In this document: in pieces, positions 1-59,782 of the stretch | How positions within the stretch are numbered: position 1 is the first letter of the stretch | Layout of the letters: every line of letters begins with the position of its first letter | Origin: Marine group II euryarchaeote REDSEA-S42_B7 | Lineage (GTDB): Archaea > Thermoplasmatota > Poseidoniia > Poseidoniales > Thalassarchaeaceae | Assembly (NCBI GenBank): GCA_001629255.1 | Contig: LURZ01000032.1 | Span: 1-59,782, forward strand | Reading direction: 5' to 3' | DNA: 59,782 bases | Translations under genes and position numbers: made by a program | Notes under the pieces: model-generated | The model's input: only the letters and a program-made list of their open reading frames with translations | The model's database searches: none | What the model was told of the DNA's origin: nothing

Positions 1-1
1 G

Positions 2-643
2 CTTCAGCCCTTTCCTGAAAAGGGGTCTAGATTCTCTATGCTCCTATTTACAGGGGCCCTTATACTGTGGATTGCTAGCACCAGTCCAGATGGATTCGGA
101 GAAGACCTCCCAGCTTCGATTTCAGTATTTCTGGGTGGAGTGTTCATTGTTTTAGGCATTAGAGATATGAGTCTGAAAAAGACCGATGTGATTGTCGCCC
201 CTCTAGCAGGAGTCCTCTTTTGCATCGGAGGAATTAGTCTGCTTTCCTCCAGATGGGAGGTCGCAGATCAAGCAGAGCAGATTGGATCTTTTCTTCTCGC
301 CAGCACAATGGTAACACTAGAGTTGTATCTCGCATTTAGAGGACTCGTAATCGGTGTCCCAGGAATCGCGTGGTCTAAATCAGGTCTTAGACAGCTACAC
401 AGAGGCTTGATTCAAGGTCCCAACGGTGCTATAGCGCACTTTGAGAGGTCTTGGGATATGGAAGATCAATGGCTAAACTCGATGAGTTACGCGGCGTTGA
501 TTCTTATTCACAGGCATAGTAACAACCATGAGGAGGAAAAGGAATGCCTAGTCGAACTAGAGAAGTTGGGCGGCTGGGAAACCGTTGATAGTTCCTGGAT
601 TGAGGCAATAGAGAGAGGCCTGTTAGACTCAGTGCCAATCTGA
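2..643 (+). CDS. hypothetical membrane protein (5'-partial) with helical C-terminus
   Basis: Frame is open from position 2 to TGA at 643; four hydrophobic segments then a helical soluble tail; no recognised motif. Confidence 0.65.
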   Translation, partial: LQPFPEKGSRFSMLLFTGALILWIASTSPDGFGEDLPASISVFLGGVFIVLGIRDMSLKKTDVIVAPLAGVLFCIGGISLLSSRWEVADQAEQIGSFLLASTMVTLELYLAFRGLVIGVPGIAWSKSGLRQLHRGLIQGPNGAIAHFERSWDMEDQWLNSMSYAALILIHRHSNNHEEEKECLVELEKLGGWETVDSSWIEAIERGLLDSVPI

Positions 644-677
644 GTACGGTTGAAAACCTGAACCTCCTGGGAACAAC

Positions 678-1295
678 ATGGTCAGGATAACTAGAGTCCA
701 CACTGGGACCGGGGATGGTGGAGAGACATCCCTTCTTGATGGAAAGAAGGTTGGAAAAGAGAGTCCCAGGGTTGAACTTTATGGTACTATTGATGAATTA
801 AATTCGCAAATTGGCGTAGTCCGGATGGAGTTTGAAAGGATGCCGGGAGTGACAAGATTCCATCGCCCCGGTGAGGCTGATGAAGCGTTGTACAGAGTTC
901 AGCAGGAGTTATTCGACATAGGGGGGGAATGCGCCTGTAGTCCCGGGAAGTTGCCAGAGCAAATGGTGCTCGTAGGCATGGATGAGTGCGACAGGCTGGT
1001 TGAAGAAATGGATGATTGGATTAAGGAATTAGAGCCTCTGAAATCTTTCATCTTGCCCATGGGATCTGCGCCGGTTGCATTCCTGCATGTAGCAAGAACC
1101 GTTGCCAGAAGGGCAGAGAGGGAGGCTTGTCATCTGAGAAGCGTCGAGGGCGATGGTTCAGTTAGGGATGAGATTATTTGCTACCTTAACAGAATTTCAG
1201 ATTGGTTGTTTGTGATGGGAAGGTGGATTGCAAAAAACACCGGCGAGGAAGAGGTCCTTTGGACTCCGCTAGGTAAGAGAAATATGGAGTCATAG
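678..1295 (+). CDS. PduO-type ATP:cob(I)alamin adenosyltransferase
   Basis: Family motifs TGTGDGGETSL, YGTIDELNS, FILPMG, HVARTVARRAER, YLNRISDWLF. Confidence 0.92.
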   Translation: MVRITRVHTGTGDGGETSLLDGKKVGKESPRVELYGTIDELNSQIGVVRMEFERMPGVTRFHRPGEADEALYRVQQELFDIGGECACSPGKLPEQMVLVGMDECDRLVEEMDDWIKELEPLKSFILPMGSAPVAFLHVARTVARRAEREACHLRSVEGDGSVRDEIICYLNRISDWLFVMGRWIAKNTGEEEVLWTPLGKRNMES

Positions 1296-1739
1296 ACTTC
1301 GTCCGCTGGACCTAAGGTGATGGCGGGCAGAGCGGAGTAGCTCCTTTTCTTGCTCGAATGTGATTTGTTCCTCTGCCTCGTCAAACTGCAACCAGAGGTA
1401 GTTGTTATGCTCATGTGAGAGGCTTACCTCCAACTCATCTGTCTCCGCCAAATACCAAAAGACCTCTTTTGGGGTCTCCCTTCCTTTTCTGAAAAAGGTA
1501 TATTCAGTCTTCTGGGTCCATTCACTATCGATGGTGATATCAGATATGCCAGTCTCCTCTGTAAGTTCTCTTAACGCGGTAGAGTGGTGATCAGCGTCGC
1601 CCTTCTCCACGTGCCCCTTAGGGAAACTCCAGTGTCCCTGTGGGTACTGGAGGAGAAGAATGCTATCAAAGTTCAGAAGTATGAAACCGCATGAGGTCTC
1701 GAGAGGTCCAGGTTTGCCCTGCATGTCATGGCCATGCAT
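1290..1739 (-). CDS. NUDIX hydrolase, asymmetric Ap4A hydrolase-like
   Basis: HWSFPKGHVE..ALRELTEETG Nudix box plus SCG and LSHEH..YLWL motifs; start may be 1724. Confidence 0.85.
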   Translation of the reverse strand: MHGHDMQGKPGPLETSCGFILLNFDSILLLQYPQGHWSFPKGHVEKGDADHHSTALRELTEETGISDITIDSEWTQKTEYTFFRKGRETPKEVFWYLAETDELEVSLSHEHNNYLWLQFDEAEEQITFEQEKELLRSARHHLRSSGRSL

Positions 1740-1816
1740 CTATTCGAGATGAAAACCTTCCGTGATTATGACTTATCACAGAAATCACCATTGACGAGAT
1801 GGCTTGCCCAGAGGTT

Positions 1817-2794
1817 ATGCCGATGCATCCTTCAGATCTGGATATCAGGCGTATCCTCACCGATAGTGATCTGGATGGAGTGGTAACTGCAGCGATACTG
1901 AGGCGTTGGTGGACGGATGCTGAAGTGGTCTTCGGTCATCCAGGAGAACTGCGTGCGGGTCTTTTCGATGATTTGATTGATGAATGGACTGCAGTTTGTG
2001 ATTTACCGATGCACCCCAAATGTGGACTGAGCATTGATCATCATGAATCAAACAGACCGAAGGGCAATGAGAGCAAGGCAATGATAGTATGGAAGGATAG
2101 CCCCTCAGCAGCTCGAATCGCCTATGAATTATTTCACGAAGTTATTGATCTTTCTGACCTTGAGGATTTACTGGATTGGGTTGACAAGCTTGACAGTGGT
2201 TCGCTAACCCATGAAGAGTTTCGTTCTCATGCTCCTGCTATCAGGTTAAGCAGGATAGTTGATTCGGGGGAGGATACAGCCGCTTGGATTCTTGAGAAAT
2301 TGATAGCTGGGGCAACAACTGAAGAGATTCTGGCAGATTCAAAAATTTCCATGTTAGTTGCCGAGAAGGAGGAGGAGTTAGTGAATCTGAACGAGGTTAT
2401 ACTCTCTAGCATGCGCATCGAGGACAGGATAGCAATAGTTCGATTGGACGGTTCGGGAATCCGCTCTAATGGCTACAACGTCACTGCAATGGCTGGTGAC
2501 GAATGCGATGCGTGTATGATTATTCACGGTGAATTGGGTGCTGATTTCGGAGACTCTGGAAGATACCCGGTCTCTGCGTCTTTCTATACCAACTCATTCC
2601 TACATCGGGGGGGTGGAATCTACGACTTGACTGCCCTGGCAACCCTTTTCGATTCCGATGGCGGAGGGCATGCAAATGCATGTGGATGTAGAGTTAAGCC
2701 CATTGAAAGTGGGGTTGTCGTAGACAGAGAAGTATCAGAAGACGACATTGAGAGGAATATATCAGAGTGGCTAAAGATGTGGTCCAAGAGATAG
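1817..2794 (+). CDS. DHH/DHHA1 family phosphoesterase (NrnA-like)
   Basis: DSDLDG, CDLP, IDHH and C-terminal GGGHANACG motifs; start uncertain (1799/1817/1823). Confidence 0.85.
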   Translation: MPMHPSDLDIRRILTDSDLDGVVTAAILRRWWTDAEVVFGHPGELRAGLFDDLIDEWTAVCDLPMHPKCGLSIDHHESNRPKGNESKAMIVWKDSPSAARIAYELFHEVIDLSDLEDLLDWVDKLDSGSLTHEEFRSHAPAIRLSRIVDSGEDTAAWILEKLIAGATTEEILADSKISMLVAEKEEELVNLNEVILSSMRIEDRIAIVRLDGSGIRSNGYNVTAMAGDECDACMIIHGELGADFGDSGRYPVSASFYTNSFLHRGGGIYDLTALATLFDSDGGGHANACGCRVKPIESGVVVDREVSEDDIERNISEWLKMWSKR

Positions 2795-3445
2795 TCAGTC
2801 CCTTTTCCAGACTGCTCTGTACCTAATTTCCTCCTTGTCTGGAACCACGGCAGTATGGAACTCTACTTCTGACAGGCCTTCTCCGATTTGGTGTATGAAG
2901 TCTCTAGACAGCGGCCAAGGCGGAGCATCATTCTGTTCTTCTAGACCATTTGCCAACCTCCCTATGCACATCAGAAGGCCTTTTCTATCCAGAAGCGGAG
3001 ATAGGTTCCTATAGGCCCTATTTCTAATTTCTTCTGGGATTGCTTGTAGAATATGTACCTCAAGGACCAGATCGAAGGCCTCCTTCCACCTCTGTTCTGG
3101 TTGAACAAGGTCTCCAACCAACCAATCAATCTCTTTCCCCTTGTGCAATTGACTTGCCCATTCAACTGCTGACTCAGACACATCGAATGCTGTAACTTTC
3201 CATCCTTTCTCATATAGGAATGCTGCGTCCTCTCCCAGACCAGAACCAACAACCAGAGCGCGTCCAGTATGCTGATTTTCTTCTGTCCACTCTACTAAGA
3301 AAGGGTGAGGTTCCATCCAATCCCAAGGAATCAGTCTCCTGTCTCTTCGAGAGCTACAGTAGAGCTCCTCAAACCAAGATAGCGGGTCATTAGAATTCTC
3401 TGAAGTAGAATAAATCTCAAGCATCCTCTCTCTTGCTTCATCCAT
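2795..3445 (-). CDS. class I SAM-dependent methyltransferase (TPMT-like)
   Basis: IPW, ALVVGSGLGEDA motif I, TAFDVS, FDLVLE and PPWPLS motifs. Confidence 0.85.
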   Translation of the reverse strand: MDEARERMLEIYSTSENSNDPLSWFEELYCSSRRDRRLIPWDWMEPHPFLVEWTEENQHTGRALVVGSGLGEDAAFLYEKGWKVTAFDVSESAVEWASQLHKGKEIDWLVGDLVQPEQRWKEAFDLVLEVHILQAIPEEIRNRAYRNLSPLLDRKGLLMCIGRLANGLEEQNDAPPWPLSRDFIHQIGEGLSEVEFHTAVVPDKEEIRYRAVWKRD

Positions 3446-3454
3446 TTCTAAGAC

Positions 3455-4684
3455 CTACATGTGAGACACGATTGCTCGACCGAAATCTGAACAGGAAAGG
3501 AGGGTAGCGTCCTCCATTAGTCTCTCAAAATCATATGTCACTTTCTTAGAGGAAATCGCTCCCTCCATGCCCTTTACGATCAAATCTGCTGATTCTGTCC
3601 AACCTATATGCCTGAGCATCATCTCCCCAGACAGAATCAGACTTCCAGGGTTAACCTTGTCCTGTCCAGCGTATTTAGGAGCCGTGCCGTGAGTGGCCTC
3701 GAAAATTGCTACACCCGTGTCATAGTTGATGTTCGCACCGGGAGCAATGCCGATTCCCCCCACTTGTGCAGCTAGTGCATCTGAGATGTAGTCACCATTC
3801 AGATTCATAGTAGCCAGTACCTCATATTCTCTAGGTCTAGTCAAGATCTGTTGAAGCATCGCATCCGCAATAACGTCCTTCACAACTATCTCAGTGCCTG
3901 TATTCGGATTTGTAAATGAGCACCATGGCCCTTCATCGATCTCGGATGCACCAAACTCCGTCTTCGCGATGTCATATCCCCAATCTCTGAAACCCCCCTC
4001 GGTGAACTTCATTATGTTGCCTTTGTGGACCAATGTGACGCTCCCCCTGTCATTTTCTATTGCATACTTGATCGCGGCTCTGACTATCCGAGAAGTTCCT
4101 TGTTTACTGATGGGTTTGATTCCCAAACCGGATGTATCTGGAAATCGAATTTTGTCGACACCCATCTCGTTCTGAAGGAAATCTATGACCTTTTCAACCC
4201 CTGGACTACCTGCCTCCCACTCTATCCCAGCGTAGACGTCTTCGCTGTTTTCCCTGAATATCACCATGTCAACCGAGCCTGGGTCCTTAACTGGACTGGG
4301 AGTTCCGTCAAACCACCTTACTGGTCTAACACAGGCGAATAGATCTAATTGCTGTCTAAGAGCCACGTTTAAGCTCCTAATTCCACCTCCAACTGGAGTG
4401 GTTAATGGGCCTTTGATAGAAATCAGGTTCTCTCTCATTGACTTCTTGGTTTCCTCGGGAAGCCATTCCCCAGTGGAGTCGAATGCTTTCTGTCCGGCTA
4501 GCACCTCCCTCCAGTGTATTTTCCTGTCTCCAGAATATGCTAATTCAACTGAAGTATCAAGGACATCTATCATCACTGGGGTAATATCTACACCGATTCC
4601 GTCCCCTTCAATAAAATGAATCACGGGGTTATTGGGGACTTCTAATTCCCCATTAGAAATTGATATTTGTTCTCCTTCTGACAT
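3455..4684 (-). CDS. icd: NADP-dependent isocitrate dehydrogenase (homodimeric bacterial type)
   Basis: [54 protein letters not shown]; start moved to ATG 4684 (MSEGEQ). Confidence 0.97.
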
Positions 4685-4759
4685 GTCTACCAAGCTGCTC
4701 CGACTAGAAAGTGATAGATGAAGCCAACCCTTCAAGGGGGTGCATCGTTTCGAACGTGT

Positions 4760-5152
4760 ATGAATGGGGAAGTAGCTTGGACCGAATCTACTGGCTACAC
4801 CGGAACTACCAGCGGAGGGAAAACATTCGGTATTTACGATTCAGAATCACCCAGTCCAATGGAAATGGTACTTCACGGTCATGCTGCCTGTTCTCTGATT
4901 GACGTTATTGACGGTCTGAAGCATAGGAAACAAAACCTCGAGTTCATCAAGGTTGAAATCGAAGCTGATAGAGCAGATGAGTCACCTAGGGTATTCACAT
5001 CCGTAAGAATGAGGTACATCGTGAAAGGCGTGGTGCCAGAGGAATTGGTGAGGAGGCTGATTGAAAGTAGCCACCAAAAGCACTGTAGTGTTGGAATAAT
5101 GATTACGCGCTCTGGTGCTGAATTGGTGTGGTCTCTTGAAATGATTTCCTGA
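4760..5152 (+). CDS. OsmC/YhfA family protein
   Basis: SPMEMVL..AACS..DV and KHCSV cysteine motifs; likely start ATG 4760 avoids overlap with the icd leader. Confidence 0.88.
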
Positions 5153-5313
5153 GATTCTATCCACTCGAGAAAATGGTATAGTAAATATTTTTTTCAAAAC
5201 GGCCCGCGTTGTGTGAGGTTCGAACCTAATCATTAAACACCCCCCATCCGGAAGAGCAAATCCCTTGCGCTGCCGGGACCATCCTCGGCCAGGCAATATG
5301 GGAGGAAGATACA

Positions 5314-8300
5314 ATGCAAACGAAAATAAAGTCCTCTAAGAGCGATGTAGAATCTGAAAGTGGTTTGGTCGTCGAGCGGCGGTTCACATCTGCAGGGCAG
5401 GATCCGTTCGAGTCGTTCGAATGGATTGAGATAGACGTGGAGATTAGGAACCCAGACGGGTCTATGGCCGACTCGTTAGAAGGCGTGAAATTGCCTTCAG
5501 GATTCTCTGGAGTACCGGGGACGGTCTGTGCTCAGAAGTATCTCCGCAAAGCGGGAGTTCCGAAGTATCTTCGGACCGTTCCCGAGGACGATGTTCCAAT
5601 CTGGCTACAGCGAAGTGAGCCAGATCACGAGCGGCTTCAAACTGTGGATGCGGCTGAAAGAATGGGTGGTGAGATTGACGGAAGACAGCTCTTCCGTCGG
5701 CTCGCAGGGACCTGGACCTACTGGGGCTGGAAGTACGGATACTTCGCAAGCGAGGCTGATGCCCGCGCGTACTTCGATGAGATGTGCTACCTGATTGCAA
5801 GTCAGAGATCTGCACCTAACAGTCCCCAGTGGTTCAACACAGGGTTGCACTGGGCATATGGAATCGAAGGCCCGGCTCAAGGTCATAGCTACGTAGACCC
5901 AGATACAGGTGAGCTAGGAAAATCTACCAATGCATATGAGCACCCGCAGCCCCATGCCTGTTTCATTCAGTCAGTATCTGATTCACTGGTTGGGGGTACA
6001 GACTCAATCATGGGCCTCTGGAACAGAGAGGCGCTTCTATTCAAGTATGGATCTGGTACTGGTTCCAACTTCTCTAACATAAGAGGGAAGGGAGAGCCAC
6101 TTTCAGGAGGAGGGACTTCCAGTGGGCTTCTGTCTTTCCTGAAGATTGGTGATAGAGCAGCTGGAGCAATAAAATCCGGAGGAACTACCAGGAGAGCGGC
6201 AAAAATGGTCACTCTCGACATGGACCACCCAGATATTGAAGAATACATTGACTGGAAGCCCTCGGAAGAAGAGAAAGTCTCGGCATTAGTAATCGGAAGT
6301 ACAATCCTACAGAAACACGCCAACTCGATAATGGAGTCTATTTGGTCGTTTGATAGTGATGAGGGGAGGTTCGATCAGAAAACGAACCTCGAACTCAGAA
6401 AAGCTATGGTCAAAGCCATCCATGACAGTGTTCCTCAGGCTCACATCAAAAGGATTGTCGATCTAGCCGAACAAGGTTGGAAGGGTCTGGAGTTTGAGGT
6501 CCTAGATACTGATTGGCAAGGCGAGGCCTACACGACGGTATCCGGTCAAAACAGCAACAATTCGGTCAGAGTCCCTAACTCGTTCATGGATGCTGTGCAA
6601 TCTGGGGATGAGTGGAACCTCTACTTCAGGACGGAAAGAGACGCTGCTGCGGAAGAAGGAAGGGATGCTGTCCCATGTAGAACTGTGGATGCCAAAGAGC
6701 TCTGGGACAAAGTTGCCTACACCGCTTGGGCTTGTGCGGACCCTGGAGTACAGTTCGACACCACAATAAACGAATGGCACACTTGCCCTCAAGCAGGGAG
6801 AATCAATGGATCAAACCCGTGCTCTGAGTACATGTTCCTAGATGACACTGCTTGTAATCTAGCAAGTATTAACCTCCTACATTATTACGATCTAGACAGT
6901 CATACCTTCCAGATTGAAGACTTCAAGCACAGTGTCAGAGTATGGACTGCTACCTTGGAAATCAGTGTCCTAATGGCTCAGTTCCCTTCTGAGTCGATAG
7001 CAAAGGGCTCCTATGATTACCGAACTCTTGGACTTGGTTACTGCAATATCGGATCTCTTCTAACTCACATGGGAATCCCGTATGATGACGAGAGGGCCTT
7101 CTCAATATGTGGGGCTATAAGTGCCATAATGTGCGGGGAATCATATGCCACCAGTGCAGAAATGGCCTCATACCTCGGCCCCTTTCCGGATTACGAACGT
7201 AATTCTGAAGATATGCTACGCGTAATGAGGAACCATCGAAGAGCTGCATACAACGCTCCTGCTGAAGAATATGAAGGGATAACAGTATTACCAATGGGAA
7301 TAGACTCCAAGAAGTGTCCCAAGGATCTGCTAGAAGCCGCTAGAAGCTGTTGGGATCGGGCAGTAATGGAGGGTGAGGAACATGGTTTCAGGAATGCGCA
7401 GACGACGGTAATTGCTCCAACAGGAACAATCGGTCTCGTAATGGGCGCGGATACCACAGGAATCGAGCCCCAGTTCTCTATGGTACAGTATAAGCAACTT
7501 GCAGGAGGTGGCTCTCTGAGAATTATCAACCAAGGACTGCCAAGCGCCCTGTCTAGACTTGGTTACTCAAAGTCAGAAGCGAAAGGGATAGAGGAGTATG
7601 TCGTGGGAACCGGCAGACTGAGTCCATCAATACCCCATGAGATCCTAAGCAACGCTGGAATGACCCCCGAAAAATTGTCTGAAATTGAATCTGAGCTACC
7701 AAAAGTATTCCATGTTAGGAATGCGTTCTCACCGGACATTCTTGGAAAAGAGTTCTGTATTGAAAATCTCGGATTGACAGAGGACGATTTCTACTTGGAC
7801 GAGGACGGCAAGGAAAAGTGCAGCAACCCATGGTTCGACACTCTCTCCCATATTGGCATGACAAACGAAGAAATTGAGTTTGCTAACACAGAGATTATTG
7901 GTCGGAACACCATCGAAGGAGCTCCTGGTCTGAAAGATGAGCATCTACCTATCTTTGACTGTGCTCAGCCATCGGGAGCTGGGGTCCGTTCCATTGCTCC
8001 TTCCGGTCACGTAAACATGATGGCTGCCGCGCAACCTTTCATCTCGGGAGCAATTTCAAAGACGATCAATATGCCATCCGACTGCTCAATAGAGGATGTT
8101 AGAGAAGCATACAACCTTAGCCACGCCACAATGAACAAAGCCTGCGCCGTTTACAGGGACGGGAGCAAGCTTTCACAGCCCTTGATGAGTCAGCTAGTGG
8201 ACTCCATGGAACTAGAAGAGGAGGATGAGGGAGAGGGTGTTGTCGAGAAGATGGTGGAGGAAGCCGCGAGCGCCTTACCACTTCCTGAGCCGGTGGCGAT

Positions 8301-8970
8301 GCCTGTTGCAAAGGCGCTTGTTGAGAAATACATCGCTTCAAAGAGGCCGCTCCCTCACAGAAAGAGGGGAGCGAACTTCAAGGCCAGAGTGGGCGGTCAC
8401 AGCGTACGTCTCATCACAGGAGAATACGAAGATGGCAAGCTCGGCGAGATCTTCCTGCTTACCTCCAAGGAAGGCGCCGCTTGGAGAGCCCTTCTATCCC
8501 AGTTCGCAATCGCGGTGTCTATCGGTTTACAGCATGGAGTACCCATTGATGCATTCGTGAAATCATTCACATTCACCAAGTTCGAGCCAAGCGGAATGAT
8601 AGAGGGAGGCAGTGGACGTGTGAAGATGTCATCCAGCATCATCGACTGGGTCTTCCGCGAGCTGGCAATCGAGTATGCCGGTAGGGACGACCTAGCTCAT
8701 GTCCCTCTGAATGAGGAAGACCTGAACCCATTCTCCATCAGCAGACCAGAGGTGACTGAACAGGGACTGTCTCGGAGCCAGGGTGAGAAGCGAGAGGTTC
8801 AGATGACCCTAGAAGCAGCAATGGGAGATGTGGATGCGAGGACCAGGCAGGCTGCCAGGGAGAGAGGTTTCACCGGCGACATCTGTGAAGACTGCGGGGG
8901 AAGCCAGATGGTCAGAAACGGCACCTGTCTGAAATGCAATGAGTGTGGTTCCACAACCGGTTGCTCATGA
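5314..8970 (+). CDS. nrdJ: class II (adenosylcobalamin-dependent) ribonucleotide reductase
   Basis: PNSPQWFNTG, HACFIQSV, SNPCSEY (thiyl Cys), APTGTIG, SGAISKTIN, TSCPD-like C-terminal domain and terminal CxxC..CxxC..GCS; SD GGGAGG at 5300-5305. Confidence 0.97.
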   Translation: MQTKIKSSKSDVESESGLVVERRFTSAGQDPFESFEWIEIDVEIRNPDGSMADSLEGVKLPSGFSGVPGTVCAQKYLRKAGVPKYLRTVPEDDVPIWLQRSEPDHERLQTVDAAERMGGEIDGRQLFRRLAGTWTYWGWKYGYFASEADARAYFDEMCYLIASQRSAPNSPQWFNTGLHWAYGIEGPAQGHSYVDPDTGELGKSTNAYEHPQPHACFIQSVSDSLVGGTDSIMGLWNREALLFKYGSGTGSNFSNIRGKGEPLSGGGTSSGLLSFLKIGDRAAGAIKSGGTTRRAAKMVTLDMDHPDIEEYIDWKPSEEEKVSALVIGSTILQKHANSIMESIWSFDSDEGRFDQKTNLELRKAMVKAIHDSVPQAHIKRIVDLAEQGWKGLEFEVLDTDWQGEAYTTVSGQNSNNSVRVPNSFMDAVQSGDEWNLYFRTERDAAAEEGRDAVPCRTVDAKELWDKVAYTAWACADPGVQFDTTINEWHTCPQAGRINGSNPCSEYMFLDDTACNLASINLLHYYDLDSHTFQIEDFKHSVRVWTATLEISVLMAQFPSESIAKGSYDYRTLGLGYCNIGSLLTHMGIPYDDERAFSICGAISAIMCGESYATSAEMASYLGPFPDYERNSEDMLRVMRNHRRAAYNAPAEEYEGITVLPMGIDSKKCPKDLLEAARSCWDRAVMEGEEHGFRNAQTTVIAPTGTIGLVMGADTTGIEPQFSMVQYKQLAGGGSLRIINQGLPSALSRLGYSKSEAKGIEEYVVGTGRLSPSIPHEILSNAGMTPEKLSEIESELPKVFHVRNAFSPDILGKEFCIENLGLTEDDFYLDEDGKEKCSNPWFDTLSHIGMTNEEIEFANTEIIGRNTIEGAPGLKDEHLPIFDCAQPSGAGVRSIAPSGHVNMMAAAQPFISGAISKTINMPSDCSIEDVREAYNLSHATMNKACAVYRDGSKLSQPLMSQLVDSMELEEEDEGEGVVEKMVEEAASALPLPEPVAMPVAKALVEKYIASKRPLPHRKRGANFKARVGGHSVRLITGEYEDGKLGEIFLLTSKEGAAWRALLSQFAIAVSIGLQHGVPIDAFVKSFTFTKFEPSGMIEGGSGRVKMSSSIIDWVFRELAIEYAGRDDLAHVPLNEEDLNPFSISRPEVTEQGLSRSQGEKREVQMTLEAAMGDVDARTRQAARERGFTGDICEDCGGSQMVRNGTCLKCNECGSTTGCS

Positions 8971-8978
8971 TTGAAAAA

Positions 8979-9902
8979 TCAAATCTCGAGTTCTATGTTC
9001 AGGTTCTGAATTAGTTCCTTGTACCTGTTCCTGATTGTAACTTCCGTTACTCCGGCCACCTCAGCAACCTCTCTCTGGGTCCTTCTCTTCCCACAAAGAA
9101 CGCTAGCGATGTAGATGATTGATGCAGCGATACCGGTAGGCCCCCTGCCACTGGTCAATTCCTTTTCCTGTGCAGCTGCAATCAACTCGTAGGCCTTGGC
9201 CTGCACTTCAGCATCCAGATCAAGCCCCGAACAGAATCTGGGGATATAGTCCTCAGGCTTGGTTGGTGGTATCTTCATCCTCAGTTCCCTGACCATGAAT
9301 CGATAGGTACGACCAATCTCCTTTCTACCGGTTCTGCTAGCCTCTCCAATCTCATCCAGAGTGCGCGGATTTTCACAGATCCTGCATGCGGCATATAGGC
9401 TCGCGGCTGCGACTCCCTCAATCGACCTACCACGAATAAGCCTTGCATCGACCGCTTTTCCGTAAGTCACTGCAGCGGTCTCTCTTATGGTCTTAGGAAG
9501 ATCGAGTCTGCTTGCCATCCTGTCCAGCTCTGCCAGTGCCATGGCCTTGTTTCGCTCCGTAGCATTGCTTACTCGAGAGCGCTTCTGCCATTTCCTCATT
9601 CTGTAGAATTGGCTTCGGTACCTACTAGAAATCGACTTACCGGAGTAGTCCTTATTCTGCCAATCGATGTCCGTGGAAAGTCCCTTGTCATGTAGCATGA
9701 CTGTCATAGGGGCACCGGTTCTTGCTCGTTGATCTCCCTGTTCGGGACTGAACACACGCCACTCAGCGCCCTGGTCAATCACCTTGTCCTCCAGAACCAG
9801 TCCACAGTCATCGCAGACCACTTCTCCTCTAGATTCGTCTTTACTCAGATTTCGGCTTCCACATTCATCGCATTTCACGGTGTCTTCAACAAGGTATGAC
9901 AT
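8979..9902 (-). CDS. tfb: transcription initiation factor IIB
   Basis: CDECG..CDDCG Zn ribbon, [10 protein letters not shown]-reader, two cyclin repeats ([25 protein letters not shown]). Confidence 0.98.
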
Positions 9903-10065
9903 TACATCCTCACCCCCTTTTCAACGAAAGGTATTAAATCCGCAAAAGGCATCTTATTTAAGGTTATAATATTTCTAATGTGTTCTCTTCTGCAGCAAGT
10001 ATAGACATAACTAATCATCGAGAATCGTGAAATACGAATGTTCACTGGCATGTCTGAGGGGAACG

Positions 10066-10554
10066 ATGTCTGAAGGAAAGTGGCCGCCAGAGAGTATAGG
10101 CCTCAGTCCAGGAAAGAGAGTTCTGTTCCTAACAAAGGATCTGGAGTTGATTCGAAAGCAACTGTACGAAGGATTGGACCTACGAATGGAAGATTTATCG
10201 GTTGGTGATCTTCTTGATGACATCAACACAGATGTGATGACTCCGGCTTGGGTGTGCTTCGATTACGATCCCGCAACTATAGCTGAAAATGCATATGCTG
10301 GTCTACTACACGATGGTCGAAGGGTGTTCGAGCCTAGAGCTTTGATTGACGGTGGCTTCGAAGTAATCGTCTCCGGGCATAGGAAGGGTACTGGATCAAG
10401 CAGAGAGACGGCGCCTCAGTGTGAGAGATGGTCGGGAATCAGAATCGTGATTGCGGCCTCATTTGCACCAATACATGAACGAAACAACCTGAATCTTGGG
10501 CAGCTTATGGGGGATCACTCGATACTAAGTTTGACACAAGAGAGCGCCCGATGA
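10066..10554 (+). CDS. aconitase/3-isopropylmalate dehydratase swivel (LeuD-like) domain, C-terminally short
   Basis: DDINTDVMTPA, GTGSSRETA, IAASFAPIHERN; ends about 18 aa after that motif. Confidence 0.8.
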   Translation: MSEGKWPPESIGLSPGKRVLFLTKDLELIRKQLYEGLDLRMEDLSVGDLLDDINTDVMTPAWVCFDYDPATIAENAYAGLLHDGRRVFEPRALIDGGFEVIVSGHRKGTGSSRETAPQCERWSGIRIVIAASFAPIHERNNLNLGQLMGDHSILSLTQESAR

Positions 10555-11924
10555 CGATGATAGAGAAATTAGTGTCAAACAAACTACTGGGAGACGATAA
10601 GACGAGAAAATTCGTGAAACCCGGAGATGCTGTTCTAGCACAGGTCGATGGAGGCTATTCTCACGAGTTCACTACTGCTCAGGTGCACACATTCCTCCAA
10701 GAGGAATACGGAGACGACTACAAGATTCCAAATCCCTCCAAATTCGCTGTTTTTGAGGATCATCTGCTTTACGCCACTGGCGTTCCAAGATTTGGGAAAT
10801 TCACTGACAAGATACAGACCCTAAGGGATATGCAGAATTTGTTCCAGGAATACACCGGAGTGAGGGACTATTCGGCTAAGGATGGGGTGAGTCCAGGAAT
10901 ATGCCACCAAGTTGCGAGAGAAGAGTTCATCGACGTTGGCGACTTCATCCAGGCGACTGATTCGCACACTTGCATGGGAGGCGCTTCCAACGCATTGGCA
11001 TATGGGGTGGGTTCCACCGAATATGCTAACCTTATTCACAATCAATTCGCGTTCGTCAAGGTCCCAGAAAGTATTCGTTTCGAATTGATGGGCGAGTTGG
11101 ATCCAGGCTGTACAGCTAAAGACGTGATTCTCCATATTCTCTGGCGTTTTGCTGCGGAGTCTGATACTCTGGATAGAAGCATGGAATTCGGCGGTCCGGG
11201 ACTTGCAAGCCTATCTATGGATGAAAGAGCAACATTGTGTAATATGGCTACAGAGTGTAGTGCGAAGACCGGCATATGTGAGGCAGACGATGTCACAGTC
11301 GATTGGCTTCTATCCAGACGGGAGAACATGGAGGAAGAGAATATCAGGAGTAGATTTGTCCTACCTGATGAAGGCGCGGTCTACGATGGAGGAATTCATG
11401 AGATCGACTTATCAGAAATCCGGCCAATGGTGGCGCATCCTGGAAATCCTGACGAAGGGGTTCCTTCGGATCCTACAAACGGGGCCTACATTGACGAATT
11501 AGGAGTGGTTCCGATAGACATCGCCTATGCGGGTTCATGCACTGCGGGCAAGGATGATGATTTCTCGTACTATGCCATGGTTTGTGAAGCAGCACTTAGG
11601 GAAGGCCTTGTAATTGCGGATGGAGTTGACTGCTACATCCAATTCGGCTCAAAGTCAGTGAAGGATCTCTCATTGGAGATGGGTTGGACATCGATATTCG
11701 AGAAGGTTGGTGTCAAGCTCATCGATCCTGGTTGTGGTGCTTGCATCGGTGCAGGCCCCGGGGTAAGCGACAATCCAGAACAAGTCACTGTATCTGCGAT
11801 AAATAGGAACTTCCAGGGTCGCTCTGGGCCAGGGAAGCTGTATCTTGCAAGTCCTCTGACAGTAATGACCAGCGCATTCACAGGTAAAATAACATCTTGG
11901 CATCCTAAAATATTCTCACAATAG
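10551..11924 (+). CDS. aconitase-family [4Fe-4S] dehydratase large (LeuC-like) subunit
   Basis: GICHQ, ATDSHTCMGG, TLCNMATE, GSCTAG, PGCGACIG, NRNFQGRSG, YLASP. Confidence 0.9.
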   Translation: MTMIEKLVSNKLLGDDKTRKFVKPGDAVLAQVDGGYSHEFTTAQVHTFLQEEYGDDYKIPNPSKFAVFEDHLLYATGVPRFGKFTDKIQTLRDMQNLFQEYTGVRDYSAKDGVSPGICHQVAREEFIDVGDFIQATDSHTCMGGASNALAYGVGSTEYANLIHNQFAFVKVPESIRFELMGELDPGCTAKDVILHILWRFAAESDTLDRSMEFGGPGLASLSMDERATLCNMATECSAKTGICEADDVTVDWLLSRRENMEEENIRSRFVLPDEGAVYDGGIHEIDLSEIRPMVAHPGNPDEGVPSDPTNGAYIDELGVVPIDIAYAGSCTAGKDDDFSYYAMVCEAALREGLVIADGVDCYIQFGSKSVKDLSLEMGWTSIFEKVGVKLIDPGCGACIGAGPGVSDNPEQVTVSAINRNFQGRSGPGKLYLASPLTVMTSAFTGKITSWHPKIFSQ

Positions 11925-12037
11925 TACAAGTTCTCCTAAGGAATGGGGCATTGTTCAATAGCGTTCTCGTTTCGGGCAGAGGCTACCTTGCAAGCCCCTC
12001 GTCAGTCGGACAAGGGAGGACTTGGTGGTGGTATACG

Positions 12038-14125
12038 ATGGACCCAGCAGAAAGACTCGCTAGCAAACAAAAACAGATCTCGATAAGTGAGTTCTTCGAG
12101 AAAAACAAACACTTCCTTGGATTCGATACTCTTCAAAGATCAATAATCACCGCTGTGAAGGAGGCTGTGGACAATTCGCTAGATGCTTGCGAGGAGTCGA
12201 GGATACTTCCAGAGATCAGAGTAGAAATTCAGAGATTGAAGGGGGATAGGCTTAGGCTGATTACCCAAGATAACGGACCAGGGATTCCACGAGAAGACAT
12301 CGAGAACGTTTTCGGGAAATTCCTTCTCGGTTCAAGATTCCATGCAATTAGGCAGACAAGGGGTCAGCAAGGAATAGGGATCACGGGAGTTGTAATGTAC
12401 GGTCAGTTGACGGCTGGATCAAAGACGAAGGTTATTTCCAAAATTTCCAGAGATTCCTCTGCAGTTTTCGTGGAGCTTGGAATAGACACTCGCAGGAATA
12501 AAGCAACCAAATCCGGAGAAAGTAGAGATATATGGTTAGATGAAAAGACCAGTGAACCGGTTCCTCATGGATTAAAGATAGAGACAGAGATGAGGGCAAA
12601 GTACCAGAGAGGTAGACAGTCCGTCCATCAGTACCTAAGGATGACCTCTATCGTCAACCCTCATGCAAGTATCTCACTGATTGTTCGAGATAGGGATGGG
12701 AGCACAATTGAGGAGGACGAATGGCAGAGAACCACTGATAGGCTTCCAAGGGTGGTTAGCGAGATCAAGCCCCATCCCCATGGAATTCAACTAGGTTCTC
12801 TACAAAGGATGCTGAGAGAAGCCGAGGAGAGGAAAATGACATCCTTTCTACGGCACAACTTCTCGGGAGTCAGCATGAGGGCGGCACGGGAAATCTTAGC
12901 TGAAGCTGGCTTAGATGAGGGGAGGAGCCCCAAGAGGATATCCGGAGATGATGCACAAGGAATGATCAACGCATTCAGGAGGGTGAAACTCCTCTCGCCG
13001 CCCACCGATTGTCTTTCTCCTATAGAGGACCTCCTAATCAAAAAGGGTCTCTCGAAGGCAATCGACTCCAGATTCGCATCGACAATTACCAGAAACCCGA
13101 AGGTAACTCAAGGAAACCCGTTTCAGATTGAGGTTGGTTTGGTCTTTGGTGGAGATCTTAGTGCTGATGGACCCATCGAGGTCCTAAGATTTGCAAATAG
13201 GGTCCCCCTGATGTATCAACAAGGAGGTTGCCTCCTAACGAAGGCTCTTGAGGCGGTTGACTGGAAGAGATATGGTTTAGACCATCCCGGAGGAAAGGGT
13301 ATTCCAAAGGGCCCTGCAGCAGTGCTAATCCATCTAGCGTCTACTAATGTCCAGTTCACTAGTGAAGCTAAGGAGGCAGTTTCTGACAACGAAGAGGTGT
13401 TCGAAGAGATTAGGCTAGCCATGCTCGAGGTTGGAAGGGGCCTGAAGGGCCATCTGAAGAAGAGTTCTCAGAGGAAGAAAGCAAGAGAGAAATTTGAGCT
13501 CATTAACGTAATTCTCCCAGAAATCTCGAAGAAATCCTCAGAAATCCTATCTAGGGATGAGCCCGACCTAGCACCTATAATTACCAGAATAATGGATGCA
13601 GTTTTCTGCGAAGAGGAGATGGGTTGGGATAACGAAAAGAGCCTAGCCACGTGCTCCATAACCATATACAACTATACTGCTAGAGCAAGAGCGTATACCA
13701 TTCTAGCAAAATGGCCGGAAGGAGATGGAACTGCAATTTCCGATAACCCCCTAGGTGGGGCCAAGCAGGCAAAGGGACTATGGGCATGGAGGCTGGATAC
13801 ACTGAATCCGGGAACTGCCATGACAATACACTTCGGAGTCTCTGGTCTGAGAAAGGGAGAATGGAGCGATGCAGAGATATTCTACAGAGGTAATGGAGAA
13901 GTCATAGGTGCGTCTAAGATCGATGAGAAGCTGTTGGAGGAATTGAGGAAATCAGAAGCCCTGGAAGCGGCCGAGGCGGAGTTGGAACTACCCAAAGAGA
14001 CCATCCCTCAACTGAAAGAGAGAGCAGAGGATAGTGAAGCCTCTCAGGCTCGGCCACTAGTTGAGGGACAGACAAGCCTGTTTAGTGATTTCACAACTAA
14101 AGATGGAATGGAGGTGGACGAGTGA
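12038..14125 (+). CDS. top6B: DNA topoisomerase VI subunit B
   Basis: ISISEFFEKN, KEAVDNSLDA, DNGPGI, RGQQGIG GHKL motifs, RFANRVPL; SD GGTGGTGG before ATG 12038. Confidence 0.97.
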   Translation: MDPAERLASKQKQISISEFFEKNKHFLGFDTLQRSIITAVKEAVDNSLDACEESRILPEIRVEIQRLKGDRLRLITQDNGPGIPREDIENVFGKFLLGSRFHAIRQTRGQQGIGITGVVMYGQLTAGSKTKVISKISRDSSAVFVELGIDTRRNKATKSGESRDIWLDEKTSEPVPHGLKIETEMRAKYQRGRQSVHQYLRMTSIVNPHASISLIVRDRDGSTIEEDEWQRTTDRLPRVVSEIKPHPHGIQLGSLQRMLREAEERKMTSFLRHNFSGVSMRAAREILAEAGLDEGRSPKRISGDDAQGMINAFRRVKLLSPPTDCLSPIEDLLIKKGLSKAIDSRFASTITRNPKVTQGNPFQIEVGLVFGGDLSADGPIEVLRFANRVPLMYQQGGCLLTKALEAVDWKRYGLDHPGGKGIPKGPAAVLIHLASTNVQFTSEAKEAVSDNEEVFEEIRLAMLEVGRGLKGHLKKSSQRKKAREKFELINVILPEISKKSSEILSRDEPDLAPIITRIMDAVFCEEEMGWDNEKSLATCSITIYNYTARARAYTILAKWPEGDGTAISDNPLGGAKQAKGLWAWRLDTLNPGTAMTIHFGVSGLRKGEWSDAEIFYRGNGEVIGASKIDEKLLEELRKSEALEAAEAELELPKETIPQLKERAEDSEASQARPLVEGQTSLFSDFTTKDGMEVDE

Positions 14126-15228
14126 CAATGGACAGACAAAAAACGAAGGAAGAGGTGATTGATGCTTTGCATGGGGTTGCTTCGGAAATGCATGATAAGA
14201 TGATGAAAGGCAACCCCCCTACTATGACCCTGCCAGTGAGATCGAAATCAAACATAGGATTCGACAAGAAACTTGGAGTTTACAAGTACGGAAAGAAGAA
14301 GACCGTTAGAGATGCAACATCTCTTGGTTCTGCCAGACAACTTCTGAGGGCACTACACATTTCAGAGTTCGTTGAAGGAATGATCTCTGATGGAAAAACC
14401 TCCACTCTAAGGGAAATGTACTACATTTCTGAAGGATGGGGGCATGGAAAATTCTCTAGTCAGAACGAAAGCAATGGGGTATCCGAGGACTTGGAGATAG
14501 TAACGAAGTGTCTGAGAGAGGACTTCGGTCTGAGGCCTGAGGAGGACGGTGCGAGAATCATCGGCAACGTCACCTTTGAGGAGAGGAATCGTAGAGGAGA
14601 CTGGATGAGGATTAACTGTAGAGACGACGTAGGAGATTCTGGATACGGGGTTCCGTATAATGTAGAATCAGAGAAGCTTAGGATGGTGGAAGAGGACGTC
14701 GACTTCGTGATGGCAATAGAGACTGGGGGAATGTTCGACAGGCTAGTAGAGAATGGTTTCGATGAGGAGGCGAGGTGCGCTCTAGTCCATCTAAAGGGTC
14801 AACCGGCAAGGTCCACTAGGAGGATTATGAGAAGAATGAGTGACGAATGGAACAAGCCTGTATTGGTATTCGCTGACTGTGACCCATGGTCGTTCAGGAT
14901 TTATGCTAGCATAGCCTATGGAGCAATCAAAACTGCTCATATCTCAGAATACTTGGCTACTAAGGAGGCAACATATCTGGGGATAACAGCCGATGATATA
15001 CTAGCCTACGACCTTCCAAGTGATGATTTGACAAAACAGGACTTGAATGCACTGGAGGCAGAATTGAGTGATCCAAGATTCGCTACTGGTTGGTGGCAAG
15101 AGCAGATCCAACTAATGCAAGAAATAGGCAAAAAAGCGGAGCAGCAGTCTCTGGCAAAGTACGGTCTAGACTTCGTCACTGATACTTACCTGCCAGAGAA
15201 GCTCGCCACAATGGGCATAACTTACTGA
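14122..15228 (+). CDS. top6A: DNA topoisomerase VI subunit A
   Basis: TLREMYY (catalytic Tyr), [20 protein letters not shown] Toprim motif, KAEQQSL; overlaps the top6B stop. Confidence 0.97.
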
Positions 15229-15246
15229 AAAAAGCCTGATAGATGA

Positions 15247-16005
15247 GTGCCAGGAGGGAGGGCTGTGACCGACAGGAAGAGGGCTTGGGCCAGAATTACC
15301 GCCGCTTCCTCCGCGGCCCTACTACTGATGGCCGTGATTTCTTTGTGGCAGGTATTCGACGACTACAACGAGCTGTACAATCCGGAGAGCAACTCTCTAG
15401 TGAAACTGGAACCAGGTGATTCGATTACGTTCGAGATAGAGAGCTCTATCTTAGTCTCGGCACTTAGGGTGTCCGATGACGGCTCACCCGATGCAGATCT
15501 GAGATTGACAGACAGTCAGGGTAATGAATTGCCGGGTAGAGGGGCTAGAGCGCTAGAGTTTGATCGTTATGATGAGCGAAATGGGACTTCATTTTCTGTC
15601 GTAAGAGTCTTCGAGAATATTGGAGGAGAATACACATTAGAGAATCTTGGTACGACCACGCTCTGGCTTGTTGACGATGAGGACTCTGCGAACAAATTAA
15701 GCGGAATAGTCTGGACTTACTTGTTCTACATAGGCTGTTGCCTGGGCTCCCCGATTGGCTTGGTTGGATTTGTACTAGCAATCATGGTATGGACTGACAA
15801 AAGGAAGATGCCGGACCAATTCGTAATAATTGATGACGGTCGCGTGATAATAGGAAATGCCCAAAGTGATATGGAAGGGGATCAGAATCCGCCAGAGGCG
15901 CCGAATCCGTTCTCAGACACCAATCGACAACCCCCGTCTACCATCTCTACTGACGCTTCAAAGGAGAAGGATGGCGAGTCATGGAAGTCGTGGGATGAGG
16001 GATGA
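15247..16005 (+). CDS. hypothetical two-TM membrane protein
   Basis: N-terminal and central hydrophobic helices, polar tail; fills the gap on the operon strand. Confidence 0.7.
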   Translation: MPGGRAVTDRKRAWARITAASSAALLLMAVISLWQVFDDYNELYNPESNSLVKLEPGDSITFEIESSILVSALRVSDDGSPDADLRLTDSQGNELPGRGARALEFDRYDERNGTSFSVVRVFENIGGEYTLENLGTTTLWLVDDEDSANKLSGIVWTYLFYIGCCLGSPIGLVGFVLAIMVWTDKRKMPDQFVIIDDGRVIIGNAQSDMEGDQNPPEAPNPFSDTNRQPPSTISTDASKEKDGESWKSWDEG

Positions 16006-16085
16006 ACTGAACCACATATGGTCAAGATAAATCCTAGATTGGGTTTTTAGAGGAGGTTGACTACCCAACCTTGAGTTGGTAAGTA

Positions 16086-16817
16086 GTGGTGGGCTTCGAT
16101 GAGTCTCTGAGTATTCTGGAGAATCCTACTAGGAGATCTATTCTCAGACATCTCGTAAAGGAGCCTCACTACCCATTGCAACTCTCTGAGTTGCTTGATG
16201 TCAGCCAACAAGCGGTTGTAAAACACCTCAAGGTTCTGGAGGAAGCTGGATTCGTAGATTCGGAAATGAAGAAGTCGGACAAAGGCGGCCCCCCTAAGAA
16301 AGTGTACAGAGTCAATCAGTCGTTCTCGATTCGTCTGGATTTGGGGCCAGACCTTTTCCGAGCCGAGCATAGGAAGATGCCTCGCGGAGTGAGTTTTTCC
16401 GGAGGTCTTCCCAACAATCTGGAGGGTGTTTTGGGCAAGATTAGCTCCAGAAAGAGCCTACCGATAGTAGATGCTATGGGGATCTTGTCAGAGTTGGATG
16501 CGGCGTTGGAAAGTGTTGACAGACAGAGAGATTCGATAATCGCGCTACACCAGCAAGTCATGCACAAGGTCTCTCCGAGTCTGGAAAAGGGCTTCGAGTC
16601 TTACGAAGAGAGGCAGCTTGCACACGCCATGATGAGGAACCCTAGGAGACCGTTGGACTTGGATGCTTTCTCCCAAGGTATGAGGATACAATCAATGCAT
16701 GCTGAGAAGATGATGGATGCTTTGAGAGAGAAACTAATGAGGGATTTCGCGACAAATTCTGGTTCCTTTGTCTCTGGCAGAGAGTCAGTGCCGCTTCCTT
16801 GGTGGATGGCGAAGTAG
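16086..16817 (+). CDS. ArsR-family winged-helix transcriptional regulator
   Basis: LENPTRRSIL, LSELLDVSQQAVVKHLKVLEEAG, GPPKKVY; coiled-coil C-terminal half. Confidence 0.88.
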   Translation: MVGFDESLSILENPTRRSILRHLVKEPHYPLQLSELLDVSQQAVVKHLKVLEEAGFVDSEMKKSDKGGPPKKVYRVNQSFSIRLDLGPDLFRAEHRKMPRGVSFSGGLPNNLEGVLGKISSRKSLPIVDAMGILSELDAALESVDRQRDSIIALHQQVMHKVSPSLEKGFESYEERQLAHAMMRNPRRPLDLDAFSQGMRIQSMHAEKMMDALREKLMRDFATNSGSFVSGRESVPLPWWMAK

Positions 16818-16820
16818 ACC

Positions 16821-19800
16821 TCAGAACACTAGATCATCATCATCTGAACCTGGCAATAGACTGCTCAGTTCTGAGAATCTAGCGAGTGCCTCAACCCTCC
16901 TTCCCCAGATTACGAAGCCTGCGACTCCAAACAGGGAGAAAGTTGCTCCTATGATGATAACCGGAACAGAGTATCTAACTACAATCTCTCTACCTACATC
17001 GATTGCCCCTAGTGGAGATTTCATGTTCCCTATCTTCTCGATGTTGTTACTCTCGTCGGTTTCCACGATATTGTTGTCAGGATCTACTACGACTACGATA
17101 TCGTGGTTGCCAGCTTCGACCATGTATAGAAGGGTAATCGGGTCTGACAGATCTGACTCGGACTGCCCTATTGGCATGATGGCATTTACAATCTGCCTGT
17201 AGACTATGTTCTCCTCCTTGCATCCGTTCCTCTTAATGTCAGATTCGGACTGATCCTTGCAAAGGATGATGTTGACGTCAGCAGCGTGTGCGTTTCCTCT
17301 GTTTGTGATGAATACATTGACTGAGAGCATCTCTCCAATCGCGGCTTCTCTGTCTGGAGCCACCACGCTCTCTAGAACTAGATCAGGAGCTCTGAGGCGC
17401 ATCTCGAGGACCTGCTCATTCGTATCGCAATCGGGAGCGGGGTTGTCGGGGATACCGTCAGAGTTGGTATCCAATGTACACGAGTCGGTCCAGACTTCAG
17501 TCTCATCGAAATCACCGCCCTCGTCAGAAGAGCCGTGCATAGATAGGACCTTGATTCCGAGATTTCTGTCAACCAGCGATGCATCGGGAGCCACGGTGAC
17601 AATGACAACTAGTTGCAGAGTAGTATATGGCTCCATCACGGGAAGCGTGATCGTGTTTCCTGCGGTTACATAACAATAGTCGGGCCCTTCTCCCTGGGAG
17701 GCTTGCTGGTTGATTTGGTTCTCCTCCTCGACATTTAGTTCCACGCATGGCTTCTCAAGCGGGAACTCGCTACCGAACCCTTCCAACAGAGCGTAGTCTA
17801 TTTCCCATGTGCTGAGAGAACCCAGGCCCGGACTCACGGACCAGATTTTGTTCACATCATCGTATGTGTGGTTGTGGATCGTGGGCTGATCTGCCACGTT
17901 TCCATAATTCGAGACGTTGAGAGTGTATCTTACGATTCTGCTTGGAGCTGTGGTTTTGATCTTGCTCTCCACTAACGGATCCAGAGAAATTTGCATATCG
18001 TGGAACTCGATTATGGTAGCTCTGAGTACCACCTGATCCTGAACCCTAGTTCCCTCATAGGGCTCCTCACTCAGGATGTTGAATGTGATCGTGTAATCAC
18101 CAGCTAGGGTCTGAACTGGGACGTTGATGTAAATTGGGACGGTCTGTGACTCATCTCTATTCAATTCCTCGAACAATATCCTCGGGATGTACATGTCCCA
18201 AACGTGAGCTGCTCCTTTATCGTCAATTATGGACTCGATTGTGACGTCGAACCTGTCTTGGCCATTTCCAAGGTTGGAGATTGTGGTGTTCATTTGGTAG
18301 GATTGACCGGGGTATAGGTCTAGTATAGTCTCAGGTACTGAGGACTCTAGTTCGTACCTCTGAACAACATTTGTCAGAATTAGCACAGAGTCACGAACTT
18401 TCGGGGAGCCATCCAGATGCGCACGGACTGTGACAGATTCCCCAATTCCGGCGGTTGCATTGAACGGGGAGCACATCTCGGCCGTGACTGTGTATGTGTT
18501 GCCCACATTTGCCCAGTAGATGTCCTGATCAGCAGATGAGGATCCGCCCGTCCATTCTGAGAAGTCCAAGTCTACTGTCCAATGATCGAACCTCCATGAG
18601 TTGATATCTGCCTCTTCTGGCCTCTCCATTGGTGCGCCGGGAGTCGTGAAAACTAGACTCCCTGGAGTAAAGTACTTGTTCACCTGAACAGGGAATCTAG
18701 CACACTCCCCAGGAAGAACGTACAGTTTTGTATCCCCGATATCGAATACAATGTTCCCAGTTGTCCTTATCGAGACGTTTATCCATAACTCTAGTACATC
18801 GAATGTCCCTCTATCTACAGACAAGACAGGTTCGCCGGTTGACCATCCCTTCAGGTATATGGCAAAGGTGCCGGGGTCCTGGGATTCAGGGACACTGACC
18901 TTTAGATTCCTAGTTACGGATTGACCTGGATCCAAGGATAGCGACAGTGGGAAGTCTATCCCCCATCCAAACGGAAGTGACCACTCGTTTTGTCCGTCCA
19001 GTGTAGCCGGGTCATAGAATGCGAACGTATCGAAAACGTTTCCAGTGTTCTTGATAGAAATCGAGAAGACTGCCGATTTGCCCTGCTCAACATCTACTTG
19101 GAAATGGCTTGTATCGAGTTCTATTCCATGGACAACATCCATCAGAGTAAGCAAGGTTAGCTTGTTGCGGATAGCGGGGTCCTTTTGCGAGGTTGCGATG
19201 ATGCTTATTTGCGCAAGTTCGTCGCTCTTAGCCTGATAGATTGTGGGTGTTCTGACTCTTAGGTAAAGCGGATCTATGGCTCCGCCCTCTAGGAAAATCT
19301 TAGTTGAGTCGAAAATCGGGGTATTGTTGGTCGTATAGAATAATGTTGCAGTCCAGTTGTTTGGAACGCCCTCCATTGTTATTGTGAAGGTATCCTGGAC
19401 CAACTCCGCGGGCCCTGGGGTGGGATTAGCTATTGTGATGTTGAACGTTGTAAGTTCTCCTGGCTGAATAGTATGGTAGAATGTCTCAGCGTCTGAAGGG
19501 CAATCGTATGGGTATCCCTCAATATTCGGATTTGCCTGTATCTTTTCGTCACAGGCCAGTGAGAGGTCCACTAGGCCAGTCAGGACGTGCACGTAGCAAA
19601 GAGTCCACTTGTTGGCATTCTGACCATCCCAGTCGCACCTCTTGTCTGACCATCCGATATGCGCTCCACTACCGAGATCGTTGGCGAATGCAGGAGGCAT
19701 CCCACGATCGAGATTGAAGTCAGGGAACAGATGGTGTCCGTCGGCGGTATTGCACTCTGGCTGGCAGGGTGCAGGGCCTAACTTGTCAGAAGACCAATTG

Positions 19801-22073
19801 GTAACTTCTTGTATCTCCCATGGGTCGAGTATCGAAGAGGCTGCAGAATTCAATGGGAATCCCTGCGGGTACTCCTCGTTGGTATTGTTTAGTCTGGCAT
19901 ACATAATTGTCTCCTGCCATTCAGTATTGCTGTAGTCAATCCAAGCCAGATGGACATTGTCGAAGGAGTCGGTCAAGATGGAGGGTGCCACAGAGCTTGG
20001 TGCAAACGGGAATTCTTCGCTAGCACCCTCGCATTGCTCAGAGTTCGAAATCGCGCTTGAAGCGATTTGCTTAATTCCGTATGCTGGTAGGCCCTCGGGG
20101 ACTCCGTCCCATTCTGCAGCACCTCTCAGTCTGAGTCTGGTGTAGTATACTTCGTAGGCGCCTTCGATATCGATTCCACCTGTTGGTCCTGAGCAGCCAG
20201 GATATAGTCGTCCGTCCTGCCATGCGAGATGCGTGTTTCCTGATGTGTCTATTGCTATTGAGGGGTGTAGGCTGTAAGCAGGGTTGTTTGTAATCTGAGT
20301 ATCATTCACAACGACCAGATGTCCGTAGCCCTGTTCATCCTCTGATGGACCCAAATCCTCGGTATAGTAACCTCCTTGCTGATTAGATTCTGTACCTGGA
20401 TCGCCTCTAGTCCAACCGGGCCATGGATTCTCTAGAAGCGAGTGAGGGTCTAGAACAGTCATGTAAATCTCTCGAGAGTTATTCGTAGCTAAGTAGACCA
20501 TTGCCTCTACCATTATTTCGAGCTCCGACGAGGAGCCTGCGGTTGTTGGGAACTGATACATTTGGCCCTCTGCGGAAGTTGTTCGAGTCGTAGCCCCGCT
20601 GCAGGATCTAGTGTTCAGTCCTGACCCCACAGGGCACTGGGCAAGATCGAGCATGTAACTTCCTACAGAAGTGTCGGAGCCTGCCCAGAGAGGATATGGC
20701 TTTGTCTGAGCCAAAACACAAGCGTCGTGGGCCTGATTGATGCTCTGCGTATCGTCATTGTCCATTGGCGTCCCTCCGTATGGTCCTTCGTCAGAAATTG
20801 GAATCACTACCCTCGTGGCATTGTCATTCCATCGATGGTCCAGAGTTGTTGGGGGGTTTGCAGAAAGTCCCTGCCTTCCTTGGACATCTCTGTAGGACAA
20901 GCAGGCCCAAGTTGCTGCAGGACCCCAGAACTCGCTGTAGTAACCGCCATCGGCGGGTAGGTTGGTCGCTTGGTTGTTGTAAACCACCTCAGTGAGTTCT
21001 CTGATTCCTCCGGATGAGTCTCCTGGACCTAGCGGAGTGTTTCTCGGGCCCTGACTACCGGATCCTCCGGTCTGGTAAGCGTCAGCACAGTTTCCGCTGG
21101 TCGCTGCTGCTGGCCAATTGCCACTTAGTGCATAGAGGGTTTCGTATACACTCATATTGGCACTGACAAGCATGGGCTTTAGTCCCACGAAATACCCGCC
21201 GCTCGCAAAGTTCCCTCCATAGAATACAGCACACATGTCAGCCCATTCTGCATTCATGGAGCCAGATGTATCGATAGGGACAACCATCTCTACTTGGCCG
21301 CCCCTTGTATCATCCCAGACTATCTGAACGAAGTCGTTTACGTCAACGGCGATATCTGGGTGGCCCTTCTGTCCAAGGATAGGGGTCAAGAGTGTGCTGT
21401 CAATCTCCACTATAACCATTCTAGCGACGTGATCAATTGACATCATCTTGTAGTAAATCTGAGATTGTTGATAGTATAGTTCCAATGGTTCGAACGAGTC
21501 TTCCCATACAATATGTGGATTATTTTCAGAATCTACGTCTATTGCAGGCCAGTCTCTGTTCTGAGGATTGTTTGCAACCTCGTAATCGTCTGGAACCACG
21601 GAAAGTACCGAGTCCAGAGACGCATCGCCGCTCTGGTCGTCCAAGGAAGGATCCAATAGAGTGTACATAATCTTGTATTGACTTGCCTTATCCGTCCAAA
21701 CGACGTGGACCATGTCATCATTGTCTACTCTAATGTCTGGATGCCAGGCTCGATGAGCTCCTGGATCAGAGATTTGAGTCTCTGCAATCAGTGTCTCCCC
21801 CCTAGGATCTAGCATCTTGTAGTAAAGGTGATTCGTGTTGCGACTCCAGACTACGTGGACGTTCCCAGATGAGTCTGCATCCATGGACATCATTCTATCA
21901 TTGTGGACACCGCTCTGGACGACTTCTATGGGATCGGTCAGAACAATTTCGCTCGCACTAGCCTGTGGCGAGAATGTGGCGAGGAGGCTCACGAGCATTA
22001 GCACGACAATCGCTAAACCGCTCTTCTTGGTAGATATACGGTCGTTAGTAAGATGTCGAAAGGTATGCATCAT
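16821..22073 (-). CDS. large cell-surface protein: propeller-type repeats + vWA + Ig-like repeats + CARDB-like domain + C-terminal TM
   Basis: Signal-like KKSGLAIVVLMLVSLLA..ASA; seven DxxxxxH[VIL]xW-type repeats; DTSGS MIDAS; [IV]xNxGNxxD repeats; PDLV..VVVDPDNNIVETDESNN; C-terminal TM. Start moved to ATG 22073 to remove overlap. Confidence 0.85.
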   Translation of the reverse strand: MMHTFRHLTNDRISTKKSGLAIVVLMLVSLLATFSPQASASEIVLTDPIEVVQSGVHNDRMMSMDADSSGNVHVVWSRNTNHLYYKMLDPRGETLIAETQISDPGAHRAWHPDIRVDNDDMVHVVWTDKASQYKIMYTLLDPSLDDQSGDASLDSVLSVVPDDYEVANNPQNRDWPAIDVDSENNPHIVWEDSFEPLELYYQQSQIYYKMMSIDHVARMVIVEIDSTLLTPILGQKGHPDIAVDVNDFVQIVWDDTRGGQVEMVVPIDTSGSMNAEWADMCAVFYGGNFASGGYFVGLKPMLVSANMSVYETLYALSGNWPAAATSGNCADAYQTGGSGSQGPRNTPLGPGDSSGGIRELTEVVYNNQATNLPADGGYYSEFWGPAATWACLSYRDVQGRQGLSANPPTTLDHRWNDNATRVVIPISDEGPYGGTPMDNDDTQSINQAHDACVLAQTKPYPLWAGSDTSVGSYMLDLAQCPVGSGLNTRSCSGATTRTTSAEGQMYQFPTTAGSSSELEIMVEAMVYLATNNSREIYMTVLDPHSLLENPWPGWTRGDPGTESNQQGGYYTEDLGPSEDEQGYGHLVVVNDTQITNNPAYSLHPSIAIDTSGNTHLAWQDGRLYPGCSGPTGGIDIEGAYEVYYTRLRLRGAAEWDGVPEGLPAYGIKQIASSAISNSEQCEGASEEFPFAPSSVAPSILTDSFDNVHLAWIDYSNTEWQETIMYARLNNTNEEYPQGFPLNSAASSILDPWEIQEVTNWSSDKLGPAPCQPECNTADGHHLFPDFNLDRGMPPAFANDLGSGAHIGWSDKRCDWDGQNANKWTLCYVHVLTGLVDLSLACDEKIQANPNIEGYPYDCPSDAETFYHTIQPGELTTFNITIANPTPGPAELVQDTFTITMEGVPNNWTATLFYTTNNTPIFDSTKIFLEGGAIDPLYLRVRTPTIYQAKSDELAQISIIATSQKDPAIRNKLTLLTLMDVVHGIELDTSHFQVDVEQGKSAVFSISIKNTGNVFDTFAFYDPATLDGQNEWSLPFGWGIDFPLSLSLDPGQSVTRNLKVSVPESQDPGTFAIYLKGWSTGEPVLSVDRGTFDVLELWINVSIRTTGNIVFDIGDTKLYVLPGECARFPVQVNKYFTPGSLVFTTPGAPMERPEEADINSWRFDHWTVDLDFSEWTGGSSSADQDIYWANVGNTYTVTAEMCSPFNATAGIGESVTVRAHLDGSPKVRDSVLILTNVVQRYELESSVPETILDLYPGQSYQMNTTISNLGNGQDRFDVTIESIIDDKGAAHVWDMYIPRILFEELNRDESQTVPIYINVPVQTLAGDYTITFNILSEEPYEGTRVQDQVVLRATIIEFHDMQISLDPLVESKIKTTAPSRIVRYTLNVSNYGNVADQPTIHNHTYDDVNKIWSVSPGLGSLSTWEIDYALLEGFGSEFPLEKPCVELNVEEENQINQQASQGEGPDYCYVTAGNTITLPVMEPYTTLQLVVIVTVAPDASLVDRNLGIKVLSMHGSSDEGGDFDETEVWTDSCTLDTNSDGIPDNPAPDCDTNEQVLEMRLRAPDLVLESVVAPDREAAIGEMLSVNVFITNRGNAHAADVNIILCKDQSESDIKRNGCKEENIVYRQIVNAIMPIGQSESDLSDPITLLYMVEAGNHDIVVVVDPDNNIVETDESNNIEKIGNMKSPLGAIDVGREIVVRYSVPVIIIGATFSLFGVAGFVIWGRRVEALARFSELSSLLPGSDDDDLVF

Positions 22074-22137
22074 CCATATTCGACTTTCTCGAATACTTAA
22101 CCTATACCCATTATGGTCACTTGATCGAGATGACGAG

Positions 22138-22761
22138 CTAGGCCCATTCCAGTGGGTCAAAATCCTTCCCAAAACCACCTGTCTCGTCAGTATCAATCTC
22201 TGAATGTCTAGTAGGAGATTCAGGGGATTTTCTGCCTGTCTTCCCTTCCCAATCATCCACTGGGCCTGGTTTCCCCTTCCCATTTCCAAAGCCGTATTTT
22301 ATTTGGTGAATCAGTGATAGCTTGGTTAGCCAAACTCTTCTCATACTCTGCATGAATTCATTCTGAGTAAGTCCATCCAGCCAAACCGGCCTAGAGAGAT
22401 TGAAGGCCTGGAGTGGGCCTGCGACTCCCTGCTTGCTTCTCCCGACATGGAGGACCCAATCTAAGTCAGACGATGTCATTCTAATTCTAGTATCGTGTAG
22501 CCATTCCTCCCATGACTCCGAGTCTTCTCTAGCCATTTCACGCATTGACTCTTGCTGTCCCTCATCCACTCTTGTAATGGAGTATAACAATACCAAATTT
22601 CTCTTCTTTGGAATTACGATGTTGAACAGATGGCCTTGCTTAGTTGGGGGGTATCTAACATGGAGGTGTATTATAGCCTGAGGATCTTTCACCTCTCTTG
22701 CCTCCAGCCTCTCACTGTCCAACCATGACCGAATACTGTCTGCAGCATCGTTGTGATTCAC
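22138..22761 (-). CDS. DUF2299-like archaeal protein
   Basis: IRSWL..DPQA..H..V.YP N-terminus and WLDGLTQNEFM resemble DUF2299 (from memory). Confidence 0.6.
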   Translation of the reverse strand: MNHNDAADSIRSWLDSERLEAREVKDPQAIIHLHVRYPPTKQGHLFNIVIPKKRNLVLLYSITRVDEGQQESMREMAREDSESWEEWLHDTRIRMTSSDLDWVLHVGRSKQGVAGPLQAFNLSRPVWLDGLTQNEFMQSMRRVWLTKLSLIHQIKYGFGNGKGKPGPVDDWEGKTGRKSPESPTRHSEIDTDETGGFGKDFDPLEWA

Positions 22762-22785
22762 AGATGATCCAAGAGGTCGTCCTAT

Positions 22786-24261
22786 TTAGAGCAAGTTGAG
22801 ACTGGTTTTCACATCTGAAATCAATTCTTCAAGTCTCTTCCCCCTGTCAGAAGAAGCAAGTTTTGCTCTCCTCCTGGAAGTTGAGAAGTCTGACCAACAA
22901 TCATAGCCAAACAGGAAAACTAAGTTTGAGATATGTATTACCAACAAAATCGACATGGCAATGGCGATGCTCAACAAAGAAAGTGAATGCATCAGGAATG
23001 CCGTCACTATTGCCAGCGGGAGCCAGAAAAGTATCGGAGAGAACATCGCAGCTAGAAAGTGGTAAGTTGTCCTTGTTTCTATTCCCTCGTCGGTTCTATC
23101 TCCAAGATACCAAGCGAAAAATGCCTGAATACCAGTGGAGGGGATTGTGATTGGAGACATTAGAATCATCAGAAAAATTCCAATTGCAGATTTTGTCCAT
23201 GCTATTCTGGAGTCTAACTTGATTCCAGTCAATGCTCGGCCATCTAGCTGAACATCATTCAGAATTGTGGCAGCCTCGATAGCGGGCGCCATCAGGTCCT
23301 CCTTAGTCTGCCCATCAGACAATGCGGCTCTAACTTCTCTAGCTGCTAGGACCTCGTCTCTGAATGATTTCAACTGGGAGTTAGAACTATTCGCCCTGAT
23401 GTGTCCTATCAGATGCCAAGCACGGTACGTTTCCCAATTCGGAGCATCGGGAGTTACTTCTGAAAGAGATGAAAATAGAGCGTCCCTCAGATAATGAACT
23501 TGATCCGATGGTGGTTCTTCCCATATCCCTGAGGACAATCTCTCAGGGGCCCCTGAGACTTCTGGAGCTTGGACGGGGATTGGTTCCTGGAATTCGACAA
23601 AGACATCTGTTCTAAACCAGTGGTGACACCTAAAGTGCAATCCCACAGGCTGAAGGGCAGGATTGGGGAGGCCTCTGTGTTTTGCTATTGAGGCTGCATT
23701 TAGAGCAACCCTCATCGGACCAGTCTTGAAACGGTGGAGATGTGAGTCATGGTGAGACTTGCCTTCGGGCATTGCCATAGCATTGTATCCCGAAGCGATA
23801 CAATTAGTCATCGTGAGAAGGGTCCTATCGTTGATCTTTCTAGCGTATTCTCCGTCGGAAACCCCGTTTTCAATCTCCGACTTCCTGATTACTGGTTGCG
23901 ACCCCATTCTTCTTGTGAACCAGCCAATTAGTGGCATTGTCATCAGATCATGTCTACCCATAGATATTATTCTTCTATCTTGGGAATGTACCAATGTGGC
24001 AGGATCTACCAATCCGTTAATGTGCATCGAAGATATCACTCTACCTCCTTCGTAATCTGGTATCTTCTCATAGTAACTCCTTCTGAAAATATATCTAAGT
24101 CCTACGCCTATCAGTAGTAAGACAATCTTCCAGAAGTATGGATTTCCTGGGTGCCTTCCTGTATGATCCCAAGGGATTTTGCCTAGTTTTTTCTTTCTAA
24201 GCTTCATTGCTCCACTAGACAACTCGGGTTCGATATCGGGTGCATCCTGCATATCCGACAC
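22786..24261 (-). CDS. PlsC-like (lyso)phospholipid/glycerol acyltransferase with C-terminal TM helices
   Basis: HINGLVD acyltransferase block I variant, PVIR, MPEGKSH (PEG block), FKTG, PVGLHF. Confidence 0.85.
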   Translation of the reverse strand: MSDMQDAPDIEPELSSGAMKLRKKKLGKIPWDHTGRHPGNPYFWKIVLLLIGVGLRYIFRRSYYEKIPDYEGGRVISSMHINGLVDPATLVHSQDRRIISMGRHDLMTMPLIGWFTRRMGSQPVIRKSEIENGVSDGEYARKINDRTLLTMTNCIASGYNAMAMPEGKSHHDSHLHRFKTGPMRVALNAASIAKHRGLPNPALQPVGLHFRCHHWFRTDVFVEFQEPIPVQAPEVSGAPERLSSGIWEEPPSDQVHYLRDALFSSLSEVTPDAPNWETYRAWHLIGHIRANSSNSQLKSFRDEVLAAREVRAALSDGQTKEDLMAPAIEAATILNDVQLDGRALTGIKLDSRIAWTKSAIGIFLMILMSPITIPSTGIQAFFAWYLGDRTDEGIETRTTYHFLAAMFSPILFWLPLAIVTAFLMHSLSLLSIAIAMSILLVIHISNLVFLFGYDCWSDFSTSRRRAKLASSDRGKRLEELISDVKTSLNLL

Positions 24262-24289
24262 GGGTTTCGGATGGGGTGAGAGGTCTTGA

Positions 24290-24736
24290 TTATTGAGAGG
24301 GCGGACTACTCAGCAAATCTCTGATTGAAGATGATAGTCGTGCTCCATCTTCATGATCTATCGACGAGGGGTTGAATGGGAATGTGAGTCCTCTTCCATC
24401 TTCCATCTTGGGGATAATGTGGAAATGAACGTGGAATACACTCTGGAATGCATTCGGGCCATTGTTCTGAATTACGTTGAACTCAGATGCCCCAGTGGCC
24501 TCAAGCACTGCCTTTGATATCCTAGGCAAGGCCCTACCGATGGCCTGCGCAGAATCATCACTCAGCTCATCAAGACTCCTGGCTGGCTCTTTGGGTACCA
24601 CTAGCGTATGGCCAGGACTGGATGGATTGATATCTAGAAATGCGAATATCAAGTCGTCCTCGTATACCTTGTGGCATGGAATTTCTCCTTGGATGATCAT
24701 TGTGAAGATGCTTCGGGGATCTTCCATATCCCTCAC
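24290..24736 (-). CDS. HIT family protein
   Basis: AFLDINP..GHTLVVPK and HVHFHII histidine triad. Confidence 0.95.
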   Translation of the reverse strand: MRDMEDPRSIFTMIIQGEIPCHKVYEDDLIFAFLDINPSSPGHTLVVPKEPARSLDELSDDSAQAIGRALPRISKAVLEATGASEFNVIQNNGPNAFQSVFHVHFHIIPKMEDGRGLTFPFNPSSIDHEDGARLSSSIRDLLSSPPSQ

Positions 24737-26199
24737 CCAGAAGTAAGAATCACTTCAGCGACTGATGCAAGGCCAACCAACCGTAGAGCCTCTACCATTT
24801 CGGTGTTCATGATTGATGAGGCATCAGTTAGGGTGATTCCTGTGTCTTTTATCGCTCTTACTTCGGCTAGTGATGCCTCTTCAGATGATCCGGAAGAGAT
24901 TGCAGATGTCAACTTCGAGTGAAACTTGGCAACTGCCATTCCATCTCCACCCATTATGGAAGAGATCCTATCTGATTCTCCCTTAACGGCCTCCTCAATC
25001 TGAGTATTTCCTCCAAATTTGATTTCTGTTGCCCATTTCGAAGCGTGCTCACCTGCTGATTTGCCTGATACTAGGTCGTCAAGTAGAAGATTCCCGGGTA
25101 GCGCGCTCGATCCGTGCATTCCAGTATGAGCGCTCCTTCCAGCAGCGTATAGGCCTGTGTGCCACAGCTCGGCAGGAAGACCCTCTGTTGTGTGACCTTG
25201 GAAAAGAACTCTTCCTTGCGCGTCGGATGGTGCGCCACCGGTTGTGTATGCTACTCCTGGAGAAAGAGGTATTACGTCCTTTGAAATATCAATCCCTAGT
25301 CTATCCATTATTCGCATAGATGTCTGTGAGAACCAAACCTTTGCGTCTGCGTCCATCTGTCTAAGATCGAGCACACATGGTTCTCCTTCCAGGACTTCCT
25401 CTGGGCCTACGTCGTCTCCGTTCTCCCTTCTTATTCTCCCACCGGATCCTAATACATCGAGAGGGATGTGAATCCCACAATCCCTAATCGTTAGAGGATG
25501 CCTCGGGGTGATTTCCATCCCCTTTAGATCGATACCAGCAGCAATAGCGAGTGCCGAGCCGGTTCCTGAACCATCGCTGGGTTTTGACCAGAGTCCCTGG
25601 TGACCTTCGGTTGCTAATATGACTGCCTTGGCCTGAATAGCGTCTATTCTTCCGGTGGGGACATCTAGAGTCACAATCCCCCGAACCTGTGAGTTGTCCG
25701 AGACTATGCTAAGAGGAATCGAATCGGCGTTTCTCTGGATTCCTCTCTTGATAGCCTGTTCCTCGAGTATCCTCGTCACCTCCCTTATGGTTGAGTCTCC
25801 GCATCCCGTTAGCCTGGGTGTTTTGTGCCCTGGTGCAGCGGATGCATGTGGAAGCCCTCCTTCTCTACGCCTTAGTGCCAATCCCCACCTCTCTAGTTCA
25901 GCTAAAGTATCAACTCCCTGTTTACATGTCCTGGATACAGCCTCCTCATCGCATGTTTCGCCACCTAGTGCCAGAGTGTCCTCTTCATGGGACTTTGAGT
26001 CCATTTCATCTATCGAGGCTGCTAATCCGGCTACCGGGTGAGAGCCCGAGGCAGAGCCGATTCCAAACTCATCAATCATAAGTGGAACCGTTCCTCCATC
26101 AGCGCAGGCTATCGCCGCACGCAGGGCTGATGGACCCGAACCGATGATGACAACCTCCCTGGACTCCATCTTTCTCTCCAACCCAGAGGTCTCGGTCAC
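24733..26199 (-). CDS. SdhA/FrdA/NadB-family flavoprotein-like protein with divergent active site
   Basis: VVIIGSGP, AKAVILATEG, GSGTG.ALA, YTTGG, GLYAAG..A.TGMHG..L.GN.L. Confidence 0.8.
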   Translation of the reverse strand: MTETSGLERKMESREVVIIGSGPSALRAAIACADGGTVPLMIDEFGIGSASGSHPVAGLAASIDEMDSKSHEEDTLALGGETCDEEAVSRTCKQGVDTLAELERWGLALRRREGGLPHASAAPGHKTPRLTGCGDSTIREVTRILEEQAIKRGIQRNADSIPLSIVSDNSQVRGIVTLDVPTGRIDAIQAKAVILATEGHQGLWSKPSDGSGTGSALAIAAGIDLKGMEITPRHPLTIRDCGIHIPLDVLGSGGRIRRENGDDVGPEEVLEGEPCVLDLRQMDADAKVWFSQTSMRIMDRLGIDISKDVIPLSPGVAYTTGGAPSDAQGRVLFQGHTTEGLPAELWHTGLYAAGRSAHTGMHGSSALPGNLLLDDLVSGKSAGEHASKWATEIKFGGNTQIEEAVKGESDRISSIMGGDGMAVAKFHSKLTSAISSGSSEEASLAEVRAIKDTGITLTDASSIMNTEMVEALRLVGLASVAEVILTSG

Positions 26200-26235
26200 A
26201 AGAACGTGACGCTGTGAGAGATTCCCCGGGTAATG

Positions 26236-27699
26236 TCAATCGGCGACGGAAATAGCAATTCTGCGTACTGCAACTGCTGCATCGAGCATCTTCTCTGTGG
26301 CTCCCTCTGGATTGAATCCGGAGGAGAGCGTTGTCTGAACCACGAACGCCGAGAGTGTCTCCCCTGTGGGCCCCCTCATGTTAACCTGAACTGGCTTAGA
26401 GCCTGTTGACCCAGTGGGCCATGCCAGACCTATCCATAAGACCAGACTGTTGTCAATCAGTCTTGCTAGCACGTCTACTATATCGTTTCCCTCTTCTCCT
26501 ATTTTTGCAGGTTTCTTGGGCTGTTTGGATACTGGCGGATTCAACCTCAGTGTCTGCTGGTGGGGTTCTCCGTCAGCGGCAATGATGTCTACCTCTATCT
26601 GAGATTCACGTCCAGAGTGGTTATGGATCATGACGAACAAGTCCCCTTGCCCCTGGGAGCATCGGGGGGGGATGTCCAGATCGAGTCTCCATGGGCTCTC
26701 GATAAGTGAGGCATGCCCCCTCAATGCAGCATCCTCGAGCCTATCGATCAGTCTGAAGAGTCCGGGTTGCCATGCCCTAGTGTGTGCCATTAGTCTCCTG
26801 AGTGTCCTGTAACAGAACTTAGACTCGTCATTGTTTAAATCGTCGATTGCAGCAATCCTGAAGACCCTCTTGGATTCGGATATCAGTCTGCTGTCATCAA
26901 CGAGACCTAGGTGATTCAGATGTAGTACTCTAAGCAGGTGCTCTACCGCAGATTCAGGAGTTTGGTTCGATCTGACCTTGTTTTCTAGGCCAACGACCCA
27001 ATCGTCCCATGCCCCCGCTGTTTCCGGATCTAAATGTGCTACTACCAAATCAGTAAGAGCTCTCTTCAGAGTACTTTGATGGAGAGTCGGGGCGTGCATG
27101 GATAACAACGGAAAGTCTGAGTCTATCATAGGAATTCGACGTTCCAACTGAAGTGTGTTGATAATAGAGATAGATCCTAGAAATACAGCTAATCCGAAGA
27201 GTATCGACGCCAGAATCGTCCCTGTCTCGAAGTTGTCCTCAGAATTCAGCGCTCCTGCTGCAAGTAACGCACATATGAGTCTAGTTCTCTCTCTGAGTGT
27301 TCTCTCTTGGAGCGTGTTCAGGATTCTCTCAACACCGGGATAGGCTTCCATGTATCTAGTACGTCCGATTTTCAACTGTAGTCGGTCTCTAGCAGACATC
27401 TGGGCGAAGGAAGAGGCCAGCATAGCAGGGAAGAAAAGAACGGCCTGAAATGCGAAGAGTGCAACACCGACGTAAACCAGTTCCCCTCCCCGACCAGATG
27501 CTAGGATTAGCGTAGCCAATACCGCAGCGAATGATATGGATATTCTGGCGAGGCCACTCCACCGTATAGTGGCAATTTTGGTCCAGAACACTCTCTGAGA
27601 GTCTCTGATTCGAACTCTTCGTTCCAGAGCGGACTCAGTGGAGCCGGATAAGTCGTCTTCGCCATAGGGGTTGGGAAGGTCAGACATATTGCTCGCCAT
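26236..27699 (-). CDS. hypothetical membrane protein
   Basis: 487-aa ORF with 3-4 TM segments then a soluble domain; co-oriented with neighbours. Confidence 0.75.
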   Translation of the reverse strand: MASNMSDLPNPYGEDDLSGSTESALERRVRIRDSQRVFWTKIATIRWSGLARISISFAAVLATLILASGRGGELVYVGVALFAFQAVLFFPAMLASSFAQMSARDRLQLKIGRTRYMEAYPGVERILNTLQERTLRERTRLICALLAAGALNSEDNFETGTILASILFGLAVFLGSISIINTLQLERRIPMIDSDFPLLSMHAPTLHQSTLKRALTDLVVAHLDPETAGAWDDWVVGLENKVRSNQTPESAVEHLLRVLHLNHLGLVDDSRLISESKRVFRIAAIDDLNNDESKFCYRTLRRLMAHTRAWQPGLFRLIDRLEDAALRGHASLIESPWRLDLDIPPRCSQGQGDLFVMIHNHSGRESQIEVDIIAADGEPHQQTLRLNPPVSKQPKKPAKIGEEGNDIVDVLARLIDNSLVLWIGLAWPTGSTGSKPVQVNMRGPTGETLSAFVVQTTLSSGFNPEGATEKMLDAAVAVRRIAISVAD

Positions 27700-27800
27700 G
27701 TCTTACCCAGAAGCCTCCCCTGCTTCATGGCATCGCATGGGCCTGCGAAGAGTGTTCGTTTTTGGGGCAGATTTCTTCAGGAGTGCGTGCTCGCGAGAAC

Positions 27801-27878
27801 GGGCGTGTAGCATAGCCTGGATAATGCACCGGCCTCCTAAGCCGGGGACCGCGGGTTCGAATCCTGCCGCGCCCGCCA
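27801..27878 (+). tRNA. tRNA-Arg(CCT)
   Basis: Acceptor GGGCGTG/CGCGCCC, D-stem GCAT/ATGC, anticodon arm CCGGC-CTCCTAA-GCCGG, T-arm GCGGG-TTCGAAT-CCTGC, encoded CCA. Confidence 0.96.
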
Positions 27879-27881
27879 CGA

Positions 27882-29015
27882 TTACATCGAGAGTCCGTGC
27901 ATCTTCCCCGCGATAGCAGTTCGATGCAGGAATCTCTCGAAGTGAATCCTAGGATAAGTGGATCTCTGTAGTCCGACATCGCATTCCGACAATGCATCCA
28001 GAATCTCATACCTTAGTGACTGGGGGACGCTGAGTCTCCTTCCGATGATGACAGAGTGGATTTGAGAGACGAGGTCGGTAGAATCTAGACCATGATTAGT
28101 CATCAGGTTGTCAACCTCTGCCATTGCTCCCGATAGGACTTTCTTATTTCTTCCTCGTTGATTTTCCCACTTCCATTCGACTACCTTACCTCGAATAGCC
28201 AATTCTACCAGTCTCCTCCCTGCTTGAAGAGTTGATGCCTGGACCATCTTGTGTACCGACGAGCGATCAGAAGCAAGCCCCCTGGAATCTAGCATCTCAA
28301 GCGTGAAGACAGCCTTCTTGAGATTGCCTTCGGAAATGTAAGATATATCCTCTAGTACTCCTTCTGCCGGTATACATCCGTTTTTCCCAGCTATTTCTGA
28401 TAAAGTGGTGGTGATTGTTTCTCTGTCGGTAGGTGGAATCCTAATCATCTGACTGCGTGATCGTAGTGCGTCTATGATTCTGGATGGGGCCCGGGCTACG
28501 AGTACGAACCTGGAAGCACCTCCTACCGTCTCCATCATCCTCCTGAGATATGCTTGGCGAATATGTCCCAAGTAATCGGCGTCTTCAATCACTATCAGAC
28601 GGCTGACAGGCACCATTCCATCGTGCACTTCGGTCTCGGAACCTGCTGGAGCAATGTTTTCATCTGGATATAGGGAGATTCCTCTATCGAAAGCATCCAG
28701 GCTGGTTCTTCCTGCCAAGGTGTCCTTCTCTGACCCGCTGGGTCGCAGGAACTCTTCGAAAGAAGACATTGCTCCCCTCTGTCTCACTAAATCTCGTGCT
28801 TGAAGGATGTGCGTAGTGGACTTCCATCCGGGGCCCAGGAGCTGTCTGGCGAAAAGACGCCAAGATGCGGTCTTACCTACGCCAGCTGGTCCGGTGATCA
28901 GTAAGTGAGGCGGATCCAACGAGATGCTACTGGAAGCGAGTGTCTGACGAACGGTCGTCGGAACTGCTAGTTCATCGAAACTGGTCGGAGCCTCTGTCTG
29001 GAGCCAGCTTGCCAT
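27882..29015 (-). CDS. replication factor C small-subunit-like AAA+ ATPase
   Basis: PHLLITGPAGVGKT Walker A, LIVIEDAD Walker B variant, LRRMME, IIDALRSR, EGNLKKA sensor-2 region. Confidence 0.85.
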   Translation of the reverse strand: MASWLQTEAPTSFDELAVPTTVRQTLASSSISLDPPHLLITGPAGVGKTASWRLFARQLLGPGWKSTTHILQARDLVRQRGAMSSFEEFLRPSGSEKDTLAGRTSLDAFDRGISLYPDENIAPAGSETEVHDGMVPVSRLIVIEDADYLGHIRQAYLRRMMETVGGASRFVLVARAPSRIIDALRSRSQMIRIPPTDRETITTTLSEIAGKNGCIPAEGVLEDISYISEGNLKKAVFTLEMLDSRGLASDRSSVHKMVQASTLQAGRRLVELAIRGKVVEWKWENQRGRNKKVLSGAMAEVDNLMTNHGLDSTDLVSQIHSVIIGRRLSVPQSLRYEILDALSECDVGLQRSTYPRIHFERFLHRTAIAGKMHGLSM

Positions 29016-29055
29016 GTACTAATGGGAGAGAGGCGGGTCTTGAACTCCGCGATTG

Positions 29056-29355
29056 TCACTCGGCTTTCAGAACCTTGGCCATGCCATCTTTTCGCGGTTT
29101 GACGAAGATTCGGTATCCGCACTTGTGACAGGATCTACCGGTGGAGTCTGCCTCGGCCCATGACATGTGTCCGCAGTTAACGCACTTGTATCGAATCTCT
29201 AGAGGGTCCATAGGGGCGTTGCAGTGGTTGCAGTGCTCTTCGGATGTGGGGTTATACTGCCTCTTATCGGTCCTGTTGCAGTTTCTGCACTTGTGCAGGA
29301 TCTCTTTGTCGCCCTTCATTGCTATCGGGTCCGCCACTTGACGGGCCTTCTTCAA
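29056..29355 (-). CDS. rpoP: DNA-directed RNA polymerase subunit P (Rpo12) with extra N-terminal Zn ribbon
   Basis: YKCVNCG..CHKCGYRIFVKPR..KVLKAE matches RpoP; start uncertain (29355/29337/29319). Confidence 0.8.
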   Translation of the reverse strand: MKKARQVADPIAMKGDKEILHKCRNCNRTDKRQYNPTSEEHCNHCNAPMDPLEIRYKCVNCGHMSWAEADSTGRSCHKCGYRIFVKPRKDGMAKVLKAE

Positions 29356-29361
29356 TCTGTC

Positions 29362-29937
29362 CTATCCAGATTTCGCAGATTTGCAAATGTTCACGAAGTT
29401 TTCGAAGATGTTTGACCCGAACTCTGTATCGTTTACTTCAGGATGGAATTGGAGACCGAATCTGTCTAATTCTCCGTTCTGCATAGCCTGGACCCTGCAG
29501 GACTCGCTTTCGGCGATCACAGTGAAGCCTGGTGGAGGCGTAGTTACCTCATCATTATGGCTCTCCCAAACCGTTTGGTGAGATGGTGTGCCTTGGAATA
29601 GGGGACCACCGTCCCCGACTAGGGAAATGGTTGCTGCACCGAACTCTGGCTTGGGAGCCTCTCCTGCAGTCCCTCCATAGTGTCTAGCCATGAATTGGTG
29701 GCCAGCGCATATCCCCAGAATCGGAACTTCAAGAGAGAGGTATTCTGCACAGTTGCCTAACTTCCCGGTTAGGCCTACTCTGGCCGCTCCTCCTGATAGA
29801 ATTAAGCCGTCTAATTCACGCATTTCTGATACCGGAACATCGTTCGGGAGTATTTGCGTATCCACGCCTAGATATCTAAGCATGCGCCACTCTCTGTGGG
29901 TCCATTGGCCTCCATTATCTATGACGTCGATGACCAC
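29362..29937 (-). CDS. guaAA: GMP synthase glutamine amidotransferase subunit A
   Basis: DNGGQWTHRE, LILSGG, PILGICAGHQ, WESHNDEV, GLQFHPEV; SD GGAGGAG before GTG 29937. Confidence 0.93.
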   Translation of the reverse strand: MVIDVIDNGGQWTHREWRMLRYLGVDTQILPNDVPVSEMRELDGLILSGGAARVGLTGKLGNCAEYLSLEVPILGICAGHQFMARHYGGTAGEAPKPEFGAATISLVGDGGPLFQGTPSHQTVWESHNDEVTTPPPGFTVIAESESCRVQAMQNGELDRFGLQFHPEVNDTEFGSNIFENFVNICKSAKSG

Positions 29938-30031
29938 AGGAGCTCCTCCCATGAATAGCCTGTGCACGTTTGGGCCATCAATGATGCCCCCTCAAACCTT
30001 GAAAAAGGAAGGCTATCTCGTTAGGAAGCCG

Positions 30032-30107
30032 GCCCCGATGGTGTAGTGGCCTATCATGCAGCCCTGTCGAGGCTGCGACCCGGGTTCAAATCCCGGTCGG
30101 GGCGCCA
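30032..30107 (+). tRNA. tRNA-Asp(GTC)
   Basis: Acceptor GCCCCGA/TCGGGGC, anticodon arm CAGCC-CTGTCGA-GGCTG, T-arm CCGGG-TTCAAAT-CCCGG, encoded CCA. Confidence 0.96.
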
Positions 30108-30130
30108 ATGAACCGTCACTAAGAGTGGTT

Positions 30131-31798
30131 TCAGTGCAGTCTATGCTTGGCCCAATTTCTCAATTTCTCTCTTTCTATTTTTGCTTCATGACCTGAATCT
30201 ACCGGGAACACCCCCCCATACTGTAGGAAGGTGAGTTCGCCATCATAGCCCAGTAAACCGCAGGCTCGTTTCGCCTCTTCTTTCAGCCTCTTTTTCATTT
30301 CATTCCAGGGAGCGTTGTCCTTTTCCACCAGAATCACGGGCCAATGGTTATCAGGGCCCTCCACCAAAGCAGTCCTGATCCCGAGGCTGTGATTGAAGAT
30401 CTCCTCTATTTGCTTGGTGTGTAGAGTGTAGCCGTTTTTCGATCTAACTCTGTGAGCCTTCCTACCGACTATCCAAACTCTACCATGCTGGTCAAGGTAT
30501 CCCAAATCCCCAGTTCGATGCCAATTAGTTCCATCGAGAGAGTCGTGAGCAGTAGTCTTTGGACCTCCAAACTCTATCTCGTCCTGCCCAATAAGAGAAG
30601 AATACACTGCTGGGCCCATAGCCGAGATTTCTCCTATGGATCCAGGCCCAAAACCTGAGACTTCTGATGCAATGGAAGGGTCGAACTGCTCATTGTAGTC
30701 CTCGAAAGAAAGAATCCTAATCATAATCCCCTCCACTGGTTCTCCGAGACAGAAACCCATCCCAGACTCGGTTTTTGGGTGAGTTTCTATGATGGTGCTA
30801 GCATGGGCCTGGCAGAGGGGAAATCCCTCAGTAGCCCCATATACAAGACGGAATCCTCCACGAGGCGACCTCTCTTCTGATAGGTGGCTTTCAATCGTAC
30901 TGACGAAACCAGCAGAAATCGTCTCCCCTCCAACGTAAATCCGTGTTAGAGATTCTAGCATAGCCGGTGACTGATTGTGTGATTCCGCGTGGCTTTCCAA
31001 ATAGTTTGCCAGATGGATTGCCGACGGAGGGGACAGGAATGCTGCCGTCGCCCCCCAAGTAGAGACAGTCTCGACTATTTCCTGCCCTCTGATATGTCTG
31101 GGTTTAGCCATTATCGACACAGATGAAATTCCAATCAGAGGATGGATGATTAGTGTACCAGACCTTCCGAAGAAGACGTCATCAGACGTAATTCCCTCCG
31201 ATTCGAGAGTCCGGAGGAGAGAATGCAGCATCCCGTGAGAGTATATCACTCCCTTCGGTGGCCCGGTGCTTCCTGTTGTGTACCTAACAAAGGCCGGGAC
31301 GTCTGTCCAGTCAATTTCCTTTTTCGAGGTAAAACCTGACCCGTTGTTAGAATTAGAGTAGAATTTCTTCAGATTTCGGACGTTTATTGTCCTCAACTTT
31401 CTGGGTCCGAGACGGAGAATCCTGCGAATTGCGAGCAAGGCTCCGCTTCCGATTACCCCCTCTGGTCTGGCTCTGTTCAGGATTTTTCTTAGTTGCGCTC
31501 TTCCGCTCCGCTTCCTGATTTTGATGGAGGGTAGCAGGAGAGGGACTGCCCCCGTCTTTAGCATTGCATACATCAGCACGACGAATTCGGTACTAGGACG
31601 TGCTAGTACGAGTGTTACTAGACCGTCCTTGAAACCTCTATTCGATAGATAGCGAGCTGCTCTATCGCTCCTCTGATCGAGTTCTCTGAAGGAGATACTG
31701 TCTGTTTTCTTCTTATTTCCTTTCCTTATGAACGCAAATGCTATCTTATCGGGAAATGCGTCAGACGTACTAGAAAGTGTGTCTAGGATGTTGTTCAA
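30131..31798 (-). CDS. AMP-binding (ANL superfamily) ligase, OleC-like
   Basis: YTTGSTGPPKG, YGATE, WHRTGDLG, GRKAHRV, FPVDSGHEAKIEREKL; probable TTG start 31798 after GGGAGG. Confidence 0.85.
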   Translation of the reverse strand: MNNILDTLSSTSDAFPDKIAFAFIRKGNKKKTDSISFRELDQRSDRAARYLSNRGFKDGLVTLVLARPSTEFVVLMYAMLKTGAVPLLLPSIKIRKRSGRAQLRKILNRARPEGVIGSGALLAIRRILRLGPRKLRTINVRNLKKFYSNSNNGSGFTSKKEIDWTDVPAFVRYTTGSTGPPKGVIYSHGMLHSLLRTLESEGITSDDVFFGRSGTLIIHPLIGISSVSIMAKPRHIRGQEIVETVSTWGATAAFLSPPSAIHLANYLESHAESHNQSPAMLESLTRIYVGGETISAGFVSTIESHLSEERSPRGGFRLVYGATEGFPLCQAHASTIIETHPKTESGMGFCLGEPVEGIMIRILSFEDYNEQFDPSIASEVSGFGPGSIGEISAMGPAVYSSLIGQDEIEFGGPKTTAHDSLDGTNWHRTGDLGYLDQHGRVWIVGRKAHRVRSKNGYTLHTKQIEEIFNHSLGIRTALVEGPDNHWPVILVEKDNAPWNEMKKRLKEEAKRACGLLGYDGELTFLQYGGVFPVDSGHEAKIEREKLRNWAKHRLH

Positions 31799-31799
31799 A

Positions 31800-32978
31800 C
31801 TAGTCCTCCCGAGGTGCAATCCATGCCTGGAAAGAGCATAGTCTCAGTTTGCTACTGTAGTCTCTCTTTACTCTCAGATTTGGAGCTGGGAACCCTGCCA
31901 GCGAGTCAGGGAGATCTCGACTGATGGATCGGTTGGCGTGCTCGATTTCGTTCTCTGGAACAATAACCCTACCCCTCACCATAGATGGGGTCTCTCGGTC
32001 AATCAGAGGCACTAGAGAGTGTAAAATATCGAGAGTCCTATGTGGGAGGTTTACTATGAGCAGGTCCCACCTACCGATAAACTCTGGATTTGTTTGTAGT
32101 TTCATGGCGTCGGCGACCCCGATTATGCGATCTTCGTAAATCCTAGATATCGGAGCAGGCCCCATCGGATAACCCCTACCGTCCCATCTGCGGAGGTTAT
32201 CCATCAGGAGCTCCACTGCATGGGGATTCAGATCAGATGCCAGCACCTCGCCGACTAGGCCTGGTTCCGAAAGCAGAATTGCTAGCGAAGGGCCTACCCC
32301 GCAAAATGGATCGCAGACCCTCAACGGCCTTCCTAGTAGTTCTCTAAGTTGTCTGGCCAGTGCAAGAGTCTCGAGTCTCTCGGACTGGAGCTTGGTCGAG
32401 AAGTACGCCTTACTTGGATCACAAGCGATGGATTTCCCAGACTCTCGGACCAGGACCCGAGTGCTCATGACAGAGTCTGGAATTGCCTCGGTGACTATCG
32501 CCCCATCGACTCTGGCACCAATCGGGGTTAGTTTGCGGATCCTTAGTTCGCCCTGGACGCCTTCGTCGTTCAAGACTAGTCTGATGTGAGGATGGGAAAG
32601 GAGTTTGGCCTCAGCAATTTGGGCAGAGAACCTCTCCAAGGTGTCCTCGATTCTTACTATCATCATATCCGAAATGAACTCATGTGAAGAAGGCCATGCT
32701 TCGCCATGAGCCGCAATCACCTCCGGTCCCAAAAGATTAGTCAGGTGGTTCCACCAATCAGAATCGATTCTATTGTCGGGCTGACCCTCGTGGACTTCTA
32801 TCTCGTATTTGTCAAAGGGTGCTGGGAGTGCGATTGGAGATCCAGGATCGATGGGGACCAAGCGGGATTCTGCATCGTCCTGTGAGAAAACCCTCATTCC
32901 AGAAGCTAGCCACTCCCTCTCTCTGAGTAGACTCAGGATACTCTCCACATCTCGATTTGGGACCCTCAGGTGACGCAT
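31800..32978 (-). CDS. Trm5/Taw2-family tRNA methyltransferase
   Basis: GVQGELRIR, DPSKAYFS.KLQSER, VCDPFCGVGP, SDLNP, IVNLP; start moved to ATG 32978. Confidence 0.82.
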   Translation of the reverse strand: MRHLRVPNRDVESILSLLREREWLASGMRVFSQDDAESRLVPIDPGSPIALPAPFDKYEIEVHEGQPDNRIDSDWWNHLTNLLGPEVIAAHGEAWPSSHEFISDMMIVRIEDTLERFSAQIAEAKLLSHPHIRLVLNDEGVQGELRIRKLTPIGARVDGAIVTEAIPDSVMSTRVLVRESGKSIACDPSKAYFSTKLQSERLETLALARQLRELLGRPLRVCDPFCGVGPSLAILLSEPGLVGEVLASDLNPHAVELLMDNLRRWDGRGYPMGPAPISRIYEDRIIGVADAMKLQTNPEFIGRWDLLIVNLPHRTLDILHSLVPLIDRETPSMVRGRVIVPENEIEHANRSISRDLPDSLAGFPAPNLRVKRDYSSKLRLCSFQAWIAPRED

Positions 32979-33033
32979 CACGTTGATGGGCCGGTAGGCG
33001 TCATCGCTTGACGATGACGGAGATGAGGGCCAC

Positions 33034-33552
33034 ATGATCAAGAGCATCCTGATCTCGCCGATAAAACGAAACCTGCTAACAAAGAAGATGTTCAGGGTAG
33101 CTAAGGAGACATCGGAGACCAAGGGAAAGAAGTTGATGGTGATAGGTGATCCCTGTAGCGGGAACTACTTCCAATTCATGTCCAGCTTGTTCCCTAACTG
33201 TGAGCATGGGGATGTTACTGTAGACCTGTTTGGCTGCAAGGAGTGCAATAGGATGGACATCAACGATATGTCGGCCTGGGAGGAGTTCGATGACGGTGAG
33301 TTCGTGGTGATGGAGACAGGGGTTCTAGGTTTTTCGAAGGACATTGGGGCGGTGCTCTCCCAAATCAGGAGGGTCTCTGGGGGAGACTTCCTTTCTGCGG
33401 GTGGGAACAAAGGCTTTCTTTGGGAGATGTTCCTTTACAAGACCTACAGTAAGGAGTTGATCTACTCGATGGTCCCATTCGACTCTCGTGTGGATGATCA
33501 TTACTCGGGGACTCTGTTGGGTCGAAAGGGCTCCTTTCGGCTGAAGTTCTGA
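33034..33552 (+). CDS. hypothetical protein, possible degenerate methyltransferase-like fold
   Basis: 172-aa ORF divergent from trm5, upstream of dph5; LMVIGDP..VDL..FDDGEF..VLSQIRRV pattern. Confidence 0.6.
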   Translation: MIKSILISPIKRNLLTKKMFRVAKETSETKGKKLMVIGDPCSGNYFQFMSSLFPNCEHGDVTVDLFGCKECNRMDINDMSAWEEFDDGEFVVMETGVLGFSKDIGAVLSQIRRVSGGDFLSAGGNKGFLWEMFLYKTYSKELIYSMVPFDSRVDDHYSGTLLGRKGSFRLKF

Positions 33553-33593
33553 GGCACATCATATTGATGTGCATGAGAGCATAGGGAAGGGAG

Positions 33594-34430
33594 ATGGCAA
33601 CTGATGAGGTTCCTGCCGGGCTATGGCTAATCGGTATCGGTCCAGGGGATCTGGGGCACATGACTGAGAGGGCTCGTAGTGTGGCACGGGGGTGCAAAAA
33701 GAGGTACTTGGAGGGATACACCGCAGTTCTGCCCACGGAGCAGGAAGCCCTTCTGGAGAGCGTGGTAGGGCCCTGGGAGAGGATGATGCGCCCGTCTGTG
33801 GAAAGTCCTGAGGCTCTGCTTGACGAGTCACGGAACGATTCTGTGGCCCTTTTGGTCGTTGGAGATCCGATGCAAGCTACCACGCACATAGATTTAGAGG
33901 CTAGATGTATGGAGGAAGGAATAGGCTTCGAAGTAATCCCTGGGATGTCTGCGACTTCGCTGGCCGTCTCTCTATCTGGTCTTCAATCGTATAAGTTCGG
34001 AAGGCAGGTCACACTGCCATATCCATACGGAGATTATCTTGCCACGTCACCTCTGGAAATGATTTTGAGGAATTTGGAGGGCGGCTTGCATACACTGGTT
34101 CTTCTGGATCTCGACCCAACGGGGATGGGTCTCGACCTTCCGACTCCGATGAGTCCTTCGCAAGCCATTTCCACTCTCGGGGAGATGGAAGAGAAGTGGT
34201 TGGAAGAGCGAGATGGTCTAGATTCTACTGGGGTTAAAAAAAACGCCTTGGCGGTCAATGAATGGGAGGGGGTGCTCCTGAGTGATGTTGGAACTAAAGG
34301 GCAAAGAGTCTTCTCTGGAAGTCTTAAAGAAATCTCAAAGGTTCAGGGTGGCCGGGTTCATTCCCTGATAATACCGTCGGAAATGAGCGATAACGAAAGA
34401 GAGGCTTTCAGCAGAAGGGGAGCGATGTAG
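33594..34430 (+). CDS. dph5: diphthine synthase
   Basis: LIGIGPG, YLEGYT, VVGDPMQATTH, GLQSYKFGRQVTL, GLHTLVLLD. Confidence 0.93.
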   Translation: MATDEVPAGLWLIGIGPGDLGHMTERARSVARGCKKRYLEGYTAVLPTEQEALLESVVGPWERMMRPSVESPEALLDESRNDSVALLVVGDPMQATTHIDLEARCMEEGIGFEVIPGMSATSLAVSLSGLQSYKFGRQVTLPYPYGDYLATSPLEMILRNLEGGLHTLVLLDLDPTGMGLDLPTPMSPSQAISTLGEMEEKWLEERDGLDSTGVKKNALAVNEWEGVLLSDVGTKGQRVFSGSLKEISKVQGGRVHSLIIPSEMSDNEREAFSRRGAM

Positions 34431-34455
34431 GGCCCCCGACGAACTCAAGTCTGAG

Positions 34456-36189
34456 ATGCCTTTCGGTGGATTGGATATCATGGCCAAGCCTCCTGCAGAA
34501 GTTCGTTTCCCCGGTGACAGGAGTCGTAGGAAGAGAGTGAGGGTAAGGGGAATTAAACAGGCCTCGAAGGAAATCCAGCAGAGGCTCGAGAGGAGCCTGG
34601 AGGCACTGCTGGAAAACCCAGAGAGTTTCCTTCCAGAGATAGTTGGGGATTTGGGGAAGGTCTCACTCTTCGGGAACAAGGACCCCATGGCATTGACGTT
34701 GCACGAGCTCAAAGCTGTCTCCTCAAAAAGAAACGATATCAGGTGGCTGAAGAAGAGGATGTCCAAAAGAAGCGGAGGGGATGTATCCCGTTCCCTTGCT
34801 GGGAGCCTAGTTGCAGCATCTGAGGAGGATCTGACTACGGTCTCGGTATTCAAGAGCGACGTCTACGGTAACGCTAGCTACCTAAAGAGAGGGAGCGGTA
34901 GACCTGGCCATCTTGTAGGCATACAGAACTTCAACCACCCCCGGCTGAGGCTTTTGGTCTGGGACGACCACGCCAAGGCAGGCCAGTACTTCTTCTCGTG
35001 GGATGGAGGTTTCGTGTTCACTGGATTTGAGCCGACTCCTCCCTCCGAGTGGGTGCAGTGGACCCTTGGGAACACTTCAGTGGACCTGCAGGGAGATTCT
35101 TGCAAGTGGTCTGCGGGATTGGACGAAGAGACTGTTGTCTCAGAATCAGGGACTGCGGATGGCTGGCTTAAGCTCGAGTTCTCCGATGGAACCAAGGTGG
35201 GGCTCTCCCCTGCAGCGCTGGCCAAGACAGAGGAGCCCGTGGCAAGGAGCATTGCTGTGTCGATGATGCCTCCCAATAAACTTGGAGAGGTCTGCGAGGC
35301 GGCTTGGGTGTGGAGGCCAGAGGGGTGGCCAGAGGACAGGGCTCTACCCGAAGAGGGTCTCGAGAGAGTGGATGAAGTCCTGAATACCTGGCTCAAGATG
35401 TCGTTGGAGGACAATGCTCTAGCAAGGGCCTGCAGGTACAGTATTCTAAACTCGATCACCGATGGATTCGTCGTCGGTAGTAACTGGTTCTCCGATGACA
35501 ATAGAGGGGAGTTCCTCGGTCACATGAATGGGACGGAGGACGAGCGCCGGGCGCTCGCCTGTGTACTAGATTCGATAGACGATGGAATCCACGTCAGGTC
35601 GGATGGCGTCGTAGTGAGCCTGGACGAAAAGGTCGTGAGGCTCGAAGACTCTTCGTGCCACCCTGTTCTGGTTTCTCTCTGGGAAGAGCACGGTGGGACA
35701 ATCCTGGAGGATTTGTTCGGACTGGTAGGAGAGGATGCGGAGAGGGTTCACTCAAGACAGTCGAAGAGGAAGCAGGGGTTCGGAGCTTTTCTACGAGAGT
35801 TAAGCGAGTCGCTGAGCACTGCAATGAAGCTGGATAGGCTTCCTTGGAAGAGAGGAGCTCTCCCTGGCCCTCTTTCATTCGCAGACGATTTGGTGCGGAA
35901 GGCCGCTGATGATGGGGTTGCCTCCACTGTCTCCATGGCTAGGAAGGGTAGAGGTCTGGAGTCCTCTATGGGCTGGGCATGGTTGGTAGTGCACGATAAG
36001 ACGGAGTCGGATGCATGGAGATTCGATGAAGAGAGCCGCGACAAGGGGGGCGACTGGGTCCCAGCCCTGAGGGCGCTCTGGGACGCTGCTCAGGCGCTTC
36101 TGCTGGAAGACGATCTTGAGGCTGAGTCAGACTATCGCTCTGCTATGGAGTGGTTGGCAGAAGTAAGCGGGTCTGGCTCGTTGCCTTAG
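34456..36189 (+). CDS. hypothetical protein (577 aa)
   Basis: Long uninterrupted ORF, basic N-terminus, typical composition; no motif recognised. Confidence 0.8.
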   Translation: MPFGGLDIMAKPPAEVRFPGDRSRRKRVRVRGIKQASKEIQQRLERSLEALLENPESFLPEIVGDLGKVSLFGNKDPMALTLHELKAVSSKRNDIRWLKKRMSKRSGGDVSRSLAGSLVAASEEDLTTVSVFKSDVYGNASYLKRGSGRPGHLVGIQNFNHPRLRLLVWDDHAKAGQYFFSWDGGFVFTGFEPTPPSEWVQWTLGNTSVDLQGDSCKWSAGLDEETVVSESGTADGWLKLEFSDGTKVGLSPAALAKTEEPVARSIAVSMMPPNKLGEVCEAAWVWRPEGWPEDRALPEEGLERVDEVLNTWLKMSLEDNALARACRYSILNSITDGFVVGSNWFSDDNRGEFLGHMNGTEDERRALACVLDSIDDGIHVRSDGVVVSLDEKVVRLEDSSCHPVLVSLWEEHGGTILEDLFGLVGEDAERVHSRQSKRKQGFGAFLRELSESLSTAMKLDRLPWKRGALPGPLSFADDLVRKAADDGVASTVSMARKGRGLESSMGWAWLVVHDKTESDAWRFDEESRDKGGDWVPALRALWDAAQALLLEDDLEAESDYRSAMEWLAEVSGSGSLP

Positions 36190-36209
36190 GCCGAGTTTCA
36201 CATTTAGCG

Positions 36210-36851
36210 CTAGAATGCCTCCGGGAACAGCTCATACGCCCGGTACATGAAACCAGCAGAGAATCCGATCATGCCCAATCCGCAAATTCCCAATGCAATT
36301 TTGTATGCTCTTGGCGACATAGAGCCGCGCGTCCTGTCGAAGATTAGGGCAATCGTCATCTTTACGATGATTATCGTTACCAGGAAAGATAGTGCGTAGG
36401 CCACAGGAGCCGCAGGCTCCTCGTCTGCTGCTGACGCCATCAGAGGGCCGCCAATTAGGAACCAGAACACATACACGTTCGGATTCAGTAGATTCGTAAT
36501 CACCCCCCTGCTGAATGATCCAGTGACCTCCTGCTGCCCGATATCAGAATCAGGTGGTTCTATTCTGAAACAATCGATGCCGAACCAGAATAGGAAACAG
36601 GCTCCCAGCATGGAAATCGTGAACATGAGACTAGATTGATCGGCGACCCATCCTGACAGCAGTACGCTGATCATGATTAAGGGACCATCCGTGAATATTG
36701 GAGCTGATGCGGCCCTTGCACCTGCAGACCAACCTCCAGTCAGGGTCTCTCGGATTACCATTGTCAGTAGGGGGCCCGGGCGAACTCCCTCGAACAGACC
36801 GAGTGCTATCCCAGCTAACGCTAACTGCAATATGAGATCTGTTTGCATCAT
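36210..36851 (-). CDS. LysE/RhtB family exporter
   Basis: PGPLLTMVIRETL and GVITNLLNP..FW motifs; multi-TM. Confidence 0.88.
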   Translation of the reverse strand: MMQTDLILQLALAGIALGLFEGVRPGPLLTMVIRETLTGGWSAGARAASAPIFTDGPLIMISVLLSGWVADQSSLMFTISMLGACFLFWFGIDCFRIEPPDSDIGQQEVTGSFSRGVITNLLNPNVYVFWFLIGGPLMASAADEEPAAPVAYALSFLVTIIIVKMTIALIFDRTRGSMSPRAYKIALGICGLGMIGFSAGFMYRAYELFPEAF

Positions 36852-37616
36852 CTAGCGCCTCGAGTAAATGGCAATCTTAGCCAGCAACTCCAGAATTTCC
36901 AGATACAACCAGATTAGTGTGACCATCAGCCCAAAAGCGGCTCTCCACTCCAATTGCTTTGGTGCTCCCATCTGGACACCCCTCTCGATGAAGTCGAAGT
37001 CTGCTACAAGGCAGAGTGCCCCGATTCCTACGACGAAGAGCGAGAATGCTATCCCTACAGGGGTCGCATCGTGAATGTAAGGCACTCGAAACAACCCTGT
37101 CACTGCACCAATAATAGAGAATATGTAGATCAAAATAATAGCAAACATCGAGGAATATACTGCTATCGCTAGATTCCTGTCCCACCTGATCAGGCCTGCT
37201 CTGTAAATCGCAATCATTGATGCGAGGATCATGAAGGTGAGGAAAGCTGCTAGGATTCCGATCCCCGGAAGGTCAAAAGCCACTTCGAAAAACCAGGTTA
37301 TCCCACCTATTACCAGCCCCTCTAGTGCTGCGTATGTGCATATTAGCATCGGATTAGTAGACCCGGAGAAAATCACAATCAAGGCTACGATAAAGCCGCC
37401 AAGTGCACCGACTAAGATAAGTGGGGCACTATCAGGCATCGAGAAAGCGGTAAACAGTGCAGTTGTGGCCGTAATCAGGAGTAGAAGCCCCGTTTTCTCG
37501 GCTACTCCCTCGATTGTCATCATGCTGGACTCGTATCCCTCCCACCATGGAGCGTCTTTGTAGGCAGATTTCTGGAATGTTGAGTCATTGAGTGCGGGAT
37601 TTCCCGATCTGTACAT
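36852..37616 (-). CDS. Bax inhibitor-1/YccA family membrane protein
   Basis: SGNPAL, MTIEGVAEKT, YAALEGL, DFDFIERG..APK..EW.AAFGLMVTLIWLYLEIL. Confidence 0.88.
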   Translation of the reverse strand: MYRSGNPALNDSTFQKSAYKDAPWWEGYESSMMTIEGVAEKTGLLLLITATTALFTAFSMPDSAPLILVGALGGFIVALIVIFSGSTNPMLICTYAALEGLVIGGITWFFEVAFDLPGIGILAAFLTFMILASMIAIYRAGLIRWDRNLAIAVYSSMFAIILIYIFSIIGAVTGLFRVPYIHDATPVGIAFSLFVVGIGALCLVADFDFIERGVQMGAPKQLEWRAAFGLMVTLIWLYLEILELLAKIAIYSRR

Positions 37617-37662
37617 GGATGCGGGTTCCAGTCGGGGTTCTCAAGGCTTGGGATTGATTCTG

Positions 37663-40641
37663 TCAGACCATCCCGTTTAGGTGTTGACCTGTATAGCTTC
37701 CAGGCTCCCTAGCGACCTCGTCAGGCGTTCCTGCGACTACCACCTCTCCACCCAGCTCTCCTCCCTCCGGACCTAGGTCGATTATCCAGTCCGCGCACTT
37801 GATCACATCGAGGTGGTGTTCTATCACTATCACCGTGTGACCGTTGCGTCGTAGCCGAAGTAGGACATCGATGAGCTGATGGACGTCTGATAGAGCCAGG
37901 CCCGTAGTCGGTTCGTCCAAGATGTAGAATGTGTGCTTCCTTGGTGGTCTGTGGAGTTCGGTTGCCAACTTGACTCGTTGGGCCTCTCCTCCGGAGAGTG
38001 TTGTTGCAGGCTGTCCTAGCCTGATGTATCCCAATCCAACATCCTGGACCGTCTTGACTATCCTGTGGATCCTGGGTTGGTTCTCAAAGAAGACGCATGC
38101 CTCATCAACGCTCAATTCGAGAATATCATTAATCGTCTTACCCTTCCACTTGACCTCTAGTGTCTCCCTGGTGTACCTCTTTCCCTTGCACACTTCACAA
38201 GTTACCCACACGTCTGGTAGGAAGTTCATCTCCAGTTTAGTAGAGCCCGCTCCGCTGCATGCCTCGCACCTCCCTCCTCTGACATTGAAGGAGAACTGTC
38301 CTGGTTCGTATCCCCTTTCCTTCGCCAATTTTGTCTGTGAGAATAGGTCCCTAATAGGTCCGAAGGCACCTGTGTAAGTTGCCGGATTAGATCTTGGAGT
38401 CCTTCCAATGGGTGATTGGTCGATTACTATGGTCTTGTCCACCATTTCCAGGCCTGCAATCCCATCCATGGCGCCAGGAGTTGAGTCTGTTCCGTGGAGT
38501 TCTCTAAGAAGTGCTGGTGCAAGTGTCTCAGTAACCAAAGACGACTTGCCGGATCCCGAAACCCCGGTAACGGCCACCATGCAGCCGAGGGGTATCCTGA
38601 CATCGATGTCCTGGAGGTTGTTCTGACGGGCACCTGAAATCTTGATCCATCGTTCATCGTCGGGCTCGACTCTATCGTCGGGAATCGGGATCCCCTCCCT
38701 CCCCGACAGATATGCGGCCGTAGGGCTCTCATCGCTTCGTAAGAGATCTGGGTAGGTCCCACTCACGACCAGTTGCCCGCCGTCCTTCCCAGCGCCGGGT
38801 CCGAGATCAACCAGCCAATCGGCCTGCTTCATCGTAGCCTCATCGTGCTCCACAACCAGCAGTGTATTCCCGAGATCTGTTAGCTCCCTCAACGTCTGAA
38901 GTAGTCTGTCGTTGTCCCTGGGATGAAGACCTATGCTAGGCTCATCCAAGACGTACATTACGCCGGTTAGTCGTGTGCCTATCTGTGTTGCCAATCGTAT
39001 CCTCTGACTCTCCCCGCCCGAGAGAGTGTTAGCCCTGCGATCTAGTGTCAGGTAGTCTAACCCAACCAAGGCAAGGAACCTGAGTCTGGACTCTATCTCC
39101 TTGATGATCTCTTTTCCTATGTACATGGAACGCTCGTCTAGCCTCTCCGTCGATTGGACTATGACGCTGTCTGGGGCGTCTCTGTCGAGATTGTCCCATG
39201 TATCATCTAAGCCCCCCAACCTCCAATTCTGTACCACGGCCAAGGCTTCCAGCACACTGCAACTTGAAATTCCTGGAAGATTCACACCCCCGACGGTGAC
39301 CTTGGATACGGCATCGTTCAGTTTGTCTCCACGGCAAGTTGAGCACGCCTCATCCGTCATGAACGAGGATAGCCTGGACCTAGTTCGCTCTGAGCTGGTA
39401 TCCTTGTATGTACGAGCGAGTCTGGAGAAGACCCCTTCCCATGGTCTGGACATAGTGTACGAGGACCCCTTCTCAGAGTTGAACTCGAAATTGATCACCT
39501 CGCCTCCTGAGCCATTGAGCATGATATCGCGACTGTCCTCGTCCAATTCTCCAAATGGGACGTCCGTGGGTATGCCGAAGTGGTCGCATGTCTGAGTCAT
39601 CTGGCTTCGGTACCAACCGGACATCATCGACCTCCGGAAGGGCCTGATGCATCCCTCCCCCACCGTAGCTGTCCTGTCGATTACGAGATCGGGAGAGAAT
39701 GACCGCTCGACCCCTAACCCCTGACAGGTGGGGCACGCTCCTAGGGGGTTGTTGAACGAGAAAACTCGGGGGCTCATCTCAGGAAGGAAGGAGCCGTGGG
39801 TTGGGCATGCAAACTCCTCCGAGTAAGCGATTACCTCTTCCTCCTGGGTCCTGAATCTCTGCTCTTCTGCATTGTCTTCCCCGGGTTTGGGCGCACTCAG
39901 ACTCTCCACTGCAACGGACCCTGCGCCGAGGCGCAATCCCGCCTCTATTCCCTCTGTTAGCCTCTGTCTATTGGGCTGTGTCAGCAGCAGTCTGTCCACT
40001 CTGACGTCTACATCGTGTCTCAGATTCTTTTCCAAGCGTGGGGGATCTTCGAAGCTAGCCTCTCTTCCATTTACCTTGCCTGCAAGGTATCCTTGGTCTA
40101 CCAAAGCATTGAACAAGTCGGCATGGGTGCCCTTTCGATTCCTGATTGCAGGACTCCAAATCGCTATCCCATGTCCCTCAAAGCGCCACATGACATCATC
40201 GACAATCTCCTGCACGGTCCTCCTGCTAACTTCGCGTCCACATTCGGGACAATGAGGGAGTCCGACTCTCGCCCACAGAAGTCGCATGTAATCCATCATC
40301 TCAGTTACGGTAGCAACTGTCGATCTGGGGTTGTGACTTCCTTGCTTCTGATCTATGCTGATAGCCGGTGATAGTCCTTCGATAGAGTCGCAGTCTGGTT
40401 TCTTCATTTGTCCGAGGAACTGCCTTGCATAGGAACTTAGGCTCTCGACATAGCGTCTCTGGCCCTCTGCATACAGAGTATCGAATGCTAAGCTTGATTT
40501 CCCGGAGCCTGAAACCCCAGATATCACGACGAACTTTCCCCTCGGTATGCTAACATCGATGTTCTTCAGATTATGAGTCCTGGCCCCCTTTACCTCGATC
40601 CAACCATCCTCGGAAAAGCCATTGCTCTTGTTGTCTGACAT
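37663..40641 (-). CDS. uvrA: excinuclease ABC subunit A
   Basis: Two GVSGSGKS Walker A motifs, [16 protein letters not shown] signatures, Zn fingers; SD GGTGA before ATG 40641. Confidence 0.98.
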
Positions 40642-40786
40642 CGCATCACCTTGTCCGGAGTAACCACTCACAGCGCGCTCCTTTGAAACCATGCCTGAGA
40701 AAACCACACAGAATGGAATCGGGGTTGCTTTGGCCTTGTAGTTACAACGGCTGTGAATTGGAGTCGAGCGCTCTTAGGTTTAGTGT

Positions 40787-41995
40787 CTAGAGAAGCCAGA
40801 GAGCGTCGATAGTGTCGCCCTCTTGACAATCCGAATCCGGAGGGAGAAGAGAGAGGCCATTGTGGGCTACCATACTGTGGATATTACCGCTTCCCTGGTG
40901 CGTACTTGTGGAGCCTAGCAATCTATCTCCCTCCTGTCTGATAGAAATCCTCCTCATGCACAGCTTCCCAGGCGCTCCCTTCAGTGACTCCTCCATCTCC
41001 ACTCTTACTCTGTTGGCAAGTCTGGGTCTGATTCCCTCTTCGGAGCCCATACTGAATGACATCCATGGTGCTACCAGTACTGTGAAGACGATGTGACTGC
41101 TGACTGGGTTTCCTGGAAGCCCGAAAATTGGTTTCCCCCTCCAAGAGCCGAAAATTGGTGGGCCTCCTGGTTTAATCATCACCTTCCAGAATCTAATATC
41201 TCCTTCTTCCTCCATTATTCTTCGAACCATGTCCCATTCCCCCATGCTGACCCCTCCACTGGTAAGAATGGCGTCGCATGACGCTGCAGCTTCGTCCAGA
41301 GTTTCTCTCAGACGATCCATGCTGTCTTTAATCAGGTCGAGCCTCCTTGGTGTTCCTCCCATCTTCTCCACAAGGGATGATAGCCCGAATGTGTTGGATT
41401 CGTATATCGAGCTCTCTGAGAGAGGTTCCCCGGGAGGAGTCAGCTCGTCTCCGACCCCTATCACAGCAATGTTGGGTTTCCTTACCACCCTGATGTTCGC
41501 ATGGCCCATTGTTGCTGCGAGAGAAACCGAAGCCGGAGTCAGGACGGTGCCAGCTCTCAATGCCACGGTGTCGCGGGTTAGGTTCTCGCCCTTCCAGCGG
41601 ATAAAGCTGGGTTTGGCCGGGCCGTCGATTGTTACTTTGTCCCCTACAATAGTGGAGTCTTCGACCATCACAATGGCATCCGCTCCCTGAGGTATGGGTG
41701 CACCGGTCATTATCCTGCAAGCTTCACCTGCATTTACGGCCGGGATTTCTTCAGAGCCGGCTTGGCTAGTTCCCACTATCCTCAGTATGGCTCCTAGTTT
41801 CTTGCAATCTGCCTCTCTTACTGCCCAGCCGTCCATAGCCGAGTTATCGAATCTCGGATCGTCTACCATTGATATTAGGTCCTCGAAAAGAGTCCGGCCA
41901 GATGCCGTAATCAACGGAATTGTCTCGTGTTCCCTGACCAGGGTAAGTTGACTGGCCAGTTCAATTGCCCGTTGCAGGGAAACTCCTACCTCCAT
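40787..41995 (-). CDS. moeA: molybdopterin molybdotransferase
   Basis: FDNSAMDGWA, IMTGAPIP.GADA, GDEL, TSGGVSMG, FGLPGNPVS; start moved to 41995. Confidence 0.93.
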   Translation of the reverse strand: MEVGVSLQRAIELASQLTLVREHETIPLITASGRTLFEDLISMVDDPRFDNSAMDGWAVREADCKKLGAILRIVGTSQAGSEEIPAVNAGEACRIMTGAPIPQGADAIVMVEDSTIVGDKVTIDGPAKPSFIRWKGENLTRDTVALRAGTVLTPASVSLAATMGHANIRVVRKPNIAVIGVGDELTPPGEPLSESSIYESNTFGLSSLVEKMGGTPRRLDLIKDSMDRLRETLDEAAASCDAILTSGGVSMGEWDMVRRIMEEEGDIRFWKVMIKPGGPPIFGSWRGKPIFGLPGNPVSSHIVFTVLVAPWMSFSMGSEEGIRPRLANRVRVEMEESLKGAPGKLCMRRISIRQEGDRLLGSTSTHQGSGNIHSMVAHNGLSLLPPDSDCQEGDTIDALWLL

Positions 41996-42044
41996 GGTCA
42001 CCGAGAAACGGTGGAGTTGAAGTGTCCTTCCCAAAGGGGTCCTC

Positions 42045-42809
42045 GTGGTTTCCACTGAGTTGGTGCTTATTTTAATCGCCCTATTCGCTGTAGCATCTCT
42101 GTACTCCTCGGTTGGGCTCGGGGGAGCGTCGGGTTACCTAGCTGTCCTGTCGTTGACGACGTTTGCAGCGTCGGAGTCGATTTGGCTCAAGCAATATGCC
42201 TGGTCGCTAAATCTGATTGTGGCTGGGATTGCCTTCTGGAACTACCACAGGTCTGGTCATCATGTCAGGGATCTGTCTCTCCCATTCATTTCCTCAAGCG
42301 TGCCCATGGCCGCTCTCGGAGGATTCATGCTTGTGGAAGGGGCCGTTTACGACGCATTGCTATCACTCACATTAATCCTAGCGGCTTGGAGGTTGGTTTC
42401 AGGTGACGCAGGAGTTAGCGAGGCAGTCAGACCCAGTGCTACCAAGGCTGCGGTAGTTGGAGGTGGAATTGGCTTGGCGAGTGGAGTGATAGGCTTGGGG
42501 GGCGGCATCTTCCTACTCCCCGCCCTTATGCTCGGGAGGTGGGCTAAAGCGAAGGAGGCCGCGGCGACGACCGCCCTCTTCGTATGGCTAAACTCGCTCG
42601 CTGGACTAGTTGGAGCGGGGGTCGCTGGTAGACTTGATCTAGACCCTAGTCTTCTGTTTCCTTTCGTAATCGCAGTTCTGGCTGGGAGCCTGATAGGATC
42701 TAGGTATGGCTCTACATCCTCTTCCCAGAAGGGTGTAAGAGGAATACTTGTGACGGTACTGATTCTAGCAGCAACTAGGCGGGCATTGGGAATTCTACAA
42801 CTGGGTTGA
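42045..42809 (+). CDS. TauE/SafE sulfite-exporter family membrane protein
   Basis: LYSSVGLGGASGY and SGVIGLGGGIFL repeats; multi-TM. Confidence 0.87.
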   Translation: MVSTELVLILIALFAVASLYSSVGLGGASGYLAVLSLTTFAASESIWLKQYAWSLNLIVAGIAFWNYHRSGHHVRDLSLPFISSSVPMAALGGFMLVEGAVYDALLSLTLILAAWRLVSGDAGVSEAVRPSATKAAVVGGGIGLASGVIGLGGGIFLLPALMLGRWAKAKEAAATTALFVWLNSLAGLVGAGVAGRLDLDPSLLFPFVIAVLAGSLIGSRYGSTSSSQKGVRGILVTVLILAATRRALGILQLG

Positions 42810-42814
42810 GGTGC

Positions 42815-43621
42815 TCAGGCCTCCATCACGTGACTGACTGCATTGCGGAAAATCGCCATCCCCTCTCCCTGTCCGTGTTCATTTTGTTCTCTGGTCCATG
42901 TGGCTCCGAGCCATGTTGAATGGTTTGCCTCGGGGTGTGGCATCAACCCGAAAACCAACCCTGTCGGGTCACAGACCCCGGCGACGTTCCTCCAGCTCTG
43001 ATTAGGAGAGACTGGGTAAGGGAGGATGTTGTCGCTAGCACTAGGGTATTCGTTCGTAGGGTCGACATATCTCGCGACCAATTGGCCGGACTCTGCCCAT
43101 CTATCTATCAAGGTGGGATCGTCTGTGACAAATTTTCCTTCCCCATGCCGCACTGGGACCCTGATGCGCTCGAGTCCCGCTGTCCATATGCACGGACTCT
43201 TTGGGTCGAACTCAAGGGTCACCCATCTGTTCTCGTAGTGACCGCTGTCATTGAGTGCGAGAGAGGCGGTCTGGGTTAGTGAAACCTCTTCGTCACCTGG
43301 AAGGAGGCCCATCTTCACAAGTATCTGGAAGCCGTTGCATATACCAATTACAGGCTTCCCATCCCTTACGAAACCCCTTACCTGGTCCCTCAAACCGAAA
43401 CGAAGCCTGTTTCCCATCAGCCTGCCGCTGCCTAGATGGTCGCCGAAGGAGAACCCTCCAGGTATCGCCATGATCTGGTAATCTGAGAGATTCAATTCCC
43501 CGTTGACCAGCCGGTTGACGTGAACCCTGTCAGCACGGGCTCCTGACATCTCGAATACGGCCATAGTCTCTGTCTCACAGTTGATTCCGAAGCCCGAAAG
43601 GACTGCTACCTTGGGAGTCAT
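42815..43621 (-). CDS. purQ: FGAM synthase glutaminase subunit
   Basis: GINCE.ET, PGGFSFGD, GICNGFQ, HGEGK, GLMPHPE; ATG overlaps the purL stop. Confidence 0.95.
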   Translation of the reverse strand: MTPKVAVLSGFGINCETETMAVFEMSGARADRVHVNRLVNGELNLSDYQIMAIPGGFSFGDHLGSGRLMGNRLRFGLRDQVRGFVRDGKPVIGICNGFQILVKMGLLPGDEEVSLTQTASLALNDSGHYENRWVTLEFDPKSPCIWTAGLERIRVPVRHGEGKFVTDDPTLIDRWAESGQLVARYVDPTNEYPSASDNILPYPVSPNQSWRNVAGVCDPTGLVFGLMPHPEANHSTWLGATWTREQNEHGQGEGMAIFRNAVSHVMEA

Positions 43622-46575
43622 CAGAGTCCCCCTCCATGTAGTGTGTTCTTCCAAGAGTCCCTCATTTCCGACATTGAGCCCAAGAGGACTTTTTCTCCGT
43701 CCCTAGATACGGAGATGGCGTCTCCCTTGGAGACCAGCCCTAGGTAGTGACAGCATACTCCCTCCATGGATTCCTCGAAGGCCTCCTTGTCTGATTGGAG
43801 TGGGGATATGTCAATTGAAGCCCCGGAGTCAGCGCCGAAGCAGCACTCCGCCAGAGCCACGGCCAAGCCACCGTCGCTGCAGTCATGGGCGCTGGACACC
43901 AGTCCGCTCTTCATGGATGAAGCAAGCGCCCTGTAGACTTTCATGTTCCTCTCTGGTTCGATATCCGGTACGTCCCCACCTATCCCTCCTGAGCCCTCGT
44001 CCCTCAGCATGAATGCCAATTCGCTAGCACCGAGTTCCTGATGGGTCTCTCCGACTATGAAAATCGCGTCTCCGGGTTTCTTGAAGTCCGACGAGACTGC
44101 TTTCCGGACGTCTTCGTGGTTTCCAAGCAGACTGAATAGCAGAGTTGGTGGGACGCTGATCTTCTCTCCTCCCATCATGGCATCGTTCTTCATGGAGTCC
44201 TTGCCGCTAATACATGGTAACCTGTATGCCCTGCAGACGTCATCCAGTGCTCTATTAGCTCTGACTAGTTGGGCCAGTTTGTACCGTCCATCCGGAGTCT
44301 TGGATGACTCGATTGGGTCGGGCCAGCAGAAGTTGTCGAGACCTGCAATAAGATCTAGGTCCACCCCCACACATACGGCGTTCCTTAGAGCCTCATCGAC
44401 GGAGGCCGCCGCCATTGCATAGGAATCGATGTCTGAGTATCTGGGAGCGATGCCGTTCGAGATAACTAGTCCCTGGGTCCCTCCTTGTATTGGCGCTATC
44501 ACGGCAGCGTCTCCTGGAGCATCGTGGTTAGTGCCACAGAATGGCTTGATCACGCTCTGGGCTATCACCTCGTGGTCGTAGGAACGGACCCACCATTCCT
44601 TGCTGGCTACGTTGGGTCTGGCTAGGAGCCTGACGAGTAATTTCCCCATTCCTTCCTCATCCAGTTCGGGCGTCTCCACCGGTAAATGAGTCGGAGGGCT
44701 CCACTCGGAGTCTAGATTGAGTTGCGGGCATCCGTCGAAGAGGAAATGAATGGGCAGGTGTGCAACGGGTGTCTGTCCATGATGGACTACGAATGCCCCG
44801 GAATCGGTGAACTCACCGACTGCTGTTGCCTCGACCTCATGTAGACTGGCTAGGGCCTCGAACTTCTCACAGTCGTCTGGTCTGACTCCTACTGTCATCC
44901 TCTCCTGGGACTCCGAGACCAGTATCTCCCAGGATGAGAGTCCTGCTTGTTTGAGTGGGACCTGCCCTAGGTCGAGTTTGGCTCCGCCTGTGAGTTCGGC
45001 CATCTCCCCGACACTACTGGAAAGTCCTCCTGCGCCGTTATCCGTTATTACCTGAATTAGACCCTCGTCTCTGGCTTCCAGAATCATGTCTAGCATCTTT
45101 TTTTGGGTGATGGGGTCTCCAATCTGGACTGCTGAGCTAGGGCTCTCTTCAGTTAGTTCAAGGCTGGAGAATGTCGCTCCGTGGATCCCATCGCTTCCAA
45201 CCCTGCCCCCTACCATGTAAACGATGTCCCCTGGTTTGGGCGTCTTCACGTGGCTCTCTCTTCCGTCTGCGAGGGTTCGGGGCATGATTCCAACTGTACC
45301 ACAGAAGACCAGGGGTTTTCCGATGTATCTCTCGTCGAACACTATTGCTCCGTTGACTGTAGGGATCCCTGACTCGTTTCCACCCGATCTTACTCCTGAG
45401 TGGACTCCTCTGAAAACCCTTGAGGGGTGAAAAAGTCCGGGGGGGATTGTCCCAGAGTAATCGGGCGGCCCGAAGCAGAATACATCTGTATTGGCTATGG
45501 GCCTGGCCCCCAATCCGGTTCCTAGGATATCTCTGTTCACCCCCACAATTCCTGTAATAGCGCCACCGAATGGATCCAGAGCACTGGGGCTGTTGTGCGT
45601 CTCGGCCTTTATGCAAACACTCCATTCATCATTCCAGGAGATAACTCCCGAATTGTCATGAAATATGCTTAGTAGCCAATCTACCTCTTTTTGGATATCC
45701 AGCGTTGGCTGCATTATGTGGGTCTTGAATAGGGAATTGATTATACTGTCCTCATGCGTTGTTTTGTCCACGTGTCTGATCTTCGCAGCGAATATCTTGT
45801 GCGAACAGTGCTCTGACCATGTCTGGGCAAGGCACTCTAGTTCTGCGTCGGTTGGTCTGTCCGATTGTAGTCCCTGTTCGGTTCTTTCGGCCCTGACAGC
45901 AGGATCTCTGTAGTGGCTTTGGATGGCTTTCATCTCTTGTAAGTTTAGAGCAAGCAGTCCTCTTTCGCTAATTTCAAGCAGATCGTCGTCACTAACCTCC
46001 AAATCTATCGTCATCGGTTCCTTGAATATGTTTGGAAGGACCTCTGGAAATCCGAGCTCCGGCCAGTGTCCCTTTGAGCACCCATTTCGGTCTGCCACGG
46101 ACGCTCTCTCTATCATTGGGTTGTATAGGGTCGCAGCCAGCTCTGAGGGGGAAACTGTGCCTTGTACTCCCCAGAAGGCATAGGTCATATACGTTGCAAC
46201 TCTAGCTTCTTTCTGCTCTGGAAATAGCGTTGTCAGACCGTCCAAACAGGCCTGGGCGGAGTTGTCCGTGACGCCTGGCTTGAATCCTATCTGGATCGCT
46301 ACCTCTGGTGCTTCATAGAAGTCGTCTAGTATCCTTGAGTCCGTTGCAGCGACCTCGATTACTGGGTCTGCAAACAGGTCATAGGTCAGGGTTTCTGCCT
46401 GTGCGTCTGAGATTGTAGATCTAACCTGATATCCCATGATGACCCTGACGGAGTCTACTTTGATTCCATGATCGGTCTTTAGCATGGAGCGGACGTTCTC
46501 ACCCCTGGAGTCTGGAAGACCTTCGAGATCCTTTGTAGTGACTTCGAATATCCTGACATGTTCATCTGATGACAT
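43621..46575 (-). CDS. purL: FGAM synthase PurL with N-terminal PurS-like extension
   Basis: QTWSEHCSHK, KAETHNSPS, DGIHGATFSS, DNGAGG, SESQERM, SGKDS, HDCSDGG. Confidence 0.95.
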   Translation of the reverse strand: MSSDEHVRIFEVTTKDLEGLPDSRGENVRSMLKTDHGIKVDSVRVIMGYQVRSTISDAQAETLTYDLFADPVIEVAATDSRILDDFYEAPEVAIQIGFKPGVTDNSAQACLDGLTTLFPEQKEARVATYMTYAFWGVQGTVSPSELAATLYNPMIERASVADRNGCSKGHWPELGFPEVLPNIFKEPMTIDLEVSDDDLLEISERGLLALNLQEMKAIQSHYRDPAVRAERTEQGLQSDRPTDAELECLAQTWSEHCSHKIFAAKIRHVDKTTHEDSIINSLFKTHIMQPTLDIQKEVDWLLSIFHDNSGVISWNDEWSVCIKAETHNSPSALDPFGGAITGIVGVNRDILGTGLGARPIANTDVFCFGPPDYSGTIPPGLFHPSRVFRGVHSGVRSGGNESGIPTVNGAIVFDERYIGKPLVFCGTVGIMPRTLADGRESHVKTPKPGDIVYMVGGRVGSDGIHGATFSSLELTEESPSSAVQIGDPITQKKMLDMILEARDEGLIQVITDNGAGGLSSSVGEMAELTGGAKLDLGQVPLKQAGLSSWEILVSESQERMTVGVRPDDCEKFEALASLHEVEATAVGEFTDSGAFVVHHGQTPVAHLPIHFLFDGCPQLNLDSEWSPPTHLPVETPELDEEGMGKLLVRLLARPNVASKEWWVRSYDHEVIAQSVIKPFCGTNHDAPGDAAVIAPIQGGTQGLVISNGIAPRYSDIDSYAMAAASVDEALRNAVCVGVDLDLIAGLDNFCWPDPIESSKTPDGRYKLAQLVRANRALDDVCRAYRLPCISGKDSMKNDAMMGGEKISVPPTLLFSLLGNHEDVRKAVSSDFKKPGDAIFIVGETHQELGASELAFMLRDEGSGGIGGDVPDIEPERNMKVYRALASSMKSGLVSSAHDCSDGGLAVALAECCFGADSGASIDISPLQSDKEAFEESMEGVCCHYLGLVSKGDAISVSRDGEKVLLGSMSEMRDSWKNTLHGGGL

Positions 46576-46583
46576 GGATTCAC

Positions 46584-46946
46584 CTACGCCAGAAAGGCCT
46601 CACTCAATCTCCAACCAAGCCAGGCAGTGAGCGGTGCTAAGAGATTTAGTGCAATGTAAATCGAGGCTGCTGAGGAGCTGCCCGATTCGATTAGTCGTAC
46701 GCTCTCAACCCCGAATGCGGACATGGTCGTGAAGCCCCCCAACATACCCGTGCCGAAGAGTAAAATCGTCTCAGTTTGAAGGGTCGCTGCCATCATTGCT
46801 CCTAGAGCGAAGGCCCCAAACAGATTTACCACGATTGTGGCCCATGGAACCTCTGATGCTCCGTCTGAGGGCATCGCTTCTGACACTCCCCACCTTGCCA
46901 CTGACCCGATTGCGCCGCCCATACCTACCAACACAGCTGGATGCAT
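46584..46946 (-). CDS. crcB: fluoride channel CrcB/Fluc
   Basis: GGAIGSVARW, PWATIVVN, GMLGGFTTMS; start probably ATG 46946. Confidence 0.9.
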   Translation of the reverse strand: MHPAVLVGMGGAIGSVARWGVSEAMPSDGASEVPWATIVVNLFGAFALGAMMAATLQTETILLFGTGMLGGFTTMSAFGVESVRLIESGSSSAASIYIALNLLAPLTAWLGWRLSEAFLA

Positions 46947-47026
46947 GGCCCGTGCGAGAACAGACGGGGCTTGATGTTTCTTGGAAGAGGAAAGACTTGA
47001 CATAGAGGAAAGTACGGGACTAATTG

Positions 47027-47821
47027 ATGAAAGCCGAGGAAGCTTGGGGGGCTAGATGGGCCAACTGCGCTCATCCTCTTTCTCACCAGTTCATGTCAAT
47101 AGCCTGTGAAAAGGAGTCTTTGGTCGTGTTAGCAGCGGACTTGCCGACAGTGGAAGAGATTGTCCAGATTGTGGAAGATGTTGGTGATCATGTTTGCGCT
47201 CTGAAGACCCATGTAGACATGGTCAAGGATTTCAATTTGGAAGACTGGGGGGCTGTTATTGATGCTGCACGTTCCAAGGGGATGTTGCTGTTCGAAGATA
47301 GGAAATTCGCTGATATCGGAAGGGTTGCTAAGGCCCAGATGGGGGGACTGTACGATATCCGAGTATGGTCTGATTTGGTAACGTCGCACAGTGTTAGCGG
47401 TCCTGTTGTAGTAGATGGGATTGCTGAAGCATGGGATGAGGTGGAAAGGGTAGGGGGAGTCTTGCTTCTAGCCCAGATGTCTAGCTCTGGAAACCTACTC
47501 GAAGACTCGTATACGGACAAGACTCTGGAAATGGGCACGGCCTCTCCGCACGTTATCGGCTACATAGGTAACGGGAGCAGTCCGACCGAATTGGGGGATT
47601 TGAGGAGCAAGGTAGGAGAGGGGAAGATGATCTGGACTCCGGGGGTTAACCTTAGGTCGTCAGAGGGTATCCTGGGACAGAGATATGGAAATCCCTCAGA
47701 AGCAGTAAGAGCGGGTTCAGATGCGATAATTGTGGGTTCTGGAATTCACGGAGCCACGGACCCACTCGCTGCAGCAAGAGAATATGCATCAACCTCTTGG
47801 GTTGCCCTTCTGGAGAGGTAG
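47027..47821 (+). CDS. pyrF: orotidine-5'-phosphate decarboxylase
   Basis: LAAD, LKTHVD, FEDRKFADIG catalytic motif, LAQMSS.G, TPGV, IIVG.GI. Confidence 0.93.
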   Translation: MKAEEAWGARWANCAHPLSHQFMSIACEKESLVVLAADLPTVEEIVQIVEDVGDHVCALKTHVDMVKDFNLEDWGAVIDAARSKGMLLFEDRKFADIGRVAKAQMGGLYDIRVWSDLVTSHSVSGPVVVDGIAEAWDEVERVGGVLLLAQMSSSGNLLEDSYTDKTLEMGTASPHVIGYIGNGSSPTELGDLRSKVGEGKMIWTPGVNLRSSEGILGQRYGNPSEAVRAGSDAIIVGSGIHGATDPLAAAREYASTSWVALLER

Positions 47822-47822
47822 G

Positions 47823-48062
47823 ATGGACTATGCGACTATCGCAGCATGGGGCTGCAATACAATTGTCATTCTAGGAGTAGCGTCGTACATCGTCTTTGAG
47901 ATACTGAAGAGGTGGAGGGTCGGACTTAGGCTATCTGCTCTGGATGAGAGCCTACTACACGATGAAGTGGTGACAGTGGAAGTTGTAACGGATGCTCCTC
48001 AAGGTAGTAGTTTTGTTGCTGGTGCAGTAGCCGAGTTCGTTGAAGACCGTCGGAAATACTAG
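47823..48062 (+). CDS. small single-TM hypothetical protein
   Basis: ATG 47823 immediately after the pyrF stop; hydrophobic N-terminal helix. Confidence 0.6.
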   Translation: MDYATIAAWGCNTIVILGVASYIVFEILKRWRVGLRLSALDESLLHDEVVTVEVVTDAPQGSSFVAGAVAEFVEDRRKY

Positions 48063-48709
48063 ATTTCTACTAGGTCGAGGTAAAATGCGGCTGCCAAACC
48101 AGCCAGTATGGATATGGTGATTATTGCCAGAGCAAGAGCCTTTCCCCTCTTCCTCTTCGATGCTGGTGGTTCCGGTAGTGGTGGTGGTAACACATTGGGA
48201 GCGGACGCGTGTGTCTCGGCGCTGTCGGCGATCAGTGGTATTGGGGGCTGAGCGGGTTGTTCTTCCTCTTCGACATCGGGATAGAGTTCGTCAAGATCCA
48301 CCAGTCCTGGTGCTTCGGGAATAGGGCCGTTCATCATTACCCATTTCTGATCGATATCGCTTCTGGTGAGAGGTGTGACCAGGACTGCGACGGCACCTGC
48401 GGAATATGCTGCGTCGTTGGCTTTGGCTAGTCGTGACTTGCTGACAACGAATATCACTCTTGCCTGGGGGTCGCTCTCACGGATCTCCAGCGCTGCGACG
48501 TGTCCATCCATTGTCGGTAGATTGAGTCCCATGAAAACCATTTCTGGCTTAATCCTAACATACTCGTCTACGGCCGTATCCCCATCGTTGCAAATCTCGG
48601 ATTCCCAACCCCTCTGGCTCATTATCGATTTTATTCTGTTCGCTGTGATACGGTTCTCGTGAACGATGAGGGCCGTGAGCTTCGACTCAGTGTCCATCAG
48701 AGTGATCAC
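48059..48709 (-). CDS. membrane-anchored atypical (pseudo) receiver-domain protein
   Basis: CheY-like pattern (ALIV, DGDTAV, PEMVFM..NLPTMDG, AGA) followed by a Pro-rich linker, KRKR and a C-terminal TM. Confidence 0.8.
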   Translation of the reverse strand: MITLMDTESKLTALIVHENRITANRIKSIMSQRGWESEICNDGDTAVDEYVRIKPEMVFMGLNLPTMDGHVAALEIRESDPQARVIFVVSKSRLAKANDAAYSAGAVAVLVTPLTRSDIDQKWVMMNGPIPEAPGLVDLDELYPDVEEEEQPAQPPIPLIADSAETHASAPNVLPPPLPEPPASKRKRGKALALAIITISILAGLAAAFYLDLVEI

Positions 48710-48744
48710 AGGGGTTTCGACTCAATAAGGAGGTGGTCGATCGC

Positions 48745-50013
48745 TCAGGAAATAAGTTGGTCTACTAGCCAGTTAGGATTGAACGGCTCCAGATCATCAT
48801 ATCCCTGACCGGTTCCTATCAGGACAATCGGCCTTCCAGTCGCATGGGATATAGAGAGGGCGGCGCCCCCTCTTGCATCTGTGTCCAGTTTGCAAAGTGC
48901 TGCTCCGTCGAAGGACAGCCTTCTCTGGAACTCTATCGCCTGGTTTACAGCATCGTTACCTGCAAGGGCATCTGCCACGAATATCACTAGGTGGGGTTTT
49001 GTCACTCTGTGGACCTTCTGAAGCTCTTCCATCAGATTTGCCTTGTTCTGCATTCTACCGGAAGTGTCGATGATGACTACCTCGTCTCCCCTGGCCCTAG
49101 CGCTCTCAATCGCATCCCTAGCAACCGCTGCCGAATCGCCCCCCCTTTGGCTCTTGATGCATCTGACGCCCAGGCGATCGGCATGAGCGGCCAGTTGGTC
49201 TATTGCACCAGCTCGGAATGTGTCCGCAGCGGCGAGAACTACGTCGAATCCCTGGTCGTCCAGCCTCTTAGCGATCTTCGCTGAGGTCGTGGTCTTACCT
49301 GTTCCATTGACGCCCACCATCATGATTACTACAGGCGAATCGGATGAGACTAGGTCTCTGATGGTCTTGTCGAAGTCCCAATACCCTGATCTGAGCAGAG
49401 ACAGAATGGCGCCTTTTAGCGCCCTTTCCACTACCTCCTCGAACGGGGCACTACGACCTACTCGGGATCCGATTAGGTGCGCACGGAGGCTGTCAATCAG
49501 ATCAGAGGATGCCTCGTGACCCATATCCGATGAGAGTAGTTCGTCCTCCAGATCCTCCAGAATCGAGTCTAATACGGGTCCTCCGCTGATCACCATCCCT
49601 CCTCTGTTTGTCTCGTGCTCTGAAATGTCTATCTCGAACTTCACGTCGGATTGGATTAACCTCCTCCCGGTGGTTGAATCCATTGCATTACTCTCTATTG
49701 GAGGTTGTAAGGGGCTTTCTGCATCTCTTAGTGCCTGATCTCTTGCTGCGAGCTTCCTCTCCTTGGGACTACTTGGTTTTTGGAACGGGTCTTCGACTTC
49801 GTCTTCAAATTCGTCCCATTCGCTTTTTGGTACAGTTTTCGAGTTTCCTTCCTTTCCAGAATCCTCTTGTTCCCTGGTTTTCCTTATGTCCTCTTCCAGT
49901 GATAACCGGTTTTGTAGTGCTTGCTCCGCTTCCGCGGACCCGTCCTCGGCAGTGATACCATAGTCCTCGTCGGCTTGCTTAATCTTCATTCGGAATCGGT
50001 CGAAGAGCCCCAT
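48745..50013 (-). CDS. ftsY: SRP receptor FtsY
   Basis: GVNGTGKTT, DTFRAGA, DTSGR, KLDTDARGG, GTGQGYDDL; acidic N-terminal region. Confidence 0.97.
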   Translation of the reverse strand: MGLFDRFRMKIKQADEDYGITAEDGSAEAEQALQNRLSLEEDIRKTREQEDSGKEGNSKTVPKSEWDEFEDEVEDPFQKPSSPKERKLAARDQALRDAESPLQPPIESNAMDSTTGRRLIQSDVKFEIDISEHETNRGGMVISGGPVLDSILEDLEDELLSSDMGHEASSDLIDSLRAHLIGSRVGRSAPFEEVVERALKGAILSLLRSGYWDFDKTIRDLVSSDSPVVIMMVGVNGTGKTTTSAKIAKRLDDQGFDVVLAAADTFRAGAIDQLAAHADRLGVRCIKSQRGGDSAAVARDAIESARARGDEVVIIDTSGRMQNKANLMEELQKVHRVTKPHLVIFVADALAGNDAVNQAIEFQRRLSFDGAALCKLDTDARGGAALSISHATGRPIVLIGTGQGYDDLEPFNPNWLVDQLIS

Positions 50014-50022
50014 GTTCAGTCC

Positions 50023-50544
50023 TCAGTCATCCAGGGTTAGCTCGGTTCCCCTCTTCCTTCTGGGCTTCCGCTTATTGGGGGCATCCGTTGATTGCTGTTT
50101 GTCGTTCGGTGCTTCTTCAGAAGGAGGTTGTGCTCCCTCCACGGCGTCATTGAACCTAGTGGCCAGTTCTACAACGTGTTTTTCCAGTTCTTGATATTCC
50201 TTTCTTAATGATTCCATGATATCATTCAGTTCCTCATTTCTCTTGCTCAGAATCTGAGCGGCTTCCCCTCTTGTTTTCTCGGCCTGGATCCTGCTGCCAA
50301 TATCAATGACTGCTCCTCCATCGGGAGGAATGTCAGCGACAAGTTGAACTCCTGCCCCTAGAGGAATCATGGCCCCATTGGCTCCATCTTGTGATATCGA
50401 CAAGAGGGCTTCCAGTGCATGCTCCTGTTCCACCTTTATTCCTTCGAGGTTTCGAAGCTGTTGCTCTAGGGCTTGGAGCCTCTCCCGGTTAACCTCAACC
50501 AATCGGGCAATCCTCTGAAGCTCGGTCCTGTCTGGCTCCGTCAT
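50023..50544 (-). CDS. pfdA: prefoldin alpha subunit
   Basis: Coiled coil, IPLGAG..IDIGSRIQAEK beta-hairpins, coiled coil; canonical position upstream of ftsY. Confidence 0.9.
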   Translation of the reverse strand: MTEPDRTELQRIARLVEVNRERLQALEQQLRNLEGIKVEQEHALEALLSISQDGANGAMIPLGAGVQLVADIPPDGGAVIDIGSRIQAEKTRGEAAQILSKRNEELNDIMESLRKEYQELEKHVVELATRFNDAVEGAQPPSEEAPNDKQQSTDAPNKRKPRRKRGTELTLDD

Positions 50545-50621
50545 GTTCTTCGGGATGGACGGAGTGCAATGAATGCGTCGCCGTGATTTTGCTTCATCAA
50601 TTTGGGATTTCGGAATAGGTC

Positions 50622-51506
50622 CTATTCTCCGTCCCAGATCCCTTCTGTAATCATGAAGTCCATCACCCTCTCAGAAACGTTGGCTCTGTTGCCCCCTCTA
50701 ACTCCGGTGGCAGAGACCTCGAACACCTCAGCTGGAATATCCTTCGCCTCCCTTACCTCATATCCCACTTTGCGGCCATATGAGACGGCCTCGATATCTG
50801 GCATTATCCATGCCTCTACATCCTCATCTGCGTACCTGTGCTCGATCATTCGCTTGCGAAGGAGGGCGGAGTACGGGTCCTTCTCAGATACTGGCGTGTC
50901 CCTAATGCCAACTACTACCTTGTTGCCTAGGTCTAGTTCCTGTTGGATCAGCCATTCATGGCCTACGTGCAATGGTTGCCAGCGGCCCGGGAGCAGCACG
51001 GCCTTATTTTTCTCGAAGAGGTGGGATAGTTGGTCCACCATATCATCCACCGTGTGACCGTCTTCCCCGCTAGAGTCGAGTGTGAAGTGGGCACAATTGG
51101 GTTCATCGAATGGATCCGAAATACCAGTGAAATTGGATATCGCCCCCGATCTAGCCTTGGCGTACAGTCCCTTTACATCTCTTTTCTCGCAGACTTCGAG
51201 AGTGGTAGAGACGTGGACCATGACTGAGTTTTTTGGAAGAATGTCCAGTATCTTCTCTCTGACGCTCTCGTAAGGCGTGATGAACGAGCATATCACCGGT
51301 GTGTGCTTGGACAATAGAGTGGCCATCTTTGCAATACCAAGGAGGTGTCTTTCCCTTCCCTCTCTAGAGAAGTCTTGGTTTGAGAAGAAATCCCTGATGG
51401 TGTCGCCGTCCAGAAGTTCGGCTCCGTACCGCTCGCAAGCAGCCTCGGCTATGGTTGTCTTTCCGGCCCCTGAAAGCCCAATCAGCCATACTACCTTGTT
51501 CCCCAT
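50622..51506 (-). CDS. cysC: adenylyl-sulfate kinase fused to a HxGH nucleotidyltransferase domain
   Basis: GLSGAGKTT, LDGD..R, RDVKGLY, FTGISDP; C-terminal GRWQPLHVGH..SAT.VR; start moved to ATG 51506. Confidence 0.9.
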   Translation of the reverse strand: MGNKVVWLIGLSGAGKTTIAEAACERYGAELLDGDTIRDFFSNQDFSREGRERHLLGIAKMATLLSKHTPVICSFITPYESVREKILDILPKNSVMVHVSTTLEVCEKRDVKGLYAKARSGAISNFTGISDPFDEPNCAHFTLDSSGEDGHTVDDMVDQLSHLFEKNKAVLLPGRWQPLHVGHEWLIQQELDLGNKVVVGIRDTPVSEKDPYSALLRKRMIEHRYADEDVEAWIMPDIEAVSYGRKVGYEVREAKDIPAEVFEVSATGVRGGNRANVSERVMDFMITEGIWDGE

Positions 51507-51544
51507 GATGGAATCCCTGTGTGCCGGCGACTCGCGTCGGTCAT

Positions 51545-52345
51545 TTAATCCTGATTCTGAGCCCAAATATCGTTCCACTTGGAACTGCATGTGACCAAGA
51601 AGTATGGATTCAGCACTTCATCGACTAAATCGTACACCAAGGGTTCGCACTGTGGCGATAGGACGAAACCCCCTGCTGCTTCCACAACAGCATGGGCTGC
51701 GGCTATGTCCCAGCAGGAGGTTGGGCCAAATCGAGGATACAGGTCCGCAGAGCCTTCTGCAACGATACATGCCTTGAGGGATGAGCCCATTCTCACAAGT
51801 TCGTGGTCTCCTAATTCCCTCGCGAATTTCTCATCTCTTTCCGCTCGGTGGCTTCCACTTGCTACGAGCCGTGGTTGGGTGCTTGTCTGTTTTTTTACCG
51901 AGATTTCCGAGGTTTCTGCGTCGGTGATTTTGGTTGCTGGAACATCAACCCCTCCGAACCAAGTCGTTCTATTCACAGGGGCGTGAACTACTCCGAAAAT
52001 CGGCTTCCACTTGGGACCCATCCTCTTCATCAGAGCGATGTTGACTGTGAACATTCCATTTCTTTTGATGAACTCCTTGGTTCCATCAAGTGGGTCTACA
52101 AGCCATGCTAATTCACTTTTTTTTGGATCTCCTACCCTTCCCTCTTCGGAGACCACGGGAACTTCTGGATTGATGGTGGACAGGCCTCTGATGATGGTCT
52201 TGTGCGCGGCTATGTCCGCTTTGGTGAGCGGAGAGTCGTCGTCCTTAGACTGTACCTCGATCTGAACCGATGAGTCGTAGACGTCCATTATTGACAGACC
52301 GGCCTCGATGGCGATTCCCACGATTTCAAAGTGGTCAAACTGCAT
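51545..52345 (-). CDS. cysQ: 3'(2'),5'-bisphosphate nucleotidase
   Basis: KDDDSPLTKAD, SEE, VDPLDGTKEF, FTVNIAL, GSSLK, WDIAAAHA. Confidence 0.93.
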   Translation of the reverse strand: MQFDHFEIVGIAIEAGLSIMDVYDSSVQIEVQSKDDDSPLTKADIAAHKTIIRGLSTINPEVPVVSEEGRVGDPKKSELAWLVDPLDGTKEFIKRNGMFTVNIALMKRMGPKWKPIFGVVHAPVNRTTWFGGVDVPATKITDAETSEISVKKQTSTQPRLVASGSHRAERDEKFARELGDHELVRMGSSLKACIVAEGSADLYPRFGPTSCWDIAAAHAVVEAAGGFVLSPQCEPLVYDLVDEVLNPYFLVTCSSKWNDIWAQNQD

Positions 52346-52353
52346 AGGGCCCC

Positions 52354-52905
52354 CTAGAAGTCCTCTAGACTGTCAGCGGATTCTTCGAGGTCTTTCCTCG
52401 CTTCTTCACTTAGATAGAACAAAAATGGGTCCTCGTCTCCCATAATGTCCTTCCAAGAGGACATAGCCCTAGCCCAAATCTCCTCTCTCGAGTTCCAATC
52501 GAGCATTCTGTCTACAAACTCGCAGTATCTTTGTACCTCCTCGTCCTCCGGAGCAACCCTACGAAGTATCTCATTTGTCTGTGCGATCACTATCCCCCAG
52601 GTTGGGTTCAGCTTGTACGTCGAGAATGGGTTCCTCTCTTGGTTTACTGTGATGTGGTCTCTCCAAAGACCGAATGTCACGTCGTATGAGAAGCCCGCGA
52701 TCAGTACAATACCGAGAACTAGGACGGCGATTGAAATCAGGCCGAGGTACGTCATTGGGATGAATAGAAGGGTCTCATCCGAATTAAATCTCCAAGAAAC
52801 ATAGGGCCACACCAGGAGAGTGATTGTTGCCGTCCAAAAGCCCAAACTGATTATTGCTTGGCTTTGCTGGATACGCCAGTATTGCCGCATTGCCCACTTC
52901 TGCAT
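52354..52905 (-). CDS. hypothetical two-TM membrane protein
   Basis: SD GGAGG; two TM helices; ERNPF motif; co-oriented in the operon. Confidence 0.75.
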   Translation of the reverse strand: MQKWAMRQYWRIQQSQAIISLGFWTATITLLVWPYVSWRFNSDETLLFIPMTYLGLISIAVLVLGIVLIAGFSYDVTFGLWRDHITVNQERNPFSTYKLNPTWGIVIAQTNEILRRVAPEDEEVQRYCEFVDRMLDWNSREEIWARAMSSWKDIMGDEDPFLFYLSEEARKDLEESADSLEDF

Positions 52906-52975
52906 ATTATTGCCTCCACAGCGCCCCCTTTCACCATTGCCCAGCTAAGTACGGAGAAACCCACGAAATGGGTTC

Positions 52976-53242
52976 TTATTCTTCCTCGCTCTTGGGTTGG
53001 GTTCCTCTGTAGTCAGAAGGAGTTCCGAAGTGAGCGATCACTCTGGGTGCTGTCGATTCGGAAGGGTCTATCTCGGATAAGTCATCGATTACAACGAAGC
53101 GTCTGGTCACCCTATGTCTGCTTCCAAAGTTGGATAGCACTCGCTCCATAGCATCGTCCTTGTTTGCTGCTACCACATCGACTGAGTATGGTTGGACCCT
53201 CTTCCCCGCTCTGAACGTGCCCGTCGCTCTGAATACCTTCAT
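52976..53242 (-). CDS. rpl18a: 50S ribosomal protein eL20 (L18Ae/LX)
   Basis: MKVFRATG.F..A.ERVLSNFGSRHRV.R..I..I pattern; start ATG 53242. Confidence 0.9.
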   Translation of the reverse strand: MKVFRATGTFRAGKRVQPYSVDVVAANKDDAMERVLSNFGSRHRVTRRFVVIDDLSEIDPSESTAPRVIAHFGTPSDYRGTQPKSEEE

Positions 53243-53335
53243 GGCGCGGCCGAGATAGGGTCCCGATTTAACCGAAGCGGGTGAGTCGTTCCTCAAGGTT
53301 CAAGTGAACGTGGGTTTGGTAAGATCCGAGCCAGT

Positions 53336-53755
53336 ATGACTGTGAACACTCCCTCGAAGGATGATGGGCGTGGCCTTCGGGAGCGTTTGGAAGACATACC
53401 CAGGGGGAGGCTTGTAGACGAGGTGGTGTCCAGATGGGACGATATGATTCGCCTGGAAGGGGAGATTGCAAGCCTGAGGAGAAGGGTGAGGGAGGCAGAG
53501 TTGGTAGCGAAGGGTTCGACTACCGAGGGACCGCTCTTGAGCGATTTGGAGGAGAGGCTGAGGGTCGCTGACTCGAGGGTTAGGCAGCTGGAAGGGATGG
53601 TGGAAAACGAGAAGGCGCGTAGAATGGGGGCTGAGGCAGATGCTGACAGGCTCACAGAGCTCCAGGAGGAGAATGCAAGGCTTCTGAGGAATGAGGAGGA
53701 GTTGCTACTTCTTGTTCTGGATATGGAGACGCAAATCGATCGCCTGTCCGCATAG
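53336..53755 (+). CDS. coiled-coil hypothetical protein
   Basis: E/R/L-rich heptad composition; the antisense ORF is its Ser-rich shadow. Confidence 0.75.
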   Translation: MTVNTPSKDDGRGLRERLEDIPRGRLVDEVVSRWDDMIRLEGEIASLRRRVREAELVAKGSTTEGPLLSDLEERLRVADSRVRQLEGMVENEKARRMGAEADADRLTELQEENARLLRNEEELLLLVLDMETQIDRLSA

Positions 53756-53762
53756 GGGCGTT

Positions 53763-54245
53763 TCATTCCTCCGAATCGCTGGGATGAGGGATGTCTTTGT
53801 CGTCATCGATGACGGCGGTTGAACCAGATAGGAGGCCGGCAATTCCTACAAGGGTCAGGAGTGCTTTATCCCATCTTGAAGCGGGTTTATCCGACTCGGG
53901 CAATAGATCTTGAATCTCTGGGAAGAACGGTTCGATTTCCCTGTTATCGAACCACATGGAGCCGCACTTCAGGCAGCCGTCAATCTCCATTGACGAATCC
54001 TTGCTCGTCGGCACCGGCCCCTTGACCATCTCACCATGGCAGGTCGGGCAGCGGTAGCCTGCGCTCTTTCCGTTGAAGACTCCGTTGCGAAGGTTCCTCA
54101 ACGATGTCTGTCTGATGTTGGCATTCAGCCACCTATCGCTAGCCAGGATCCCGAAGCAGTAGCTACAGTGATGCATGTGTCCAGCAACAATGTCTCCATG
54201 TGCATCCATTTCGGAGTTGCAACAGGGGCAGGTGACCTCGGGCAC
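53763..54245 (-). CDS. tandem zf-TFIIB-type zinc-ribbon protein
   Basis: CPCC..CSYC and CPTC..IDGCLKCGSMWFD motifs. Confidence 0.75.
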   Translation of the reverse strand: MPEVTCPCCNSEMDAHGDIVAGHMHHCSYCFGILASDRWLNANIRQTSLRNLRNGVFNGKSAGYRCPTCHGEMVKGPVPTSKDSSMEIDGCLKCGSMWFDNREIEPFFPEIQDLLPESDKPASRWDKALLTLVGIAGLLSGSTAVIDDDKDIPHPSDSEE

Positions 54246-54293
54246 GCTGGTGGAGATGTGGTTACAGGTTTGATAGTGTCTGAGTTTTGTTCA

Positions 54294-55097
54294 TCACCGA
54301 ATGCCTTCTATTAGGTCAGTGAGTACTGCCTGAAGCTCACTCGCATCATCATATTCCTCAGTAATATTGCCGGTGATAATCCAGTCCGCCCCCGATTCTG
54401 CTGCGGTTCTCGCCGACTTTGCATCCCTGATTCCGCCACCCACGATTATAGGAAGTTCGCAGGAGTTACGGGCTGTCTTGATCAGTTCAGGATTCACTGG
54501 GTTCCGTGAACCGCTGCCGGCCTCGAGGTACAGCAATCTGAACCCCAGAAATTCTGCGGCCATCGAGTATGCGGCCACTCTTTCATGATCATCGTATCCA
54601 ATGAGGTCCGCCTTTCCTACCTCTCCTGCCTTCCCACCCGGCTCGCATATGAGGTAGCCCATTGGAACTGGTTCGATTCCTGATTTTTTGACGAATGGCG
54701 CTCCTCGAACCTGTTCTCCGATGAGGAATCTGGGGTCCTTGGAGTTCATCAGCATCATGAAAGTAATTCCATCTGCATCGGGGGAGAGGGCAGCGGCTCC
54801 TTGAGGGAACAGAACAACCGGAATCTGGCTGGGATTCTCGTCCGAATCGGAGTCCTGAGTCGAAGCCCACGTTACTAACTCTAGTGCCTCCTTTATTGAG
54901 ACGATTGTGGCATGAACGTTCTTCATATCCGTATCTGAAGAACCACCGACAAGAATCATTCGTGAGCCGGCGTTGGCAGCTGCGAGAGCCCTATTGGCTG
55001 CTACATCGGGAGACTGGTCGGCCGGGTCGATAACGATCGCGTGCCTAGTTCCCTGCGCTCTTTCACACATATACTGGCTTAACAGACCCATGCGCAC
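54294..55097 (-). CDS. geranylgeranylglyceryl phosphate synthase (group II)
   Basis: IDP, LVGGS, VLFP, ADG..FM.LMNS, GYLICEPG, YLEAGSG, VGGGIRD, GAD.I.TGN. Confidence 0.93.
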   Translation of the reverse strand: MRMGLLSQYMCERAQGTRHAIVIDPADQSPDVAANRALAAANAGSRMILVGGSSDTDMKNVHATIVSIKEALELVTWASTQDSDSDENPSQIPVVLFPQGAAALSPDADGITFMMLMNSKDPRFLIGEQVRGAPFVKKSGIEPVPMGYLICEPGGKAGEVGKADLIGYDDHERVAAYSMAAEFLGFRLLYLEAGSGSRNPVNPELIKTARNSCELPIIVGGGIRDAKSARTAAESGADWIITGNITEEYDDASELQAVLTDLIEGIR

Positions 55098-55100
55098 TAC

Positions 55101-55754
55101 CTACTCACTAGGGGTGCTCTGTATTATTGTTTCAATAATATTTTCAGCGCGTTCCTTCCCCAACTCCACCTGATCTCGAATAAATGAATCGGGGTTCTCC
55201 CCTCTCCAAATCATTGTCTGTATCCACTTTCCGGTTTTTTCAAGCTCTTGACTGCTCCAAACCTCTGTAGTTCCATCTGGTCTAGAGCCCTGACGAAGCG
55301 TATCAGGAGAGTCCTCAGATCTACAGACGCCCCCGTACCATTGGGCCTGACCACTGACATCGCTACAGAAGTCTAGAAGGTAGTCGAAGGTTAGAGAGCC
55401 CTGCCCAATGGACCCGGCCCCAACGAAGTCTATACTATCATCTGAGATGGTGATTATTCTAGTCCTCAGATGGAAGATGCATCCCCTTTTTGCCAGCTGG
55501 ATCCCCATTGCCTTCTGAAGCCAGGACCCCCGGACAGCCTTAGAAGTCGGTTCGGGAGTCTGAGAGCCCAATTCGGATATCCAGTGAGTAGGGCATGGGG
55601 GCCACGAGGATAGTAGGCCTGGAGTCTCCTCGACAAGGCCTATCTCTGCCCTCTCAGTAATGATCTGGATTTCCATTTCTGAATTCAAATCCAAAGCGTG
55701 ATTGGCTCCAGATAGAGATGCGAGGTTATCCCCGAGAATAACGAGTCTGATCAT
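55101..55754 (-). CDS. truncated, degenerate FAD-Rossmann (geranylgeranyl-reductase-like) protein
   Basis: N-terminal beta-alpha-beta LVILGDNLASL..IITERAEIG; ATGA overlap with the ferredoxin stop. Confidence 0.6.
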   Translation of the reverse strand: MIRLVILGDNLASLSGANHALDLNSEMEIQIITERAEIGLVEETPGLLSSWPPCPTHWISELGSQTPEPTSKAVRGSWLQKAMGIQLAKRGCIFHLRTRIITISDDSIDFVGAGSIGQGSLTFDYLLDFCSDVSGQAQWYGGVCRSEDSPDTLRQGSRPDGTTEVWSSQELEKTGKWIQTMIWRGENPDSFIRDQVELGKERAENIIETIIQSTPSE

Positions 55755-55978
55755 GCAAGCACCCCATAGACAGGGGTCTTTTCGTCTCTGACTAGGGATA
55801 ATGCGTGAACGGGGCATGCCGGGATGCAGTGCTCGCAGTGAGTGCAGCTGGGCTCATCGACGATGGCAAGTAATCCCTCGAGCGAGAGTGCATTTACGGG
55901 GCATAGTGCCACACATGCGGCGCAGCCAAAACACCGATCCTCATCCACTTCGAACAGAAGTCCCACCTGTCTGCCCAT
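55751..55978 (-). CDS. 2x[4Fe-4S] ferredoxin
   Basis: CFGCAACVALCP and CTHCEHCIPACP motifs. Confidence 0.93.
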   Translation of the reverse strand: MGRQVGLLFEVDEDRCFGCAACVALCPVNALSLEGLLAIVDEPSCTHCEHCIPACPVHALSLVRDEKTPVYGVLA

Positions 55979-56012
55979 GCCCCTGCCACGTTGAATGTGA
56001 CCTCAATGTTAT

Positions 56013-56200
56013 CCCCAACCCCCTGTGTTCCACTAGAACGATCATGATCGTGTTGAACAAAGGACCTTCTATGGTAGAATCCTGATGACTTCAGTAGACA
56101 ATAGAGGCTCTTCCGCTTTCAAACTATAATCATTTACAATAACCAGAGATATTTTTGAAATTCACCTCTAACTATTGGAGTGGAAGTAGGGGGGTTGGGG
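56013..56200. other. candidate replication origin: inverted ORB-like repeats flanking an AT-rich segment
   Basis: Minus 56013-56039 reads GTTCTAGTGGAACACAGGGGGTTGGGG; plus 56174-56200 reads ATTGGAGTGGAAGTAGGGGGGTTGGGG (20/27 identical); 56117-56163 has 37/47 A+T. Confidence 0.65.
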
Positions 56201-56240
56201 GAGGGTCTCCTTCATATCCCAAGAACCTGTAGTGTAAGAC

Positions 56241-57548
56241 ATGGTCCTATACACTGCAGGCTCCTCCTCCTCATATCCAGATAAACCTCCTGAAAAGGGA
56301 ATACGATTCCACTTCCTAGGAGGTGCGGGCGAGGTCGGAAATGTTGGCTGTATAATCGAGGACAGCGACCGCAATCGAATCCTCATAGACTACGGTCTGG
56401 CACCGACGAAACCCCCCCGGTATCCATCTGAGTCACCACCCGTGAAGCACGCTATCATGACACACGCACACATTGATCATATCGGCATGGCTCCCTGGCT
56501 AGCAACCTATGGCACTCTCCTCCATGGTACAGACCTAACCGCAGCCGTTTCGGAAATAATGTGGTCAGACACATACAAGGTCTCTGACATAGAGGGATAC
56601 CCGCTAGCTTGGGACAAGAGGGACATGGAAGTGGCCCTAGACTCATGGATGCCCCACCAGTTCGGTAAGTGGTTCACAGTGGGTGACTGGAAATGTAGGC
56701 TCCACCCCGCTGGACATATCCCTGGTGCAGCAATGATAGAAATCAAAACGCCACAAGCCACCATTCTCTGGACAGGCGATCTGGATACGAGAAACAGTCC
56801 GAATGCACCACAAGCAGTGCCAGTTGACTGCGATATATTGTGCATGGAAGGTACATACGGCGGTCGTACGCACCCCAACAGGGAGGAGGAAGAGGGGCGC
56901 TTCGTCTCTCGAGTACTGGAAGTCGTCTCCAGAGGGGGTACCGCACTGGTCCCGGCCTTCGCCTCGGGTAGAGGACAGGATATCCTCCGAATCCTCCACA
57001 AAGAAGCCCCTGGCTTGGATGTCCACTACGACGGGATGGGCACTAGAGTTACTAGGGAGTGGCTGGGTTGTCCCGAGTTCATCAGAGATGCAAGAGCGAT
57101 GGAGTCAGCCTACCGATGGGCTCGGAGGGTTTCAGGAAAGTCGGATAGGAAGAAGGCATTGCATGCGGACGTCATAGTAACTACCAGCGGAATGCTTGAT
57201 GGAGGGCCGGCTCTTTGGTATCTCAACAGGCTGAGGCACGACGGCTCGAACGCTATCCTACTTACGGGGTATCAAGCCGAGGGTTCAGGGGGGCGCCGTC
57301 TTCTAGAGACTGGCAGACTACCAATATTCGGGAACCAGACACGGATCCCATTAGAGATTGACAAGTTCGAGCTTTCCAACCACGCAGACCATCCGTCACT
57401 ATGCGAATTCGCCCGAAAATGCGAACCCTCGCATGTCGTACTATTCCACGCCGATGGGGGTGCGGCGAAGGCGATCGAAGCAGACCTCGCAGTGGAAATA
57501 AAGGTGCATTTACCCTCAAACAACGAAACACTGGAGATCTCCGATTAG
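56241..57548 (+). CDS. beta-CASP metallo-beta-lactamase ribonuclease
   Basis: FLGGAGEVG, THAHIDH, AGHIPG, TGD, EGTYG, TGYQ, LSNHAD. Confidence 0.9.
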   Translation: MVLYTAGSSSSYPDKPPEKGIRFHFLGGAGEVGNVGCIIEDSDRNRILIDYGLAPTKPPRYPSESPPVKHAIMTHAHIDHIGMAPWLATYGTLLHGTDLTAAVSEIMWSDTYKVSDIEGYPLAWDKRDMEVALDSWMPHQFGKWFTVGDWKCRLHPAGHIPGAAMIEIKTPQATILWTGDLDTRNSPNAPQAVPVDCDILCMEGTYGGRTHPNREEEEGRFVSRVLEVVSRGGTALVPAFASGRGQDILRILHKEAPGLDVHYDGMGTRVTREWLGCPEFIRDARAMESAYRWARRVSGKSDRKKALHADVIVTTSGMLDGGPALWYLNRLRHDGSNAILLTGYQAEGSGGRRLLETGRLPIFGNQTRIPLEIDKFELSNHADHPSLCEFARKCEPSHVVLFHADGGAAKAIEADLAVEIKVHLPSNNETLEISD

Positions 57549-57619
57549 GGTTTTGCAGAGTAAAAAACGGCCTTTTTGGCGCGTATTGTAAATAAGCCGT
57601 GGTGCTACTCGGACAATCA

Positions 57620-57637
57620 GGTGAGTGCAAACTCACC
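57620..57637 (+). promoter_or_regulatory. GNRA-capped hairpin in the NCS2 permease leader
   Basis: Perfect stem GGTGAGT-GCAA-ACTCACC, 25 nt upstream of ATG 57663. Confidence 0.5.
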
Positions 57638-57662
57638 AATAGAAAAAAACAATGGTGAAAAA

Positions 57663-59165
57663 ATGGAAGTACAACAATTGGATGATTACTTTGGATATAC
57701 AGAGAAAGGCAGCTCTCTGGAAGGTGAGATTAGGGCAGGTGTAACCACCTTCCTTACCATGGCATACATACTACTGGTTAACCCAGCAATGCTATCCGTG
57801 GCCGGACTCCCCTTCTCAGACGTGCTTTTCGCGACCGCTCTCGCAGCGTTCGTGGGATGCGTGGTTATGGGACTGTGGGCGAACCTACCTTTCGCCTTAG
57901 CGCCCGGAATGGGACTGAATGCGTATTTCGTGTTCGGGGTCGTACTGGGGATGGGTGTAAGCTGGCAGCTAGCACTGTTCGCGGTCTTTGTAGAGGGACT
58001 CCTATTCCTAGCCATGTCAATGCCACAGATACCAACAATAGGAACATGGAGATCACAGATGATCAACTCCATTCCCACTGATCTCAAGATTGCTACAGGC
58101 GCAGGAATCGGAATGTTCCTCGCAATTATTGGTCTAAGGGAAATGGGGTGGATTCAGGACGATGGGGCAACACTCGTCAACCTGGGCGCAACAGAGTCTT
58201 GGGGCGGAACCATTGGAGAGGTCGGAGTCACAACGGTCACCGACGGTTCCTTTGCACTGTGGGAGCACGGCGCCGTTATCTCAATGGTAGCACTGATTTC
58301 CATTGCCGTCATGATGGCAAGAGGATGGAAGGGTGCTATGATCTACGGTATTGGGCTGGCAACTGTCTGGGGCTGGGCTGTTGGAGCATACGATCCATAC
58401 AACGACTTCTTGGCTGGAGGAGCAGGATGGGGCAGTGCAACAGCAGAACTTCCCGATTCCTGGATAGGAATGCCCGAGTCACCTGATGAGACCCTCATGG
58501 CCGCTTTTGGTAGCGAGGGAATGGGAGCGGCCGGAGACAACATGGCCGACTTCCTGCTTGTGATGATAGCCTTCCTGTTCGTTGACATTTTCGATACCTC
58601 AGGTACACTGTACTCCGTCGGGAGGCAGGCAGGATATGTGGATGAAAACGATGTTCTCCACAACTCGGACGAGGCCTTTGCCTCCGATGCTGCAGCTACT
58701 ATTGTCGGGGCTGTCCTCGGAACAAGCACCACTACGACATATATCGAGTCGGCAGCTGGTGTAGAGGAAGGAGGAAAGACAGGACTAACAGCAGTCGTAG
58801 TGGGCGTACTAATGCTTTCAGGACTATTCTTCACAGACCTGTTCGCCGCAGTACCTCAATTCGCAATGGCCTCCGCTTTGGTGATAATTGGAGCACTGAT
58901 GATGAGGCAGGCTGCTGACATCGATTGGTCGGACAGTGAGATGGCTCTCCCAGCATTCCTTACGATTGTCCTGATGCCGTTCACTTACTCCATCGCAGAT
59001 GGAATTGCATTCGGAGTAATCTCCTACTGCGCCATCAAGATTGGAATGCAGAAGTGGGATCAGCTGAACCCTGTCATGTGGACCCTTTTCGTACTCATGA
59101 CGATGTTCTATATCGGTCCTGGCGACTACAGCACGTTCGGCTGGATATTCAACGAACTACTCTGA
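57663..59165 (+). CDS. NCS2/AzgA-like purine permease
   Basis: EIRAGVTTFLTMAYI..NP, LAPGMGLNAYF, FVDIFDTSGT, YIESAAGV..GG.TGL, MPFTYSIADG; SD TGGTGA before ATG 57663. Confidence 0.93.
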   Translation: MEVQQLDDYFGYTEKGSSLEGEIRAGVTTFLTMAYILLVNPAMLSVAGLPFSDVLFATALAAFVGCVVMGLWANLPFALAPGMGLNAYFVFGVVLGMGVSWQLALFAVFVEGLLFLAMSMPQIPTIGTWRSQMINSIPTDLKIATGAGIGMFLAIIGLREMGWIQDDGATLVNLGATESWGGTIGEVGVTTVTDGSFALWEHGAVISMVALISIAVMMARGWKGAMIYGIGLATVWGWAVGAYDPYNDFLAGGAGWGSATAELPDSWIGMPESPDETLMAAFGSEGMGAAGDNMADFLLVMIAFLFVDIFDTSGTLYSVGRQAGYVDENDVLHNSDEAFASDAAATIVGAVLGTSTTTTYIESAAGVEEGGKTGLTAVVVGVLMLSGLFFTDLFAAVPQFAMASALVIIGALMMRQAADIDWSDSEMALPAFLTIVLMPFTYSIADGIAFGVISYCAIKIGMQKWDQLNPVMWTLFVLMTMFYIGPGDYSTFGWIFNELL

Positions 59166-59179
59166 TTTAGTAACGTAAC

Positions 59180-59211
59180 GGGACCGGGGGGTCACTGGCC
59201 CCTCCGGTTCC
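59180..59211 (+). promoter_or_regulatory. GC-rich intergenic stem-loop
   Basis: GGGACCGGGGGGTC / GGCCCCTCCGGTTCC pair about 14 bp including G-U pairs and one bulge; no U-tract follows. Confidence 0.45.
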
Positions 59212-59223
59212 CTAACGGAGTCA

Positions 59224-59769
59224 ATGGCCATGGACGAGTTACTTTCCCGGATTGCCGATTCGGTACGTACTGTCCCGAACTTTCCCATAGAAGGGGTTAT
59301 GTTCAGGGATATCACACCGATTCTGAGCGAACCGGGTCTGGCTTCTTCCATCACCGATCGGTTCGTAACGGACCTCCATCAACTCGGATGGGAACCCGAT
59401 TTGGTCGTTGGTCCCGAGGCTCGAGGTTTCATTTTTGGCCCACTTATCGCAGATCGCCTAGGCTGCGGTTTCGTTCCTGTACGGAAGCCGGGGAAACTGC
59501 CATCTTCCACAAGGCGAGTAGAGTACTCTCTTGAGTACGGCTCAAATGCACTTGAAATTCACGAGGATGCACTAAAGCTAGGCCAAAGAGTCGTCATCAT
59601 CGACGACCTCCTAGCCACTGGAGGTACAATTTCTGCATGCACCAGATTGTGTGAGGAACTCGGGGCGGAGGTTCTAGGAGCCCTGTTCCTGATCGAACTC
59701 GAAGGTTTAGGCGCTAGGGAGGCAATAGAACCCGTGAAGGCCCATGCACTACTCTCATACCCGGCATAA
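59224..59769 (+). CDS. apt: adenine phosphoribosyltransferase
   Basis: PNFPIEGVMFRDITP, EARGF, VRKPGKLP, YSLEYG, IIDDLLATGGT PRPP motif. Confidence 0.96.
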   Translation: MAMDELLSRIADSVRTVPNFPIEGVMFRDITPILSEPGLASSITDRFVTDLHQLGWEPDLVVGPEARGFIFGPLIADRLGCGFVPVRKPGKLPSSTRRVEYSLEYGSNALEIHEDALKLGQRVVIIDDLLATGGTISACTRLCEELGAEVLGALFLIELEGLGAREAIEPVKAHALLSYPA

Positions 59770-59782
59770 GTTGAACCAACAC

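Follow-up and report, generated by a model that had tools for sequence, protein, structure and literature searches.

Does the gene at positions 16821..22073 (minus strand) of the window, a stretch of 59,782 nucleotides from a Marine Group II (MGII) euryarchaeote, encode a surface protein built like an integrin alpha chain, with a metal-binding domain lodged inside a beta-propeller? The original prediction had proposed such a layout, and its order of parts held: a signal peptide, a propeller of seven repeats with an insert of about 275 residues in one blade, a beta-sandwich stalk, a transmembrane helix and a short tail were all placed, and every string that it had quoted was found where expected in the 1750-aa product. 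The open reading frame codes for these 1750 residues plus a stop codon and predicts a type I membrane protein whose hydrophobic segments lie at aa 17-40 and 1703-1723. Its features are as follows.

16821..22073, minus strand: whole coding sequence, with an ATG ATG start at 22073 and the stop codon at 16821-16823.
21954..22073, minus strand: signal peptide, aa 1-40, from hydropathy (core 17-40, followed by A-S-A and then S-E).
21300..21908, minus strand: blades 1 to 3 plus strands A and B of blade 4 (aa 56-258), from motifs, blade profiles, a weak BNR_4 match and relatives made of 7 x 52 aa.
20475..21299, minus strand: inserted Cys-rich domain, aa 259-533, a probable divergent vWA/MIDAS domain in the B-C hairpin of blade 4.
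21258..21272, minus strand: D-T-S-G-S, aa 268-272, candidate MIDAS DxSxS after a hydrophobic strand.
20787..20795, minus strand: S-D-E, aa 427-429, preceded by the hydrophobic strand RVVIPI, a putative third MIDAS element.
19524..20474, minus strand: strands C and D of blade 4 plus blades 5 to 7 (aa 534-850), from motifs, profiles and relatives.
17499..19496, minus strand: stalk, aa 860-1525, with about five beta-sandwich (Ig-like) domains of about 125-130 aa each, from self-comparison with hhalign.
17445..17471, minus strand: DTNSDGIPD, aa 1535-1543, a thrombospondin-type-3-like acidic loop (string present).
17040..17387, minus strand: CARDB domain, aa 1563-1678, Pfam PF07705.
16905..16967, minus strand: transmembrane helix, aa 1703-1723, at the hydropathy maximum of 2.25, with G-R-R next.
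16824..16904, minus strand: cytoplasmic tail of 27 aa, aa 1724-1750, RR.EAL.R.(S/A)E.SSL..acidic..F.

Aligned orthologues share the start position of the window protein. Nearly all of the 120 orthologues listed are 1516-1752 aa long, one being a fragment of 966 aa, and databases label them just "CARDB domain-containing" or "hypothetical". After the signal core, the orthologue rows show A-[ST]-A-[ST] and then [DE]-[IV]-V-x-T-D, which points to a predicted signal peptidase cleavage site at this place in the window protein. Once the signal peptide is cleaved, the propeller head is the membrane-distal part, with six or so beta-sandwich domains below it and CARDB the last of them.

The seven repeats start at aa 67, 117, 181, 244, 609, 702, and 799, and their number stands well above chance. 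The expression D..[GDNS]..[HQ][ILV][VAG]W matched seven times in the protein, these being its sole matches in the six frames of the window, and at least one match occurred in 44 of 20000 shuffles of the protein. The [IL]xYxx[LM] strand that had been said normally to follow each repeat is exact in four of the seven, with IYMTVL, VYYTRL, and LCYVHV deviating from it. Profiles of blades 1 to 6 matched one another at 78-98% hhalign probability, except for blades 1 and 4 (13.8%) and blades 4 and 6 (3.7%); blade 7 was the weakest, at 67-68% to blades 2 and 3. As a separate observation, closure of the propeller by the N-terminal strand in the Velcro manner was tried and rejected: the strand lies in register, but the score was not raised (17.2 vs 17.6).

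In Pfam, no FG-GAP family matched the window protein at E<=1, and BNR_4 matched it below the cutoff (E 6.3e-4, 19.6 bits, cutoff 27.3). The NCBIfam family PDIAV_lipo ("PDIAV motif-containing lipoprotein") scored 44.7 bits over aa 26-133, its cutoff being 90. Closer kin were found among small proteins: P0200 (410 aa) and P0248 (414 aa) consist of a signal peptide and exactly seven uninterrupted 52-aa repeats, and together with P0212, another uninterrupted 7 x 52-aa propeller, and the PDIAV lipoprotein family they have the blade motif P.IAVD..(G/N).H(I/V).W.D.RDGN.EIYY in common with the window protein. hhalign related the window propeller to these uninterrupted relatives at 99.7-99.8%. Unlike the window protein, they are of about 400 aa, with contiguous blades and without insert, stalk or transmembrane helix. 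The relatives P0200, P0208, and P0242 pass the Pfam cutoffs of BNR_4 or SBBP (P0200 scores 36.1 bits for BNR_4 against the cutoff of 27.3). By these profile matches, the propeller is of the BNR_4/SBBP (Asp-box-related) kind and not of the FG-GAP kind. The same blade type also appears in giant proteins with TSP3_bac, Big_7, SdrD_B, PKD, and cohesin domains, and the Atlas notes the lineages of homologues P0122-P0147 as "Archaea, commonest Thermoplasmatota".

A propeller related to BNR_4 and BNR_2 could also belong to a cell-surface enzyme, i.e., a sialidase-like propeller that attacks algal polymers as a glycoside hydrolase or lyase, with the insert as a substrate-binding or lid domain. Sub- or near-threshold GH43 matches in two relatives (P0178, 2.9e-12; P0208, 1.1e-7) lean the same way. 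The window protein itself, however, matches no hydrolase or lyase family in Pfam or NCBIfam, no catalytic residues were identified in it, and its regular 7 x 52 relatives resemble recently amplified binding scaffolds. We regard an enzyme as very improbable.

The original prediction had placed the missing strand of repeat 4, REIYMTVLD, far downstream of its repeat (aa 534-542, compared with aa 264-273 for VVPIDTSGSM and 424-429 for IPISDE), and splice alignments to blade 2 and to the uninterrupted relatives bear this out. The residues flanking the insert, WDDTRGG and SREIYMTVLD, match the contiguous W.D.RDGN.EIYY of uninterrupted blades. When the insert was removed, the spliced propeller aligned to P0200 straight through the splice (99.7% hhalign probability, E 5.6e-27, 368 columns), and against P0248 the alignment ran over 2-522 on 44-413. 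Spliced blade 4 likewise aligned over the splice to blade 2 at 97.5% probability; against blade 1 it took the same register at an unsupported probability of 8-14%. Because the spliced propeller aligns to P0200 over the splice, the domain of about 275 aa sits in the hairpin that joins strand B to strand C in blade 4. An Atlas model of the homologue P0128 (36% identity over 741 aa; pTM 0.64, pLDDT 0.62) is consistent with a single propeller that spans the insert: it superposes on a 382-aa BNR_2/BNR_4 propeller with 360 residues across positions 25-753 (TM 0.85, by hit), and the insert of P0128, at about 246-513, falls inside the superposed span. No vWA structural neighbor was listed for this model in the whole-protein search of the Atlas.

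The insert had been called a vWA domain with a MIDAS, a claim that is borne out for the motif; the fold itself is putative. The strand and DxSxS motif are present (MVVPIDTSGSM, aa 263-273), and a hydrophobic strand with SDE follows about 155 residues after the D-T-S-G-S strand; no vWA family matched, and no similarity extended past the motif strand. Both motifs are strongly conserved, DTSGSM and [IV]SDE each being present in all 80 loci, and DTSGSM is invariant in all 38 rows of alignment A1. The insert profile scored 43.0 (P 1.6e-5) against a 10-sequence vWA profile, compared with 13.9 +/- 2.4 and a maximum of 23.0 in 100 column shuffles, and scores against vWA profiles ranged from 43.0 to 45.4 across comparisons; the vWA profile was built from 9 plasmid-borne YfbK-like genes. 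Among 68 control proteins, the two true vWA proteins ranked first and second against the insert.

These scores come from a short segment. With the motif strand masked (first 30 columns), the score fell to 12.9, equal to that of shuffles (13.7 +/- 2.4), and a 12-residue motif strand is the only part of the insert that matches vWA profiles. Official hhalign gave 48% probability over 15 columns, and the similarity to the vWA domain of P0214 was again confined to the motif strand (score 28.1, P 2.4e-3). The DTAGR strand of FtsY scored 28.7, near the 31.8 of ViaA, so a match of the motif by itself is not specific. In wider searches, no VWA family matched the whole protein in Pfam at E<=1 or in NCBIfam; with the insert alone, Pfam gave no family up to E 10; the PDB, searched by sequence and by profile, gave no match at E<=10; the best VWA match among 19 homologues was VWA_CoxE in one of them (E 0.12); and no precomputed VWA Pfam domain was found among the 120 orthologues listed. 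In plasmids, a tblastn search with the insert (E<=10) gave two irrelevant matches; with the head as query, phages gave none. The MIDAS threonine could not be assigned to any residue, the invariant D.SGG being only a guess. Of the five positions where strands would be expected, four had one close by in a crude and poorly discriminating scan by Chou-Fasman propensities and hydrophobic moment, which also put helices at three of their expected places. It is the motif, and no other part of the insert, that supports a vWA fold.

The insert may instead be a lineage-specific disulfide-rich domain and not a vWA domain at all, with DTSGSM a convergent or unrelated motif of metal-binding or structural kind and the more deeply conserved WGP..WAC, NPPT..DH.WN, and EAH..C as the functional core. 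The loss of vWA-profile similarity upon masking and the empty family and PDB searches would be expected in that case, and the conservation pattern also points toward it. WGP, DH.WN, EAH, and all six cysteines show little or no variation across all 19 diverse rows, seven of which lack DxSxS and keep the rest of the domain, and none of the 80 loci has lost the six cysteines, DH.WN, or WGP..W[AS]C. As DxSxS is missing in 7 of these 19 homologues while the rest remains, metal binding is not the sole conserved feature of the domain. Five rows that lack both DxSxS and the Asp of SDE fall in one clade (support 100/99), so a single loss event is possible. Against a domain of some other fold, the motif is the canonical signature of the vWA beta1 strand with its MIDAS, and the SDE strand stands at the expected relative position. 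Moreover, the vWA domains of YfbK and P0214 give the same mapping in alignments of low confidence that are colinear end to end, with b4, b5, b6, and the last helix in order and SDE paired with TDG or SDG, although this mapping has no statistical support. Insertion into a hairpin also calls for N and C termini that lie side by side, as they do in the vWA fold. A non-vWA insert is, in our judgment, doubtful but a serious contender.

We favor the reading that the insert is a probable divergent vWA/MIDAS domain and the gene a cation-dependent, ligand-binding surface receptor or adhesin, with a probability of about 0.5. The six-cysteine insert buds from the B-C hairpin of blade 4 and carries its D-T-S-G-S and S-D-E strands in MIDAS spacing and order, with two family-specific elaborations added to a vWA-like layout. 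Seawater is rich in Mg2+ and Ca2+; the insert would hold one of these divalent cations and may use it to bind a conserved acidic ligand, with the propeller serving as a platform. In this way, the protein would attach to particles, polymers or other cells as a cation-dependent receptor or adhesin. Metal binding, ligand, and adhesion are all proposed here from sequence.

Below the head, the predicted Ig-like repeats were recovered by comparing the stalk with itself, which gave repeats at offsets of about 130, 258, and 385 aa at hhalign probabilities of 60-97%. Within the stalk, Pfam NPCBM_assoc matched above its cutoff (1.1e-6), DUF7507 and Ig_VWA7 matched below theirs, and NCBIfam choice_anch_T reached 66.3 bits (cutoff 70). 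The CARDB-like domain was likewise confirmed by PF07705 over aa 1563-1678 (E 1.3e-14, 54.6 bits vs a cutoff of 22.7). For the DTNSDGIPD loop, Pfam gave no TSP_3 or TSP3_bac match in the window protein at E<=1; TSP_3 matched 4 of the 19 homologues of A2 (best 1.7e-5), and the loop is a putative Ca-binding site. The tail of the window protein begins WGRRVEALARF. Across 41 rows, G[RK][RK] is present in 29, F is the last residue in 28, and at least three of the last 12 residues are acidic in 36.

The gene is a core gene of the order Poseidoniales, found order-wide at a single, syntenic locus: in a collection with one genome per species, a relative is encoded by 585 of the 593 stretches matched by pattern, and the neighbors are kept in 73-76 of 80 loci. 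Its dN/dS is about 0.015, with values of 0.013-0.025 in all regions against locus L002. The insert evolves slowest, with dN of 0.018-0.029 vs 0.051-0.067 for the blades in 7 of 7 further pairs at 88-90% identity; that the insert and not the blades is the most constrained part speaks against an enzyme built on the propeller. Such strong purifying selection is more in keeping with a structural role or a conserved ligand than with an adhesin that varies. Together with order-wide conservation at a single locus, it is unusual for adhesins and thus counts against the receptor or adhesin reading.

The main rival to that reading is a structural role, in which the protein is the main S-layer-like envelope protein of Marine Group II: the transmembrane helix would anchor it, the stalk would act as a spacer, and propeller and insert heads would form a canopy whose cation sites stabilize lattice contacts rather than bind outside ligands. 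Such a role would suit the conserved, syntenic locus and the low dN/dS throughout, the greater conservation of the head and first two stalk domains compared with the membrane-proximal stalk, the acidic ectodomain (pI 4.2), and the combination of a signal peptide with a C-terminal transmembrane anchor. No envelope protein of Poseidoniales was found in the literature covered. The codon usage of the gene, however, is not outstanding (ENC 52.3 vs a window median of 54.3, in a test of low power), and N-glycosylation sequons are not enriched (14 vs 14.5 +/- 3.4 expected). No solved archaeal S-layer protein is known to have a propeller head, and the conserved tail motif suggests an intracellular partner, for which a passive lattice protein would have no need. 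We consider an envelope role unlikely.

For a cation-dependent receptor or adhesin, integrins are the obvious comparison. An integrin alpha chain with an alpha-I domain has the same order of parts as the window protein: signal peptide, seven-bladed propeller with a DxSxS domain of about 200-300 aa, beta-sandwich legs, one transmembrane helix, and a short tail. The parts themselves differ. The membrane-proximal tail motif of integrin alpha, GFFKR, is absent, the window tail starting with WGRRVEAL; Pfam gave no Integrin_alpha2 leg domain in the window protein; and no beta-like gene was seen among the neighbors. The integrin alpha propeller is of the FG-GAP kind and that of the window protein of the BNR_4/SBBP kind, and integrin-like and Asp-box propellers are placed in separate superclusters in PMC8023676. 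Since the propeller is not of the integrin type, the resemblance is one of layout only. The integrin I domain is described as sitting between blades 2 and 3 (PMC3192720), whereas the window insert lies inside the B-C hairpin of blade 4. PMC3192720 and PMC10659397 describe the alpha-I domain as having arisen in chordates, which makes the likeness to the window protein convergent. The original prediction had called the likeness convergent, and both the kind of propeller and the place of the insert agree with that. Thus, the layout resembles integrin alpha in the order of its parts and, judging from the sequence comparisons, is of independent origin.

Other parallels combine the domains differently. 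In P0214, one of the giant marine adhesin-like proteins, a canonical Pfam VWA domain spans 2220-2396 and blades of this type lie at 3095-3251; like PilY1, a type IV pilus tip adhesin, P0214 joins vWA and beta-propeller in one extracellular protein, in tandem and not nested as in the window protein. CglB of Myxococcus xanthus, reportedly an integrin alpha-I-like outer-membrane lipoprotein adhesin, and the vWA pilus adhesins (PilB of S. sanguinis; RrgA/GBS104) are prokaryotic surface adhesins with a vWA/MIDAS domain. These proteins are bacterial, and their vWA domain is hosted by an Ig-like or pilin module instead of a propeller. RrgA-type adhesins are said to have the vWA domain inserted, in turn, into another domain. 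No description of a prokaryotic propeller with a hairpin-inserted MIDAS-like domain was found in the literature covered. An insert in the hairpin of a BNR propeller that carries a MIDAS-like motif would, if true, mean that the integrin alpha-I solution had been invented a second time, independently.

PMC6461757 describes Marine Group II archaea as uncultured and, among planktonic archaea, as the most abundant at the ocean surface. Their contact with particles, algae, viruses, and each other is discussed, in the papers covered (PMC6461757, PMC6336850), only by way of archaella, thrombospondin-like, and flotillin genes. An order-wide, constrained 1750-aa surface protein that is labeled just CARDB or hypothetical is, then, a concrete candidate, open to test, for the main receptor at the MGII surface or the main component of the envelope; it might also be a virus receptor. 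A further step, which we hold to be quite improbable, would make it a full archaeal counterpart of integrin alpha-I of independent origin, with a MIDAS domain on a closed propeller atop a leg and a conserved tail, RR.EAL.R.AE.SSL..acidic..F, that couples ligand binding to an intracellular partner. If true, the most abundant planktonic archaea would be signaling across their membrane through a single-pass receptor.

The surface protein of 1750 residues is encoded on the reverse strand of an archaeal chromosome stretch; other genes of the window encode TFIIB, topoisomerase VI A and B, RFC, class II ribonucleotide reductase, FtsY and prefoldin. Base composition and codon usage of the gene are ordinary compared to the rest of the window. 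Aligned orthologues begin at the same ATG ATG, at 22073; a longer TTG-start frame, reaching 22289, overlaps the upstream DUF2299 gene. The 64-nt gap upstream of the ATG (22074-22137, reverse strand) contains an A/T-rich stretch, gtataggttaagtatt, ~22 to 37 nt before the start, which by eye resembles an archaeal TATA element and may give the gene a promoter of its own. Its main features are as follows:

16821-22073, reverse strand: large surface-protein gene, 1750 residues
aa 17-40, reverse strand: signal-type hydrophobic segment by hydropathy, followed by A-S-A-S-E, with candidate cleavage at A-S-A/S-E
aa 259-533 (nt 21299-20475), reverse strand: insert of ~275 residues, replacing the tip of the B-C hairpin of blade 4
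aa 1703-1723, reverse strand: transmembrane helix by hydropathy, followed by G-R-R
aa 1724-1750 (16824-16904), reverse strand: cytoplasmic tail of 27 residues

Every string quoted in the original prediction was found in its place in the protein. The pattern D..[GDNS]..[HQ][ILV][VAG]W matched the protein seven times, the only matches across the six frames of the window, and at least one match arose in just 44 of 20,000 shuffled versions of the protein. When single-blade profiles cut from a 38-row orthologue alignment were compared pairwise with hhalign, blades b1 to b6 recognized one another with probabilities of 78 to 98%, except for b1-b4 (13.8%) and b4-b6 (3.7%); b7 was weaker, reaching 67 to 68% with b2 and b3 but no more than 31% with any other blade. 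Short relatives were drawn from a search of a representative set of 1.84 billion proteins, with 1351 matches at E<=1e-3. Two of them, P0200 (410 aa) and P0248 (414 aa), consist of a signal peptide and exactly seven repeats of 52 residues each, without interruption, that follow the pattern xSxxPxIAVDSxxNVHIxWxDxRDGNxEIYYTKLDNNGNTLVxDxRLT, and a third, P0212, also has seven. The Pfam BNR_4 cutoff was passed by P0200 and the relative P0208, and that of SBBP by the relative P0242; the window protein itself reached 19.6 bits against BNR_4 (cutoff, 27.3) and 44.7 bits against the NCBIfam "PDIAV motif-containing lipoprotein" (cutoff, 90). Seven-blade proteins of the BNR_4/SBBP type are the nearest true relatives. 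When "velcro" closure at the N terminus was tested, the alignment was in register but the score did not rise. Blades of the same type also occur in giant adhesin-like proteins with TSP3_bac, Big_7, SdrD_B, PKD, and cohesin domains. Six giants of 3500 to 6000 aa (P0135, P0145, P0149, P0150, P0154, and P0214) carry 2 to 9 stretches of them each, and in P0154 and P0214, the giants scanned (<=5000 aa), they are combined with TSP3_bac, CarboxypepD_reg, Big_7, and SdrD_B.

With aa 260-532 removed, the propeller aligned to P0200 over 368 columns (hhalign, 99.7%; E, 5.6e-27) and to P0248 in one alignment, in which spliced positions 2-522 (of 537) fall on residues 44-413. The alignment crosses the splice unbroken, pairing VQIVWDDTRGG|SREIYMTVLD with LHICWYDNRDGNYEIYYK, and b4 spliced likewise matched b2 across the junction at 97.5% (hhalign). 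The displaced strand of blade 4 noted earlier is thus real, and the insert takes the place of the tip of the B-C hairpin. In propellers, B-C loops sit on the "top" face. A predicted structure was available for the homologue P0128 (907 aa; 36% identity over 741 residues), which has DTSGS at 255-259 and an insert at ~246-513. In this stored Atlas model (pTM, 0.64; mean pLDDT, 0.62), 360 residues spread over 25-753 superposed on a 382-aa bacterial BNR_2/BNR_4 propeller with a TM score of 0.85 (normalized by the hit), so that a single propeller spans the insert in the model, as predicted for the window protein. Together, these results confirm a clean domain insertion into the blade 4 B-C hairpin of a seven-blade BNR-type propeller.

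We consider it probable, at roughly 0.7 to 0.75, that the insert has the vWA fold. Its MVVPIDTSGSM is a textbook beta1-MIDAS signature, and DTSGSM is kept in all 80 loci and all 38 aligned orthologues. All 80 loci also have, about 155 residues further on, a hydrophobic strand terminating in [IV]SDE, where vWA domains carry h-h-h-h-T/S-D-G. The insert profile scored 43.0 (P, 1.6e-5) against a 10-sequence YfbK-type vWA profile and 45.4 against a 12-sequence vWA profile, compared to 13.9 +/- 2.4 (maximum, 23.0) for 100 column shuffles, and the top two places among 68 control proteins went to the two true vWA proteins. Extended alignments of very low confidence with two unrelated vWA sequences, that of E. 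coli YfbK and that of P0214 (verified by Pfam), are colinear throughout: RVVIPISDEG is matched to RILLATDGD and PIQLFFSDGS, a helix, strand, helix, strand, and helix follow in matching order, and two family-specific elaborations are left over (~aa 325-410 and 485-505). Similarity to vWA profiles disappears, however, once the DxSxS strand is masked: the significant part of the match spans only 12 to 16 columns, and with its first 30 columns masked the insert profile scored 12.9, indistinguishable from shuffles (13.7 +/- 2.4). A standard profile comparison gave 48% probability over 15 columns. Moreover, a strand with a DxxGx motif alone is not vWA specific, as the strand and DTAGR of FtsY (48745-50013, reverse strand) remind us, scoring 28.7, close to the 31.8 of ViaA, and ranking third of the 68 controls. 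Pfam recognized no family in the insert alone even at E<=10, only 1 of 19 diverse homologues reached VWA_CoxE (E, 0.12), and no precomputed VWA domain was found among the 120 orthologues listed. PDB sequence and profile searches were empty at E<=10, tblastn of the insert against plasmids returned nothing meaningful, and a crude secondary-structure scan was uninformative.

In the insert, a second set of residues shows deeper conservation than the MIDAS-like motif. Its six cysteines are present in 80/80 loci, and these, together with WGP..WAC, NPPT..DH.WN, and EAH..C, vary little or not at all across the 19 diverse rows, including the 7 lacking DxSxS, which is intact in 12. The insert thus has a conserved core independent of the candidate metal site, although within Poseidoniales this site is strictly kept; the residues could form a structural core, contact the propeller, or make up a second site. 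Five of the rows without DxSxS also lack the SDE aspartate and fall in one clade (100/99 support), alongside the homologue P0133, which retains both motifs. This co-loss would be a weak sign that the two motifs act together, since a single loss within one clade is possible.

Below the head, stalk self-comparison revealed repeats offset by ~130, 258, and 385 residues (probabilities, 60 to 97%), which fits about five putative beta-sandwich domains of 125 to 130 aa each ahead of CARDB, in agreement with the Ig-like repeats proposed earlier. NPCBM_assoc (29.2 bits) passed its Pfam cutoff, and so did CARDB (54.6 bits), confirming the CARDB-like domain of the earlier proposal; the proposed transmembrane helix and short tail were likewise recovered. 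DUF7507 and Ig_VWA7 matches stayed under their cutoffs, as did choice_anch_T (66.3 bits; cutoff, 70). The DTNSDGIPD string taken for a Ca-binding-like loop occurs as stated, but TSP_3 was matched only by 4 of 19 homologues and not by the window protein. No enrichment of N-glycosylation sequons was found in the protein. Most MGII orthologues share the tail motif RR.EAL.R.AE.SSL..acidic..F, F-terminal in 28 of 41 rows, which suggests an intracellular partner. Four distant rows have long and different tails; those of the homologues P0130, P0138, and P0147 exceed 100 aa and have D(D/L)L(I/L)D(D/G)L(W/I/L) at the C terminus.

A word-indexed search gave 449 matches. The 120 orthologues listed among them (50 to 93% identity; nearly all 1516 to 1752 aa) come from Poseidoniales, Thalassarchaeaceae, or Thermoplasmatota MAGs and are named "CARDB domain-containing protein," "hypothetical," or "uncharacterized membrane protein." A relative is encoded in 585 of 593 pattern-matched stretches of a one-genome-per-species collection. 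The related locus L001 (CACKMK010000004.1, Poseidoniales archaeon) is near-identical to the window (100% over 960 aa matched; 94 to 99% identity per gene). Compared with a second locus, L002 (96% amino acid identity), dN/dS was 0.013 to 0.025 in all seven regions (dS, 0.64 to 1.10). In seven further pairs (88 to 90% identity, dS saturated), dN was always lowest in the insert (0.018 to 0.029, versus 0.051 to 0.067 in blades and 0.070 to 0.082 in stalk domains 3 to 5). Column conservation was higher in the head and first two stalk domains than in the membrane-proximal stalk, with approximate boundaries.

Among the 80 loci retained, DUF2299 is kept in 76 and the ArsR-type HTH gene and an acyltransferase in 73 each, which may reflect general synteny of the order Poseidoniales. 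The ArsR/Phr-like HTH regulator gene (16086-16817, forward strand) converges on the large gene with three bases between the coding regions (16817 and 16821), a pair kept in 73/80 loci. Adjoining it, a 252-aa membrane protein (15247-16005, forward strand; 66/80 loci) matches no Pfam or NCBIfam family and diverges much faster than its neighbours (24 to 57% identity where the large protein has 60 to 90%). Elsewhere, a class II ribonucleotide reductase (5314-8970, forward strand; 1218 aa), with its barrel domain matched in two stretches and a C-terminal TSCPD, is long enough for an insertion such as an intein. At 50622-52345 (reverse strand), a gene with APS kinase and cytidylyltransferase-like domains (ORF 50622-51590) overlaps the start of an inositol-monophosphatase-family gene, perhaps CysQ-like; the pair is a possible PAPS/sulfation module. 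Other features include:

34456-36189, forward strand: 577-aa ORF without Pfam match; GC 0.56, the highest of the ORFs examined, and GC3 0.63, among the top three
26236-27699, reverse strand: 487-aa ORF without Pfam match, syntenic in 62/80 loci
1799-2794, forward strand: 331-aa ORF without Pfam match
27801-27878, forward strand: tRNA-Arg(CCT) gene
30032-30107, forward strand: tRNA-Asp(GTC) gene

PilY1, in which vWA and propeller domains are reportedly arranged in tandem, and P0214, in which blades of the same type lie in tandem with a canonical VWA domain recognized by Pfam, both differ from the window protein, whose insert lies within a blade. As for the integrin-alpha-like layout originally predicted, the convergent arrangement holds, but the likeness is one of layout only: the propeller type, insertion point, leg domains, and tail motif are all unlike those of integrins. 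Integrin alpha-I domains originated within chordates, according to PMC3192720. In the literature searched, which included passages of PMC6461757, PMC6336850, PMC6864105, PMC11706807, and PMC9258230, we found no account of the window protein or of a prokaryotic vWA-in-propeller architecture, and a term search of PMC9723583 gave nothing. Overall, this surface protein is anchored in the membrane and carried on a stalk, occurs across the order, and is under strong constraint. Its inferred role would be that of an adhesin, with a role in an envelope lattice as the main rival.

Follow-up and report, generated by a model that had tools for sequence, protein, structure and literature searches.

How would a cell that carries an APS kinase obtain its APS if it encodes neither of the familiar ATP sulfurylases? 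The question is raised by a contig of a Marine Group IIb (MGIIb) archaeon (LURZ01000032.1; 59,782 nt, analysed over its whole length and referred to below as the window), in which a gene for a small two-domain protein lies next to cysQ. To our knowledge, annotation of sulfate activation relies on just two types of ATP sulfurylase, Sat and CysDN. Profile searches for Sat (PF01747) and CysD (TIGR02039) were negative in the window, in agreement with the original prediction that it holds no sat or cysDN, and equally so in the rest of the genome (1.19 Mb, 70.8% complete); the sole PF01507 match in this genome is a 23.7-bit PP-loop match on a different contig. The answer offered here is that the C-terminal nucleotidyltransferase (NT) domain of the same protein probably represents a type of ATP sulfurylase that has gone unrecognised, which would make possible a route to the sulfate donor PAPS.

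The cysC-NT fusion gene beside cysQ

The fusion gene, cysC-NT, occupies positions 50622..51506 of the minus strand (294 aa plus stop) and starts 38 nt past the end of cysQ on the same strand, so that cysQ does lie directly upstream, as had been claimed. The latter gene (51545..52345, minus strand) encodes a 266-aa 3'(2'),5'-bisphosphate nucleotidase (PAP phosphatase), recognised by TIGR01331 (248.9 bits, cut-off 228.8) and by PF00459 (151 bits). The reading frame of the fusion gene is open up to 51590 (50622-51590, 322 aa); the best 120 listed homologues are mostly 294 aa long and span 91% of this 322-aa ORF, and the ATG at 51506 (MGNKVV...) is therefore taken as the real start. Within this single frame, an APS kinase domain (51003..51506, minus strand; residues 1-168; PF01583) is followed by the NT domain (50625..51002, minus strand; 125 aa), an HxGH nucleotidyltransferase that matches PF01467 (CTP_transf_like) with 22.8 bits in the whole ORF and with 24.0 bits when the domain is searched alone (cut-off 21). 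The predicted in-frame fusion and all the motifs quoted for it were confirmed by translation. Since cysC-NT was found again in independent assemblies (77-95% identity) and its domain junction is crossed by seawater metatranscriptome contigs, one of which spans 50892-51327 with zero differences, an assembly artefact is excluded as the origin of the fusion; these RNA-library contigs cover the stretch in part and are blind to transcript ends and levels.

The kinase domain matches PF01583 over profile positions 3-151 of 152 (128.6 bits, cut-off 21.1) and can be aligned over its whole length with APS kinases of solved structure, 2yvu giving the best match (E = 1.5e-28). Alignment to 2yvu and 5cb6 reveals that the P-loop (GLSGAGKT, 51456-51479, minus strand), LDGD, FS..R, SFITPY and KGLYAKARSG..NFTGISDPF are all kept. 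With 130.6 bits the domain falls just under the TIGR00455 equivalog cut-off of 138.7 bits, while the kinases of CysNC proteins from sister genomes reach ~230 bits; judged by its scores and motifs, it is a diverged CysC. The NF004040 model for bifunctional Sat/APS kinase gives 128.8 bits against the 669 required and is matched in its kinase part only (model positions 398-558). The fusion is thus not a member of that family, but may work like a PAPS synthase.

An NMNAT-like domain with a rebuilt loop

The original prediction envisaged the NT domain as a compact ATP sulfurylase of the Sat superfamily. Comparison with Sat, NMNAT and PPAT upheld the superfamily and not the miniature Sat: NMNAT is nearest and Sat comes well behind. 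By sequence profile, the closest relatives are archaeal NMNATs (E = 1.6e-17), and an AF2 model of the NT domain built with an alignment of 56 NT-family sequences (A1; pLDDT 93.4) is most similar in fold to NMNAT 1f9a (Z 13.0, rmsd 3.0 over 125 residues, 25% identity), the matches to NMNAT and PPAT having Z values of 12-13. Sat of T. thermophilus (1v47) appears at rank 14, with Z 9.3 over 119 aligned residues. A single-sequence AF2 prediction of the whole fusion was unusable (pLDDT 38.5) and was dropped. According to the model, the NT domain shares a superfamily with Sat, which is not its nearest branch; profiles and model together mark it as derived from an archaeal NMNAT and not as a shrunken Sat.

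Likeness to Sat at the sequence level is limited to the C-terminus. PF01747 does not match the window protein at E<=0.01, and in 13 of the 56 relatives it gives sub- or near-threshold matches (best E 6.4e-6) to the C-terminal motif only. When A1 was compared by hhalign with four Sat domains, only 43 C-terminal columns corresponding to the generic ISxTxxR region were aligned, with a probability of 52%; the QxRNPxHxxH motif of Sat found no counterpart, and the suggested equivalence of GRKVG with GRDHAG was not recovered in this comparison, although the Sat alignment used is thin and a deeper one may give another result. Curated models of NMNAT and PPAT likewise match the NT domain weakly, with 29.8 bits for NF002243, 20.8-23.4 bits for TIGR01527 (archaeal NMNAT; N-terminal half only, cut-off 181.2) and 21-23.5 bits for TIGR01510 (PPAT, CoaD; cut-off 103.3). 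The best single-sequence match in the PDB is a PPAT. No description of the NT family was found in the literature searched, and a search of the ESM Atlas returned unnamed clusters only.

Compared with each of the NMNAT and PPAT chains that it matches, the NT domain lacks ~40 residues. Residues 77-109 of NMNAT, a 33-residue NMN-binding segment, are absent from it, and eight positions with an invariant GRxVG are found instead. Conservation of the motifs was followed in A1 and in 80 genomic plus 80 viral loci retrieved from a 9-sequence alignment with the pattern [FY][IL]GRWQP[FW]H, a set that favours this variant and in which the MGII form (LPGRWQPLH) is absent. All coordinates that follow refer to the minus strand. 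HVGH (50958-50969), which contains H14 and H17 of the NT domain and is the predicted ATP alpha-phosphate site of HUP nucleotidyltransferases, is invariant in A1, and H17 is found in 160/160 loci. RDT (50895-50903) carries the NT-family-specific Arg36, kept in at least 90% of A1 and in 159 of the 160 loci. The GRKVG loop (50763-50777), proposed as the sulfate site, has G78, R79 and G82 invariant in A1, with R79 present in all loci except one (159/160; the exception, L067, is considered below). SATGVR (50697-50714), an instance of the ISxTxxR motif and the predicted beta/gamma-phosphate site, retains S99 in 159, T101 in 156 and R104 in 159 of these loci.

Distribution relative to Sat and CysD-CysN

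Sat was found in none of the 151 Poseidoniales genomes surveyed (0/151). APS kinase is present in 48 of them, and in 47 of the 48 it comes as either CysD plus CysNC or CysC-NT: a CysNC of ~644 aa adjoins CysD in 19 genomes, and the fusion carries the APS kinase in 29. The remaining match (genome G142) is a fragment. The two forms occur together in G132 only, where we read the fusion as lying on a putatively misbinned MGIIb contig because the fusion, a sulfotransferase gene and cysQ are all on one small contig, C43. Orthologues of the NT domain were retrieved from 31 Poseidoniales genomes, two of the sequences being fragments at the end of a contig, and 30 of these 31 genomes have neither Sat nor a credible CysD; twelve of the fusion genomes are at least 90% complete. 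Even single genera hold both forms, with nine fusion and two CysDNC genomes in one (g6) and two and four, respectively, in another (g12).

The surrounding gene order runs FtsY, prefoldin, a variable slot, cysQ, a membrane protein, L18Ae and GGGP synthase. The slot is taken by cysNC and cysD in G103 and G121, and by cysC-NT in the window, G023 and G081. On this gene order, CysC-NT is an in-place replacement of cysD plus cysNC beside cysQ in MGIIb. CysD is present in 9 of the 74 sampled genomes of the MGIIb family. A passage of Orellana et al. 2019 (PMC6864105) reports that MGIIb MAGs encode cysD, cysN and cysC, a statement that a compact sulfurylase, if real, would qualify. A separate NMNAT-like gene exists in all five fusion genomes tested, scoring 57-76 bits versus 21-24 bits for the fusion; by these scores the NT domain is not the housekeeping NMNAT.

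A similar picture is seen in Halobacteria, where APS kinase was detected in 8 of 121 genomes surveyed. The four in which it is fused to the NT domain have no Sat (0/4) and no CysD over cut-off (0/4), and the four with a stand-alone cysC all have sat immediately upstream; by gene content, Halobacteria are an independent replicate of the complementary pattern of Poseidoniales. Three of the four fusion-bearing genomes contain a separate NMNAT-like gene. In Halocatena pleomorpha, a cultured haloarchaeon, the fusion adjoins a sulfotransferase gene, and neither Sat nor CysD is encoded.

Beyond these two groups, PF01583 is found on 60 of the 71 longer NT-family members, in either domain order. The 80 genomic loci come from CPR, Omnitrophota, Planctomycetota, Marinimicrobia, Bacteroidota, DPANN and others. 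The NT and kinase domains share one gene in 53 of these loci and are encoded by neighbouring genes in 23, so that 76/80 are linked to APS kinase; the 80 viral loci comprise 4 fused and 64 adjacent cases (68/80 linked). Sat and CysD were surveyed in the genomes of 50 of the 80 genomic loci; as in the analysis as a whole, most genomes are MAGs. Neither Sat nor a credible CysD was found in 35, and a canonical sulfurylase in 15, namely Sat in four, CysD in five and CysD-like genes (185-228 bits) in six, the last in Omnitrophota, Planctomycetia and Acidobacteriota. In the acidobacterial locus L067, CysD/CysN-like genes divergently adjoin the NT-kinase gene, and an NT domain acting as sulfurylase would therefore be redundant there; this copy alone has His at the position of Arg79. 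Constant co-occurrence with a canonical sulfurylase, which would have spoken against the prediction, is not what is observed in any of the three surveys (30/31 Poseidoniales, 4/4 Halobacteria and 35/50 diverse genomes without one).

A candidate two-step PAPS synthase among known systems

The genomic context of CysC-NT, in which cysQ and sulfotransferases are recurrent neighbours, favours the suggestion of a role in sulfation rather than assimilation. In 15 of the 31 Poseidoniales genomes, a sulfotransferase gene is located no more than 1.5 kb from the fusion; such genes are at most two genes away in 7 of 30 diverse loci and occur also at two viral loci, L123 and L160. A search for PAPS reductase in the window's genome was negative. 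No sulfate transporter was identified, a PF00916 'sulfate transporter' match 7 kb away being rejected as a Xan_ur_permease next to a phosphoribosyltransferase. As a separate observation, G023 has a 249-aa ORF between cysQ and the fusion (L092 6390-7139) that gave no Pfam match and no PDB match; its counterpart in G027 matches PF00685 with 22.1 bits, which makes 'sulfotransferase-like' a lead only.

We consider it quite likely that the 294-aa protein is a minimal synthase that makes PAPS in two steps, with the NT domain acting as the ATP sulfurylase. The NT domain would bind MgATP via HVGH, Arg9 and SATGVR, sulfate would sit in a remodelled pocket centred on the invariant Arg36 together with the GRxVG loop (Arg79), and transfer of AMP to sulfate would yield APS and PPi. 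[quoted passage not shown] PAPS would be consumed by sulfotransferases and the by-product PAP removed by CysQ, the whole serving sulfation and not sulfur assimilation. Distribution and slot replacement lend strong comparative-genomic support to the original idea that a small ATP sulfurylase of an unrecognised kind is joined to CysC and, with CysQ, serves sulfation rather than assimilation, and from them we infer its activity. On balance, we also favour the broader view that the NT family represents a third, NMNAT-derived class of ATP sulfurylase, which with APS kinase, fused or paired, would constitute a ~300-aa PAPS synthase, activate sulfate in many small-genome or uncultured lineages (MGIIb, some haloarchaea, Marinimicrobia, CPR, DPANN, Omnitrophota) and serve as an auxiliary module on hundreds of viral contigs.

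An unlikely alternative is that the NT domain belongs to the PAPS pathway without adenylylating sulfate, as an APS/PAPS-binding regulatory or scaffold domain, with another anion, or in a reverse or salvage reaction, APS coming from an unrecognised source. Fungal ATP sulfurylase, for example, has a kinase-like allosteric domain. Such a role would agree with the retention of the NT domain in the 15 of 50 genomes that also contain CysD-like, CysD or Sat genes, with the adjacency in L067, and with a likeness to Sat confined to the generic C-terminal motif. Nevertheless, 156-160 of 160 loci retain the individual HxGH and ISxTxxR residues, which a purely regulatory role would not require; the fusion genomes of Poseidoniales and Halobacteria have no other candidate source of APS, and it is cysD and the cysN part that the fusion replaces in the same operon slot.

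We regard it as improbable that the kinase acts first, as in NadR or HldE, with the P-loop domain phosphorylating a small molecule such as nicotinamide riboside or a sugar and the NT domain adenylylating the resulting ester, sulfate having no part in it, at least in the short-kinase forms of viruses, CPR and Marinimicrobia. The NT domain is indeed most similar to NMNAT, and several viral copies are surrounded by genes for DNA methylase, ThyX and DUF3310, not by genes of sulfation. Moreover, the kinase partners of many Marinimicrobia, CPR and viral members are short (142-165 aa) and leave roughly a third of the APS_kinase model unmatched (~4-110 of PF01583 is covered); function there may differ. 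Conversely, the kinase of the window keeps every APS-kinase motif at full length, fusion partners of the NT domain elsewhere score up to 230 bits, and the NMN-binding segment of NMNAT is deleted; cysQ and sulfotransferases recur as neighbours, L123 and L160 included, and the distribution is complementary to that of Sat/CysDN. That the NT domain is a housekeeping NMNAT or PPAT fused by chance to CysC is highly improbable despite the weak matches to these models and the PPAT match in the PDB, for the model scores stay far under the curated cut-offs of 127, 181 and 103 bits, its chain is too short by those ~40 residues, separate NMNAT-like genes accompany it in Poseidoniales (5/5 tested) and Halobacteria (3/4), and its link to APS kinase recurs in many phyla and in viruses, whichever domain comes first and also where the two are separate neighbouring genes.

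Should the NT domain prove to be a sulfurylase, many abundant marine and groundwater microbes and many phages now scored as without sulfate activation could make PAPS, the reading of their sulfated glycans and of the part these organisms play in marine sulfur and carbon cycling would change, and the current annotation 'adenylyl-sulfate kinase' alone would miss sulfate activation. It would also represent an NMNAT scaffold re-tooled for an inorganic anion and, for biocatalytic sulfation, provide a means of generating PAPS with one chain of ~300 aa.

Among known systems, the Sat-CysC proteins of Aquifex aeolicus (2gks) and human (PAPSS1, 1x6v) similarly unite a nucleotidyltransferase fold and an APS kinase in one chain, and the proposed chemistry, from sulfate to APS to PAPS, would be the same; their kinase domains are homologous to that of CysC-NT (E = 2.7e-26 and 1.9e-25, respectively). 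Unlike in these proteins, however, the candidate sulfurylase part measures ~125 aa instead of ~350-400 aa, possesses no PUA-like domain, no RNPxHxxH and no GRDHAG, and does not belong to PF01747. With archaeal NMNAT (MJ0541, PDB 1f9a; M. thermautotrophicum NMNAT; NadM) the NT domain has GRxQPxHxGH, NP(F/Y) and ISxTxIR in common, but a GRxVG loop stands in place of residues 77-109, an APS kinase partner consistently goes with it, and a separate NMNAT-like gene is found in the same genomes. CysD is a PP-loop ATP pyrophosphatase. CysD-CysN(C) resembles the fusion in its slot beside cysQ in MGIIb, its downstream APS kinase and presumably its product, whereas the folds are unrelated in detail, the fusion has no GTPase subunit, and 0.9 kb of coding sequence here compares with 2.9 kb there. 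CoA synthase (PPAT plus dephospho-CoA kinase) and NadR (NMNAT plus ribosylnicotinamide kinase) also combine an HxGH adenylyltransferase with a P-loop kinase, and the kinase of CoA synthase phosphorylates the 3'-OH of the adenylylated product, just as envisaged for CysC-NT. The substrates differ, and the kinase of CysC-NT is by all its motifs an APS kinase, not CoaE or RNK.

The cysQ and cysC-NT genes of the window

On the minus strand of the window, cysQ (51545-52345), encoding a 266-aa CysQ protein (TIGR01331, 248.9 bits against a cut-off of 228.8), is followed 38 nt after its stop codon by cysC-NT (50622-51506), a fusion of an APS kinase with a small HxGH nucleotidyltransferase (NT) domain. 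The pair is flanked by genes for FtsY, prefoldin alpha, L18Ae and GGGP synthase. The start of the fusion was placed at the ATG at 51506 because its homologues (120 best clusters) are mostly 294 aa long; the reading frame is open from 51590, 28 codons upstream of this conserved start (51507-51590) and overlapping the end of cysQ, and the members of one cluster (P0001) are annotated with a length of 322 aa. The kinase domain (residues 1-168) covers the whole PF01583 model (128.6 bits), can be aligned over its full length with APS kinases of known structure and retains the P-loop, LDGD, FS..R, SFITPY and KGLYAKARSG..NFTGISDPF motifs, its score against the TIGR00455 equivalog model (130.6 bits) falling slightly under the cut-off of 138.7. 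The NT domain (residues 171-294) matches PF01467 (CTP_transf_like) weakly (22.8-24.0 bits, cut-off 21), and its translation contains HVGH, RDT, GRKVG and SATGVR.

Identity to the fusion ranges over 77-95% among its 120 best homologue clusters, which share its architecture; those with an organism name belong to 'Candidatus Thalassarchaeum betae' or Thermoplasmatota, and the proteins are annotated as 'adenylyl-sulfate kinase', 'hypothetical protein' or 'cytidyltransferase-like protein'. Together with the flanking genes, the named homologues assign the window to a Marine Group IIb archaeon of the Poseidoniales. Seawater RNA libraries, in which DNA carry-over is possible, contain contigs that bridge both the domain junction (e.g. 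50892-51327, with 0 differences) and the cysQ/fusion boundary. The fusion is a real gene architecture and no artefact, and we regard as established the operon, the identity of both domains and the conservation of their motifs.

Elsewhere in the window, a candidate sulfate transporter at 57576-59769 (PF00916, 29.5 bits) was rejected as a cross-match: the Xan_ur_permease model scores 89 bits, and the region encodes a nucleobase permease followed by a phosphoribosyltransferase. The same arrangement is found 7-9 kb from the fusion in the Poseidoniales genomes G019, G023 and G027.

Ancestry and fold of the NT domain

Searched against 1.84 billion cluster representatives, the 128-aa NT domain retrieved 625 proteins at E<=1e-3, a family that no Pfam or NCBIfam model describes. 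In an alignment of 56 stand-alone members, R9, H14, G16, H17, P45, G78, R79, G82 and R104 (NT-domain numbering) are invariant, and G8, G28, R36, V81, S99 and T101 nearly so. NMNAT models are matched by all 56 members, far under their cut-offs. Compared with solved structures, the profile of this alignment matches best the archaeal NMN adenylyltransferase MJ0541 (E 1.6e-17), followed by the NMNAT of M. thermautotrophicum (~2e-14), NadM (1e-11 to 4e-13) and PPATs (~1e-4); ATP sulfurylase is absent among the best 60 of 79 matches. A confident AF2 model built with the alignment (pLDDT 93.4, pTM 0.84) gave the same picture in an all-against-representatives fold search, with MJ0541 ranked first (Z 13.0, rmsd 3.0, 125 residues, 25% identity), PPAT at Z 12.0, NadM at Z 11.3 and Thermus ATP sulfurylase at rank 14 (Z 9.3, 119 residues). 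Foldseek is consistent with this ranking.

The original prediction had placed the domain in the HxGH nucleotidyltransferase superfamily, to which Sat-type ATP sulfurylase also belongs. The superfamily assignment stands, with NMNAT as nearest kin. The proposed equivalence of GRKVG with the GRDHAG motif of Sat is not borne out: an hhalign comparison with four Sat domains (probability 52%, 43 columns) covers only the generic ISxTxxR end, as do the weak PF01747 matches of 13 of the 56 members (best 6.4e-6). The HMMER alignment to MJ0541 pairs profile positions 9-79 with NMNAT residues 4-76 and 88-138 with 110-158, from which it follows that the 33 NMNAT residues 77-109, which we take to be the NMN-binding segment, are replaced by eight positions containing the invariant GRxVG. 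Since NMNAT ranks first, this segment is replaced and the likeness to Sat is limited to the ISxTxxR end, the NT domain appears from its sequence to be an offshoot of NMNAT in which the pocket for the second substrate was rebuilt, and no miniature Sat.

Co-occurrence with canonical sulfurylases

Sat (PF01747) was found in none of 151 sampled Poseidoniales genomes, CysD over cut-off in 19, an NT-domain orthologue (E<=2e-20, >=79% identity) in 31 and an APS kinase domain in 48. Exactly the 19 CysD genomes have their kinase in a CysNC of ~644 aa adjoining CysD; 29 have the CysC-NT fusion (12 of the fusion genomes being at least 90% complete), one has a fragment (G142), and a single genome, G132 of family f3, belongs to both the CysD and the fusion group. 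Its fusion lies with a sulfotransferase-like match and cysQ on a small contig (C43), 83% identical to copies from Marine Group IIb (MGIIb), and CysD-CysNC lies on C2; C43 may be a misbinned MGIIb contig. Both solutions occur inside single genera (nine fusion and two CysDNC genomes in g6, two and four in g12). They also occupy the same slot in the gene order FtsY, prefoldin, X, cysQ, membrane protein, L18Ae, GGGP synthase, where X is cysNC+cysD in G103 and G121 and cysC-NT in the window, G023 and G081; they are therefore alternatives at one locus.

Halobacteria provide an independent replicate of this pattern. Full-length NT family members occur in four of 121 genomes, all as kinase-first fusions, and none of the four has Sat or CysD over cut-off; APS kinase occurs in eight of the 121, and where cysC stands alone sat is immediately upstream (4/4). 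In ~93 other Halobacteria the profile matches at positions 7-79 only, in ORFs of ordinary NMNAT size.

Among 50 of the 80 diverse NT genomes, their completeness unrecorded, 35 have neither Sat nor CysD or CysD-like genes, four have Sat, five CysD over cut-off and six CysD-like genes (185-228 bits); four further CysD matches under 30 bits were taken as other PP-loop proteins. Neither Sat nor CysD over cut-off was thus found in NT genomes of Poseidoniales (bar G132) and Halobacteria or in these 35; the other 15 count against a sulfurylase function. So does an Acidobacteriota MAG locus (L067, 3812-6948), the only one of 160 in which CysD/CysN-like genes lie beside, and divergent from, a gene with the NT domain preceding the kinase. 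None of the other loci has His for Arg79 of the GRxVG loop, as this one does, which is suggestive but a single case.

Candidate reaction and sulfation context

We consider it probable that the NT domain functions as an ATP sulfurylase. Its association with APS kinase is pervasive: PF01583 precedes or follows it in 60 of 71 members of at least 190 aa, and 80 loci from named genomes comprise 41 NT-first and 12 kinase-first fusions, 23 separate, directly adjacent kinase genes, one kinase elsewhere in the locus and three loci with none, two of these at locus ends. Carriers include CPR phyla, Omnitrophota, Planctomycetota (including Scalindua), Marinimicrobia, Bacteroidota, Acidobacteriota, DPANN, MGIII, Pelagibacteraceae and the isolate Halocatena pleomorpha. 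DUF6717 replaces the kinase as fusion partner in P0158 and at L168 3941-4750 (117 and 113 bits), and another member, P0190, has a C-terminal DHHA1-like region (23.6 bits, below cut-off), presumably reminiscent of NrnA-type pAp phosphatases.

In IMG/VR, at least 600 stretches match the NT search pattern, of which 580 were confirmed. An NT gene with a short APS-kinase-like neighbour is very common on these predicted viral contigs (L107-L186), the 80 loci kept having 64 adjacent kinase-like genes, 10 elsewhere in the locus, four fused and two none. Neighbours include DNA methylases, ThyX, DUF3310 and PD-(D/E)XK nuclease; some loci also have sulfotransferases or glycosyltransferases nearby. The pair could form a viral PAPS module that has gone unrecognised, or have another role: a NadR-like pathway, in which the kinase acts first, may apply to the short-kinase viral, CPR and Marinimicrobia forms, in which the partner covers only some two thirds of the PF01583 model, but conflicts with the complete APS-kinase motif set of the window protein. 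A non-catalytic NT domain fits poorly with the near-perfect conservation of catalytic motifs; outside the search pattern, H17, G78 and G82 are kept in all 160 loci, and R36, R79, S99 and R104 in 159. Within the limits of sequence evidence, NT is excluded as a housekeeping NMNAT or PPAT, its scores being far under the curated cut-offs, the presumed NMN-binding segment gone, and a separate NMNAT-like gene (57-76 bits) present in all five fusion genomes tested (C31:3036-3437 in the window's genome).

As a sulfurylase, the domain would bind ATP in the manner of NMNAT and PPAT, via HxGH, R9 and ISxTxxR, with sulfate in place of the NMN phosphate, held by R36 and R79 of the GRxVG loop. Transfer of AMP to sulfate would yield APS and PPi, and the fused or adjacent kinase would trap APS as PAPS, pulling the unfavourable equilibrium without a GTPase. 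PAPS would then be used by sulfotransferases and PAP hydrolysed by CysQ.

The genomic context points to sulfation rather than assimilation, as originally proposed: the window's genome (a MAG of 1.19 Mb, 70.8% complete) encodes a sulfotransferase (PF00685, 54 bits), its only PAPS_reduct match scoring 23.7 bits. PF00685 matches occur in 56 of the 151 Poseidoniales genomes, concentrated in genera with APS kinase. In 15 of the 31 fusion genomes they lie no more than 1.5 kb from the fusion, and in G121 and G133 between cysQ and cysD. Of the 36 genomes with cysQ (E<=1e-30), all but G073 (35) also match NT or CysD. In 30 diverse loci, polysaccharide genes are frequent neighbours and a sulfotransferase lies at most two genes away in seven, including Halocatena. 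Many MGIIb genomes carry a gene of ~250-300 aa between cysQ and the sulfate-activation gene (L092 6390-7139 in G023; similar in G027, G081, G135 and others), with weak to moderate PF00685 matches in most copies; the G023 copy has no Pfam or PDB match, and the window lacks the gene.

Orellana et al. 2019 (PMC6864105) attribute cysD, cysN and cysC to MGIIb MAGs generally. CysD-CysNC was found here in no more than 9 of the 74 genomes sampled from the window's family, and in every one of the 10 genomes of g17, a genus of the other large family. Summaries in the literature placing cysDN in MGIIb generally and none in MGIIa (PMC6864105) may need refinement. Full-text searches of openly accessible literature, at the level of listings and abstracts, yielded no description of the NT family or of an NMNAT-like sulfurylase, and we rate the candidate as a new family of enzymes catalysing a known reaction, joined to APS kinase in a new PAPS synthase architecture.

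Follow-up and report, generated by a model that had tools for sequence, protein, structure and literature searches.

A candidate chromosomal replication origin uncoupled from its initiator gene in Marine Group II archaea

Results

Two inverted ORB-like boxes lie between divergent ferredoxin and beta-CASP genes

The window, by which we mean the whole 59,782-bp stretch of DNA analysed here, is one contig (C26) of a Marine Group II (Poseidoniales, Thalassarchaeaceae-like) assembly comprising 43 contigs and 1.19 Mb (70.8% complete). A 262-bp intergenic gap separates a ferredoxin gene (55751-55978, minus strand; 75 aa with two 4Fe-4S motifs; Fer4 at 1.2e-13) from a gene for a beta-CASP/metallo-beta-lactamase nuclease (56241-57548, plus strand; 435 aa), the protein of which has Beta-Casp (3.7e-12), Lactamase_B and RMMBL domains and no KH domains. 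Both genes are transcribed away from a pair of boxes resembling archaeal origin recognition boxes (ORBs), which stand inverted to each other in this divergent gap and flank an AT-rich element. ORB-L (56013-56039, minus strand) consists of the mini-ORB TTCTAGTGGAAC, a 3-nt linker, the G-string GGGGG and a TT-GGGG extension, and ORB-R (56174-56200, plus strand) of the mini-ORB TTGGAGTGGAAG, a linker, the G-string GGGGGG and again a TT-GGGG extension, the linker measuring 3-4 nt across the two boxes. Both G-strings face outward, away from the spacer. A sequence-only reading of the window had pointed to these two inverted 27-mers, and they are present just as described; the outward G-strings that it also noted fit the ORB(-)/DUE/ORB(+) arrangement (DUE, duplex unwinding element), which the accessible text of the 2026 Ori-Finder-Arch preprint calls the minimal functional pattern of an archaeal origin.

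Genes for a class II ribonucleotide reductase with a TSCPD domain (5314-8970), topoisomerase VI subunit B (12038-15228) and UvrA (37663-40707) are located <50 kb from the pair, and the gene adjoining that for topoisomerase VI subunit B is the probable subunit A gene. The window also encodes an 1820-aa protein (16821-22283, minus strand) whose only domain matches (CARDB and NEW3-type) lie toward the C-terminus and which is probably a large surface protein.

A repeat search recovered the boxes as 22-nt inverted arms that are 82% complementary, with 144 nt between them. Their shared pattern, AGTGGAA-N4-GGGGGTTGGGG, has two matches in the 59,782-bp window, both at the pair, against an expectation of 0.04, and none of 100 dinucleotide shuffles gave two. 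The looser pattern AGTGGAA-N3-5-GGGGG matched six times in the whole 1.19-Mb assembly, including twice at the pair. We further scored the assembly with a position weight matrix (PWM) built from 238 unique boxes of relatives (consensus TTTCCAGTGGAAATAAAGGGGT(TGGGG)). ORB-R was the best site in the whole assembly (27.6 bits) and ORB-L the fourth best (23.5 bits), ranks that are partly circular because the training set included ORB-pair loci, also the copies in the two long assemblies G026 and G041 considered below. In the gap, the scan found two boxes above 8 bits and no others. The third-best site of the assembly (C3:7183-7217, minus strand; 25.1 bits) is ORB-like and falls inside a 199-aa zinc-ribbon-like ORF.

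The archaeal ORB consensus is given as CTTCCAGTGGAAACGAAAGGGGT, and that of Methanomassiliicoccales as GTTCCAGTGGAAATGG-AGGGGTA, in Table 2 of PMC4153887. An archaeal origin of the Orc1/Cdc6 type is expected to have at least two elements with the mini-ORB dyad and G-string consensus, and the window pair supplies two. Its boxes are relatively degenerate, with two and three mismatches to the 11-nt mini-ORB TCCAGTGGAAA, and those of relatives are nearer to the consensus. The literature-style ORB pattern had no match in the genome of the window at one mismatch or fewer, and at up to two mismatches TCCAGTGGAAA-N4-GGGG found the same sites as the PWM.

The spacer is AT-rich and has a conserved central block

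The 134-bp spacer between the boxes (56040-56173, assigned to neither strand) is the candidate duplex unwinding element. Its G+C content is 35.8%, compared with 50.9% for the window, which places it among the lowest 0.15% of the contig's 134-bp windows. Within the spacer lies the 47-bp stretch 56117-56163 (21.3% G+C); no 47-mer of the window is richer in AT, and only 0.005% of the contig's 47-bp windows are as AT-rich; the figure of ~79% AT given earlier for a 47-bp stretch between the boxes is accurate (78.7%). The inner inverted pairs proposed along with it, TAGAGG/CCTCTA (56102/56165) and TTTCAAA/TTTGAAA (56117/56154), exist as well, at a level expected by chance (three inverted 6-mers in the spacer versus 2.98 in 2000 shuffles, and one inverted 7-mer versus 0.80) and without conservation in relatives, so this element of the proposal did not hold up.

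An alignment of 14 sequences from close relatives revealed three islands of conservation, namely both G-strings, each with the adjoining half of its mini-ORB, the TATA-like blocks between the G-strings and the start codons, and a central block in the spacer. The DNA between the islands is not conserved in sequence and is still AT-rich in the relatives. The central block (56095-56140, no strand assigned; ~45 bp) is a run of invariant and near-invariant columns, with a genus consensus of roughly ACAGCCAT-TGAAG-TCTTCAG-TTT-CAT-ACTATAAT-GTTAC, and family f3 carries another central block, in which TCGCG is invariant. The block may be a site for an accessory factor, analogous to the ucm of Sulfolobus, or a TATA-like promoter.

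One TATA-like block, CTCAATGTTA (56002-56011, minus strand; invariant or near-invariant columns), lies between ORB-L and the ferredoxin start, 24-33 nt upstream of the latter, and may be the core promoter of a leaderless ferredoxin mRNA. The other, TTCATATCC (56211-56219, plus strand; invariant columns), lies 22-30 nt upstream of the beta-CASP ATG and could likewise be the core promoter of a leaderless beta-CASP mRNA. With these blocks in place, the boxes might be read as Orc1-binding operators of the divergent ferredoxin and beta-CASP promoters, Orc1/Cdc6 acting as a transcription factor and replication starting elsewhere. In keeping with this reading, the G-strings end 10-25 nt from the TATA-like blocks, which themselves stand 22-33 nt before the start codons; an operator function would nevertheless leave the AT-rich spacer with its conserved core unaccounted for.

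A contig assembled from an RNA library (55811-56064) crosses ORB-L and ends at 56064. Contigs from an unrelated marine DNA run break off at 56065 and start again at 56109, where the spacer is not conserved, and variation of the spacer between strains may be the cause. Neither the RNA nor the DNA contigs mark a transcript start or a lack of transcription. An Rfam search of 55900-56300 (E up to 1) yielded no known RNA gene for the gap; its only match, mir-343 at 23 bits versus a gathering score of 70, we attribute to chance.

The pair is conserved across related genomes

Upstream regions of relatives were collected by using the beta-CASP gene as an anchor (orthologues 55-96% identical). A first set of 29 loci, the window included, represented three families of the order and was searched with a relaxed box pattern. 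Both boxes were found in 27 of the 29 loci, across the three families and ~160 bp apart, at about -60 (plus strand) and -200 to -225 (minus strand) relative to the beta-CASP start codon; one of the remaining two loci has a single box, and in the other the boxes have visibly diverged past the pattern. A second set, drawn from a species-level genome collection, comprised 80 additional loci, four of which were dropped for having too little upstream sequence. Both boxes were at the expected positions in 62 of the remaining 76 loci, one box in four, and none within 400 nt in ten, whereas the controls (reversed DNA, a 400-nt stretch within the gene, and shuffled sequence) gave both boxes in 0/76 each; as the genomes are kin, these locus counts are not independent and overstate the independence of the evidence. 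The boxes and their arrangement are thus kept in related genomes, as the sequence-only reading had required of an origin.

The same comparison bears on whether the pair arose as a palindrome by chance or represents the terminal inverted repeats of a small mobile element. The incomplete (82%) complementarity of the arms would suit such an explanation, but the shuffles did not reproduce the pair of patterns (0/100), the pair occupies the same position in three families and >60 loci, it occurs as one copy per genome rather than dispersed, and its boxes fit a published protein-binding consensus. Contradicted by both conservation and copy number, this explanation is extremely improbable.

A ferredoxin homologue is in the same place in 93/108 related loci, and this widely kept linkage to the pair is in line with an operator function. 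Nine of the ten loci without boxes also have no ferredoxin neighbour. Displaced pairs were sought in the two box-less loci whose genomes could be queried (G043 and G042), and in both an inverted pair was found farther upstream of the beta-CASP gene, at 6.7 kb in G043 and 7.6 kb in G042, with ordinary genes between. The pair therefore is not tied to the beta-CASP promoter, contrary to what operators of that promoter would lead one to expect.

Two further arrangements were seen in these searches. In G043, four tandem TCTAGTGGAAAC-type boxes are found on one strand with 30-54 nt spacing (C7:39771-39915), on a contig other than that of the pair, and may represent either the origin of a plasmid or virus or an ORB array. 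In Marine Group III (MGIII), all five genomes examined, each of them fragmented, have ORB hits on contigs that carry neither their single cdc6 gene nor a beta-CASP orthologue; the hits include one inverted ORB pair (G046:C70:30135-30245; 92 nt apart, start to start).

The initiator genes are distant and other ORB sites are few

Two Cdc6_C matches were found in the assembly of the window, one each on contigs C1 and C33; the window contig has none. The cdc6 gene on C1 (69821-71059; Cdc6_C 1.2e-27) encodes a protein that matches the ORB-bound structures 2v1u_A (3.8e-94) and 2qby_A (2.3e-92), and a cognate initiator of the Orc1-1 type is thereby encoded in the genome. The protein of the second paralogue (C33:23590-24801) is far more distant (best match 4.6e-34). 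The pair is ~438 kb from cdc6-1 and ~497 kb from cdc6-2 in G026, 337 kb and 436 kb in G041, and ~310 kb and ~410 kb in G045. Adjacency to an initiator gene, which is usual and not obligatory for archaeal origins, is thus lacking, as had been claimed: both genes lie on other contigs in this assembly and at distances of 310-497 kb in relatives.

A better ORB cluster beside cdc6, which would have spoken against the pair, was sought, and no ORB of at least 8 bits was detected upstream of either cdc6 gene of this assembly or of cdc6-1 in G026. The gap before the cdc6-1 gene of this assembly (C1:71060-71461; 400 bp, 32% G+C) holds short AT-rich repeats only. A weaker conserved arrangement was found 4.4-5.5 kb beyond the 3' end of cdc6-1, where a mini-ORB without a G-string precedes an ~850-aa gene with a wHTH-like N-terminus and an ORB-like box lies ~500 nt inside that gene (C1:65158-65198 and 65697-65731 in this assembly; 1823664 and 1824165 in G026; 518525 and 519055 in G041). 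Gene orientation does not diverge at this arrangement, which may be what is left of an ancestral origin linked to cdc6, or else a regulatory site.

In G026, a single contig of 2,064,136 bp, only four sites exceeded 20 bits: the two boxes of the pair (29.3 and 27.2), a box before mcm (29.0) and the box inside the gene 5.4 kb from cdc6-1 (23.3), the next best having 19.3 bits. In the first 800 kb of G041, the top sites were the pair (32.2 and 23.5) and the mcm box (25.4), followed by 18.4 bits. The pair is the only paired ORB cluster in one whole chromosome (G026), in one half chromosome (G041) and in the assembly of the window, which leaves the operator reading without another paired cluster that could act as the origin.

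The mcm box is a single full ORB 20-60 bp before the gene with its G-string toward it (C6:35922-35956 in this assembly; 305928-305962 in G026; 307174-307208 in G041). In 11/11 Poseidoniales genomes examined, an ORB hit precedes the MCM ATPase-domain match by 875-915 nt on the same strand, and mcm is 80-120 kb from the pair where both share a contig. This suggests Orc1 control of mcm transcription, or one half of a second origin. A promoter-associated single ORB in all 11 genomes counts in favour of operators at the pair as well. ORBs at promoters, that of mcm included, indicate that in this lineage they also occur in regulatory contexts.

Gene orientation and nucleotide skew switch at the pair

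We profiled gene orientation and third-position skews along all of G026 and the first 800 kb of G041. Most genes between 16.8 and 55.8 kb of the window run on the minus strand, and the three to the right of the gap are all plus-strand genes. The right-minus-left 100-kb contrast in gene orientation at the pair ranked second of 413 positions in G026, where the pair is at 203.8 kb and the cumulative gene-strand curve turns from falling to rising at ~225 kb. The corresponding curve of G041 has its minimum at 185,877, 330 bp from the pair (186,209-186,400). The orientation-averaged third-position GC-skew contrast at the pair was second of 413 positions in G026 and second of 120 in G041. An extremum of composition, which the sequence-only reading had required in the form of skew, and one of gene orientation are thus found at the pair in the two long assemblies examined. 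Operators at the two promoters would leave this genome-wide maximum of gene-orientation divergence unexplained, and taking the evidence of the preceding sections together we regard them as an unlikely explanation of the pair.

The polarity of the skew is less simple. The genome-wide AT skew of G026 is V-shaped, with a minimum at 1.217 Mb and a broad maximum at 97-330 kb, and the point opposite the pair is at 1.236 Mb, compared with the minimum at 1.217 Mb. Up to ~100 kb from the pair, the plus strand is enriched in G and T to the left and in C and A to the right; beyond this zone, the AT3 skew has the reverse sign. A domain of ~200 kb centred on the pair has GC3 and AT3 skews opposite to those of the flanking replichores, in an MGIIa and an MGIIb genome. 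Under ordinary (bacterial or Pyrococcus) polarity, the inner skew is the pattern of converging forks. Under the inverted polarity of haloarchaea it is that of an origin, and the switch at 1.22 Mb would then be origin-like too. The local polarity is not accounted for by a single-origin model with ordinary polarity.

A second explanation of the locus follows from ordinary polarity, in which the pair is a minor or dormant origin, or forks meet there from origins ~100 kb to each side, the right one near the mcm ORB. The GC3 and AT3 skews, read in this way, point toward the pair from both sides and switch back at ~100 kb and ~290-330 kb in G026 and G041, with the mcm ORB at 305.9 kb and 307.2 kb, respectively; 215 kb lies halfway between 100 and 330 kb, and its opposite point (1.247 Mb) is near the switch at 1.215-1.235 Mb. 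However, gene orientation does not diverge at ~100 kb or ~300 kb, and most genes of the 200-kb domain would be head-on to replication. The region of G026 near 100 kb has no ORB of at least 12 bits and no AT-rich gap, and nothing of at least 12 bits was found at 1.205-1.245 Mb. Polarity itself is not to be assumed, the GC skew of haloarchaea being inverted according to PMC1868953. We therefore consider this explanation quite unlikely.

In sense-strand terms, the inner skew is a stronger C3 bias in majority-oriented than in minority-oriented genes, and it may come from expression-linked codon usage rather than from fork direction. With such a cause possible, the skew is weak as independent support and indicates a switch at the pair, not the direction of forks. 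In general, the strand switch at the pair ranks at the top genome-wide, its polarity misfits a simple single-origin model, and codon usage may confound it.

Discussion

The uncultured Marine Group II archaea belong to the most abundant archaea of the plankton, and to our knowledge nothing is known experimentally about how they replicate. Our full-text literature search, which covered main texts, returned no description of a Poseidoniales replication origin. We interpret the locus described here as an Orc1-1-type chromosomal replication origin that is uncoupled from its initiator gene (probability roughly 0.75), and it would most probably be the principal origin of the chromosome. Comparative evidence speaks for the decoupled oriC proposed by the sequence-only reading, and it is from this evidence that we infer a function; that reading set the interest of the locus too high, since uncoupling from cdc6 has precedents. 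Speaking against an origin are the relative degeneracy of the window's own boxes, the presence of only two ORBs, many characterised origins having more, the probable core promoter that each G-string abuts, and the single ORB in the mcm promoter.

The closest model is oriC1 of Sulfolobus. As described in the accessible sections of PMC12141716, it has a 130-bp ORB3-DUE-ORB2 core in which the inverted ORBs each bind one Orc1-1 monomer with defined polarity, both ORBs and the central ucm are individually required, and ATP-bound Orc1-1 suffices for MCM recruitment. The locus resembles this Sulfolobus/Saccharolobus origin, as far as it is covered there, in its two inverted ORBs and its ~130-bp AT-rich middle with a short conserved motif, and an Orc1-1 orthologue is encoded in the genome of the window. 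It differs in that oriC1 is beside orc1-1 and has a third ORB, whereas the window has two boxes only, the initiator gene being on a different contig. The central block also differs in sequence from the Sulfolobus ucm as quoted in the Ori-Finder-Arch preprint.

By analogy with oriC1, one Orc1-1 monomer would bind each box with fixed polarity, and the Orc1-1 encoded on contig C1 is the presumed ligand of both. Crystal-structure papers of 2007 reportedly assign recognition of the dyad to the winged-helix domain and that of the G-string to the AAA+ domain. Two bound Orc1-1 proteins could then recruit MCM onto the AT-rich spacer, which would melt, and replication would proceed from the pair in both directions. 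The central block of the spacer may bind an accessory factor.

The likeness extends to other archaea. The predicted origins of Methanomassiliicoccales, which belong to the class Thermoplasmata, share a near-identical ORB consensus with an optional extra GGGGGT extension, a prevalence of inverted pairs, two orc1/cdc6 paralogues, and isolated single ORBs elsewhere, judging from the available parts of PMC4153887; their ORB pairs adjoin orc1/cdc6.1, whereas the cdc6 genes of Poseidoniales have no adjoining ORB. The oriC1 of haloarchaea (Haloferax and Haloarcula) likewise has inverted ORBs with a G-string extended past the core, a feature earlier called halophile-specific, and the GC skew of these organisms is inverted, with an excess of C on the leading strand, the same sign as the local skew at the Poseidoniales pair. 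The haloarchaeal origin differs in being cdc6-adjacent and in residing in genomes with multiple origins and multiple cdc6 genes (PMC1868953 and PMC4010727, in the sections accessible for both). The main oriC of Hyperthermus butylicus is similar in having the order ORB(-)/DUE/ORB(+) and no adjacent initiator gene, but it is from a different phylum and is compared here by a figure legend of the Ori-Finder-Arch preprint.

The pair varies on the known themes by its two boxes only, by the absence of an initiator gene nearby and by its lineage-specific central block. In the rules quoted for the current origin-prediction pipeline (Ori-Finder-Arch), 'Type I' origins are initiator-adjacent, which the pair is not, and a 'Type III structure-match' takes three or more ORBs, of which the pair has two. 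Being neither, it would go unreported under these quoted rules and marks a blind spot of origin prediction.

The position of an origin is the reference point for peak-to-trough (marker-frequency) estimates of growth from metagenomes, and it helps to orient and check closed assemblies. The locus also makes it possible to test binding directly, on a short DNA fragment with a named protein. More tentatively, and with the doubt that so broad a reading calls for, the whole class Poseidoniia (MGII and MGIII) might share a replicator split from the initiator gene, a two-box minimal origin, a lineage-specific ucm-like central motif, and the same Orc1-1 at the mcm-promoter box. If that were true, one protein would both mark the origin and set the supply of the helicase.
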